64,000 nucleotides of DNA from contig JAYWIR010000006.1 in the NCBI GenBank assembly GCA_036172245.1, positions 1 through 64,000 of the forward strand. Reading direction: 5' to 3'. Under the pieces are notes generated by a model. The model was given only the letters and a program-made list of their open reading frames with translations. It did no database searches and had not been told where the DNA came from. A program made the translations under genes and the position numbers. The DNA is from Raillietiella orientalis. Lineage: Eukaryota. Shown piece by piece: positions 1 to 64,000 of the stretch (position 1 is the stretch's first letter; every line of letters begins with the position of its first letter).

Positions 1-2056
1 TGGAAGCTTTTTTTGTCATGTTGCTGCCAAGGACAGAGATCTGCGCGGTCTACCTGCGCGCGTGCTGGCGCAATGCGATCATCAATGTGTTTTTCAGAGG
101 ACAGAACGTGTTCGGAGTACCGGAAAGGCGCGGCATCCGGCGGGCGACAGCCTTAGTCCCCTGCTGTTTAGCACCTATTTCGAATTGGTGCTGAGAGCAT
201 ACAGGGTGACATTGGCTGCCCTGCCAAGCTCGTGCCCAGGTACGCCGGCCTTGTCGGCGTATGCTGGCGATCTTGTGCTCCTGGTGCCCATGTCCTCCCC
301 GGCTTCGGCAGTCGAGGATTTCATCGACTTGCTGTGCCGCGGGACAGGACTTACGGGTGAACAGGACGAAGTTGTCGCTGGTTGCGGTTGCTGCAACGTG
401 GGCACTGCGACGTGATTGGATCCGCCTGGGGATCCTCACGGAGAGGTACTTGAAGTACCTCGGCGTTCCGTTGGGGGAATTGTGCCTGTCGAAGCCTGGT
501 CAGGTCGTCTCCAGAAAGTGCAGCCGGCAATCGGCCCGTTCCGGGAAGGCAAGTTTCACTTGCCGCAACGGGCTGCGTTGTGGAACGCTTTCCCGGCCCC
601 CCTCCTTCGCCCCCTGCTTTTTGTTTGCCTCGTACCCCGCGAAATGAAAAAAAGAAGGAGGGACCTCCTACGCATCGCCCTGTAGGGCGGCAGGAGGCCT
701 CGTGTGCCTCTGGAGGATTTGTGCGCTCCACGTCGGGACGGAGGTCTTAGGGTTCCTGACGCTGGAGCGCGTGGAAACACAGCTGCGGTGGCGTACCCTA
801 GCCATCACGGCGAAGATGTGTAGCACCCCTTGGTGCGTTCCGGCCCGCCTCCTCGCCAGCCGTTTGTACAGGACTACAGGACTCGCATCGTTTCTTCTGT
901 GTTGCGCCCGGAACATCCGAAGATGCGGCCTTCTCTTCGGACGCATGGAAGCCCTGGTAAAGGAGAACAAGTGGATGGCTGCAGCCCCGCCAACTCCATC
1001 GCATAGCTGGAAGAAACAGTTGGAACGTGGGCAAAGTTAAACGACCTCAGTGGAGAATCCTGCAACCGCCTGCGTCCCAGCATCTACAGCCGCTGCACGC
1101 TGCGGAGCATGATCGAGTGTCCCGCCTGAAGTACTTGGGCGGAGACGACCCCACTGGCCAAGGCACTGCCCTTCCTACGAAGGGCGCTTCAAAACAGCCG
1201 GAAGCCGAGGTGGCAAGTCGCTTGCCGGAAAAGCGGACAAAGAGAAGGAGTTAAGTGGGTGGACCATAGGGGAACTGGCTGACGCCGCGACCCCAAGCGT
1301 TCTCCCGCGGGGAATACAGAGATGGGGCGAGCTGCTTGGCATCCCGCTGGATGACCTAAAGTGGCCCCCGTTATTCAGTGAACTATCCACCCTCCTCCTC
1401 AAGTGGCAGGAAACGGCGCTGCTGTTGTTGCACTGGGGTCTTCCCTGCAACGCGCGCCGCCACCACTGGACGTGGGGGAATGTTAAACAGAACTGTGCAG
1501 TGTGCGGGGAGAAGGAATCCCTCCCCCATCTGTTAGTGGACTGCGGTGCCCTCCGGCCCTTGTGAGAACGTTTTCCTACGGCTCTCCGGATGGCGATCGG
1601 CAGTACCCCCAGAGACGTTGTGAGACTCCTTCTCCCTGCCACCAGCCTCAACCCTGGCTGCGCTTTGCTGCCTCCGAGGGATTGTGGCAGCGTGGAGCGC
1701 AACCAGCAGAGGAAGCAGAGACAGGGACCCCATCGTACACGCGGGTCGCTACCTGCGAATCGCGATCGGCGGGTTCCATCTGGAAGCTATGACGAGGGAC
1801 CTCGAGGGCATCCTGGAAAGGATGGACTCTTCCTCCAGCGGGCTGTGATCCCTTCCCGGCCCTCCAAATAGTTTCTTTTTGTTTGTTTCATTTATTTTTC
1901 TTATTGTTTTACCCTCTGTTTCTCCCCGCTGCCGAGGAGAGTCAAACAGGTCTGCGAACCGGCTTCCTGGCAGGTCCCATGAACTATTGGCCGCATCTGG
2001 GCCTAGTACCGCAAATGTAAAGTGTGTTTTAATAAGCGCCCCGGCGTGACCGGGTG
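1..2056 (+). mobile_element. Degenerate Tx1/L1-clade LINE, 3' part of ORF2 (RT + C-terminal CCHC) and 3'UTR (subfamily A)
   Basis: RT motifs GDSLSPLLF, SAYAGDL (YADD mutated), YLKYLGVPL; C-terminal NCAVCGEKESLPHLLVDC near 1490-1545; frameshifts and stops; T-rich 3'UTR ending AATAAG-CGCCCCGGCGTGACCGGGTG at 2031-2056. Confidence 0.85.
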
Positions 2057-2679
2057 AGAACTCTCATCTCTTCAGTGTCGATGCAGATAGACGTGCTCAG
2101 CTCCACAGAGCTCGAAGAGAAGTGGACTCTTGAATTCTTCCTTGGTTTTGTTTTCCTTGCTTCTGTCTTCTCTGGCGCAAGTGGACGGACGAAAGCCCCT
2201 TTTCCTCTTCGGCTGCCGGTGCTGAGCTCTAAGCGCATTTTCTACGAACTCTGGCGCAGGCTGGCAGCCACGCTCGCGCACTTGGAAGACTGTTGCGAGT
2301 AGCTCCACCTAGATCCAAAAGTCAGGACATGGGTTGCAGTTACTCTCAGCTGGTTCCAAGACAAAGCCGAAGTCCCCTCTCACCTCTTTCCTTCATCTAC
2401 TCATTGTCCCATTCCACCCGCTACGGACCTCCTGAGAACCGACCTGAATGCCAGTGATAGTGAGTGCCTTCCTTTTTCTGAGCTTTTTCTTGTGTCCGGG
2501 AACTGCCTTCCCAATTTCTTTGTTTGTTTTCTTGGAAATTCCCGAACCGGCGTGAGCGCATAGGAAGCTGGGAGTACAGACCGGAGATGACGCGCCACCA
2601 GTTGCGTTCCAAATTGATGATTTTGATGCTTTTTCATAAATTCATGTTTTTTCTACTTTTTAAACTGCGATTGTTGACA

Positions 2680-2910
2680 AGACGCATGGTGTGGAGAAAA
2701 ATAGAACAAAAATATGCAAAGGACCCGTGGAAAATGTTTTCCATGGGTCCTTTGCATCTTGCTTGTGCTTCACACTTTCAATGTTTGTTGGGAGATTGAA
2801 AAGGTATGGAAGTGTGTCCCACGATGACTCCTTCCTTCTATGAAGAATGGTGACATTTTCTGGTTCTCCAGGTCAGATGAACACTGTCACTCCCACCGGG
2901 TTGAATTTTT
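2680..2910. repeat. Dispersed repeat, copy 1 (copy 2 at ~8455-8625)
   Basis: Shared strings ggtgt.gagaaaaataga..aaaaatatg, gtttgttgggagat.gaaaa and tttctggttctccag in the same order at both loci. Confidence 0.7.
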
Positions 2911-5900
2911 CTTTTTACTTTCCATACGTTGTTCCTTGGAACAGGGAATGATTGTAGAAATGCAGCTATATTGCGTAAAAATGTGCACGTAATGTGGCAT
3001 GAGCATGCACGTGTAATTGTGCCTCTATGTGTACAAGGATGTCATGCAAGCAGCTGACGTTGGGAACGAAGGTATTCCTTTAGCTGTGGAATCCAAGGAA
3101 ATGCTGGAAAAAGTTACGAGGTGGAAAAAGGCAAAGGAAATCATGTGGGGATTAGCCAATTGCTATTTGCTGAGACAAAGGAGTTCTTATTTCAAACGCT
3201 CTGCTGTAGCTGCTTTCATGCAACTAAGCTAACGTTAGGAATTTAAGTAAGCAAACCAAAGGAAAACTTAGAGCAGCCAGAGCATTCCAATTCTCTTTTG
3301 CCAACTTGATCTTTTTTGACAAGAAGAAAGGATGCTATGATTAGAAAGAATCCTCCGAAAACAATACACATTGGTTAGCAAAGTTTTTCTCACCATTTGT
3401 ACATTAGCAGAATTTCACGGATCAGCGTACGGAGATTTCGCAGTAGTTGTGGCTATCGATTCGCACAAGTCGCATTCACAGAGGTCAGGCAAGCTGTAAT
3501 GACCGAGTAGCTAACAAATAAGAATGGCAGTCCAATAACCAGCTTCCTTCTTCCGAAAGAAAAGAGTTCCCCGATTGTGAGCACGCACAGCATCTTGATC
3601 TGTGAAAAAGGGAAAGTGGTCGCCTCTAGTTCTGATGAAAGCCAGATGGCATCGGATGCCACTTTTGCAACAGATAGCTATGCTGCTCTCAAGATCACGG
3701 ATTTTTCGTATCCTCAGAATATTTTCGCTGCTTGGGGATGAAATCCGACAAGGTGCTCCTTTCGCAAGCGTCGACCTTCCTTGGTCACAACAAGAAAGAA
3801 TATATATAGTTGTTATATAAAAAATATACAACAAGAATATACAAGAATAACATATTTCCTAGTCTGAAACAGGCAACGCAAAAGTGTTCGTGCATTTCTT
3901 TTCGGAAAGCTTCTGGAACGTTGTTGTGTCTGTCATTTTGATAGCATTTCCAGGTGACTTATGATTTAGGTTGCATCGTCGGTCACTCTTATGAGCCTCC
4001 TTTCAGTACTAGCAGCAGCTGAGACCATCCTGCGAAGGAAATCCGCCATCAGATGCTGCTGAGACAACCTTCTTTTCTCAGAAGAAATGCTTTGTGTAGA
4101 TTGGTGAGCGGAGGGAGTTTCTCATGCCTGATTGATCGCCTCGGAGTGGCCTTAACTGCCTTATCGCTACCCTGCTTGAAATGAGTCTCTTAGATTAGAT
4201 CCTGGTTTCCGCAATGTAGCTGAAAAAGTTTAGATTAAAATCTGGATAAAAGAAACTTTGCCTGCAAGCTTAAGATGTCTCATGAGTGACTCAAGAGATA
4301 CCGCTGTTGACATCCATGTTCCCTAATGCAAGTGGTTGATTGGCCGAAGAGAGTGTTTGAGTTCTACTGCAGTTTAAGCAGCCAAAGAATGGGGTCTCCG
4401 TGGGAACGAGCTCACATGCACAGGGGGGCACACGATACTGTATGTCACGATTTCAGGAACATAGTTTTCGTTTTTGTCTAGGGACCGATCTCATATCGTT
4501 AGGGGCGGCGTGAAAAAAAAAAGGGTTCTGTATCTCGTCGCATCAGTTTCATCATCTACGTCGTGTTTTCGAACTTTTTCACCATGTTGTTGTTGATAAG
4601 GAGAAGATGCAACGAACAATTGAGCTTCAGCATCGTCCTTCGAATGTAACTTATCCGACATGTGCTGTGAACCTAGTTTTTTTCGATTGAACAGTCATAT
4701 GTGACGTGTGATATGAAAAATGACATTCATATTAGATGCATCGCGAAGAAAGTAATAAAATTAAGGCTGCGCAGCGTAATGCCGTGAGGTCCCTTGCGCA
4801 GAAGACAGACACGAATCGGATACGAGGTGTTCATTAGCGAGAGATTGTCTTCACCTTTCATCACCTGCTCTTTCATCTTTTGCTTTTCCTATTACCTTCA
4901 GAAATTCAGGTTTATGTCGCCTGAGCAAATCAGCATTGCTACATCAAACAAACCATCAGTGCTACATGAACGGTTACTTCAGACTCACTGCACCGGCTGT
5001 CTTTCCCAGTTCGGAAAATACCATAAACGGTTTTCGTACTCATGATGGCGTTTGCCAACGAAAAACAACGGCTCTCGGGTGAGGATCCAGAATCTTGGAC
5101 TCCTCATAGGTTCTTGCGTACACAAGCCTGATGCTGGTACTTCCGCGGCGCGTCGAAATGCAACTGACATAATCGTCACATGGTTCTCTGACGTGTCTCA
5201 AAAGTGATCCTTGTACTTCACAGAGGCAGGTTTCTTTGAAAACAGATGAATTTAGGGGGCGCTTAAAAGGAAAGCCTCATTAATTACGAACAAGTGTTTA
5301 AGGGAAAATGGAAACCACTCTGTGTTCGCCTTTCTGGATTTTCACTGAATTTTTGCTCAAAGAGTAGACCACGCGTTTCTTTCTCAAAACATGCAGCTAT
5401 GCAGTATATTGTCCAAATCGGATGTCGAGTAATCCCTTTTCCAGTCTGATGGCTAAATGCATACTGCAAGGATACTTGCATCATTGCATTTGAGTATTTA
5501 TGGACTTTAGGATGATGATTTTATAGTTCTTGAGGAAGACTTTACATTCAGTTGGTTCCTGCAGTGGTTTATCAGCTCCGTGTTTCCGTGGAGATAGTGC
5601 TCATGGCATTGATCTATTATGAGCCTCCACGGCGCAAGAAGAATCGGTCAGCGTAAACATTCAGCTTTTCAAGCAGTGTACACTTTGGAAAGAATGCGCG
5701 CTCGTTTCCCTTGACAAGACTTCGAAGACCATTGGCATCCGTGTTCACCGAATAGTGGATATGCATTTTTGGTCCGCGAACAAGTCGAAGCACATTCATA
5801 CCAGGTTTATCCGAACCTAATGACTATGGAATGCAGGATCTCCTAAAAACGAGAAAAGTCATCTCGAGAACAGCAATATGCTCCAGGGGATCCTTTCTCG

Positions 5901-6834
5901 CATCGCAGGACGTAGACTGATGTTGCTTTCGAAGTCCCCGCGGAGCCAGACGTGACATATTGGGCTTGGCAACCGAGCAAGCATTGGCGATTCCCCATCA
6001 ATTGCAAAACTCTATAAATCCTGTGAAGGTCGTCCTCCATCAGCGTAGGCCAGCATCCTTGTTCTGCCAATGCCTGTTCTCACTATGTTTCGAGATCACA
6101 CTCCAGTCATCCCTTCAGCAACATCAGCGTCAAGAAGTCAGTAGTCTAGGTGAGACAGGTGGTTGATCTGATGTGTCCAAACCACTTCTTTCCATGCTTT
6201 CCTTCAATTTCATCGGAACGACCAGCAGAAGAACACAGCTCCTTCACACAATCGTGCGTGTACCATCATCACGAGTGCATTTCTAGCGTCCCAGTTTCAC
6301 GCCAAATGTCAGTGTGCGAACTCCCAAACATTTTTCATTTTTCTTGATGCGCCTGGATTGCTTGAGGCTGAGAAGCATCCCTCCCTGATCCGTTCCTGGG
6401 AAAACACGTCCTGCAACCCTGCCATGCACTATTCTTTCGTCACCAGGATTCGACAAACGTTGAATCACCCGTCATGTGACGATCATAGGGCCTGCCATCT
6501 GCACTGCAGGTGTCCGAAAGTGTACCTGATTGTGATAAGAAAAACTCTATATATACTCGGATGCAGGCGTTGCTTGGGTAAGCTGCATCTGCGATAGGAC
6601 ACCCCATTCTTCTGAAGCTGAAACGGCACAACGTCGGAAGATGATTCGGTTTCTCCTGCTGTCGCTGATCGTCATCGAGTCCTCTGCATGGACCGTCCAT
6701 CGTGGCCAGAAATCACTGAAAAACCGGATACATGGCAGCAATCTTCCAAAGGTAACAGAGTTTTTTGGGAGTTGCAATCTGAAGGCGGCCGGTTGCCGAT
6801 GAATCGATGGTGAACCACAGCCTGCCTTTAGCCA

Positions 6835-7623
6835 TGAGGCGAATTTCCTTGCTTCTTCTTCGATCCTTGCTGCCTTTGGAACTTTGAACGATTCTCTCGT
6901 GGTTTGTGGGCAGTCTCGAAGATTTGTCGGAAGATTAGGGATGTGCTTCGTAGAATGCATGCTGAAAAGTATGAGCTTGTGAAGTAGGATGATAGCGGGA
7001 ATAAAAAGAGCGTACGCAATGCAGTGGACCGATTCAATTGCATCTATGTTGCTTCCAGAATGGCTTCTATTTTGACAGTTGCTCCTCGGAAACAAGGGAT
7101 GCTCTTGATGCTAATCTTCTGATCGAACCGGATCCGATAAAAATTCCAGGAATTGCAGACATTCAGCTGAATGGTGACCTGAAAATTGAGATCAACAGTA
7201 GCCTATCGGTAAGCGCAATTTTATGTTCACACAAGCTCAGTCTTTCCTAAACCGAACGAAGGATCCGAATGCGCAGTTTACGGAGCTGCAATCGGAATCC
7301 AGCGTCAGAACCAGAGTTCACTTTTGCTTTTTTGATTACAGATTGATATCTATGTGGAGAGATTCGAGTCTGACCAACGGACTAAAACAGCTTACAAGAG
7401 TGACGACATCGTCTTCCACTATGACGACATCTGCACGTTCTTGTCACTGTTCGGGGTCCTTGGAGAGTGTCCATTACATCCTCACCACTTTGATCGCAAT
7501 TTCGAATTCGATGTGTCGAAAATACCTCTTCCGGAAGGCGATTATTTCGCTTGCCTGTATCTCTCGATAGACTCAGAAGAGATTGTGTGCTACAACTCAT
7601 ATTTTACCATTCAAGTTGAATAA
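6835..7623 (+). pseudogene. ML-domain (GM2-activator/NPC2-like) lipid-binding protein gene, 5' end apparently disrupted
   Basis: Exon 7059-7208 (ttccag|NGFYFDSC...LLIEPDPIKIPG...SSLS|gtaagc) splices in phase to exon 7342-7623 (ttacag|IDIYVER...YDDICTFL...CP...PEGDYFACLYL...IVCYNSYFTIQVE*), resembling the GM2AP 'EPDPI.VPG' and Cys pattern. Candidate 47-nt intron 7012-7058. Upstream signal-peptide-like MRRISLLLL at ~6835 needs a frameshift, and there is an in-frame TAG near 6985. Confidence 0.5.
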
Positions 7624-7899
7624 TGGTCATTATGCCCAATAAAGCGCATAGAAGGTACAGCTCCACATTGGTCAGGGAGTGTGAAAAGAATAGTTCTTCC
7701 CCACTTTTTTTCCTGCCACATTTCAACTGGTTTCAAATTTTCGTCTTTTCAGCAGCCAAATGGGTTGCCCATTGATGGAGCAGGCACGAGAGGAACGGAA
7801 CATCCCTGACTCAGGCCTTACCTTCAATGTTTCCAGACTAGCGGCGCAATTGAGGCATCTTCTAGGAAGAGTGAAAAGTTCCAAGATTTGTTAATCCGT

Positions 7900-8280
7900 T
7901 CCTCGCCAACACCACATTTTCCGGTTCAATGACGTCCGAGGGGAGGATCCACCCTAGCAATCTTAGGCTACCATTGCAGATGATAGCATCCTCGCTCAAA
8001 TATAGGAGGGGTCGATGTGTTTCACTTTTGTTCGATTTGTTATGCCGTGAGAACTCGATCATCTCCTCCATTCCTCTCCTGTTCTTGAGGCAACCCAAAA
8101 TGTGGCTGCTGTTGCGTGCGTTGAGCCCTATTAACGATTGCGTGCGTCTCTCCCATCACCTCTTCTTTTCGCGTTGTGCAAATGTTCCCCAGCCTTCTGT
8201 CACCTGCTGAGGGATATTGGCAACCGGCTATGCTCTCACGTACCTTCCCTCCCATGACCAAGCGTTCTTCGCGTACCATA
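7900..8280 (-). mobile_element. Highly decayed RLE-type non-LTR retrotransposon C-terminus
   Basis: GCQYP...LGNIC...THAIVNR...HRPLL resembles the CCHC / RHNAIV / RPD(L) motif order of R2/NeSL-like elements. Confidence 0.3.
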
Positions 8281-8454
8281 GCAACTGCCTGTTTTTAGCG
8301 CCACGCCCACTTTCGTATTTCTTTCGATTTTTGCGTGGCGTTTCTTATAAACAAAAATAAGAATACAATCAAATTTTTGGTGAAACTCTGTCCGATCACA
8401 TGCCAAACGAAAAGGGATTTTTCTTCCACTTTTACACTCGGTTGGATATGAAGA

Positions 8455-8625
8455 CGCCTGGTGTAGAGAAAAATAGAGGAAAAATATGAAAAAGACGCAT
8501 GGAAAATGTTTGTTGGGAGATCGAAAAAGGATGACAGTGTTCGACGACGTCTGGCTCCTTCTTCGAAGATTGGTTACAATTTCTGGTTCTCCAGATGGAC
8601 ACTTCCACCTCCTTCGTGTTGACTT
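8455..8625. repeat. Dispersed repeat, copy 2 of 2680-2910
   Basis: Same strings as copy 1 but without the fold-back segment at 2714-2757. Confidence 0.7.
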
Positions 8626-10829
8626 TTTCTCTTGGCGTTGCACACTGCCAGTGTCCGCAGCATGCAGTAAGCAGCTTCTACGCGCGCGACTCGTGAATGC
8701 GCTTCACTCACGAAGCGGCGCTTGACAGTGCGTGTAGGATCGCCACCGGGCATTTAGAGGGTTATCGCGAAACGTTCCCATAGTGGTTAATGTGCAACTC
8801 TGTCAATAGGCAGTTTCGAGTGTGTCTCTCTTTTCCCACTCCTGGCGTCCTCCTCGCTCTGCTGGATCCAGTGGTGAAGGTGCGTTTTCACGGAATTTCT
8901 CGACGATGCAGCAGCATCAACTATTGTTTCTGCCACTTGGACGGAAGGTTGTGGTTGTACTGCAACACTGAAGATCACATCAGTTTTTCCTGGAAATTCT
9001 TAGCAGCTCTCTCTATGGGAGAAGTCCTGATGAGGGGACACACGGAATCGCAGCATCCGCTAGCTTCCTTCTTGCACGCACACAGAGAATTCTCATTTCC
9101 AATGCGAAGCAACACTTGTGCGTTGTCCATGCTGGATTCAGGCTGTTTTTCTTCACTCGATGTTTGGACAGCACTAGGTGAAGAAAACTAATCGAAATTC
9201 GCAGCATCCTGCGCGGGCTGGAGAAGATCTCTATCAGCGTCTGTGAAGTGACTATGCCTTGTGAGATTGGCGCTTTTTGGTTGCACTCTCCGAGCGTGGA
9301 TTTTCTCTTTGCCGAACTGGGACCGGATGTTTAGGCAGTTTCTTAGAGGCATCACAGCATCCGCGGTTTTTGGACACGTGCAAAAGAATGGTAAGTGTTT
9401 GACGATGTTTAGTTTGCAGGAAGTCCACCGTTCTCTGCACCATGACCCTCGCTACGTACAGCCTGCTCTATAGCTTCGCAAAGCTTCCTACGATGTCAGG
9501 CTTTGCCCGTGGCTCGTCAATGACGCAGTTTTTCTAGAGATTTGCATGCACACTGTTCTTTTACATGCGAAAAGTGGCTTCCGTGTGATGGACCACTGCG
9601 GACAGATCCTTTGTTAAGGGAAAGATTTTGCGTCCTTTCACAATAAATCGGGTCTTCAGCAACCGCTGGTCCAGACTTGCAGGTCAACTGGATGTGATGA
9701 CTCGCATTTCTACGCAAGGAAGGAGAGGCCCTTAAGTTCATGCAGCTGCAGACTCTCGTACTGAGCTCTCTTGCGATGTTATTCGGTCAAGTCTAGGCGT
9801 TTCTGAAAAATACCATGAACTTTCAAGTGTGGTAGTGAAGCAAGGAGCCACCACAACTGATTCTCGAAGGACATGCCGGCTTCCCGGTCTGCTTCCAGGT
9901 TAACCTTGGCAGCAGAAAGAAAAGGGAGAAAGCAAAAGAAAAATTAAAGTGAAACAATCAATAAAAATAAATAAAGAACGTCACATTTCACTCCAGGGAG
10001 TCCTCAACAAACTTTCGAGGATTCTGGCAATCTCCGTTCAGATAACACCCAGGTGGGGCCATCGGGCTACTCCCTTATGAAACGCTCTGCAAGCTGGATG
10101 ACGTCTTTCTGGTTTCTTTCTCTGTCCGCTGCCGCGATCTTGCGGATGCAGAAACATGATTCTTAGAAGAGGGCAGCCTACGATCCGAGTCCGCCCAAGC
10201 TCCGAACACATGCTCGGAGCTTGGGCCGCTGCGCTTCGCTGCTCGAAGAAGCGCAGCTCTCATGCGCCGAGCGATTTTTGCGGAACGGTCAAGATGTCTT
10301 CGTGAAACTTGCAGAGTTCTTGAAGGACACGAGACTTCGCGGTTGAGGATCGAAAAGTTGTGATAGCAATCCGAAGGTGGTTGGACGAATGGTGGTGGCA
10401 TTGGAATCGTATACACAGATAGTCCGCTACCCTTTTCGAGAGAAGAGAGGAGTCTCTACTTAAAAACCAAGCTCACGGGGAACTCATCGATGGGTTGCCT
10501 TCGGTCCCTTCCCTTAGCCATTGAAGGGGGCCGGACATGAAGGCGATGCAGAGTGGGTGGAACCTGAAAGTTCTGTGGAAGAAAGGGGCGCTTCTGATTT
10601 TCCACCGGGTTTTTTTCCGGGAAGAGAACACTTGACAAAGGTCAGAGCTTACATACTCCAAGAGGCAGTCGAAAGAGGGTTGCATGTCTCCTAAAATTTC
10701 ATCCTCCCTCTGTGGAGGGTAGTATTACATATCGCGCGCTCGTGGCAGAGACCACCCGTTTTCCACGGAGCAATGCTTGCACGGACGCCGGTTGCCAGAA
10801 TGTGGTGCAGAAGTACGAGGAAGGCATTC

Positions 10830-11230
10830 GCGCACCTCCTTGGTTTCTTCGCGCCTTTCCAGAACGTCGCCCAAACGGGAAAGTGAGGATATGGGGAGTC
10901 ATTCGCTGCCCCCTCTCTACTCCCACTGCGACCTGGAAGTGAAGACTCTGGATCAGCCCTTTTCTCGTTAGACTACGCCTGGATCAACCGGGAAACAGGG
11001 ATGCTCCTTTGCCTTCCTCCCGTCCTGCTTCCGTTCTCCGTCATTTTCACGGTCTCCCCGCTCTCACTGATGTGACCGTTCCTTTCACGGGGAGCGCCGG
11101 TCCTTTTTCTCGTCCTCCGATCCCTTCGAGTGGTCCATGCCGCGTCACCATCCTCGTCATTAAAGAAGGACTAAGGCGTCAACGCTCCTTCAGAACCTCC
11201 ATCCCACCCCGTCGCTAGTTTGGTTCTGAA
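10830..11230 (+). mobile_element. Possible very degenerate DIRS/Ngaro-like RT remnant
   Basis: Across shifting frames: FLRAFPERRPNGKVRI, PASVLRHF, PFEWSMP, LRRQRSFRTSI in the order expected for F.VPK.DG..R / DL..AF.H / PFG / LR..GIR..IYLDD; no intact YxDD. Confidence 0.25.
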
Positions 11231-13069
11231 GCAGGCTGCGATGGCGACGTCGTCGTTTCCCGAGACAACAGTGGCAGGTGGGACAACGCTTAAACGCAGG
11301 AAGCAATGCACGTAACGTAGGATGCTCCTCCATCTCCCCTCAATCTGCCGCGGATTTCCTCCGCAATCTCTCCATCCACTCCGCCAGAGCACACGTGACT
11401 CGGGAATGCTCGCACCTTGTGCGTGCCGAATTCGGATGCGGCCGATGCAGTCAACCTTTCCGTGGCTTTCTCCCGCACCGTACCAGTTGAAAAGAGCGCG
11501 TATTTTTCCACGTTACCGTGGAAGCAGCACACGTTGCCTTCCTTAAGCGCCATCAGATGCGCGGCGACGATTTCCCGCCTTCTCAGCGGCATGTTCTTCT
11601 TTTACCAGTTATACGACCTGAGGTCTAGCGGAAGGAAAGTCGCAAGGGAGAATGAAGATCGGGGGATACGCCAATCTCCTTCCTCTGCCGCCACCTTCTC
11701 GTGCGTTACGCCTCTCAGAGAACGGCGACCACGAGCGACACCGCCGACGCGGACGCCGAGACGCGCGCTCCGGGCTCACGCGGCGGCGTTCCCGTTGCGC
11801 AAACACTCGCCCGTGCCTTTTTCCTTTTCTCGCCCTGCAGCACTCGCAGACTGAGTGCGGCGATGGCGGTGGATCCGAGCGTCGCCTGCCCTAACGAGGG
11901 AGGTTCTGCTGCCCCCACGCAGCAAGAAAGCGACATCTCCTTTCTCTTCTTCCCTCTTGTTCTCAGGCCTTTGAATCCGAGAGACTTCCGCCGCTTTTTC
12001 TCGCGCGTCGCCGCCCGTGGAGACCCTTCTGCCGCCTCGTGTGCCTGCGGCGTCTTCGTCGCGACAACTTCCCTCTTCCGAAAAACGGTCCGTCCTCGCA
12101 TCTGCGACTTCCGGCAACTCTCGGCACTCGCTTTCCGGGAGTGGGGATGCAGGAAAAAGGAGCGCAATTGGGATCGTGCGGGGTTTTCGTACCGGGAAGC
12201 GGCGAGAGCACGCGCGGAGCAGCGGAGACGAGAAGAACGCTACTTTGCGGACCAGGAGGGAGGCGAATCGGCGCGAGGCTGGACGTTGGCCGCCTGCACC
12301 GCCGGAGGGACGGGCTCTCCCGCGCGCACGTGCCCCTGCGATGCTCCACGCGTCTTCCTTGCCGCGAGGCCTTCGCCGGCCTTCGGACTTCACCCCTTCA
12401 TCCAATGAGGAAGCAGAGGTCTGCTCTCGATTTCGCCCGTGGGCTCCCTCGGTCTCGCCTGCCTGCCATTTCTCCTTGCCCCTACCTTCTGAAAACAACG
12501 AAGAGCGGAGTGGAGGGAGGAAATAGAAAAAGCAACCCGTAGGCGCGGTCTCTGAGCGGATCCCTCTCGACCGTTGGCTACCGAGCTGTCCAATGAGCAA
12601 CGGAAGCGGATGGGAACGCGCGCGGATGGTGACCGATGGGAAAAATTGAACACAAGATCAGTAACATTTCTGCTTTTCGACACGTTCCACGGACTGTTTC
12701 TTAGGTATTGTGCTCCGAAGGAATGCGAGAATACGAAAGAGTCTGCAGATTTTGCTCTGTGTAGCAAACGAATTTCTGATGGCAGAGTTTCCTGGGGTCC
12801 ATTTGTTTCCGAGACACGCCGAACATGGAGACACATCTCCTGGAAAGGACGAATGCTTCTGAGAATTCAGTTCCCATTCACGTGTGATTTTCGTACCTTT
12901 CTTACACATAGCAACACTCAGACGACTCGGCAGCTGTGAATAAGCTGAGTATGCCGAGTCATCTGAGTGTTGCTATGTGTGTGCTTGCGTAATGGTGTTG
13001 CGATGGGAAAATCAGATGCCTTTTTTTCTGTCACGGAGTCAGATGTTAGGTTGACAAGCAGCGTTCACC

Positions 13070-26060: not shown

Positions 26061-26547
26061 ACGCGAGTTGTTCGAGTTGGAAAAGACGGAACATTTGTGT
26101 TTCTTCGACATTTGGTGTTTGCATTTCTTTTTGTCGTTTCGGAGACATGGAAATCTGCATCTGTCTAAAGAATACATTTTGATTTGAGCTCATACGGAAA
26201 ATTCATAGTACGGGGCCGCATCCTGGTCTTCAGTGAACCGAGCAATACGGTAATTACGCTCGTAATTTACACTAGTGCTCAATTTTCCCAGCATTCTTCC
26301 AGACTCTTTCCTTTCTTTTTTCTATTGATGAAAGTGTGGATGGCAGATGCGTTGCACTTTTCCACGTTCTGCCTTCCCATTCAGTCAGAAAAGTACGCTT
26401 TGCTTTTGACGCCTCTTCAATGCGGAAATGCGGAAGCTTTTCTAATCCTTTTTCGAAATCCACTTTGCATGCCGCTCTCTTCCACCAATGCCTTCACAAA
26501 CCACGAATGGTTGGGAAATTGATCGCGGAAACCCCCCTTTTTCCGCG

Positions 26548-26642
26548 ATTCACCATTGGGGAAGCTCCGTCCATAATACACGAGCATATTTGAGGCATTT
26601 CCTGGATGGTTTTCTACAAAGGGTAACCCACTGAGGTGATGC
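26548..26642. repeat. ~95-bp direct repeat, copy 1
   Basis: attcaccattggggaagctc.gtccataatacacgagca.atttgaggcatttcctggatggttttctacaaagggt.acccact.aggtgatgc also occurs at 28498-28592. Confidence 0.9.
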
Positions 26643-28497
26643 CCAATGTTTTTCTTCACTTCATTCCATTAGACAGCGTGTTGTGCTGCAAACTGTTCCG
26701 CTATGTACCGGCAGTTGTCATTTCGCACAGAGCTCCTTGTACAGTATTCGGCAAAGAAATGAACGTTCTTCGTTTCATTGATGTTTTCCTCATGGGCATA
26801 GTGAATGCCTTGAAGGCCAGTCATTGCAATTCCTCGCGGCACAATTCGCTTACAAAGGTCAATGCTTTTCATCTATGTGAATGAAAAGAGAATTCACCTT
26901 CTGAATGCTCGTAATATTTCAAGGGTGGTACTCCTTGCATCCCTGGAAATTCTCGCAATTCACCTTAAATGCCGATGTGCTAAAATTACTCAGAGAAGAA
27001 CGTGATGTTTATTTCTGAGTGTATTTTTCGAGTTTTCACCCCATTTCGACAGTGTGTAATTTCATTTTTCGAATACCGGAAAATCGCATATCTGTTTGGA
27101 GAAAATTCAATGCCTGAGAGAACTCATCTCGTAGACTGACCTTGCACAAGGCGTAACAGCCATCGCAACGATCAGCCACAGATGTGTGAATGATTTTCAC
27201 AAGATGAGCTTTTCTTTCCTTCCCCGTTTTGTATTCCGGGCGATGGCGTCTGATTCCGTTGAAAGCGAAATGCTGACTCCTGGAAAGGCGTGTCGATTAC
27301 AGTTAGTGTGGAAAATACAGGAAACGGAGGGAATTCCGAGTAGAAACCATAATCAGTTTACATGCTTACCACCCCTGGGCCACAAATAAATAACAAAACT
27401 GCAGCCAATGTGAGCGCAATGCTTGCCGGGAATGACTTCTCAGTTCACAGCTGCTAACGAAATGGCATTCCTGCATTCACATGAACTTTGGAATTCCTGC
27501 ATGCTTTTTTATCTTGCTTAATGTTTCATGGCACACACCAAAGTCTTCCTGAAGCGTACTCGACGAATTGTGAGCCCTTCCTCGTGCTCAGATTGCCATG
27601 CAATGGGGAATAGCAGAAACTTGGTCATATGATGAATTGCTATCCGGAAAAATTTGCTTCAAAGTGTACGCAGTCTGCGGAGTGCCATCTAAATAGTGCA
27701 TATACGGATGAGTGCTGATGCACTTTATACACTTACATTGAGGTTTTGTTTTACCAAGTTTCTGAGAAATTGGAAATAGGAAGGCAGGTGGCAAATTTCC
27801 TTTTTTTTTTTTTTCAAATTTACATTTTCAGTACAGCATATTTGGCTGCAAACAAACAAAGAGAAAAGAAAAAAGGCACTCACACACATAATAGAAGGGA
27901 GTGGCGCCCAAAGTACCGAATGGTTGTCATTGCCTCTTTGCGTGCGGGAGCTGACCTGCGGCCCCCTTCCGTCGTGGCCTCACTGAGACCGGGCTGACCG
28001 ACTAGAAGGGGTGGGCGGAGAGTTCCCTAATCTTGGATTCGCGCGGGATGGTCCGTTTTGGGTGTGCGCACGCTTGCCTTGAAGAGACGCTGGAGGTGGC
28101 CACCAAGCTGGACAGGAGCATCGTCGCTGGACGGGGCATGCCGACTAGCGTGCAAATTTGCACGCTAACTTGAATGAATGATACGCATTGCTTTCACGAC
28201 TGCTTTTTTAGAAAGAAAATAAATTGCGTTCACTGCTCGGAGATGAATGTCCATTTCTCATCGCCGATGACGATGGTCCTTTCTCTTCCAGTTGCAGATG
28301 CGTTCTTATTTGCAGCAGCATTGCGTGCGGTGGTTCCGCGCGCACCAGCGACTGCCAATGCTAAAGAGGCTCTTTTTCATGTTGGACCCATTTCTTGCAG
28401 TCTTGCAAGCTGGTGCGGTCGAGCAAACGCTTTACGACGAAGGAGCTGCCGCAGCCGTGCATTCCCGCGATGCATGAGCATTCCCCAATTTTATCGG

Positions 28498-28592
28498 ATT
28501 CACCATTGGGGAAGCTCTGTCCATAATACACGAGCAGATTTGAGGCATTTCCTGGATGGTTTTCTACAAAGGGTCACCCACTCAGGTGATGC
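28498..28592. repeat. ~95-bp direct repeat, copy 2
   Basis: Near-identical to 26548-26642 (four visible substitutions). Confidence 0.9.
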
Positions 28593-29351
28593 ATGATGTT
28601 TGTCTTCATAAAGATCGTTCCTGTTGCAAATGACAAAAGAAGGCACTGATGGGTCGGTGGAGGACGAGGAACGAAAGGAAAGGCTGGAGGAGATGGAAGG
28701 AAGAGGAGGGGAAGAATCGTAGTAAGAGAAGGGCAGGAGGATGGAAGGACGGTTGTCGTGCGAGGACGACGACTTGGAGGTAGAGTGCCTGGAGGAAAAA
28801 GTTACGGGAAAGGAAAGAGACCGCATTAACAAAAAGGGAATCAACGAGGGGTGTAGGAAGAGCAAAAGAGAATCGCAAAGGATTGCATTGTTTGGTGCTG
28901 TTCGCTTTTGTGGCTGTTGCTGTGCTTCCACTTGGGAACGCTCGCACTCGTTCAGGAAATTCAGTGCTGAGCAAGGGCCACGCTCCGATCTAAAAGACGT
29001 CATCCAGTTGATTTGTGGTTCCTCGGGTGCGATGACCGTTCTCCTGGATACCCTTCATTGACGGGAAAAAGGAGGAAGCAAAGAAATTTTCTTGCAGAGT
29101 TCATCGCTTCGGACGTCTTCTGAAGCGCGCCTGAAAGAATGGCATCGAAGACAACAACTCTGTTGCTACGCGACGTGGGAGTTTCAGCCGCAGCCTGGAT
29201 GTGGCGTGAAGAAGCTGGAGGAGGCTTGCGGCGAAGTTTGAGCAATGCCTTTCATGTCGTTCGAGATCAGGATGGTGGTGGACGCATGCTTGATACGGAT
29301 TTGGCCGGAGGAGACCGAAGAGGATGGGCAACACAACCTCATGCTGTTTCT

Positions 29352-30665
29352 CACCCGGGTGCGCCGGGGCGTTTGTTTCTAAACTATCCAGGAACAGAGT
29401 TCCCGGATAAAGGACACAGAAGAAACGAAGAGGAGGATCCCGGACACGGAGGTCGGTAAAGCGAGAGTCAGGAACGGGAGGGTGGGACCACATTAAAAAG
29501 AATACACGTATACAAAAATAGAAATAAAAATATGGAGGGCAGGGGACAGGGGTCTTTGTTGCGGCCGTTTCTTCCTTTCAGAACCGGCGATGGATGCCGG
29601 CGATCTCTCTTCTAACGCCCACTGGAAGATGGGCCTACTCGGCAGCCGACGCCATGTTCACGCCAGCTATTCCAGTGGCCTGACGACACATCGCCAGCTT
29701 CTCCAGCTCTCGGTGGTCCTTATCGATGGCGCGGGTGCAACAGACCGTTGCGATGACAGCTCCTAAGAACAGGCCGCCTGGCCTGAAGAAGCGGCGCATC
29801 TACTCTCTTGCGGTATCCCCCTGGTGCTGCATAGCTGATGCCATTCTCCGTCATAGTCCTCGGAGGGCACCGCAGTCCAAGAGCAGGTGCGGGAGCGTTT
29901 CCACTTCCCCTCACCGTTTACAGTTCGGAGAGACAACTCCCCCGGAAACACGGTTCTTCCGCTGCTTGGAGTGAAATCCCCAATGCACCAGCATGATGAC
30001 GTCCTGTTTCCAGCTCTAAGGAAACACATTAGTGTTCAAGCAGGAGGGAGGGAGGGACCACAAGTTCATCGGGGGGCACACTCAAATGTTCGCTTCACCG
30101 AAGGAGTCCCTTCGCAATGTTGCGAGGTGTGGCGGTGTCTGCCAGCTCGCAAGTCCTCCAGCCGCCAATGGGTTGTGTTGTTCCTGCGATGGTGCAGGCG
30201 ACCTCCCATCTCGCCGGTTCCCAGCTGTCATCTCTTGCCCTGCGGGCTGACAGCGCGTCGGCGAGGGGGGTGACGGCCAGGCGAGTCCACTTCTCCTGGC
30301 TGTTCCAGACCTCATCCACCGTGCAGTACGGGGCGAGCTTGGCTCAACGGAATTCCAAGAGCGAAACATCCTTTTGCTTTGCCCAGGCATGCAACGGTTC
30401 GTGCCGCCAGGCGTCAAAGTTCGTTGGGAGGCAGGAGATCCATGCGTGGGCTACCAGGAGCCGGTAGAGAGGTTTCAAGGGGAAACCGAAGCATGCTGCC
30501 GCATGCTGTCGGGGGACAGCAGCGGCCGGAATTGCAACCTCGCAGTCCAGGAAGAACGTCTGCAAAGACATCCACAACCTCGGTTGCTCCATCGGGACGA
30601 CCGCGGGCAGCACGCAACTCACTGCCGTTTTGTTTAGGCGGATGCGAGGCGGCCTGCAGACGTCG
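29352..30665 (-). mobile_element. Tx1/L1-clade LINE 3' fragment (subfamily B)
   Basis: FGFPLKPLYRLLVAHAWISCLPTNFDAWRHEPLHAWAK closely matches 51710-51830; terminal motif aaacaaacgccccggcgcacccgggtg on the minus strand at 29352-29379. Confidence 0.88.
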
Positions 30666-32720
30666 GAGCCATAGGTGCTCCCAGGCTTGGCGGAAGGGCG
30701 TCCGCTCATCTTCAATAAAAAGAGACTATACTGCTAATTATGGTCTCGTTGGGAGTTTTCTGGAGGGGAAAGGGGGACGAGGAGGAGGAAGGCTGGTTGT
30801 ACCTAGGTAAGGGGCGCTGTTCCCGGGAATGACTTCCTATACTATGGATTGTCTCTGAGCATCCTGCTTCCTCTGCTGTGCTGCTTGTCCACCGCATCCG
30901 AAGGGAAGATGTCCTTTCCCCATGGGGAAACTATGCTCTGGGATAGCTGATGCAGCATTCCAGTATCCCCGAGATCCAGTGACACAAATATCTTCGCCTG
31001 CGGTCGCTATGCTGCCCTGGCACCGGAAATAGATCGGTTTCCGGGATGGAACTCCTTCGGGGAAGGGAATCGTTCGGGCGTTCGAGGGAATCTCCTTCCG
31101 CTTATCTGTGGGGTGCGCCAAGCGATCTGCGGAGCTCTCCTGCCACCGACCAAGCCTGGCGACGTTCAATGCTGCCTTCCCACTCGTGGCTCCCTATTTT
31201 CGTGCACGAGTTCCGTCCCCTCTTCATGTGCAGAGCAGGAAAATCACGCGAACCGCTTCCCCTGGTGATTGCGAGCTCCGCTGGCCGCGGGAACGTTTCC
31301 CTTCGTTGCGGCGTGCTTTCCGCCTCCTCATCGCATTGGTTCCGCAGCGAATGTCCTGCTGTTCCCCCTGGAGCTGCTCTTCCTTTCCGGAGGTCGCCTT
31401 GTTCGTTTTGGTCTTGGATTTGCCATGTGGTACTCTTCGTGGGCTTCCAACTGGCTTCTTCCGGCATTGCAGCGAGAACGCGGTATTGTTCGAGGGATGC
31501 TTTCTTCTTATTTGTGTTGCAAAATTTCTTTCCGAGCCACTTGCATTTCCTTCGGACAGAAACCAAAGTGTGTTTCTACCGCTACCCTGCTCTCTCTGGT
31601 ACGCATCTATCTGCTCCAGGAAGAGTTTTCATTTTTTTTTCTTTTAAACTCTCCAACAGGCGCTTTCAAATAGTCATGAAGAGTTTATTATTTTCAATTG
31701 ATTAAGGCAACTAGCTAAGGAATCCTGGTCCATGGAAGAAACTGAGGTAGAATGTCATGGGACCCATCGCTATGAAGTTATATTGTGTACTTCTCGTTCA
31801 ATTACGCTGAATGACTCCGTTGACAATCGGTGCTTCGTATGTGTAATTCGTATCCATCCCTTATCCCATTTTACATGTTGATCACATTCGACCACCGATT
31901 AAAACAAGCAGAAAGTGTTTGGTGTTGTCAACATGAACGCAAATTCAGTGCTGCCATCACGAGATTGCTCCATCTGCAAATGCTCATTAAGGTGGAACCC
32001 ACTTTATCGGGAAGAGAACGTACAGACATGCAGACTTGAATTTTCTGTAGATCGTTCGTAAGGACTCATCAAAGTCGGTTGCTTTTTCCTGGATACAAAG
32101 ATACTTTCTTTGGTACACGGAATGAACCTTACTCATGCATTTGTTGAAATACTGTCTGAAGAGAACACCCAAAAAGGATTCTGCATTGCTTCAGAAAGTC
32201 TTTTTAAAATTGGTTATACATAAAGATGGACTTGAATTTATTTAGGCTGCTGTTTTTCTATTTGAATTTATTCACAATTCCCTTGGTAGAGGTAACGGTT
32301 CGTTGATGCTTTCATTTCTTTTGGCGTGCATGGCAGACCTTTTTCCTGTTGCTTATACCGATTTTGTCCATGAAATTCCATCTCCATGTTTGATACAGAG
32401 AAACCCACATTTCCACAGTTCACTTTTAAACTGCTGCATGTCGTTCTTCATGAAGAGCTGTTTCCCAAGAACGAAGTGCTCACTTTCCTTGCCATTTTCT
32501 TCCCGTCGACGCATGGGGCTGCTGATCAACGACCATCTAAGAGTGTTTTTCTTGGGTTTGGAGTGCTTCGACTGCTTGATTTCCTTGTACGACAGAAAAT
32601 AGACTCTGTTCTTCGCAGGAAGTAGTATGGAAGCAACCCACTAAACGGAACCTGATTTTTTCCTTATCTCTACAGATCCATGACCCTATTGGAAGGTTCG
32701 CTTCTTCAGCGCACAATTCG

Positions 32721-33960
32721 CTCACTGGTTAGCCAAGGTACTTGAAGTACCGTGGCTAACCAGTGAGGATCCCCAGGCGGATGCAGTCCGGCTGCCCCTC
32801 CAACAACGCTCCAACCGGTACGACCTTTGACTTCGTCCCTTGCCCGCACCCCGGCATATGAGCTCAAAAAATCTCTCGAGCTTCGTCAAGAAAGTGAAGC
32901 AGATCGTCAGCGCAGATCACCGCGGTCCGAGAACACGGGCAGGACGTCGGCTGGTTGGCAAGGGTTGTCCTGTACCCGCTCAGCACCATTCGAAGTAGGC
33001 GCTGAACAAGGTGGTGCTAGGGCTGTCACCTTGCCTAATTCCTCGGTGCTCCGACAGACCGTAAAAGTGGCGACCGCTGAAAGCACTATTTATTGGACCG
33101 TCGCGCCATAGCGAGCGCTGGCACTGCAGGAAGCAGTATGGAAGTCTAAGGCGCTCCGGGAGTTTCAGAAGGACCTCCTCGTTCACGCGGTCGGACGCTT
33201 TGCGCAAGTGTACCGCGATCGAGAGAGCCCAGTCCCTCTGCCTTTCGGCGAGTACGGTTCCCCGAGCCCTTCCGGGAGAGCTTATTGCTAAGGGTGTCCG
33301 CTGCAACTCGCTGTTGCAACCTGATCCAGGTTCGCGCGGGGAACAAGATCGACTCCCTACTTTTGCCCGTAACAGCATGGCTCAGCTCGAGTTGATGAAG
33401 GAGGTCGCCATCCTCCCAGCCGCGGTGTCCATATCCTGGAGAGCACTTTACCAGAGTAATCGGACACCAATTGCCCAGGTTCTGGGAATCTGCTCCTATT
33501 GGCGGAAGACAGTCTCTGTCTGACCGAAAAGAGGCTACCACATCGCCTCCGTCCAGGAGCAGCACGGTCAGCATCAGTACCAAGGAGGCTAGCAAGGCAA
33601 GGTCTCTTCTGCAAAGTTTCGATAGAATAACGTGGGTAGACCGTCGTCCTCTGGAACTTTTCTCCTTACGAGCGCCCCACTGGAGACGATGACCTCCGTC
33701 ATCGAGAACGGCTCTTTTTAGCGCGCTCGTTCCTCCTCCCCTATCGCAGCGGTGCACTCCTCGAACAGTCTCGAAAGAAAGGCATTTCCCACCTGTGCCC
33801 TTGCATTGAGAAAAGAGTAGAAATCGCGCACTAATCGGTGGACATAGGACGGTACCGAGCAATCCTGGCCTCGGTCGTTTAGCAGGCACGCCGCTGCAGA
33901 CTGTCGCTTGGCTCTGGCCTTGAATTCGACCAGCCTTCGGACGTCATGGTGTCTCCGTGG
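32721..33960 (-). mobile_element. Degenerate LINE ORF2 fragment (pre-RT and RT core)
   Basis: LGNWCPITL, AVHLRKASDRV (DLxKAFDRV), HRGIRQGDSPSTTLFSAYFE; gatctgcgctgacgatctg (ADDL) on the minus strand near 32900. Confidence 0.8.
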
Positions 33961-34446
33961 GGTGCTCGCTTGCAAAAAAACACTTCTATTTTACTGACCT
34001 TTCCCGATTTCGGATGGTAGGAGAGCCGATGGCAACTTTTCGCAAAATTCTCGGACTGATCTTTTCAGATCGTTTTATTTCGCGAGTTCCCGAATTTCAA
34101 AGTCGCGGTGGCACTGGCGAAGGCGCTTTTACGGTGGCTCTGGATGGCTACGACTTTCGTCCGGCTTCCTCCAAACGTTCATTGCCGAGCGGGAGGAGCA
34201 CAAACTCCTACCGAAGGTAGTTGGAAAGCGCGAACAGTACTCTTCCTCTGTTCCCTGCACGGGAATTCAATTCATCATCAAGAAAGGCGCCAACCGGCGT
34301 GTCCAACTGTCCATCCCAGGTGCTCTGGCCAGCAAGATGAGTGCACGCACTGACCCCCACATCTCGATGGGCGGCGATTTTTCTCACGGGTAGCTGCTCT
34401 CGTGCTTAAGCAGGTGGAACTTAAAGCTTTCCGGCGACGAGGCGTG

Positions 34447-35570
34447 CCACCCTGGTGCCGGAGACATTGAGCCATTCGCTCTGTATTCTCCGAAGAACTG
34501 AATCGGAGAAGACATTGCAGGCCATTTCGCTATGCCCGATTTGCGTGTCGGGAACACCAAAAATCCAGAACGGGAAGGACGGGATACAGGGTGATATGCA
34601 GATATGCAGGGTGGAGGTAGAGGACAGGGAAATTTGGCTTCGACCGTTCATCCTTTCAGAACGGGCGTTGTATACTGGTGAGTGGGGTCCTCACTTCTTT
34701 AAGATGACGCAATCTGGAAGCTGCTCTCATTTTGGTACCAGCAGCAATCTCGGTGACCTCTCTTGGAACCGCCTGTGACTCCAACTGGTTGCGGGACGTG
34801 ACTATGACGCGGATGTAACAGAGCATTGCGATGACCGCACCTAGGAGGCTTCCGCGCGTGAAGCGGCGTATCACGTCCATTGAGGTCTCCTCCGGATGCA
34901 GGAGCGCTGAAGACAGCCTTCACCACGGTCCTTGGAGGGAACAAACCGTCGAAGAGCAGGTGCGGGAGCGATTCCCCTGCTCCGCGCCTCCCACTGTACG
35001 AGGATGCAACTACCTCCTCCCTTGGTTCGTGCGCTGGCTGCAATGGAAACAGCATTGGACCAGCAGAAGCACGTCCTGTTTCGATGGTAGGGGGAACTCC
35101 GAAGTGTACACGCACGAGGGAGGGACTACAAGTTCTTCGGGGGACACACGGAACACCTCGTTCCTCTGAAGGAGTCCTTTCGCACAATTGGAAGTGGCAA
35201 CGTTTGCCAGCTCGCTCCTCTCCCAGCTGCTTAAGGGTCTTGTTTCTCCAGCAAGCGTGTAGAAGAGCTCCCATACCGCCAGCAGGCTACTGTCGTGGCT
35301 TGCCCTTAGGTTGGACAGCGTTGCTGCAAGGAGCGTAGCGGCCAGGCTATTCCTCTTGCTCTGGTCTTGCATCACATCCTCCAAGGGAAGGTTGGAGGGA
35401 GGTGTACTCAACGAAGTTGGCTTGGCAACACTTCCTGATGCCTTTCTGAGGAAGGTTTCGATAAGAAGAACGGGAAAGTCTTCTCCACGCCATTCCACTC
35501 TTGGGAAGCGATGTAGCCGCGGCAGCGGTGGCCAACGCGGGACCTCCGGAGGATGGGGAAATGCGGACAT
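34447..35570 (-). mobile_element. Degenerate LINE 3' fragment (subfamily B-like)
   Basis: VSPEELVVPPSCVYTSEFPLPSKQDVLLLVQ, GESLPHLLF, RRFTRGSLLGAVIAMLC; degenerate terminal hairpin motif at 34447-34470. Confidence 0.8.
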
Positions 35571-36030
35571 ATATTGCCTTAGGCTATAAATAAGCAATCA
35601 GATATAAGGTAAGCCACCTAAAGGAGAGCGATTCTCCAGCTCGACCGAAGACCAACGAGGGTCGGGGTACGCGAGGGAGACTTAGAGTCCCTCATACTGC
35701 TTGCAAAAACGAAGGCTGGGAATTGGTCTGCAAAAGAACAGAGTTCACCCGGCGACTTTTTCGAACGTCATTCAGCATCGAGAAACCAAGGGAGGATCAG
35801 TCTTTCGCTCTTCACTTGTCGGGCGCGTCCGACGACGAGGAGACTGCGGCGCTGGAGGATCACACCACCATGCACTCCCTGTGGCTGAAAGGAAAACTTT
35901 TGAAGAGTTTCAAATGTGTGTTCAGTGGACTTGGTGCGGTGCGCGTTTCCGCTGGGAGGGAAAAATTTCCCCGTAAAGTGGAGATGAGAGGAAGAAACGT
36001 CGAACTCTGGTTTGTGGGGAACTCTTGAAC

Positions 36031-36120
36031 TTGAAAAGTGATTTAGCTAATTTTGTTCAGAATAATGATGGAATTCTAGTCAAAGGCTCACGTGGAATGA
36101 AAATGGATCTTATAGTGTAG
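36031..36120 (+). pseudogene. murF: 3' end of bacterial murF (left edge of Wolbachia-like insertion)
   Basis: LKSDLANFVQNNDGILVKGSRGMKMDLIV; the VKGSRGM motif is typical of the MurF C-terminus; abrupt drop in GC. Confidence 0.7.
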
Positions 36121-36189
36121 AGATTCATAATAGAATATTAACTGAGATTGCTGTATTAATTTAGGGTTAAGTTATTAGAAATCTTAATC

Positions 36190-37121
36190 GTGACAAAACG
36201 CACAGTTATTTTTGGTTTCTAGGAAAACACATCGTAAGACGCCTGGCAGCAGCCGAGTATTGAATAAGAATATTTACTCGTGACCAGGAAAAAGCTGCTT
36301 GCCTCAAACTATGTGGAAATTTCGGGCAAATCTCAGTACTTAGAGGCGATTTTTTCAATGAAAAATCAATTTTGGAAAGTATGGAGGAATGTGATGCAGT
36401 CGTGAACTTGGTAGGAATATTATATGGAGCAAAAAAGCATGATTTCTACGCTGTTCACGTTGACATGGCTGGAAGAATAGCAAGAGCTGCAAAGATTGAA
36501 AAATGTACCCATGATGATACATGTTTCTGCTATGGGGATAGAAAATAGCAAGCTGCCATAATATGCTCCGAGTAAATTGGAAGACGAAAAAGCTGTAACT
36601 TCAGCATTTCCAGAAGCAATCATAATTAGGCCCAGTCTTGTATTTGGCAAAGAAGATAGTTTCTTTACTAAATTTGCAAAGTTAGCGACAATTCTTCCTT
36701 TTTTGCTGAAGATTGGCGGTGGAACAACTACATTTCAGCCGATATGTGCAACTGACCGAGCTGAAGTAGTATATCGCATAATCAACCTTAACAAAAAAGA
36801 CAAGAAAATCCACATAATAGGCGCACCAAAGTTCTATTCTTTCAAAAGCCTATTAAAGTTTATTTCGAATGTTACTAACACAAAGTGCTTGTTAGTCAAC
36901 GTATCCTTTCGAATGGCAAAGTTAATGGCTTTTTTCCTAGAAAGTACAATCATTTCTATGTTGCTAAAGCCTATAACCGGTGAGATGCAAGCCCCATGCT
37001 TACTCGATATCGGGTGAAAGTTATGATGAGCAGCTCAATCGAAAAATCAACTGACCTTGGAACAATTATCAATTTGAAAATATAGATGCCAGAATACTGG
37101 AAGGTTTATAGAAAGCATTGA
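36190..37121 (+). pseudogene. Complex I NDUFA9-family / NAD-dependent epimerase pseudogene, alphaproteobacterial type
   Basis: VIFG..FLGKHIVRRLAA, CDAVVNLVGILY, EAIIIRPSLVFGKEDSFF, TFQPI; intronless, with deletion, stop and frameshifts. Confidence 0.85.
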
Positions 37122-37534
37122 GGAGAAAGCGTGAAGGGGGCTGCAAAGAAATTTAAAATTGGCAAGACAGCTTCACAGGGGAAAAAAAAAAAGACGTGAG
37201 GAAAGAGGAGATTTTTAGTCAAAAAAAAGCCTGGAAGTGTGGGTCATAATTATAAAATTACCGACTGGGATGCACCTGCTGATACCAATTCCACTACACA
37301 GAAAGCGGACAGACGAAAGTGGAAAAAAGCTATAACGTCATTTAATGGAAACAAAAAAAAACTACTTGAAAATCTTCACCAGTTCCATTATCATAGGATT
37401 GGAGATATTCAGTTAATCTTTATCTGTGCAGATGAAACGACAAGAGTATTAAGGTTGGCGTCTTATGTTTAATTTTTTGCACTATGTGCACCTCATGTCC
37501 TTATTAATTTCACATAGACTTCTAGGTTTTTCCT

Positions 37535-37815
37535 TATGCAAGCTGAAACGCGTTTATAAGTCGTTTGAGACAGCATAGTACGCCAATTTGCAGGATTAAA
37601 GGGTGAGCAACTTCTACCAGGGATTCTTTTGCCTTTTTTTCTGCTTAGCAAGTTTCTTAGTACTTAAGCTAAGGGTCTGTTGCAGTTCCAAAGTCGCTGA
37701 ATTGCAGCGTTTAGGACTTTAAAAAACGCCACTACTAAAAATAGACAATGGCCAAGGATTTTTTTGCCTTTTTTTCTGTTTAGTAAATTTCTAAAATCTT
37801 ATAGCTTAAGCAATT
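37535..37815. repeat. Two imperfect ~135-bp tandem units of a Wolbachia-type intergenic repeat
   Basis: ggatt.ttttgccttttttt(t)ctg.ttag.aa.tttct recurs at ~37621 and ~37756; caagctgaaacgcg.ttataag start recalled from Wolbachia intergenic repeats. Confidence 0.55.
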
Positions 37816-38049
37816 GGAAGAGCACACAAAAAACGCTAATATTTAAAATAATTGCCCTTCTTCTAGGTTATGCGAGAAGTCTAACCTCTTTTTGAAAAAA
37901 ACATTTCCAGTGAAATCACCATGTCAATCAAAGTTACAAAAGACGTAATTATTTACTTTCTTTTTAAACATACATAAAATAAGAATGTACTATTATTATA
38001 ACAAAGTTCGGTATATTAGTTGACATTTAAGCGCAGTGAGATAGAGCAT

Positions 38050-38783
38050 TGAGGAGGTGAAGTGGCCCCAAGCGCCCTGCAACAGGACATCCCTCCCCTT
38101 GAAATGGCAGGAGGTGGCGTTGCTTGTGGTACATTGGGGTTTACCTTTCAAAGCACGCCTGCATCACTGCACACGGGGGAGCTGCAGACTCCCAGTGCGA
38201 CCGGTGCGGGTAAAAAGAGACATTCCCCCACCTTCTTCTCGTATGCAGAGCCATCCGCCCTTTATGGAATCGTCTTATGGCGATCCTGGACATCCGCGGA
38301 GGCGCCCCCAAGGACGTTTTCAGGCGCCTCTTCTCTCGTGACGCCATGTGCCAGCCCGCCTGGGTAGCAGTTCTCTGTTGCATTCGAGGGAGCGAGGCGG
38401 CTTGGAAGGCGACAAGAAGGCGCCAAGCCTGCGGCAACGCCTTACTTTGGACTCGCCTTTTCGTACGAAGCGTGTGCAAGTGGCGCCTTTTAGGCGCAGA
38501 TAGGCCGCAGCTTGTGAGGATCCTGAACAGGATCAAGAGGACCGTTCCGCGCGCACTGTGATTCCCTCCCCGCCCTCCCATGCCCAGAACAGTGGTTCCC
38601 TCCCTACTTTTGAACTCTTTGATTCTTTTGTTTTCTTGTATCCCAACCCCAGCGCGTCGGAAGGACCTCGCCGGTTCCGCACCGGCAAGAAGCAAACTGT
38701 CTTGGTGTGGAGAGCCAATGGACTCGGCACGGGAAAATTCCCGTGTTTTTATTATTAAATACATGCCCCGTCATATCCTGGTG
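38050..38783 (+). mobile_element. LINE 3' fragment (subfamily A) inserted in the Wolbachia-like DNA
   Basis: EEVKWPQAPCNRTSLPLKWQEVALLVVHWGL, ILDIRGGAPKDVFRRLFSRDA; stop at 38559-38561; T-rich UTR; degenerate terminal motif 38757-38783. Confidence 0.85.
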
Positions 38784-38834
38784 AAAATGAGATAGAGTAT
38801 TACTATCGGTTTTGTGGTTATGTTGTAATCAGTA

Positions 38835-38908
38835 TGAAAATAGTGCGATTCGAACGCACGGCCTTCGGTTTAGGAATCCAACGCTCTATGCTACTGAGCT
38901 ATAGTCCC
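38835..38908 (-). tRNA. Bacterial-type tRNA-Arg(CCT) pseudogene
   Basis: Minus strand GGGACTA TA GCTC AGTAGCATA GAGC G TTGGA TTCCTAA ACCGA AGGCC GTGCG TTCGAAT CGCAC TATTTTC A; D and T arms intact, acceptor and anticodon stems mismatched. Confidence 0.8.
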
Positions 38909-39149
38909 GTGTTTTCTGTTATCTGCACAAAATCATCGCAAAAAATCTCGTACTTTTCTAGATCTCCTGCGTCACCCATTTATAATGACAAAAAACATTT
39001 CTGTATTTTTCTTGAGTATGATGAAATTATATTTAATAATACGGTTTCAATTGATGCTTGTTAACAACATTAGTTATTCCTAAAGCAGTCAAGACGATTT
39101 CGCTTTAAGCAACATGAAGGTTGAGGAAAAGAGAGGAAAACAGTACTGG

Positions 39150-40480
39150 TACATCCGGGTGGCGGCAAGCCAATGCGAAAGGCCAAACTATGGTATGGAG
39201 TACACCTTCCAAAGGTGGTCTTCGGAACGGCCTTTGCTAGGTTGAACAATAGAAAACACCAGAGGAGTGGGAAAGCTGCAGAGAAAGACATTGTGGGGAC
39301 ACTATTGCCCAAGAGTCCGGTTGAAACAACTGTGTCGTCCTAGGGAAGAAGGCGGCTCCGGGATAAAGTCGCTTGCACATTCCATGGAAATCATGAATAC
39401 GCGACACATCTTGGATATCGCTACTCACTGGGATGACTGGCCGTACGCGGCGCATAGGGCATACGCCTTGTTGTTGAACAACTCGAAAGGCATGATGACT
39501 GCGCTGCTAGGCCGAACAGGAGAATGGAGAACCATCGACCCCACCTGGATAAGAAAACAAAGGCTAGTGCGAAAGCGCAAGATAAAAATCGTGCCTAAAA
39601 GTAGGGAACTCTGGCAGAAGGAATCCATCCTGGTGATCCCATGGATGCTTCCGGTCCCCCAAGACACGAGAAGCTGGATCTACCACCGTTCCAGAGTTAC
39701 CCTACAACGCATCCAGGGGTTCAGAAGAGGAGGATACCCACATCACACTTGTATACTCCGGTATAGAGAGATGATGTTAGGTAGGTTTACCAACAAGACC
39801 CGCGAAGTTTGGAAAAACCACAACAACTTCGCATGGTCCAGGGTAACCAAGATGAACCTCGGAAGAATTATTTAAGATGAAGACCAAGACACCAGTGCCC
39901 TCCAAGAAGCCGCCGATAGCTACGGGAGTAACAGTTTGAACCTGTTGGCGATTGGCACGACACTCTGGAGGAGTGACCTTCCGCCGGACACCCAGGACAA
40001 CCTCCTGATGTTTTATCATGGAGCAATCCAGAGCGGGTCCAGGCTCAAGCACTTCGCCGTAAGACAGGCAGATGAAGACTGCACGGCATGTGGATACATC
40101 GATACGAGACTTCACGTCTTGACGGGTCCCACTTTGCTACGCGACTGGCTGATCCTGAAAAGGATCAAAAGACTAAACAACAAGTGTGTGATGGAAATGC
40201 TCGCCGGGATGTATCAGGGAGATGGTAATGTTCCCTTTTTCAATCCCATGGTGAGGACGACCATTGTCCTCTTCATCACCGCCATACTTGTGCGGTGGTG
40301 GAAGATAAGGAAAGCCGGAAGAACCGGAACCCCCATGGAGGTCCTCCAAGGACTCATCCGGAAGGAGATCGGTATCAGAAACTGTGGACGACTCCAAGCC
40401 TGGAATGCCGATTCATCCTGAAGAGGATTGAGGACGACGGCCGGGACCAAACATCTGGAAACCCACACTGAGTGCAGAAG
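39150..40480 (+). mobile_element. Second, distinct L1/Tx1-type LINE family: ORF2 C-terminal fragment
   Basis: KLWYG..., LWGHYCPRVRLKQLCRPREEGGSGI (post-RT P..EGGLG motif), CTACGYIDTRLHVL (zf-RVT-like); sequence unlike subfamilies A and B. Confidence 0.75.
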
Positions 40481-40544
40481 TTTAAATAACCCAAAGGACC
40501 TTCAAGTGAAAGAGGTATTGTATTGTGTGAATGGAAATTGTAGT

Positions 40545-41274
40545 ATGAATGTTTAAAAATTGAAACATAAATTTACCCCACCTCTTGTGGGACTTTGTGA
40601 AAATCGCGGCAAGTCAACGATCTCAAAGTTAATTGCTGGGATGGAAAATCCAAAATCTGGCACCATTTTTCTAAATGATAGGCCAGTTGCAAGTAGCCAC
40701 ACATCAATTGCAATAGAGCACAGGAATGTCGGATGGATTTTTCAACATTCTGCTCTGTTTCCTCACAAAACAGTAGTAGAGAATGTAACTTTCGCTATTC
40801 GTAGCTCTTATAACAAAGCAAAGTATCTCACTGCATTGGAAATCTTGTAGCTATTAAACACAGAAGAATATGAAAATATGTATTCTAATGCCCTACCCGG
40901 AGGGCAACAACAATTAGTTGCAATAGTAAGAGTAATGGCGCAAAATCCTGATGTTGTGTTGCTCGATGAGCCATTTTCTATCTTAGATACACTGTCAAAG
41001 TGCCGAATAAGACATCATATATTGTTTCTTTTTAGAAGTAAAAATACCCCCATGTTGATGGTAACTCACGATCCGCAAGAAGCATTAAAGGTCGCACATT
41101 TTATGTTCGTGATGAAAAGCGGTAAAATGATCCAATCAGGAGTTTCCAGTGATATACATATATCATAGTCCTAAAGATCATACGCTGGCAAAGTTCTTCT
41201 TCAGTGACTGCTCTTCTATTTTACAGTTAGGTGATGAGCTTCCGTTGGATGGTATACTTGCTGCAAGAAAATAA
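40545..41274 (+). pseudogene. ABC transporter ATP-binding subunit (PotA/FbpC-like) pseudogene
   Basis: Decayed Walker A (ENRGKST), FQHSALFPHKTVVENV, LPGGQQQ, LLDEPFS, MVTHD; internal TAG at 40848-40850. Confidence 0.88.
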
Positions 41275-41415
41275 TCTAGATTGAAATTATTATAAAATAG
41301 AACCAAACACAAAAAAATTTCGATCTATAACAAAATAGGGTGACATGATTCATGTGTTACTTGACTTCAGTCAGGTTTCCTTTTCCAAAAGTTAATATTT
41401 TAAATAGAGGTACAA

Positions 41416-41559
41416 ATGAGCTTGGGACCATGGCGATTGTTTCTAGTCTTAATAATAATCTTAGTTCCGTTTGGCGCAGATAGGTTCCCACAAGTTATGG
41501 GTGATCTGGGAAAAGGCAATAAAAACCTTAAACAAGGACTCGGAGAAACTGTCATCTAA
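41416..41559 (+). pseudogene. tatA: Twin-arginine translocase TatA, probably degenerate
   Basis: MSLGPWRLFLVLIIILVPFGADRFPQVMGDLGKGNKNLKQG; agagg Shine-Dalgarno-like sequence upstream. Confidence 0.8.
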
Positions 41560-41689
41560 CGAGCCAGATCGTGAGCGTCTTTATACTTTGTGACGCGTAC
41601 TTTAGTGCGTGTCATCTGTTTGAAAACTTGAACTAGCTAAAGAGTAGATTGAAATACTGCGGTAATTATGTTAGTTAGAAGGAATCATT

Positions 41690-42360
41690 TTGTTAAAGGA
41701 ATTAATTGGGCAAAAAAGTGGGGAATCAACCGAAAATAGAAAATTAGCTCCTGATACTCTAAAAAAGGTTGCAGACACCAACAATGCCAATAGTGATAAA
41801 GTAACACTGTTTGACAGAAAAACCGCTTTGCATGAGCGCTGTTTTGGTATTTTAATAATTATCTTCTCTTTGCCACTATCAGTACCCATGTCGGTTCCAC
41901 CTAGCTATACAACTCTACTTTCTATACCTCTGATCCTATTCTCACTGCAGCTTCTGTTGGGGTTTGATTCTCCTGGATGCCTCGCTGGTTGGAAAGAAAA
42001 GTCTTTTCAACGATCAACACTAGCTGTTGTGGTAGAAAGAACTTCTGCTCCAAGAAAAATAGAAAAGTTCATGAAACCGAGAATGTCTTTCATTTTCTGC
42101 GGGCCAGGTGAAAAGATTTTAGCTTTCCTAATGCTGCTTTGTGCATTATCAATAGCCATTCCGGTGCCCCTAAGTAACTTTATGCCTGCAATTGGCCAAC
42201 TCTCATTTCACTTGGTATTATGAGTAAAGATGGGCTTCTCTCTATACTGGGAGTCTTAGTATCTCTATGCGGCTTGCTATTTACCCTTGTTGTAATAGTT
42301 AAAGGACCACAGATCATACTGGGAGCATTTTCTTTTCTAAAAAGTTTTGTATATGGTTAG
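41690..42360 (+). pseudogene. exoD: ExoD-family exopolysaccharide synthesis protein pseudogene
   Basis: LHERCFGILIIIFSLP...IPVPLSNFMPAIG; frameshifted tail MSKDGLLSILG; stop overlaps the cysS start. Confidence 0.8.
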
Positions 42361-42537
42361 GCTCTATAGCACCTCAACCCAAAAAACAGAGCCTTTTATA
42401 CCGATCGACAAAGATCCTGTAAAAATGTACGTTTGCGGACCAACGGTATATGACACGGCACACATAGGTAATGAGCGTTCCGTTGTTGTTTACGACGTAT
42501 TATTTCAACTGCTTAAATTTTGTTATGGCAAAGTTAT
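42353..42537 (+). pseudogene. cysS: Cysteinyl-tRNA synthetase N-terminal fragment
   Basis: [28 protein letters not shown]; truncated after YGKV. Confidence 0.9.
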
Positions 42538-43264
42538 TTCTTTTTCTTCCTTGGAAGCGATGTTTTTCACTATCACTGCACTCAATTGATATGCTAGAAT
42601 TGCCCATTATTTCCAGCTAGTTCGTGTAATTGACATGGCGTTACGAGTTCTATTTTTCCACTGCTTTCAAGAAATTCCAATTCATTTCTGGTTTCGGCAA
42701 CAGAAGGAAATTACTTCGTTCGATGTATCACGTAAATTTTCTTTGCAACTTTAGAAAGCTCTGTGGTCCTATCAGCCGCAGAATCCCCTCCACCTGCAAT
42801 GACTATCGTTTTATCCTGAAAATCAGGAATTTTATTTAAGCTATAAAATACAGATTTATTTTCATATTCTAATATACCGCCAAGGGGTGGGCGGTTATGC
42901 TCAAACATTGCATTTCCTGCAGCAATGACAACAGCTTTGCATTTCACTTCTGTGCCTATGTTCGTTATTACAGTAAAGTGTTGACCGCCGTTATCCGAGA
43001 CTTTTTCCACCTTTTTTGACTCAAGTGGTAAACAGGCTCAAATGGCGAGGCTTGCTCCATCAACTGTTCAATTAGCTTTTGAGCAGTAATTATAGGTTGG
43101 CCAGGTATATCGCATATGGTTTTTTCTGGGTAAAGAGCGGTACATTGCCCTCCCGCTTGATCCAAAACATCTATGATCTGACATTTGATATCGAGCATCC
43201 CTGCTTGAAAAGCAGTGAATATTCCAACGGGTCCTGCACCTATTATTACAATGTCAGTTTCCAT
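42538..43264 (-). pseudogene. Ferredoxin-NADP reductase / thioredoxin-reductase-family pseudogene, 3'-truncated
   Basis: [51 protein letters not shown]; frameshifts near 43010 and 42715. Confidence 0.9.
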
Positions 43265-43269
43265 ATCAG

Positions 43270-43855
43270 GTGATAATTTATTTAGATATTAGCTTTCTTT
43301 GCGAGCAAGCTCAATCGCTTACAAATATCACATTCTTGCATGGGTTTCAACAGCGTGCTACGCACATACCCAACATGAAAGAACTACTTGACGAATTTTT
43401 TCAACTCCCTTATTATAAGACTGAAGCTGTGCAGATAAATCGGCAAAATCTCATATATCTGAAGCATAATTGTGAAACTTCAAATTTGTGTAGTAAAAAC
43501 ATAAAATGTGAAAGTCAAACGATAGGCAATGTTGGCAAGGGAATGCCAACATCCAAGTCCAATTACACAAGCGGATCTGTTAATGAGCACAAGATGGATA
43601 ATCTTTGTAATGAGCTTGCAGAGGTGGTGGCTCAAACAAAATCTCAAAGCGGGTTTTCCTAAAGTTGCTCATTTTTCAGTTCCACCGGAAACTAATGGAA
43701 AGTCTCATGCTAGTGCTGAGCGTGAACCTCAGCAAAGTTCTGTGAATGATGCTCAAGAAAATCCGAAATCAAAATTTACCGATGTAGTTCATGAACGTGT
43801 AGGTCAATCAGTGGGAAGAAATGATAAAAAAAAAAGTGGAATGCCTCGAGGTTAA
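43270..43855 (+). pseudogene. Frameshifted hypothetical gene within the bacterial-type insertion
   Basis: Two overlapping AT-rich ORFs (43270-43662, 43529-43855) divergent from the reductase; no recognisable domain. Confidence 0.4.
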
Positions 43856-43904
43856 GTCCTAATATGTTAGACGCTTTCTTTTTCTTGTCATTTCGGCATT
43901 TTTT

Positions 43905-44101
43905 TCCTGTCATTCCAGTGCTTCTCTTTTGTCACTCGGGTAGCGGACACGGGAATCTAGAAATGCATTGGGTTTAGTAGCATAGGTTTTACAAGAAATA
44001 ATGAGTGTTTTTGTAAAATTGTGAAGAAAGGTGGATCCTAGTGTCAGCTACTTGGATGACAAAGGGGATGGATGTCACTCCAGCGTGTGACGCTGGAATC
44101 T
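43905..44101. repeat. Cluster of Wolbachia/Rickettsiales-type short palindromic repeats
   Basis: tgtcattccagtgct, tgtcactcgggtagcggacacgggaatc, ggatcctagtgtcagctacttggatgaca, tgtcactccagcgtgtgacgctggaatc resemble the TGTCATCCCAGTGCGTGACACTGGGATC family as recalled. Confidence 0.75.
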
Positions 44102-44423
44102 GGGAGCAGAAAAAAACGAACAAAACGTTTTGGAAAAAAATTTGAAAAAAGGGTTTACACTTGAATTTGTTCTTGGTATACTAATTGCAGAATATTTTTA
44201 CTGGGGGTTAATATGCATGGTAGCAAAGATAATGAACGTAGCAATATATGGCCTTCACATAGAAAGGTTGGTCCTGATAAGTATAAAAACTACGAGCGGC
44301 AACGCGAAAGCAGCAAGCCTGACACACAACTAGGTAGTAGCAGTTCTACTAATGCTAGTAGTAGTAAAGGTAAAGACAAGAGTAAGTAATTTTTTTTTGT
44401 GACAATTTTAATGGGAGTGGATT

Positions 44424-44897
44424 ATGCCTAAGAATAATTTTGTAATAGAGTTGGTTGACGCATTGAATTTGTGTAATTATTATTTTGATGATATTTACAC
44501 TAATTTTACTGTAGAAGGGAAAAGGATTGTTGGTTCATTTGTTTCTAGTACTGATATAGAAGAGTGTTCTCAAAAAGTAAAAGAAGAAATAATAAAACGA
44601 CACTATGGTACTGAATGGGCAGCAGAGAAATATAACAATTTAAAGTGTTTTCCATTTGTTATAGGTGATTAGAGGAAAAATCATACAGATTTAGAGGTGG
44701 AGTTTGCAGGTTCTATAAATAGTGAAGTAATTCGTAACTTGAAGATTTATTTTACTCGAGAGTTTATGATGAAGGTAAATGCAAAAGTAGCTGTAAATCT
44801 AGAAGAAAGGGGATTAATGATGGTGGAAGAGGGTCATGAGTGTGGAAAAGGATCTGTTCAACTAGAAAGAACAGACAGATCTTCCCCTTATTTATAG
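44424..44897 (+). pseudogene. Hypothetical bacterial-type gene with an internal stop
   Basis: ORFs 44424-44672 and 44697-44897 are in the same frame, separated by one TAG; gggag upstream. Confidence 0.45.
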
Positions 44898-45068
44898 TGT
44901 ATACCTTTTGGCGATGGGTATTGTAAAATGAAGGGGTATCCTTCAAGATTTCTTGAAATATTAAAAAAATATATATGTTACAGCATTTGAAGAAAAATTG
45001 GAAGAATGCAGTCTTGAAAAGGTTCAGACATTTATGAAGGTAGAGATAATGAATTATACATAAAAGAC

Positions 45069-45880
45069 ATGACCAACATAAATGTTATCAAGAATATAGC
45101 AGAACGTCTTAGAGAACGAATAGCGCTTGATTTTAAAACTCCAGGCACAGAAGATTCTAAAGTTGAGAATTTTAAGGATATCCTTAGTAGTTTAATTTTT
45201 ACATGGGCTGTGAAATGGATTAGTGCTTGTGAATGTATAGAGAGTGGTGATAGTTTTTTCCTGATACCTATAGCAAAAAGGTATGGTGATCAGCTTGAAT
45301 CTTTAAAACTCAGGGACTTGTACAAAACTAATGTAAAACGTAAGAATTTTCTATGTGATATTAAAGGTAAGGCTGCAGATCCAGACATTGATAATTGTGA
45401 AGACCCTGTTTATGCGATCCCTAATAAAAAAATTGCTGAGGTACTTCCTAAAATTATGCAATCTCCGTTTGCGTATAATGAAAGAACTGGACATTTTGAA
45501 TTTGCAGCTGATCTTGGGCCAAGTTCAAGTGTGGGGTCTCCCAGCTGTTCCAATATCTTCTAAAGTGCCTCTGCCTCAGCTGGGGACAGGAGTGGGGGTA
45601 GCTGTTCCTCTCACTTCAAAGTTTGATCAGAATAAGAATCCGGATGAGGGTTATGATTCTATGCAAAATTCATCACAATCTGTAAATGCTAGAGTTCCAT
45701 GAGATGTTGAAGGAATAAAAGAAAGGCGTAATAGTGATGGACGTAATCTTGACGGCGTTTCTGTAGATAGTGCTCTTCTGAATTGCATGTATTGCAGCCT
45801 GCAAGTGGAATGGATCAAACAGATGATATTGGTGTGTACGCTTCACAAGAACTTCTTACCAGTGATCTTGAAGATCCTGC
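45069..45880 (+). pseudogene. Frameshifted hypothetical bacterial-type gene (right edge of the insertion)
   Basis: 164-aa ORF continuing as Ser/Asp-rich coding-like sequence in shifted frames up to ~45880. Confidence 0.4.
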
Positions 45881-45919
45881 TTGAAAAGCGATAGCAATGG
45901 GTCCCCTTCCTATAAGATA

Positions 45920-45966
45920 ATCGCTTCTCGCCTTTTGGCTAAGATCAAAGTTCTTATCAGCTTAAT
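45920..45966 (+). ncRNA. U2: U2 snRNA 5' fragment with an internal 11-nt deletion
   Basis: ATCGCTTCTCG-CCTTTTGGCTAAGATCAAAG[TGTAGTATCTG missing]TTCTTATCAGCTTAAT matches metazoan U2 nt ~1-59. Confidence 0.9.
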
Positions 45967-47325
45967 TTGTGTGTTTTTTTGTTCCTGTCGTGTGTTGAAC
46001 CCTGTCTCTAGTGATGTTTCCAGTGTTTTGTCTTTTTGTGTGTTGTTTTTTAATATGACCCCACTGCCTTTTTTTTACTAGTGGTCATTGTGTTGTGTGG
46101 CTTGTAGTTTTTCTGTGCTCTGTGTTTTGTTGTTTCAGTTTTTTTGTGTCGTGTGCCATTTGTTTTGTGTTGCTTAAATTTGTTTTATGTTTTTGGTCTT
46201 TATGTTGTCTTTTGTTATGTAGTTGCCTTTTTTATTGAATTCGATTTGTTTTTGTTTTTTTATGTATTCCTATGTACTGTATAAACCTTTTTCCTGTGTG
46301 CATTGTGCCTTGGGAAGTGAAATGAGTCGCTTCCGCAAGTAGTTACCGAAGCGCTGTCTGGAATTGTGTCCTGTCTGGGCAGTGTCTGCTGGTGACGTCT
46401 AGACTTACTGTGCCTACTCCTATTTAATAAAGTGTTTCATTGATTCCACTGTTAAGTTGTTATATGTTTTTGCAATCTGGTTTTGGTTTATTGCACTTGG
46501 GCTTCTTTATGTACGCAGTTTTTCCAAATTTTTTAGATTTAGTTGATGTTTTTTGCCTTTTTTCTTTTTTTTATCACTTGATCACTTGTGAAAAGACGTC
46601 TTTTATGGTCACAGTGGTTTTTCCACATGTTCGTTAGTTGCAAGAAAATTGTTCGAGAATAGCTTGTGAACTCGCTACTTGATGAGTACAAGTTCCAAGG
46701 GAAACAGCCGTTGTTGACGGTATTCCCCCTAAGTTTATGGAAACAGTTGAAAGGGTACAATTGGACCCACAGTCGCGTGTGTTTACCGTCCTTTACCCCA
46801 TAGCCTCACCGCTTAGCTGTGGTGTGGCTAATTGCAATTTTGCTACGCGAACAGCTGCTATACTTCAACAAATCAACTCTTTAAAAAGGCACTTTCGATC
46901 TGTACACGAACTAGAAGTGGATAGGGTGATTTACAAATGTCGTGTTTGCTTGAGACTTATAACTTGCAGAAGGCCCTCTGACCATCGATGCTTCGATGTG
47001 GATCTCCACATCGAAACCAATGAGCCCCCTCACGACCTTCCGTTGGAGAAAGATCCATGAGGTTTTCTTGCAAGAAGCCAGAATGTGGGATGGCATTCTC
47101 CTCGAGAAGGGGTTTGCTTAACCACCAAATCTGGCAGGACCGGATGGAAAGGAGGACACGTTCCCCTTCTCCTGCGGTGTGTTCCACCCAAGAAGAAGTG
47201 CAAGAACTTCAAGTAATTACTAGCTCTGAACACACGGATGTCCAAGCAAAGCAGGATACTGGCTTCTTTGGAAATCTGGACGAAATTATTGGGGAACTGC
47301 TAGAACAGTAGCCAACTGATGATAC
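45967..47325 (+). mobile_element. 5' portion of a Utopia/NeSL-like RLE retrotransposon (TG-rich 5'UTR + N-terminal zinc fingers)
   Basis: ORF 46737-47060 VLYPIASPLSCGVANC...SLKRHFRSVH...YKCRVC...PSDHRC, then frameshifted FSCKKPECGMAFSSRRGLLNH; directly follows the U2 fragment. Confidence 0.72.
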
Positions 47326-47349
47326 CATAATAAGGATGAGGATAACAGT

Positions 47350-47476
47350 AAATGCGGAGCTGTCGTTGATGCTCGGAATAAATATGGTAAAACTGCATTG
47401 CACTTTGCTGTTGAAGGAAGTCATGAAGAAGTGGTTAAGCAGCTTTTAAAGTGCGCAGCTGACATTGATGCTAAAA
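47350..47476 (+). pseudogene. Isolated ankyrin-unit fragment paralogous to 21614-23974
   Basis: ttgatgctcggaataaatatggtaaaactgcattgcactttgctg is identical to 22311-22355; translates KCGAVVDARNKYGKTALHFAVEGSHEEVVKQLLKCAADIDAK. Confidence 0.88.
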
Positions 47477-47670
47477 TGTGATCCCTTCCCTGCTCTCCAA
47501 ACTCTTTTTGATTCGTTATTTTTTATTTTGTTTTTATGTTTTCCCCGTCCCCTTTCACTGCCGAGGAGTGGCACGCCCTGCTGCGTTCCGTGGCCGCTAG
47601 TGGGTCGTTGTACCACCTAGTCTGTTGACCAAGAAGGTGTTCTAATAAACGTCCCGGCGTATCCGGGTGG
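47477..47670 (+). mobile_element. Solo LINE 3'UTR (subfamily A) from the ORF2 stop to the terminal hairpin
   Basis: tgtgatcccttccc, T-rich tract, gccgaggag, tggccgctagtggg...tgtaccac, aataaacgtcccggcgtatccgggtgg; matches 55221-55440 and 1844-2056. Confidence 0.85.
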
Positions 47671-48045
47671 CGACGTCTAATGGAAGATCTGGACAGCGAT
47701 GTTGCGGCGAAGTGGCAGGTTACTGTCACCATCTCCGAGAAGGATAAGAAGATAGGAGAGTAGAAGACGGGCGAGCTAACAGACTGCGATCCCGAGTACG
47801 CTTCCTCATGGACTTGCGCGCTGGGGCGCGCTGCTCGATGTTCCCATTGAACATCTGAAGTGACCCTTGTTGCTCAACTCCTTCACCCTCCCCTTAAAAC
47901 GGCAGGAGTCGGCTCTACTGTTGCAGCACTGGAGACTCCCTTGGAACGCCAGTCGACACCATTGGACCCGGGGAGCGGTGAACCCAAATTGTGTTAGGTG
48001 TGAGGTACAGGAGTCCCTCCCCAAAGAACTCTGGAGAAGACGTTC
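47671..48045 (+). mobile_element. LINE ORF2 internal fragment
   Basis: RWGALLDVP, LPLKRQESALLLQHWRLPWNASRHHWTRGAVNPNCVRCEVQESLP. Confidence 0.75.
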
Positions 48046-48444
48046 TTTGGACAGCAATGACCAGGAAGGCAAAGAGCATGCGTGGACGCGATCGCCTTCA
48101 AGTGTGCATGGAGGAACGAACTGCGTACGCTAAAAACGTGCCAAACACGTCCCGCTCAAGCGAAGAACAGGTGGCGCGTCGCTCTGCACGGCTTTTGCGG
48201 AAAAGTGCGATCGTCTTCGAACGGTATGACAATGTCGCCCCTGCAGTTGTCTCCTAGAATTTTACAGAAGTAAGCGCAACTGAGAACGCGACTGTAAGGA
48301 GGCGTTTCCCACGGCAACAGAGAGGAACATGCGAGCTGCAAGGTGCTGACTCCGAGAAGCAGTTGAATTCCTCTGCCACCGCAGGTGATACTCAATCCGT
48401 TGTGGGAAGGCGTAAGCCCAAGGCGGGTAGGCAGGTGTTAGAAT

Positions 48445-48860
48445 GTGGATAAAATGGAGCAGGAAGAGGGTATGGAAGTGGCCTCTCGCGACATCTCAAA
48501 GGAGGGCTGCAGAAGAGATTTCCATCCAAGGGGACATACGCACAAGTCCATGGATGACTTGGAGTGGCATGCATTCCCTGCATGCATGCCCCTCTCACCA
48601 AGGGGGGAGGAGGGTCCATCCATCATGTTCTTTGCCATGACGCCCTATCATGCTTCCTCTCGTCGTCTGCGATTCACCAGTTTGAATGCCAACGGTCTGC
48701 ACGACGACGAGAAGAGACGCTCGGTAGATGAAATCTTGCGCTTTTTCGATCTCCATCTGGCACAGGAGACGCATCAGACCTCCCATAAGGAAATCGGAGA
48801 TATCGAGAAAAGTGCGGAGAGAGCTGCATTGGTAGAATGGCACAGAGCACTGGTGCGAAA
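48445..48860 (+). mobile_element. LINE ORF1/ORF2 junction fragment with APE endonuclease start
   Basis: RLRFTSLNANGLHDDEKRRSVDEILRFFDLHLAQETH = APE domain I/II motifs (N.NG ... QETH). Confidence 0.75.
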
Positions 48861-50212
48861 GGTAACTTTCTGAAGAATGCTGGAACTGAAGAATTGCGAT
48901 TTTTTCAAATTTAATTTCTTTCTCCTGTGCAAGGAGGCATTTTTCACGAATTTTGTTAGATTTATAACGCATTTTGAGAAAATCAAACTGTGAGCAGCAT
49001 TATAGGAACAATCGAAATCGCCAACTATCACATATTCATTCACGAGAACCTGTCAGGTTATTCATTTGCACATGTGGCTTTCCGTATAATTTCTCTAAAG
49101 GCTTTTTTCCGCACGAGAATTCCTCAGTTTCTCCGAGTGCTGACTATGACATGGAACGTGTTTACCGGAAGCGCCATTTGACCCACAAAACAATTTGGAG
49201 CTTGTTGCTAGAAATCAATGATGGAAACATTAACCGGCATTTATTACATTTCTAAGAGGATTTGGCTACAATGGATGGTTTGGAGAGGAGTCAGCTACTC
49301 CCAAATTACGGGAGAATGATTTTAAATTGCTTGGAATAGGCTCGTAAGAACTTGGAGCAAGGGAATTTCTAGAAAAGCATTTTTTTGATAGAGGTAGGTT
49401 GTTACTGAGCTCTTAGAACTGTAGACCGATCAAGAGAAGAAGGCATCAGAAGATCTAGGGCTTGAAATAAGTTCATATTTTGGAATCCTATCAGCAGTTT
49501 TTCAAGGGTAAGCATAAAAAGAATTCCAAGAAGCAGGAAGAAAACAAATATGTGAGAATCTACAAAGAGATGGTTTTTAATATAAAAGAACCGTCGCAGT
49601 CAACGAAGGCGACACGAAAATTTTGCTTCAATTTCGTCAGCAGAATTTCACACAACTTGTCAGTAATGCTAATGTGCTGAAATCACTAAGCATTGACCAA
49701 AGAATTTTGGTCTTACAAATACAGTTTCCAAGGCACACACGCACCCACAACTACGAAAGTATACATAAGAAATCAAAGGGTGTGTTCAGAACATAAAAAA
49801 AATCAGTACTGATATTGATCTGCACCTCCTGGAGTTAGAACTAATCTTAGAACTCGATGTGGTGGTTTAGATGGTGGTGGTCTGATTGATTGTGGCGGAG
49901 GCGAAAGTGGGGACATTCATCATTGTTTGAAATAATTTGAAGTAGTGGTGCAATCCCTCATTCTTGAACACAGAGGTGTTCATTGGAGTTTCTATTGCAA
50001 CCAACACGAGCACCTAGTTTCCGGGGGATTTCCTCCTCGGACTACTCAAGGTGCGGAGCGTTGGAATCATTTCCGCACCTGCTATTGCACTGTGGTGCCC
50101 TTCAAGAACCGTGGTGGAACCTGCCTTCGGCGTCCTGCTCCAGGAAATAGTTCCAGCGATGTGATGCGGCAGTTCTTCACAGAAGGAGTCCTCTCTCCGA
50201 GCGTAATGGTTT

Positions 50213-50540
50213 CACACTCGGGTTCACCGGGCGTTTATTCTCTTACAGGAATCGATGGAAACGATGGCCCACCATTTTCAATTACAACACTAGAAAGAAG
50301 TAGGTTGAAACAAAAATAGAAAATGAAAACAAACTAGAACAAAAAAAACAAACAAATACAAAATTGGTAGGGGAGAAGGGAAGGTATCTCATTTCGTGGT
50401 GGGTGAGGCCTTTCCATCCGTTGAAGGATGCAGACGAGCTCCTCCTCCTCTCTTCTCAGGTGGAGTCACCTGGAAGCTATTTGCTGAAAGCGGATGGCGT
50501 GCAGGACAGATCCCCTTTCACTTGGGCCTCCGTCGGCGGC
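50213..50540 (-). mobile_element. LINE extreme 3' fragment
   Basis: Minus strand EEELVCILQRMERP (compare EDLEGILQRMDP), T-rich UTR, aataaacgcccggtgaacccgagtg at 50213-50239. Confidence 0.7.
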
Positions 50541-50785
50541 TCACTTTGCCGAAACCTGGTTTGGGCGGAAGTGTTTTTCGGTCACTCCGTCAGCGAGTGT
50601 CTGGGAAGGAACTTTACTTTCGTGTGAGGTGTTTAGGGTGAATCGTCGGTGTCCGATTGCAGCCTTTCCAGTGGACACTGCGATGGAGGTAGGTGTTGTG
50701 GAGGCCTGTTCACCCCCACAACCTGCAGAATGGGGGGTATCTGCCCCAGGATAACCCCCGCCGCCGGCGTGGAGCTGGAGCGCTA

Positions 50786-52827
50786 TGGTGGCCACGCCAT
50801 GCGTGGAAGACGGACTTACGGTGCACTTCGTGGCCTATTTGCGCGCTTGCTGGCGCCACGCTCTGATTTTGATCTCTTTCAGCGGCTGCCACGTGTACGG
50901 CGTGCCGTTGCGGCGGGATATCAGGCAGGGCGACAGCTTAAGTCCGTTGCTCTTCAGCATCTTCTTTGAGTTGGTGCTGAGTGCGTACAGGCTGACGCTG
51001 GCCAACCTGCCGAGTTCTTGTCCAGGAACGCCGTCCGTGGCGACCTATGCTGACGACCTGCTTCTCCTTTTACCCACGACCACCCCGGCGTCCAGTCTTG
51101 AGGATTTCTTCGAGCTGATTCGCCGGGGAGCGGGCATGAGCGTAAACCGGAGCAAGAGCGTGGTAGTTCCAATTGGTGCGGTGTGGTAGGGGCAGTCCGA
51201 CTGGATCCGCCTGGGGATCCCGACCGCTCCGTCCTTCCAATACTTGGGCGTTCCGCTGGGGAACGCCAGCCCAGTGGAAGTATGGTCGGACTGCCTTCGG
51301 AAGGCTACGAGTGCTCTGAGCCCGTTCCACCACGGCAGGTTCCTCCTTTCGGAGCGGGACGCGGTATGAAACACCATCGTCGCCCCCCTCTTGCGCCCCC
51401 TGCTTTTTGTTTGTCCGCCCTCATGCTCGGCCAAGCTCCAGGCGCACAGCCTGTTGAGGAACGCTCTGTGGGGACCTGCGAGGTTCAGGATCCACCTCAA
51501 AGATTTGGCGGTTGCGCGTCGGGATGCCGGCTTAGGCATCCTGACGCTGGAGAGAATCGAGCTGCAGGTGCAGCTTCGAATGTTGGCCCTGTGCGCCAAC
51601 CTTTGGTCAACTCCGTGGTGCGCTCCCGCGCGCCTGCTCCTGCGGCGCTGCACCGGCAGCGATGGACTTCTGTCGCTCAGGCCGCATACGGAGCGCGCCA
51701 CGAGAAGCTTCGGTTTCCCGTTGAAACCGCTCTACCGGCTCCTGGCAGCCCAGGAATGGATCTCCTGCCGCCCAAAGAACTTTGAATCCTGGCGGCAGGA
51801 GCCGTTGCATGCCTGGGCAAAGCACGAGGATGTTACCCTTCTGGAACTCCGTCGCGCTCACCTCTCTCCGTACTGCATGGTGGATGAGGTCTGCAACAGC
51901 CAGGAGAAGCGGACTCGCCTGGCCGTCACGCCCCTCGCGGACGCGGTGTCAGCTCTCCGGGCAAGAGATGACAGCTGCCAACCGGCGAGATGGGAGGTCG
52001 CCTGCTCCATCGCAGGAGCAACCCGACCTATAGGCGGCTGGAGGACTTGCGAGCTGACAGACGCCGCCACACCTCGCCACATCCCGAAGGGACTCCTTCG
52101 GTGGAGTGAACACTTGAGTGTGACCCCCAAAGAATTTGTGGTCCCTCCCTCCTGTTTGAACACTTCTGTGTTCCCTTTAACTTGGAAACAGGACGTCATC
52201 ATGCTGGTGTATTGGAGTTTTCACTTCAACCGTGTTTCCGGGGGAGTTGTCTCCCCAAACTGTAAGCGGTGCGGGGAAGTGGAAACGCTCCCGCACCTGC
52301 TACTGCACTGCAGTGCCCTCCTAGAACTGTGGCGTAGGCTGGCCTCAGCTCTCCTGTATCAGGGGGACACCACAAGAGAGTAGATGCGCCGCTTCTTCAC
52401 GCCAGGCGGCCTGTCTTTAGGTGCTGTCGTCGCAACAGTCTGTTGCACCCGCGCCATCGACAAGGCCCACCGAGAGCTGGAGAAACTGGCGATGTGTCGT
52501 CAGCCCACTGGATTAGCCAGCGCGAACATATCGTCGGTTGCCGAGTGGGCCCATCTTCCAGAGGGCGTTAGGAGAGAGATCGCCGGCATCCATCGCCGGT
52601 TCTGAAAGGAAGAAACGGCCGCAACAAAGACCCCTGTCCCCTGCCCTACGTATCTTTATTTTTATTTTTTATACTAGTGTATTTGTGGTCCCCGTCCTCC
52701 CGTTCCGGACTTTCCGTATACCGACCTGCGTGTCGGTGATCCCACCCCCTTCGTCTCTTCTGTATCCTTTGTCCGGCGACTCTGTTCCCGGATAGTTTTG
52801 CAATAAACGCCCTGGCGCACCCGGGTG
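50786..52827 (+). mobile_element. Young 5'-truncated Tx1/L1-clade LINE (subfamily B): RT core to 3' end
   Basis: Single frame 50785-52605 with three premature stops and no frameshift; IRQGDSLSPLLF, TYADDL, FQYLGVPL, NCKRCGEVETLPHLLLHC; terminal caataaacgccctggcgcacccgggtg. Confidence 0.93.
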
Positions 52828-54790
52828 ATAAACTGACGACCCCCTGCGATCCTCTCGATCTCCTGGGCGTTCTCCGCGGTGATCACGTGGATCTCCTGCA
52901 GGAGCGCCAGGTCGAAGTCACGCAGGGGGTCGACCGTATCCCGCCTGTTGCTGTCGTCGCGCAGTCCGTTGACGTTCCAGCAGGCTACGCGGATCCTACG
53001 GCGACAGGCGAGCCCAGGTGTTAATCCTGGGAAAGTGGCAATAGTGCTCCCGCCACCTGGTCGGGCGGGACGCTAGGAGGAGGGGGTACGTCGCGCACCG
53101 CTTCTCCCTCCTCCATGGGGGTCGAATCGTCGTCAGGGCCGTGCAGAGGAAGGGGGGTTCACCCACCTGCACTTCCTCCTCCATGGGGGTCGCCAGCTGC
53201 ACGGTGTCGGGGAATGAGAGATTCCCACCCTCGCCTCCCACGCTGCCGGCTTCCCCCTCGGGTGCTGGTTCATCCCTCTCCTTGATCTGGATGCGTCTCC
53301 TTGGATTCTGGGACTTGCGTCCCGTCTTCTTTGGTGGCGCCTTTGCTGAGGAGGACACACTTCCAACGTCCGGATCAACCTCACCTCCATCCGGAGCTTT
53401 CCTCGCGGCCGGCCTTCGTAAGGCTTTTCGCGAGTTCTCACAGCCTTGCAGTTCAGCCGCGAGTTCTTCCACCGCCTACTGGAAGGCGGCCTCCTCGATC
53501 GCGTCGAGCGCGGCGCGCGGTTCCCCCTCTGTTTCCCCAAAGGGTTCGCCATCGACCGTCGCGGCTTCAGCGGACGCGAGGGGGGGGGATTGCTCCCCCG
53601 GTGGCGGCATCGAGTGCCTCCACACGCTCTAATTTTACCGAACAAGCGCGAAGTTTTTCGAGGCACGGTTTTTCGCGCTGCGTTTTTGTTTTCCCCGCGC
53701 TTCGTTCGGGACGCCCGGACTTTCTTCTGGGCTGTACTGTCTGCCAGCCTTCGCCGTCGCCAGCATCGTCGGGAGTGCTCTCAACCGACGTTTGCTGGGA
53801 TGGCTTAGGGACTGGCATCTGGCTCCTTACGGCCTGCTTCATGGTATTCGTCTCTCCTGCCCGTTTCCCCTTTGCCTTTTTGGCAGCGGGAGGGACCGGG
53901 ATTTCTCGTCTTGGGCACACCTTGCGGATGTGGCCCTTGTTTCCACATAAGTGGCATTGGATGTTAGGGCACCGTTTTTTTAAGTGCCCTGTAGCATCGC
54001 AATGGCCACAATACTTGGGCTTTCCCACGTACCAAACATCGACTTTTTCTTCGCCGATATTTAGTTTGTGGGGAAACCCATTATTCTCCGGTAGTGTGAC
54101 GCGGGCAGCGGCCATCCCACTGAATAGCCTTCCGTACGTTCGGAAGACATTGGGTTGGGCCCAATACGCGTGCACACTACTGTGTTTTGACAACTCCTCA
54201 TGGATGCTGGTTTTGTCCATTCGGAGTGATACGCCCGTGAGGTGGACCACGACGGAGCGGTTCTCCGTCACAGGGAAGATCCTGCGGCCGTCCACCGTAA
54301 TGGGGGTGTTTAGCAGGCGCTGCGCCAGACTTGCCTCTCTGCAAGTCAGCTCAACTCGCTGCCCCCCACTAAGAACGGAGAGGCCCTCGAGGTCTTCCTC
54401 CCTCACATTCAGTCTTTGCAGCTCCATTTCAAAGAAGCGTGCAATTTTCTCGTCGAACACACTGCCTACCTTGTAGATCAGCGACGGTTTGTAGCCGCTG
54501 TCCTTGTAGGCAGTCTGCTCTGCTACTGCAGCCGGGGATGGTGCAGCAGCGACGGCACTCCAACTCCTCGCCGCTGGCGAAGAGGGTCGCGAAGGGGCGG
54601 TTGCCCCCGATTCCGATGGGGCAAGTGCCCCGGATTCCGTGGGGGCGGACGCCCCCACTTTCATGGGTGGTGGAGAGCAAGTCGCCGCTCCTCCCCCAAA
54701 TTCCATCGCGCTGTCCTCAGGCATTTCTGCCATGGGACACCGGCGCTCCTACACACCAGACAAAACCACCGAAAACCTTCGCACTAACTA
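52828..54790 (-). mobile_element. LINE 5' end: short 5'UTR, Gag-like ORF1 with two zinc knuckles, and start of ORF2 APE
   Basis: ORF1 from ATG 54733 with CGHCDATGHLKKRC and CHLCGNKGHIRKVC (CX2CX4HX4C), frameshift in a G run near 53580-53588; then RIRVACWNVNGLRDD...DLALLQEIH at ~53000-52880. Confidence 0.92.
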
Positions 54791-54799
54791 GACCGCTGA

Positions 54800-55440
54800 G
54801 CAATGCCAAACCACCTCCGCTCCCTAGAAGGACACGGGGAAGTGTGGACCCAAACTGTGCCCGGTGTGGGGAGCGGGAGTCCCTCCCCAACCTTATAGTT
54901 GACTGCCCTGCCGTCCGGATTCTGTGGGAACGTCTGGGAACGACCCTTGAGATACCGGCTGGCGGCAACCCCAGACAAGTTTACAGTCTTCTCTTCGTGC
55001 GAGACGCCCTGAGGCCAGCCGCAGCCCCGGCAGCACTTTGCTGCATCCGCGGAATTGTGGCTGCCTGGAGTGAAGCCGAAGCTGAAGATTCCAACGCAAC
55101 GGACGTCATCCCGTATGCTGTTCGCTTCCTGCAGAGAGCAACCGGATGGCCCCAGTTGGTTAGATTGAAGGAGGACCTCGAGGGCATCCTGCAAAGGATG
55201 GACCCTCCTCCCAGTGGGCAGTGATCCCTTCCTCTCCCTCCAGAAATTCTTTTTTTATATTGTTTTATTTTTCTTTTTGTTTTTTCCCCCTTTCCCTTCT
55301 ACTAACGAGGAGAGTCACGCTGGTCTGCGTAACAGTGTCCCGTCAGGTCCGGCAGAATATTGGCCGTTAGTGGGGCCTTGTACCACGTCATGTATTGACC
55401 ATGGAAGAGTTTAAATAAACGTCTCGGCGTATCCGGGTGG
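54800..55440 (+). mobile_element. LINE 3' fragment (subfamily A)
   Basis: NCARCGERESLPNLIVDC...EDLEGILQRMDPPPSGQ* (stop 55222-55224); terminal aataaacgtctcggcgtatccgggtgg. Confidence 0.88.
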
Positions 55441-55850
55441 CATCGGCGTCGCACTTCGCCGCGACGACACTGCGCACAGCGCTGCGATTGCGGCTGCGGG
55501 CGTCATGGGGTCCCGCACGAAGAGGGGCCTCAAAGAGGCTCTGGGATTGTCCACAGGGTGCGGAATGGACGCAGAGAAACGTTCCCACAGTTCCCGGAAG
55601 GCGACACGCTGCACTATGAGGTGGGAGAAAGTCTCCTTCTCTCCACACCTGGAACAGTTCGGCGATGCCTCGTCCAGTGGTGCCGGTGCCATTACACAAG
55701 AGACCCCAGTGCAGTATGAACCGCGCCTATTGCTGCTACTTGTCGAGAAGCATTTTACTGGCCAAGAACACAGGGGGCACTTCCAACTCTTCGGGCCGAA
55801 TGGAGAAGAGTTCACCCCAAGGTTCCAGTCCTTTGGAGACGGGTCCTTTA
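55441..55850 (-). mobile_element. LINE ORF2 C-terminal fragment
   Basis: IRPEELEVPP, SPNCSRCGEKETFSHLIV, RELWERF, PLFVRD. Confidence 0.75.
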
Positions 55851-55879
55851 CCGACAGGTTTCCTGCAGACCAAGATCTC

Positions 55880-56312
55880 ACAGGAAACTTCCCATTTTGC
55901 CGTTAGGCAGGTGTCAGGCGCGGTGATCACAATGATAATTTGCATCCGCGCCATCATCATGGCCCACGACGTGGTGGAGACGCAAGCAGAACAAAGGGAG
56001 GTCACCTGGATTGCAGCTGCCAACATGAGGACGGCTGCTAGGTGGCCTCATTTAAAAAAAGAAGCAAGGAGGGAGATCGCCGGCATTTAGTGTCGTTTCT
56101 AAAAAGAAGGAACGGCCGATACCAAAGACTACCCCGCTCCCTCATCTTGTTTTGTATTTTGTATATGTTAATGGTCCTCTCTCTCCCGTTCCGAACTTTC
56201 AGAGTGCCCGCCCTGCGTGTCGAGGAGCCCTCTCCTTGAGCTTCTTTTGTCTTTGGGAACCGAGTTCCCAGATAGTTTGTTCATATTTCTTTTGTGAAGA
56301 AACGCCCCGGTT
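55880..56312 (+). mobile_element. LINE 3' fragment (subfamily B-like)
   Basis: GAVITMIICIRAI...WPHLKKEARREIAGI; UTR like 52606-52827, ending aaacgccccgg. Confidence 0.75.
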
Positions 56313-57169
56313 GGAGCTGATCTCGAATCGCTAACTAGTTCCTGTCACACTTGGAGAGGTTTTTGGATTCTCTGGAGCATGCATTTTTCTATTTTTGTGT
56401 GTTTTCCATTCCCACTTTGTTTCATATCCTCTTCTTTCTTGCCTTCTTTATTCTTTTGGTAATTCATTAATCATCTAGCTTGTCTAGTTTGATGAATTTT
56501 ATTGTATCCCTCTTTTCTCAATATTTCCAGATTGAATTTCATCGGCAAACAAATCTGGAATTCTCAATAAAATGACCATGACATTTCTGGAGACACAGCA
56601 GTAGGATGGTGTGAAAGTTTTCATGATTAATTATCACACAGTTCATTATTATCATGGATGGAATGTCATTGCTTTTTAATATGATAGAAATAAGAAAATT
56701 TTGAATTCATAAAAGAATAATTACTGCCAGAAATTTTCATTTCAAATCAACATATCATGTTTATTATTTTGCAGGTAAGGTCATCCATCAGCTTTTATCC
56801 ATAGATGTTCGGTATTTTTTTTTCCTTCAAAACGTAATTTTATTCGATTCAGGTAAACTGATGGAAATACTTCAAAATTGCGTTCGTTGTAGTCCATGAA
56901 GCAATTCAGCTGCCGATTGCAAGCTGTACTGTGGTGCCGCAGGGCAGACGAGGATCAGGAATTCTGGATCCTGGAATTGAAAAGGCATCTTCTGCTTGTC
57001 GTACATGTATGACTTCTTGAGCTGTTGGTGCGTTAATTCCGTACTTAAATCATAACTTTAAAGTAGTTGATGCATCATCCTTGTTGATATTGGCAGTGCG
57101 TGCGTTTTACAAACATCAATTCAAACGAATGCAATTTCAAACTGTGAAAAGTTGATCAGGAAAGTAAGA

Positions 57170-58942
57170 ATGTCCTCGTTAAAAAATGTTTCCAAGTCTG
57201 CTCGGCATACCTATAAAGAGAGACATCAGGTATGTAAGGAATCCAATTTCGGATGTGTATTGATTTTTACCTAGCCAGCAGAAAGAGCCAAATTTGGTCT
57301 TCTAGAGAAAAAAAAGGATTACAAACGGAGAGCAAGGTATGCAGTTTTTCTTACTAAGCCACTGCATTTGCTGATTCCAGGGAATATAATAAAAATCAAG
57401 CAATATTAAAAAAGCTAAAAAAGAAAGCCCAGAACAGGAATCCTGATGAATTTCATTTTCACATGATTAATTCGAAGACAAAGGTATGAAGATTTAGATT
57501 TTATAACCATATGCAACTGAACTTGAGTTTCTAATACCTTACTGTTTAGTATTTGTACTCGATGTTGCATTTCAACTTAGGTTTTTATTAAGTCCCTTGA
57601 TGAAATGGTATCTTGACTTTTCACGAAACTCTCCTCATTCTTTTCTCAAATTGTATTTTTAACTGAAATGAAACCTACCCAAAGGTAACTGATATTTCAG
57701 AAAGAATTTGCATAACATTAGCAAGTGAAGAGTTCAGTTATATCTGTATGCATGGCTATGAAAATTGTCACAATTGTTCTTTAACAACTTGGAAAAGGTT
57801 TTGCTTTTGCAGTGTTAAAATACTTTTTCTTAAAAAGGACTTATCTTGTTTTGTTGTATATGCTGCTTGATGTATATGTGAGTAAGAGAATGTTTTTTTA
57901 TTTTTACCAGAACCAGGATTTTTTTTTATTTTCCTTTCTTTACAGTTTTCTAGTAGACAAGCAGTGCAACAATGATAATTTCTTACTCTTGTGATTTACT
58001 CTAAGGGTGTGGTTTTTCCTCATTCCAGTTTGTTTGTTGTTACAAAATTCTTGTTCTCCATTTTTTGCATTCTACCTGCTTATTTGTTTTCCAAGGAAAA
58101 TGAAACTTTTGGTTCTCCATTTCATAAATTTGTTAGCAGGGACTGCATTTTTCATGGGGAGCATAGATTGTAAGACAAACTAATACTAGGATTTAGTGGC
58201 TTGGAACTACAAGTGTTTTTTTTTTGGCTGTGATTTCATTGTTATGTCAGTCATTATATCAGTTCTATATTTTTAGGATGGGTTGCATTATGAACTCAAG
58301 AAAAAAGAGCACACAGCAGAGCAGTTGAAATTGCTTCATGGACAAAACTTAGGGTATGTTAGAATGAAGCATACAATGGAGAATAAAAAGTTGGAAAAGC
58401 TCAAAGCAGAACTGCAATTACTTGGTGCTGAAAGCATCAAAAATAGGCACATTTTTTTTGTGGATACTCTGAGAGAAGGTGTGGTCACTGAATCTTGGAA
58501 GATTTAATAACATGTTTGCAGCAAAGCATTTTGATGTTGCTTCACATTTGGACACCCATCCATCTCTACTTCATAGGAGTTTCAATAGACCACATTTGTC
58601 TTCCTTATACTCCATGGACATCAAGGGATTGCAGAATGAAGACACTTTGAAAGTATGAATTGTTTAGCATTTCTATATGACATGTTTCTTCCAGAAAATT
58701 GATAAATTGAACAAATCAGCATGCAGCATGGTGGATACTAGATTGGAACGAAAGAAGCAGCTTTCCATAGTACAGAGGAAATTAGAAATAGCAAAATATT
58801 TACAGGTACTGAATCTGAAGAAAGTCACTTGCTTACTTCTACATATTCTTAGAACAAAAAAGAACCACCGGCTAAGAGAATAAAAAGAGGGAATAAAAAA
58901 CGTGCCCCTGTTTATCAATGGAAAGCAGAAAGAAAGAAATAA
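57170..58942 (+). CDS. UTP11: U3 snoRNA-associated protein 11 (252 aa, 7 exons)
   Basis: Exons 57170-57229, 57275-57336, 57381-57483, 58277-58478, 58522-58652, 58695-58805, 58853-58942, all GT-AG, sum 759 nt in frame: MSSLKN...KERHQP...GLLEKKKDYKRRA...RNPDEFHFHMINS...NRHIFFVD...HLDTHPSLL...APVYQWKAERKK*. Confidence 0.95.
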
Positions 58943-61900
58943 ATTGTTATTATTGTTAAGGTGTTGATTGGGATGGTTTGTTTTGAACTTTCAGAAAGTA
59001 TCTTGATCCTTCGCATTCATTGAGAAGTGTAATGTGATTTTTTGAAAATTGAATATTCGACACATTTGACTTTCTGAAAATGCAATTTTCAAGTGTCTTG
59101 ATGTTTCATATTTCAAGTTCAGAGTAGACTTGTAGAATAGTTGTATAGATAATGAATGTGTATTTTGATTTGTTTATGAGAATCGAATTTGTTTAAGATT
59201 AATGATTGAAAAATTAATCTTTCCCTCAAATGCAGTTGTAATGACAGAAACTGTCCTGAAAAACTTTGAAAGTTCCATTGATAATACTGACTCAGTCAGC
59301 ATAGGAATTTGAATTCACTTTTGTGTTTATCTAAATACAGGAAGAATCATTGAAGACATATAAGCAGATGTGTAACTAGGGCTTTCTGTGGTTAATACTT
59401 GTTTTTCATATCCCAGCTCCCACAGTTTTCTCTAACGTTCAATCATTGAAAGCTCTGCTGCGGTTTAGTTTATGTAAATAAATACTTCACAGGCTGGTGA
59501 AAGTACCCTAAATACCACCAAAAACTACCCAAACATCCACCAAAAATGTTTCAACCAAAATTTTTAGTTGAAAAGCTCTCTAATGTATTCAAAAGTAAAA
59601 ACTGCTGGTATGTTCGTAAGCTGTTCTAGGCAGGTATATTTGTAACATCGTAGTTTTAACATTGTGCAGCTTATAGCACAAGTTAACCAAAATATACGTA
59701 CGCAAAAAATAACTGTTACAGTACAAATGTAGCAGTTTAATCTCATAAATTATGACTGTGCTTTCATTTTTAGAATTTATCGTGGAAGTTTCATCCGAAA
59801 AGTCCCATTTCTTTTTGCTAAATAAACAGCGATTCTCACGTTAATCGCTTTAAGGCAGCAGTACTTCAATGTAGCAAAAACTGTTTCTCCTTGAATGCCT
59901 TTGAAGATCTGATAAAGGAAATCACAAGTTGATGGAATGTTTTTTTTTTTTTTGTGTTTGTTTGTTTTTCTGTTTCTGCGATCAGAATTATCGGAAACTG
60001 TGAAACTGGAAACTCGCTGGGTGTCTCTGCATTTGCTGAACAAAAGTTCAGGTGATGGCAGTTGTCGCGTGACGTTGAATTCGCTTAGAAGCCATGACCT
60101 CAAGAATTTGCGGAAGCTATAAGATCATGAACGTTTTGTTATAATTCAACTTTGAAACAACATAATTATTAAATACGCACCTTTGCAACTCGGTAGTTGC
60201 ATAGCATCAGCCAACTCTGGAAACTGAGGCTCACCTCACGCAGCCATTGGACTTCAACGGCCACCAACTGTTTTCCTCTTTGCTCTAGGGAAATCCTCAC
60301 GAACGCAACGCGGACAACATCGGTTGCTTCCCAGCAAGTGGAAGATTCTGTTCCCTCCACCACAGCCAGCACCTGTGCAAGAGTTAAGGGATGGCGCTAC
60401 CCGACGGCTCGACATCGCTCACGAGGCTCACCAGCCCCGTGGGCTTCCCGTCGCCACCTGCTTGCGCACACCTATTTCCGCTTGTCACCGTTGCCCACTC
60501 ACCCGATCCCTCTTCGCCACTTTCTAAGAACCCGCCCACTTCCACCTGCCCCAGCTCGCCTGTGCCCTCCCCTGCCACGAACAGCGGGTCGAGCGCCCAC
60601 TGTGATTCGCTGCTACTGTGACCCCAGCCTGCGAACCTGACCGTAGAAGTGCTGAAAGCCCGGCGTACCGTGACGAAGACGGGTTCCCGGTTTTCTTCCT
60701 CTCGTGCTGGTACCACCCAGTCCCGATGCCGACACACGTTTAGGAAAGGACAGGGCACCTTGCACTGCTCCAGCTCGTTGATGCTGCTGCTTCTGCTGCT
60801 GCCCGGCCAGTGCTCGAAGTGGTACGTCCACTCCTCGTGCTCCGGGCAGTACTCTGGCGGGTCATCATAGCCATACGGGCTTTCCATCCGATCCACGTCG
60901 TAGGTGCCACGCTCCCTGCACCAGCACGACGACAACAGGTCTCCCATCCAAGGTGTTTGGGCACGCAGCTTCGACCTAGCTGCAACGGAAGCGCTTCTTC
61001 CAATTACGTGGACCCCAAAGAACTCGGCACAGATCAAGTACAGAGGAAAACGGTCGCGTGACCGCAAGCAGAAAGGCTGGTTTTCCTCGACTGAAGAAGA
61101 TTCCGATGCGCGTTCGAAATGAAGAGAACGTTCCAACAATCGTCGATCGCCGCCATTGGCGGTCGCTGACCCCGAAGCGTCGCGCGTGCGCCCTTTGCTC
61201 GTCCGTGCTGGACCACGGTCCAGCCGAGAAACCGCAAGCAGAGTCCAGTGGTCATGCACAACGCAGCGAAGGAACAGTCACCTGTTCCAAACGCAGCAGC
61301 CACGAACTTTCACCTTCTTAGGAAGCCCAGTTCCGATGTTGGGAAGTCTCCACATACAAAGCAAGGCAAGGTGGGCGCTTTTCAAGTGCTCCTTCTGCTT
61401 GTTGACCAGCAATGCAGTGGCATGAAAAAGAAAAGATATCAGCTGTGCTTGAAATTCCTTCCAGGGGGATGCTCAAATGTGTGGAAGCAAATATGCAAGA
61501 ATGGGAGAAAATATCGAATATAAATGAAAATTTATCATGGGATGAAAACAGTTGTTCACCCGTTTGAACGCACATCATGTTTTTGGATTCCTTTTTCAGC
61601 TCACGAGCTTCATGAAGTCATAATGTACATGCGATTGAATTATGTCATTCAGTCATAATACTTTTCCAACCAAGATTGCTAGCCAGACAATCAGTAGACT
61701 ATCGATCTTAATGTGTGGCAAGTATTATACAAGTTATACAGAGGATGCCGTGATGTGCCTGTGAGTAAGGAAAAGCGTACCATCGGCTAGTACGAATTTC
61801 ACACTGGAAGAAAGCACTTACATGGAGTTGCGTCCGAGACGCGCGCCTCGAGAGCCTTCCGCAATCTGCAATGATGGGCCACTGTTGAGCAGCAGACTCA

Positions 61901-64000: not shown

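Follow-up and report, generated by a model that had tools for sequence, protein, structure and literature searches.

A decayed insert of Wolbachia supergroup F DNA, entered by host LINEs, in the genome of a probable pentastomid

The locus described here is, to near certainty, a nuclear Wolbachia transfer (nuwt). It spans positions 36031-45917 of the window, the 64,000-nucleotide stretch of DNA that was analysed. About 7.7 kb of its roughly 10 kb are Wolbachia DNA in a pseudogenised state. Nuclear Wolbachia transfers are a kind already well known; what is new here is a probable host among the pentastomids. The full account that we consider likely is one of supergroup F infection in the germ line of an ancestral pentastomid, giving rise to a nuclear insert, joined by end joining, which was later entered by host LINEs and decayed neutrally.

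Parts of the insert and their decay

The genes of the insert stand in donor order: murF 3' end, NDUFA9-like, tRNA-Arg(CCT), ABC ATPase, tatA, exoD, cysS 5' end and TrxB-like reductase. An earlier note on this DNA had described a series of operon-like bacterial genes, and all the parts that it named are present. The features of the locus and its flanks are as follows.

35594..36024, plus strand: left flank, host LINE ORF1, cut just before the zinc knuckle
36025..36030, no strand: 6-bp filler repeating the first bases of the insert
36031..36140, plus strand: murF, last 36 codons, with a stop; tblastn 81% to MurF of L040, the donor gene having Mur ligase domains
36190..37121, plus strand: pseudogene of an NDUFA9-like NAD-dependent epimerase, with frameshifts, stops and deletions of 10 and 14 bp
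37230..38036, no strand: Wolbachia intergenic DNA with dispersed repeats; 77% to G015, multi-copy depth in free Wolbachia contigs
38051..38787, plus strand: LINE1, 5'-truncated host LINE 3' end
38835-38908, minus strand: Wolbachia tRNA-Arg(CCT); ARAGORN and Rfam, colinear with L040
38955..39175, plus strand: ABC ATPase 5' part, to the Walker A codons
39175..40605, plus strand: LINE2, 5'-truncated host LINE 3' end, within the ABC ATPase Walker A codons
40606..41213, plus strand: ABC ATPase 3' part; stop, 4-bp insertion
41410..41576, plus strand: tatA pseudogene; 8-bp deletion
41711..42360, plus strand: exoD pseudogene; several 1-bp indels, Pfam ExoD 4.9e-30
42350..42539, plus strand: cysS 5' end; the rest is lost in a deletion (about 4.04 kb)
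42540..43264, minus strand: 5' two thirds of a TrxB-like flavoprotein reductase, with a 14-bp insertion, a frameshift and a stop
43467..43855, plus strand: Wolbachia hypothetical gene, 3' end (418 aa in G041); the second donor segment starts here
43860..44110, no strand: Wolbachia dispersed repeats; hairpin 44025-44110
44213..44390, plus strand: small Wolbachia hypothetical gene; relatives encode 62-67 aa
44424..45917, plus strand: Wolbachia hypothetical gene, broken and 3'-truncated (relatives encode 520-636 aa); the insert ends here on the right
45920..47310, plus strand: right flank, a host element that has zinc-finger-like motifs and opens with about 30 bases of the 5' end of U2 snRNA
57169..58942, plus strand: UTP11 gene of the host, which shares a contig with the insert and has introns of about 45 bp

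The best matches comprise 16 loci, 15 of which are Wolbachia by name and one a Rickettsiales bin, in agreement with the Wolbachia-like origin given in the earlier note. Compared with contigs of free-living Wolbachia strains assembled from sequencing runs, the insert is 92-94% identical. The best NCBIfam model for the reductase (TIGR01292) scores below its cut-off, and a Pfam and NCBIfam search returned no family for the hypothetical gene at 43467..43855. Dispersed Wolbachia repeats make up the repeats of the insert, with dozens of matches in each of five genomes. They had been called Rickettsiales-type palindromes; their Wolbachia nature holds, and of three stretches that were folded only 44025-44110 forms a significant hairpin (z -3.8, against -1.4 and -0.5 for the others).

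Two features escaped the first annotation, which had ended the insert at 45880. The first is the internal deletion, which brings cysS up against the reductase gene and removes the rest of cysS, a gene of 137 aa, pgk and the 3' end of the reductase, so that position 10844 of L040 meets 14881. Its joint is an AT-rich imperfect overlap at 42532-42539. The free Wolbachia of run X1 carries the undeleted 4 kb on one contig. Relocation of these 4 kb elsewhere in the host genome was rejected, the matches found being just 63 and 114 bp long. The second is a further donor segment (43467-45917) with three hypothetical genes, lying beyond the murF-to-reductase segment and carrying the insert to its actual right end at 45911-45917; the X1 contig matches 43570-45911 at 93.6%. 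A match at 22205-22357 (69%) reflects ankyrin repeat similarity and is not part of the insert. Neither a second long copy of the insert in the assembly nor a plasmid match to 36000-38050 was found.

The insert genes are inactivated and evolve neutrally. No protein gene is intact, each being truncated or interrupted by a stop or frameshift, which bears out the claim that nearly all were broken, and the gene at 44424..45917 has six stops over three segments; the tRNA still scores 52.5 bits. At sites invariant in supergroup F, 234 of 3700 have changed in the insert, a divergence of 6.3%. Coding changes comprise 109 nonsynonymous, 51 synonymous and 6 stops, and the synonymous share (31%) matches the 28% expected under neutrality (p 0.39). 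The insert had been called old; its age is a relative one, expressed as the 6.3% divergence.

LINEs, junctions and nuclear residence

Both LINEs entered by target-primed reverse transcription, as is seen from their 5' truncation, fixed 3' end and target-site duplication and, for LINE2, from an RT-encoding family. The earlier note had placed two LINE fragments at 38050-38783 and 39150-40480; both are real, with true ends at 38051-38787 and 39175-40605, the latter running 125 bp longer. LINE1 is flanked by a 14-bp target duplication (38037-38050 and 38788-38801, one mismatch), as is LINE2 (39162-39175 and 40606-40619, two mismatches). The LINE1 family has 38 other copies among 41 matches, the best at 89%, and a longer copy gives a zf-RVT-like match below cut-off. 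The LINE2 family has 40 copies at 82-92% and encodes a reverse transcriptase, RVT_1 scoring above cut-off upstream in copy L002. Insertion into a fixed target was rejected, as the sequences lying 3' of the other copies (10 and 7 copies) are unrelated. Three sequencing runs containing insert words (shares 0.05-0.10), none of them an RNA run, derive from free Wolbachia relatives, not from the host, and cover the Wolbachia parts only; two of these free-Wolbachia runs skip LINE1 and all three skip LINE2.

The duplicated 14 bp are Wolbachia sequence and the LINE duplications are absent from the donors. Because host LINEs within the insert carry such duplications of Wolbachia sequence, the insert is resident in the nucleus. 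These duplications, the neutral decay and the lack of bacterial 16S in the assembly (none among three matches) rule out simple contamination, and the lateral transfer claimed from the outset stands.

The left junction is less simple. Positions 1-36024 of the window form a 36-kb block common to the end of contig C65 at 99.94% identity. The fork from C65 falls precisely at the junction, C65 running on from the same LINE ORF1 into the CCHC knuckle. C65 is not a simple empty allele, as its continuation never rejoins C6 within its first 94 kb; a search with a 3.25-kb probe gave no close second copy. The left junction may thus be a mis-join at the fork, and this position at a fork, 36 kb from the contig end, is what would speak for an assembly chimera or for contamination by living Wolbachia. 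That explanation is extremely improbable. It would have to accommodate LINEs with target duplications inside bacterial DNA, the breakage of every protein gene and the neutral substitutions, and the insert is continuous with the spliced UTP11 on one 6.0-Mb contig; a mis-join could touch the left junction alone. Pfam Utp11 scores above cut-off for two of the four UTP11 exons. At the right flank, the U2 match scores 27.4 bits in Rfam, below the gathering score of 46, and the ORF at 46686-47060 has no Pfam match. A 13-bp look-alike at both insert ends (36030 and 45880) was discarded as a target duplication, both copies being Wolbachia sequence.

The donor and the host

The donor is almost certainly Wolbachia supergroup F. 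In the comparison with Wolbachia supergroups that had been suggested, the insert nests with support 100/100 in the supergroup F clade, which includes the Paracimex strain, assigned to F in PMC12710357; the Howardula and G031 rows were excluded from the tree, as were segments with coverage below 75%. The insert is colinear with F-clade genomes at 88-93% identity, versus 76-86% for 24 other rows, and shows the F state at 13 of 13 diagnostic sites. The standard markers 16S, ftsZ and MLST lie outside the insert. Its place within F is weakly supported (88/93, 53/76). Our literature search found no paper on the supergroup of the cicada Wolbachia strain.

The host is very probably a pentastomid (tongue worm, a parasitic crustacean that feeds on blood), a placement that draws on mitochondrial genes. 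In COX1, pentastomids are the top three of 8000 scored candidates, and 21 residues are common to the host and all three pentastomids while occurring in at most 3 of 117 insects, with 8 residues against. In ND5, Linguatula is the best of 21373 matches, 38 bits ahead, 10 of the top 11 having been looked up. With both genes, in two libraries, pentastomids come before thrips, centipedes, springtails and a scorpion, in a comparison without branchiurans; identity to the named pentastomids is just 73-74%. The host has trnL2 between cox1 and cox2 and only trnD before atp8, trnK being gone from cox2-trnD; these two characters are taken from PMC1590035 and are not confined to pentastomids. No place was found for trnK in the rearranged tRNA cluster, and the contig lacks the trnQ region. 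Nuclear copies of the same mitochondrial type sit on contigs of Mb size (at 93.5% and 79%). The mitochondrial contig is partly duplicated, its nad3 is frameshifted, and it could itself be a nuclear copy of recent origin. The assembly contains 18S, on contig C360, and searches with one UTP11 exon gave no matches for host placement.

Another fast-evolving pancrustacean, such as a branchiuran or a hexapod, could have been drawn to the pentastomids by long branches and base bias, and the locus would then be an ordinary insert. The COX1 margin over insects is only 9-15 bits, the host branch is flagged as long in a COX1 tree with insects as the sole other taxa, and the mitochondrial composition is strongly skewed (G 6.7%). 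We regard such a host as improbable, since pentastomids come first with two genes in two libraries, no single insect shares more than 9 rare COX1 residues against the 21 of pentastomids, trnK is missing from its hexapod position, and the host protein gene order is the ground pattern whereas that of Argulus americanus is described as rearranged (PMC1590035). For a pentastomid host, our search of the literature found no record of Wolbachia, in keeping with the suggestion that a lineage not known to be infected would make the insert a fossil of infection.

Other Wolbachia DNA and the history of the association

The insert has company in the host genome. A search with 20 kb of G015 gave 46 matches, 40 of them outside the insert locus, and another 10 kb of donor gave 14. 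Contig C227 holds an F-like copy at 0.54 substitutions, about 8 times more diverged than the insert (four segment rows were left out of its analysis). This copy is not a GC-rich living relative: its changes are spread evenly across the codon positions (0.25, 0.27, 0.28 in one stretch and 0.17, 0.27, 0.31 in the other, against 0.04-0.13 at positions 1-2 in controls) and 23 of its 27 indels are out of frame. The 40 outside matches and the C227 copy point to a repeated supply of Wolbachia DNA over a long time. Broken scraps of bioA, bioB and bioF lie at three other host loci unlinked to the insert; none of bioC, bioD or bioH was found, so that three of the six bioABCDFH genes are present as scraps. 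The old copy and these scraps hint that a strain with the biotin operon was long associated with a blood-feeding host.

Such a supply could also have come from outside, the insert being real and the pentastomid never infected, with DNA taken up from an F-infected insect housing its larvae. Cephalobaenid pentastomid larvae develop in the cockroach fat body (PMC12130985), supergroup F occurs in cockroaches and termites according to bioRxiv 10.1101/2022.09.06.506778, and the assembly is without bacterial 16S; no living Wolbachia was seen in it. We nevertheless hold this route to be unlikely. So many inserts (40 further matches per 20 kb of donor and 14 per 10 kb), spanning an 8-fold range of divergence, would need steady germ-line access, and no insect nuclear DNA was noticed in passing at the insert locus. 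An inherited infection is probably the better explanation.

Under an inherited infection, the germ line of an ancestral pentastomid would have been infected by a supergroup F strain. Two pieces of its DNA, one a stretch of chromosome from murF to the reductase and the other holding the three hypothetical genes, would have been incorporated in a host chromosome, end-joining repair of a break being the most likely mechanism. The stretch of about 4 kb with essential genes, absent today, would have been lost at or after insertion. The two LINEs, whose duplications are preserved, would have entered afterwards, and the insert would then have decayed neutrally without function, drifting to the higher GC of the host. 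The left end seen today probably arose afterwards, when a duplication or rearrangement fused the 36-kb block of host DNA, broken within a LINE, to the insert.

Comparable cases are described in several reports. In the cattle lungworm Dictyocaulus viviparus (PMC4046930), as here, broken Wolbachia DNA is co-assembled with the genome of a vertebrate parasite without known infection or evidence of a live one. Its donor lies near clade F, whereas ours lies inside it; moreover, our host is an arthropod (a probable pentastomid), and nuclear residence is known here from the LINE target duplications. The Wolbachia-free filariae Acanthocheilonema viteae and Onchocerca flexuosa likewise carry Wolbachia-like DNA that reveals a past symbiosis (PMC2882956); they belong to an infected family and some of their inserts are transcribed, whereas our locus lies in a group for which we found no Wolbachia record. 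The supergroup F Wolbachia of bedbugs and Rhodnius carry the biotin operon, and transfers of Wolbachia DNA to the Rhodnius genome are also reported (PMC12710357, bioRxiv 10.1101/2022.09.06.506778). Supergroup, blood-feeding host and biotin genes in the donor pool are shared with our case; theirs are living symbionts, ours only dead nuclear bio scraps.

By analogy, we tentatively suggest, as a rather speculative extension, that the tongue-worm lineage long carried germ-line supergroup F, including at least one biotin-operon strain supplying B vitamins for the blood diet as in bedbugs, and that such strains may have entered via insect intermediate hosts and may still live in some pentastomids. 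The main account, if true, would bring Pentastomida into the Wolbachia host range, as a third kind of host for supergroup F, a clade bridging arthropods and filariae; pentastomids are blood-feeding parasites in the airways of vertebrates, zoonotic and invasive. The presence of Wolbachia in living tongue worms, and their dependence on it, can be tested cheaply; dependence, if found, would point to control by antibiotics, as is done for filariae.

The inserts also serve as neutral probes of host substitution. A bias towards AT is usual in animals, and the drift here is the opposite, towards GC: per site, AT to GC changes reach 5.9% in the insert versus 3.4% for GC to AT (p 0.002), and 27% versus 9% in the old C227 copy.

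Structure and decay of the Wolbachia insert

The 64-kb window lies at the start of a 6.0-Mb contig (C6) in a eukaryotic assembly of 210 Mb. GC content is 36-38% across 36031-45917, against 53% on the left side, with two internal islands at 57% and 50%:

36031-45917: insert of decayed Wolbachia DNA, bacterial share about 7.7 kb
38051-38787: first island, 5'-truncated host LINE
39175-40605: second island, 5'-truncated host LINE

When the exoD frame was compared with bacterial genomes, 15 of the 16 matched loci were named Wolbachia. The first donor segment keeps the donor order of murF, the NDUFA9-like gene, tRNA-Arg, ABC ATPase, tatA, exoD and cysS; after cysS, the insert skips about 4.04 kb of donor sequence to a TrxB-like reductase gene. 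The second donor segment starts at 43467 with the 3' end of a hypothetical gene; repeats follow, then a 62-aa gene and finally a gene, 520-636 aa long in relatives, that is cut short here. Contigs of free Wolbachia related to the donor, found in a public sequencing run, are 92.7-93.8% identical to all bacterial parts of the insert, retain the missing 4 kb, lack both islands and stop matching at 45911. The three genes of the second-segment cassette (43467-45917; L115 and L116; 418, 62 and 520-636 aa) evolve fast, have matches in 17 of the 60 Wolbachia genomes and belong to no Pfam or NCBIfam family.

Each island corresponds to the 3' end of a host repeat family whose copies elsewhere extend further 5'. 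At least 40 and at least 38 further copies occur among the matches listed, for which the best candidates were scored. RVT_1 was recognized in one family and a zf-RVT-like motif, below the cut-off, in the other. Each LINE lies between two copies of a 14-bp Wolbachia sequence (with one and two mismatches, respectively) that is present once in the donor, and only insertion into DNA already residing in the host nucleus explains this arrangement. At 3700 sites invariant across three to five F-clade genomes, the insert carries 234 changes; the genic ones (109 nonsynonymous, 51 synonymous and 6 stops) do not differ from neutral expectation. Third codon positions changed somewhat more (8.1% vs 4.6% and 5.3% at the other two), so a small part of the insert's branch belongs to the living donor. 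All ten matched protein genes are truncated, frameshifted or interrupted by stops. Neither a bacterial 16S gene nor a second long copy of the insert was found in the assembly. The earlier note had proposed a nuclear transfer from Wolbachia, and the LINE duplications, neutral decay and broken genes bear this out clearly: the locus is a nuclear Wolbachia transfer that has no function.

Donor and host lineages

Compared with 60 genomes of the genus, the stretch 40606-42539 is at best 90-92% identical, and at most 84% outside the clade of these best matches. In a 31-row tree built from 2084 columns, the insert and six strains form a 100/100 clade that includes the strain from Paracimex, assigned to supergroup F in PMC12710357. 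All 13 diagnostic sites in the insert carry the F state. These data point to a supergroup F donor, branching inside F being poorly supported.

The host is probably a tongue worm. The top three matches to COX1 from a mitochondrial contig are Armillifer and Linguatula sequences (73-74%), above 117 insects; 21 rare residues are common to the host and all three pentastomid sequences, with 8 contrary, and any single insect reaches at most 9. Against 1.84 billion representatives, ND5 matches Linguatula best, 38 bits clear of the next matches, which come from thrips, wasp, myriapods, springtail, scorpion and caddisfly (10 of the top 11 identified). The position of trnL2 between cox1 and cox2 and of trnD alone before atp8 agrees with PMC1590035 and PMC10355681. 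Nuclear copies of the same mitochondrial type lie on Mb-sized contigs. The host falls outside the grouping of Armillifer with Linguatula, a position that would suit a cephalobaenid or raillietiellid; this placement draws on mitochondrial data, with a long host branch and a comparison set without branchiurans.

The UTP11 introns measure about 45 bp, and searches with this gene yielded no host identity. Across the whole genome, 54 COX1 matches indicate many nuclear copies. Between cox1 and cox2, two mitochondrial contigs (C282 and C285; L074 and L075) carry a decayed 570-bp duplication; they also show a nad3 frameshift and tRNAs E, N, A and S1 relocated before nad3. On contig C65 (L065:712-950), a nad3 fragment is fused in frame with a LINE RT remnant.

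Junctions, flanks and order of events

Window positions 1-36024 match the end of C65 (495908-531930) in reverse complement at 99.94% identity. The 22 differences over the shared 36 kb all fall within 23057-24839, clustered at the 3' end of an ankyrin ORF. Both contigs end at the same base and diverge exactly at the insert, C65 going on with an intact LINE ORF1, a split that we read as an assembly fork due to a repeat or to haplotypes. The left junction contains a 6-bp filler copying the insert's first bases, which suggests end-joining repair. Given an insert divergence of 6% and a left flank near-identical to C65, this junction is younger than the insert and may reflect a recent duplication, a rearrangement or a mis-join; the ambiguity leaves the internal evidence untouched. 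In the likely order of events, Wolbachia DNA first entered the host genome; at that stage or afterwards the cysS-pgk stretch was lost and the second segment became attached. The LINEs would then have inserted (their nearest copies being 89% and 92% identical), with neutral decay next and the left-end rearrangement last.

The right end adjoins a host element (45920-47310) that has zinc-finger-like motifs and is headed by roughly 30 bases from the 5' end of U2 snRNA; many contigs carry short matches to this head. The arrangement is reminiscent of U2-targeting LINEs such as Utopia and Keno. Host LINEs are nested in both orientations at 29100-35600 and 47500-56300. The ankyrin ORF (21608-23974, forward strand) is intact and intronless, with 788 codons, ankyrin repeats and a PRANC domain. 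Its best relatives (37-50%) come from ants, lacewings, flies, bees and metagenomes, with one Wolbachia protein at 38%; the surrounding 10 kb has paralogues (66-83%) on at least 10 contigs. A 126-bp ankyrin-family scrap at 47350-47475 (forward strand) is 82% identical to the intact gene.

Other Wolbachia sequences in the genome

With 20 kb of one F-clade genome as probe, 46 host matches (67-96%) were obtained, 40 of them beyond the insert locus and many to Wolbachia repeats. A 10-kb biotin-operon probe gave 14 matches, three inside bio genes; bioC, bioD and bioH had none in the host genome.

Further Wolbachia-derived loci in the host assembly
C227:13778-17535 (L137): much older F-like Wolbachia mosaic, 64-74% identity
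C44:790936-791192: bioA scrap, 257 bp, 84%, 7-bp deletion
C56:19570-19712: bioF scrap, 143 bp, 92%
C31:2108951-2109079: bioB scrap, 129 bp, 85%, one stop

The C227 copy groups among F-like rows (93/97), with 15 F, 3 non-F and 3 other states at diagnostic sites. Its branch length is 0.54 vs 0.068 for the insert, its GC content of 48-51% is at host level vs 31-35% in the donor, and its decay is even over codon positions. The bioF and bioB scraps are each surrounded by a patchwork of further Wolbachia fragments, with host LINEs nearby. A simple reading of the bio scraps is weakened: they lie apart from the insert, they were compared only with Wolbachia operons, and the bioB scrap, over 117 bp, is closer to two further genomes, G050 (89.7%) and G049 (88.9%), than to the F-clade genome G015. 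Among the 60 genomes, bioB scored above the cut-off in 12.

Fossil Wolbachia inserts as such are already known, as described for Dictyocaulus (PMC4046930) and Wolbachia-free filariae (PMC2882956); inserts are likewise described in the Rhodnius preprint (bioRxiv 10.1101/2022.09.06.506778), and general background is available in PMC5266366 and PMC12130985. No record of Wolbachia in pentastomids was found in literature whose coverage is thin for subscription journals, co-mentions being unrelated; pentastomid genus names combined with Wolbachia gave, among the papers listed, a sole unrelated mention, and PMC8397688, on reptiles, does not mention pentastomids. The interest lies in the host, a probable tongue worm carrying F-type DNA whose ages differ widely, together with biotin-operon scraps.

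Four living strains follow no consistent GC-ward trend of the kind seen in the two nuclear copies, and no CpG excess was detected (2/141 vs 25/1031). Both copies drift toward GC: in the insert, 148 of 2528 A/T sites changed toward GC vs 40 of 1172 G/C sites toward AT, and in the C227 copy 304 of 1136 vs 48 of 543.

Follow-up and report, generated by a model that had tools for sequence, protein, structure and literature searches.

A sense-strand patchwork of U2 snRNA, R2-like retrotransposon, ankyrin and LINE sequence, most likely left by a template-switching reverse transcriptase

Introduction

Chimeric retrocopies in which the 3' part is a LINE and the preceding parts stem from other RNAs are in print in both bipartite and tripartite form (PMC2104539). 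The addition of U2 snRNA heads by template switching has been proposed as well (PMC4494074). Utopia elements stand in a different relation to the same snRNA, being non-LTR retrotransposons that are specific for U2 snRNA genes (Kojima and Jurka 2015, PMC4640811). They are described as having a reverse transcriptase of the NeSL clade, a C-terminal restriction-like endonuclease and, N-terminally, between one and three zinc-finger (ZF) motifs. The insertion site lies between U2 nucleotides 38 and 39, the 3' flanks of the elements begin at nucleotide 39, and the 11-nt motif TGTAGTATCTG has been named the Utopia target core; in reptile Utopia, the target duplication is ~20 bp (PMC4640811). Ankyrin (ANK) genes of the CLANK type, the fourth component of the locus described here, duplicate fast (PMC6161386).

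We have analysed a patchwork of ~1.75 kb in a 64-kb stretch of DNA from Raillietiella orientalis (the window). A reading made from the letters alone (hereafter, the sequence-only reading) had offered two explanations: serial template switching by a reverse transcriptase, or an ankyrin paralogue that captured the 3' end of a LINE. We conclude that the patchwork is, most likely, dead material left by a reverse transcriptase that moved from one RNA to another, and not a working or mobile ankyrin gene. Our search of the literature on Utopia template switching and on ankyrin/LINE chimeras in Hymenoptera found no such chimera described.

Results

Reading of the region 45500-48100 with Rfam, Pfam and alignments confirmed four pieces in 45920-47672, each in sense on the + strand (Table 1). 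The sequence-only reading was right on this point, as the U2 fragment, the zinc-finger ORF, the ankyrin unit and the LINE tail were each matched separately. Its four parts need not mean four templates: since U2 and Utopia are a natural pair in the published record (PMC4640811), the chimera probably derives from three templates rather than four. The anatomy, the common orientation, two informative ends and a clean ANK/LINE join can be read directly from the DNA. The composite was seen in a single copy. Each of its internal junctions occurs once in the 64-kb window, where sequence comparison found no second copy of either the ANK/LINE or the Utopia/ANK junction. An Rfam scan of 45700-47800 returned no ribozyme and no RNA family other than U2.

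Table 1. Features of the patchwork and its flanks (positions are those of the window).
Feature	Position	Strand	Evidence
5' flank: Wolbachia/Rickettsiales-like pseudogene with internal stops and frameshifts	44424-45917	+	tblastn
U2 snRNA nt 1-32 minus one G, from U2 +1	45920-45950	+	Rfam U2; by-eye comparison with fly U2 gene
U2 snRNA nt 44-59	45951-45966	+	17-nt U2 motif search
T/G-rich leader, presumed 5'UTR of Utopia-like element	45967-46736	+	low-complexity tandem pieces
ORF part 1: CCHH + CCHC zinc-finger module, by similarity the N-terminus of an R2-like (RLE-type) non-LTR retrotransposon	46737-47057	+	phmmer
ORF part 2, past a frameshift: third (C2H2) finger, followed by sequence with no assigned source up to TAG at 47309-47311	47063-47311	+	Pfam zf-C2H2, E=0.0049
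35 nt between Utopia-like ORF and ANK unit	47312-47346	+	no match in window
~1.3 ankyrin repeats, sense	47347-47476	+	Pfam Ank, E=1.1e-8; comparison with ANK-PRANC of window
ANK/LINE join; TGA at 47479-47481 is ORF2 stop of the LINE family	47477-47481	+	alignment
LINE 3'UTR to 3' terminus of the family; AATAAA 47644-47649, stem CCCGG/CCGGG 47653-47667	47482-47672	+	alignment, motif search
3' flank: piece of the ORF2 C-terminus (zf-RVT region), degenerate, from another LINE copy in the same orientation	47692-48040	+	tblastx; local protein alignments to four copies

The Rfam U2 model matches from its position 1, which falls on 45920, with 27.2 bits (E=0.0057 when 2.1 kb were searched and 0.17 for the window as a whole). 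A fragment is expected to stay under the Rfam gathering score of 46, as this match does. U2 numbering follows the fly U2 gene in the supplement of PMC4640811. The 11 nt that are absent between the two U2 pieces are the Utopia target core, TGTAGTATCTG, and span the Utopia insertion point at nucleotides 38/39. If the donor had carried a target duplication of ~20 bp, a U2 leader reaching to nucleotide 59 would be expected, and the 11-nt gap would be a later scar. Rfam and a motif search, both run over the window, identified 45920-45966 as its sole U2-like site.

What is new at this locus is the left-hand neighbour of the U2 piece. U2 +1 abuts, within 2 nt, a Wolbachia/Rickettsiales-like pseudogene that is cut at ~83% of its length, corresponding to residue 530 of the 636 residues of its relative P0013. 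The tblastn alignments of P0013 (residues 1-380, 397-480 and 481-530) and P0026 both end at 45917; both proteins continue for ~105 residues beyond this cut, which lies 2 nt before U2 +1. The pseudogene, which derives from the gene for a Wolbachia/Rickettsiales hypothetical protein, shows 75% identity to P0012 and ~50% to many Wolbachia proteins, and is colinear with Wolbachia locus L001. AT-rich fragments of bacterial genes occupy 36.2-45.9 kb, and the left flank is thus not host DNA. The lost end of the bacterial gene was not found in the window, either by tblastn (E<=5) or by local alignments past the chimera, which remained at the level of shuffled sequences.

Given that U2 +1 lies within 2 nt of a truncated bacterial-like pseudogene, the U2 piece is no resident U2 gene but came in as a DNA copy of an RNA 5' end. 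With the pseudogene directly to the left of U2 +1, no U2 promoter can lie upstream, and the left end of the patchwork resembles the start of a transcript. The placement of the first snRNA base against foreign DNA suggests that we are looking at a reverse-transcribed RNA 5' end.

The leader (45967-46736) has no relative and no other copy in the window, and it matches no Rfam family or ribozyme. The broken ORF that follows runs from 46737 to 47057 and, after the frameshift, from 47063 to 47308, and contains three zinc-finger motifs in total. With the finger ORF as query, phmmer retrieved 11 proteins at E<=0.001 from 1.84 billion representatives, the best with E=5.6e-25. Pfam was run on eight of the 11; in two of these (P0007 and P0011) RVT_1 is located downstream of the matching fingers. 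P0007 is closest to R2 proteins of known structure (1.9e-49, compared with ~1e-14 for L1 ORF2). Invariant residues in the finger module are C28, C33, R51, H52, H57, C68, C71, H83 and C85. The second part of the ORF gave local alignment scores of 73 with P0003 (shuffle maximum, 48) and 54 with P0010 (shuffle maximum, 41). The protein-atlas clusters that were matched are generic zinc-finger and zf-RVT clusters. Word-indexed protein searches with the finger ORF and with the LINE C-terminal ORF found no longer relatives of either, a result that carries little weight.

Zinc fingers of this kind sit upstream of the reverse transcriptase in R2-like (restriction-like-endonuclease) retrotransposons. 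By protein similarity, then, the broken ORF is the N-terminus of an element of the R2-like, restriction-like-endonuclease type. The sequence-only reading had called this piece the 5' end of Utopia: the R2-like N-terminal fingers agree with that assignment, while the name Utopia itself is owed solely to the U2 flank. The fragment stops before the reverse transcriptase, as no RVT or endonuclease domain was found in 45920-47672. A Utopia-like reverse transcriptase or endonuclease was not found on the + strand up to 64000 either, and Pfam scans of the neighbouring ORFs revealed no Utopia body. Because ordinary target-primed insertion truncates 5' ends, a Utopia 5' fragment that lacks its 3' end cannot have been placed here in that way.

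The ankyrin unit is most readily compared with the ANK-PRANC gene of the window, the ORF of which is intact and encodes 788 amino acids. Positions 47350-47475 are 81.7% identical to 22295-22420 of this gene (126 nt, E=6e-30), and an ungapped comparison with 22292 onward gives 79% over 130 nt. Judged by its sequence, the unit derives not from this gene but from another ANK paralogue. The ANK part amounts to 44 codons, with no in-frame ATG before the last codon. The whole open frame through it has 52 codons, a single methionine as the last of these, one Ank match and no PRANC. The start codon, the several repeats and the PRANC-like C-terminus of a functional ANK-PRANC/CLANK gene are all missing. 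The ORF upstream is broken and does not share the frame of the ankyrin unit, in agreement with the earlier statement that the Utopia and ANK frames are not continuous. Thus, no ankyrin protein is translatable from the chimera, and its in-frame TGA is without function. No LINE tail was found on the one other ANK gene of the window.

LINE homology begins at (T)GTGATCCC, 1-2 nt before the TGA. The ankyrin unit is joined to it directly and without filler, the ambiguity being at most 1-2 nt. The motif GTGATCCC has six + strand occurrences in the window. Three of the five other sites (1846, 14726 and 55222) close LINE ORFs, of 74, 259 and 283 codons, respectively, and the claim that the ankyrin frame ends on the TGA that terminates LINE ORF2 is therefore correct. 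Positions 47478-47671 can be aligned to 55221-55441 with 68% identity over 225 columns, and also to 1844 onward. The terminal motif of the LINE occurs five times in the window, compared with 0.07 expected, and each time at the end of a copy. The terminus is of the hairpin type and has no poly(A) tail, which means that the LINE is not L1 or MGL. The right end of the patchwork is thus the LINE's own 3' terminus, the place where target-primed reverse transcription starts.

The sequence-only reading had described the LINE tail as a complete 3'UTR with AATAAA and a terminal hairpin. The AATAAA and the terminal motif are present as described, but the 3'UTR is not complete, as it lacks an internal stretch of 26 nt that is present in both alignable copies. 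The hairpin consists of a conserved 5-bp stem, the folding energy of which is no better than that of shuffled sequences (z from +0.76 to -1.8).

To the right of the chimera lies a fragment of another LINE copy. By eye, the similarity may extend leftwards to ~47677. A by-eye likeness to a continuation of the bacterial gene from 47673 was also considered, and rejected, as the sequence is LINE ORF2. A 3' terminus of the flanking fragment was sought near 48410-48440, where the alignment was not convincing. Further LINE pieces on the + strand continue downstream to 52833, and the host gene Utp11 follows at 57.3-58.5 kb (Pfam scan), after ~10 kb of transposable element (TE) pieces. The absence of a target-site duplication (TSD), remarked on before, is confirmed: the longest word common to 45870-45919 and 47655-47740 has 7 nt and is not located at the ends.

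Discussion

The reading we prefer, at about even odds, is that 45920-47672 is a dead chimeric retrocopy from one LINE-driven reverse transcription with template switches. The LINE reverse transcriptase would have primed on the conserved 3' terminus of its own RNA and copied the 3'UTR back to the ORF2 stop. It would then have switched to an ankyrin mRNA, of which ~130 nt were copied, and from there into the 5' part of the RNA of a Utopia-like (R2-like, U2-gene-resident) retrotransposon. Copying would have ended at the RNA 5' end, that is, at U2 +1, if the element had been read through from the U2 promoter. The cDNA would finally have been joined to the bacterial-derived pseudogene on the left and to an older LINE fragment on the right, probably with loss of target DNA. 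Given that Utopia elements reside in U2 genes (PMC4640811), a U2-led transcript is plausible. As a variant, the last switch may have been a separate one to U2 snRNA itself, as proposed for the heads of SINEU (PMC4494074). The switches, the co-transcript from the U2 promoter and the timing as a single event are what we infer.

Of the two options in the sequence-only reading, serial template switching is better supported than capture of a LINE tail by an ankyrin gene. We favour it because all pieces are in sense orientation, the LINE keeps its own 3' terminus, the patchwork starts at U2 +1 against a foreign pseudogene, and the ANK/LINE join is free of filler. The capture option is left without support, as the ankyrin unit is a fragment and has no second copy of its junction in the window.

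Several observations speak against a single event. A target-site duplication is missing, and what follows the patchwork on its 3' side is a piece of another LINE instead of a continuation of the 5' flank. Both acceptor switches would have gone into the interior of an RNA, whereas the chimeras described in PMC2104539 mostly have full-length 5' parts. The Utopia/ANK join cannot be placed to the base, with 35 nt of no assigned source between the two pieces. LINE-in-LINE nesting is common in the window, and adjacency by separate events is therefore not rare. Finally, the composite is seen in one copy alone.

The alternative that survives best, although we consider it unlikely, is as follows: a U2-led Utopia element, an ANK fragment and a 5'-truncated LINE were inserted independently, and stepwise nesting and deletion brought them together, the stop-codon join and the common frame being due to chance. 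In a window dense in LINE fragments inserted in one another, with + strand LINE pieces directly after the chimera, no TSD around the composite and every ORF decayed, such a history has a natural setting. It nevertheless needs a breakpoint exactly at U2 +1, the loss of the Utopia 3' body, a LINE truncation within 2 nt of the stop codon and one orientation for all four pieces, and it has to account for an ANK remnant of 130 nt that is not flanked by further ANK sequence on its outer sides.

A less probable alternative is that the pieces were joined as RNA, before reverse transcription, by ligation, by trans-splicing or in an ANK gene that had earlier acquired its stop, 3'UTR and poly(A) signal from a LINE, and were then copied by the LINE machinery via the 3' terminal motif. 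Both RNA ligation before U6/L1 retrotransposition and trans-splicing have been published (PMC6789731, PMC11838501), and fast duplication of CLANK-type ANK genes (PMC6161386) would suit the last variant. The ankyrin frame ends on the LINE TGA and the LINE part begins at that very codon, as such a join would have it, although an in-frame stop is expected by chance in 1 in 3 cases. Against this, the 44 ANK codons lack a start codon, the ORF upstream of them is broken and in another frame, the other ANK gene of the window has no LINE tail, and the junction has no second copy in the window. These features together also leave unsupported the earlier suggestion that an ankyrin with a LINE tail was a route for amplification of the ANK family.

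It is more doubtful still that the patchwork repairs a chromosome break, with end joining capturing fragments of cDNA or DNA, possibly during integration of the bacterial DNA. Such a patch would fit the start of the composite at the point where the bacterial insert is cut off, the missing TSD and the resumption of host sequence (Utp11) after ~10 kb of TE pieces; random capture, on the other hand, is not expected to yield one orientation together with a LINE whose 3' terminus is intact and a left end that is the 5' end of an RNA.

We regard it as a long shot that the ANK/LINE join at the stop codon is more than chance. If it were, there might be a transcript, or a small family, in which the acquired ankyrin uses the LINE stop, 3'UTR and terminal motif as a retrotransposition handle, which would provide a route for the spread of a fast-duplicating, laterally acquired ANK family. 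In a related reading, a break or switch at the terminating ribosome might set where LINE tails recombine onto other RNAs.

An assembly artefact is hardly credible: false joins might arise in a mosaic region where ANK, LINE and Utopia-like sequences all belong to multi-copy families, but the window contains no N and the joined pieces have no repeat in common at the junctions that could have misled the assembler.

If one reverse transcription with template switches did produce the patchwork, a hairpin-ended, non-L1 LINE would have made a multi-template chimeric retrocopy in a genome of arthropod type, and a phenomenon known mainly from L1 and one fungal LINE would be extended. Indirectly, the patchwork would then also be evidence for transcription of a U2-resident Utopia-like element from the U2 start site, with the U2 leader kept. 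U2-led transcription, if true, bears on how site-specific elements are expressed. Events at the locus are dated as well, the chimera having arrived after the bacterial DNA transfer. The chimera creates no gene, and there is so far no sign that it aids the spread of the ankyrin family.

The locus is related to four described systems. The ankyrin unit resembles the ANK-PRANC/CLANK genes of chalcid wasps (Pers and Lynch 2018, PMC6161386) through its 82% DNA identity to a repeat of the window's ANK-PRANC. With 1.3 repeats, no start codon and no PRANC, it is a fragment and not a member of that family able to function.

In SINEU (Kojima 2015, PMC4494074), as here, a 5' piece of U2 heads a LINE-mobilised retrocopy, and SINEU-3 likewise has retained the first 32 bp of U2, followed by an internal deletion. 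The SINEU described there are short, multi-copy and poly(A)-ended, whereas the patchwork is a single copy of 1.75 kb with coding debris, and no amplification was seen.

The similarities to Utopia (PMC4640811) are the U2 sequence directly upstream, an ORF that opens with three zinc fingers, and relatives of the R2-like RLE type. In contrast to the elements described there, the fragment comprises the first ~1.4 kb alone, with no reverse transcriptase, endonuclease or 3' junction. For this reason, it is not demonstrably a member of the Utopia family. Its U2 part extends to nucleotide 59 instead of 38 and lacks the target core, and it is embedded in bacterial-derived DNA instead of a U2 gene. In a by-eye and motif comparison, the 5' end of the fragment did not resemble the one printed for Utopia-1_NVit. 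The hairpin motif of Utopia-1_NVit is found in the window at LINE 3' ends alone, and not after the U2 piece.

The closest relatives of the patchwork are LINE chimeric retrocopies such as U6/L1 and the bipartite and tripartite chimeras of mammals and Magnaporthe (PMC2104539). Compared with those described there, the chimera has no flanking direct repeat. Its U2/Utopia-like part is truncated at the 3' end and its ANK part is internal at both ends, so that neither represents a full-length RNA. The LINE, with its hairpin terminus and no poly(A), is neither L1 nor MGL, and the 5' template would have been a retrotransposon read from the U2 promoter. In common with them, the 3' part (47477-47672) is a 5'-truncated LINE that keeps its 3' end, and the 5' part begins where a cellular RNA begins, in this case at the snRNA start. 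The parts are arranged head to tail in one orientation and joined directly, save for the 35 nt between Utopia and ANK, and the three probable templates would imply two switches.

Sequence surrounding the chimera

The chimera is flanked on its left by an AT-rich insert of bacterial DNA, Wolbachia/Rickettsiales-like, which has been reduced to pseudogene fragments and contains a LINE fragment. tRNA-Arg(CCT) (52.5 bits) is found within the same stretch. Immediately 3' of the chimera, LINE pieces follow head-to-tail on the same strand, in the order tail, ORF2 C-terminal fragment, endonuclease N-terminal fragment, and reverse transcriptase (RT) through to the 3' end. This run could be the product of repeated insertion at one spot, or of a longer template-jump chain. 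Beyond the transposable element nest on the right, the exons of the host Utp11 gene, with introns between them (Pfam, 1.2e-7 to 1.6e-13), mark the sequence as ordinary eukaryotic DNA.

Features of the window discussed in the text
Feature	Position	Strand	Context
LINE 3'-terminal motif	2041-2056		compared with Utopia-1_NVit 16-mer
mir-249 model match	12895-12986	both	GC-rich LINE-like sequence
R2-like RT fragment	16882-17418	-	
ANK-PRANC ORF	21608-23974	+	
LINE 3'-terminal motif	29352-29367	-	compared with Utopia-1_NVit 16-mer
Bacterial-like insert	36264-45917		left of chimera
NAD-binding/RmlD-like piece	within 36264-45917		pseudogene fragment
ABC transporter piece	within 36264-45917		pseudogene fragment
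ExoD piece	within 36264-45917		pseudogene fragment
Cysteinyl-tRNA synthetase piece	within 36264-45917		pseudogene fragment
Pyridine-nucleotide oxidoreductase piece	within 36264-45917		pseudogene fragment
LINE fragment	~38051-38790		bacterial-like insert
tRNA-Arg(CCT)	38835-38908	-	bacterial-like insert
Hypothetical gene	44424-45917		bacterial-like insert
U2 piece	45920-45966	+	chimera
LINE run	47477-52833	+	3' of chimera
LINE 3'-terminal motif	47654-47669		compared with Utopia-1_NVit 16-mer
Endonuclease N-terminal fragment	48628-48816	+	LINE run
RT through to 3' end	50755-52833	+	LINE run
LINE 3'-terminal motif	55424-55439		compared with Utopia-1_NVit 16-mer
Utp11 exons	57275-58504	+	right of nest

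Related elements elsewhere in the window

The ANK-PRANC ORF encodes 788 residues without interruption, in which approximately 11 ankyrin repeats precede a C-terminal PRANC domain. Neither a LINE tail nor a poly(A)-type end was found downstream of it, and no bacterial genes were detected in its neighbourhood.

About 29 kb from the chimera, the opposite strand carries part of the RT of an R2-like (RLE-type) retrotransposon. This RT piece is matched at ~1e-20 in tblastn searches with P0007 and P0011, two relatives of the chimera's zinc-finger protein module that carry a downstream RVT_1 domain, and by Pfam RVT_1 at 1.8e-4. No U2 sequence adjoining this fragment was found in the window. The palindromic match to the mir-249 model (36 and 30 bits on the two strands, against a gathering score of 70) is probably just an inverted repeat.

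Comparison with Utopia and SINEU elements

A 16-mer in the Utopia-1_NVit 5' end, as printed in the supplement to Kojima and Jurka 2015 (PMC4640811 S1), fits the 3'-terminal motif of the window's LINE family exactly. The fit hints at an earlier exchange of ends between Utopia and the LINE family, or at a recognition hairpin common to the two.

The chimera's U2 piece is interrupted after U2 nucleotide 32. Crocodilian SINEU-3 is likewise described as keeping 'the 5' 32 bp' of U2, followed by an internal deletion (Kojima 2015, PMC4494074). U2 RNA may break repeatedly at this position while it is being reverse-transcribed.
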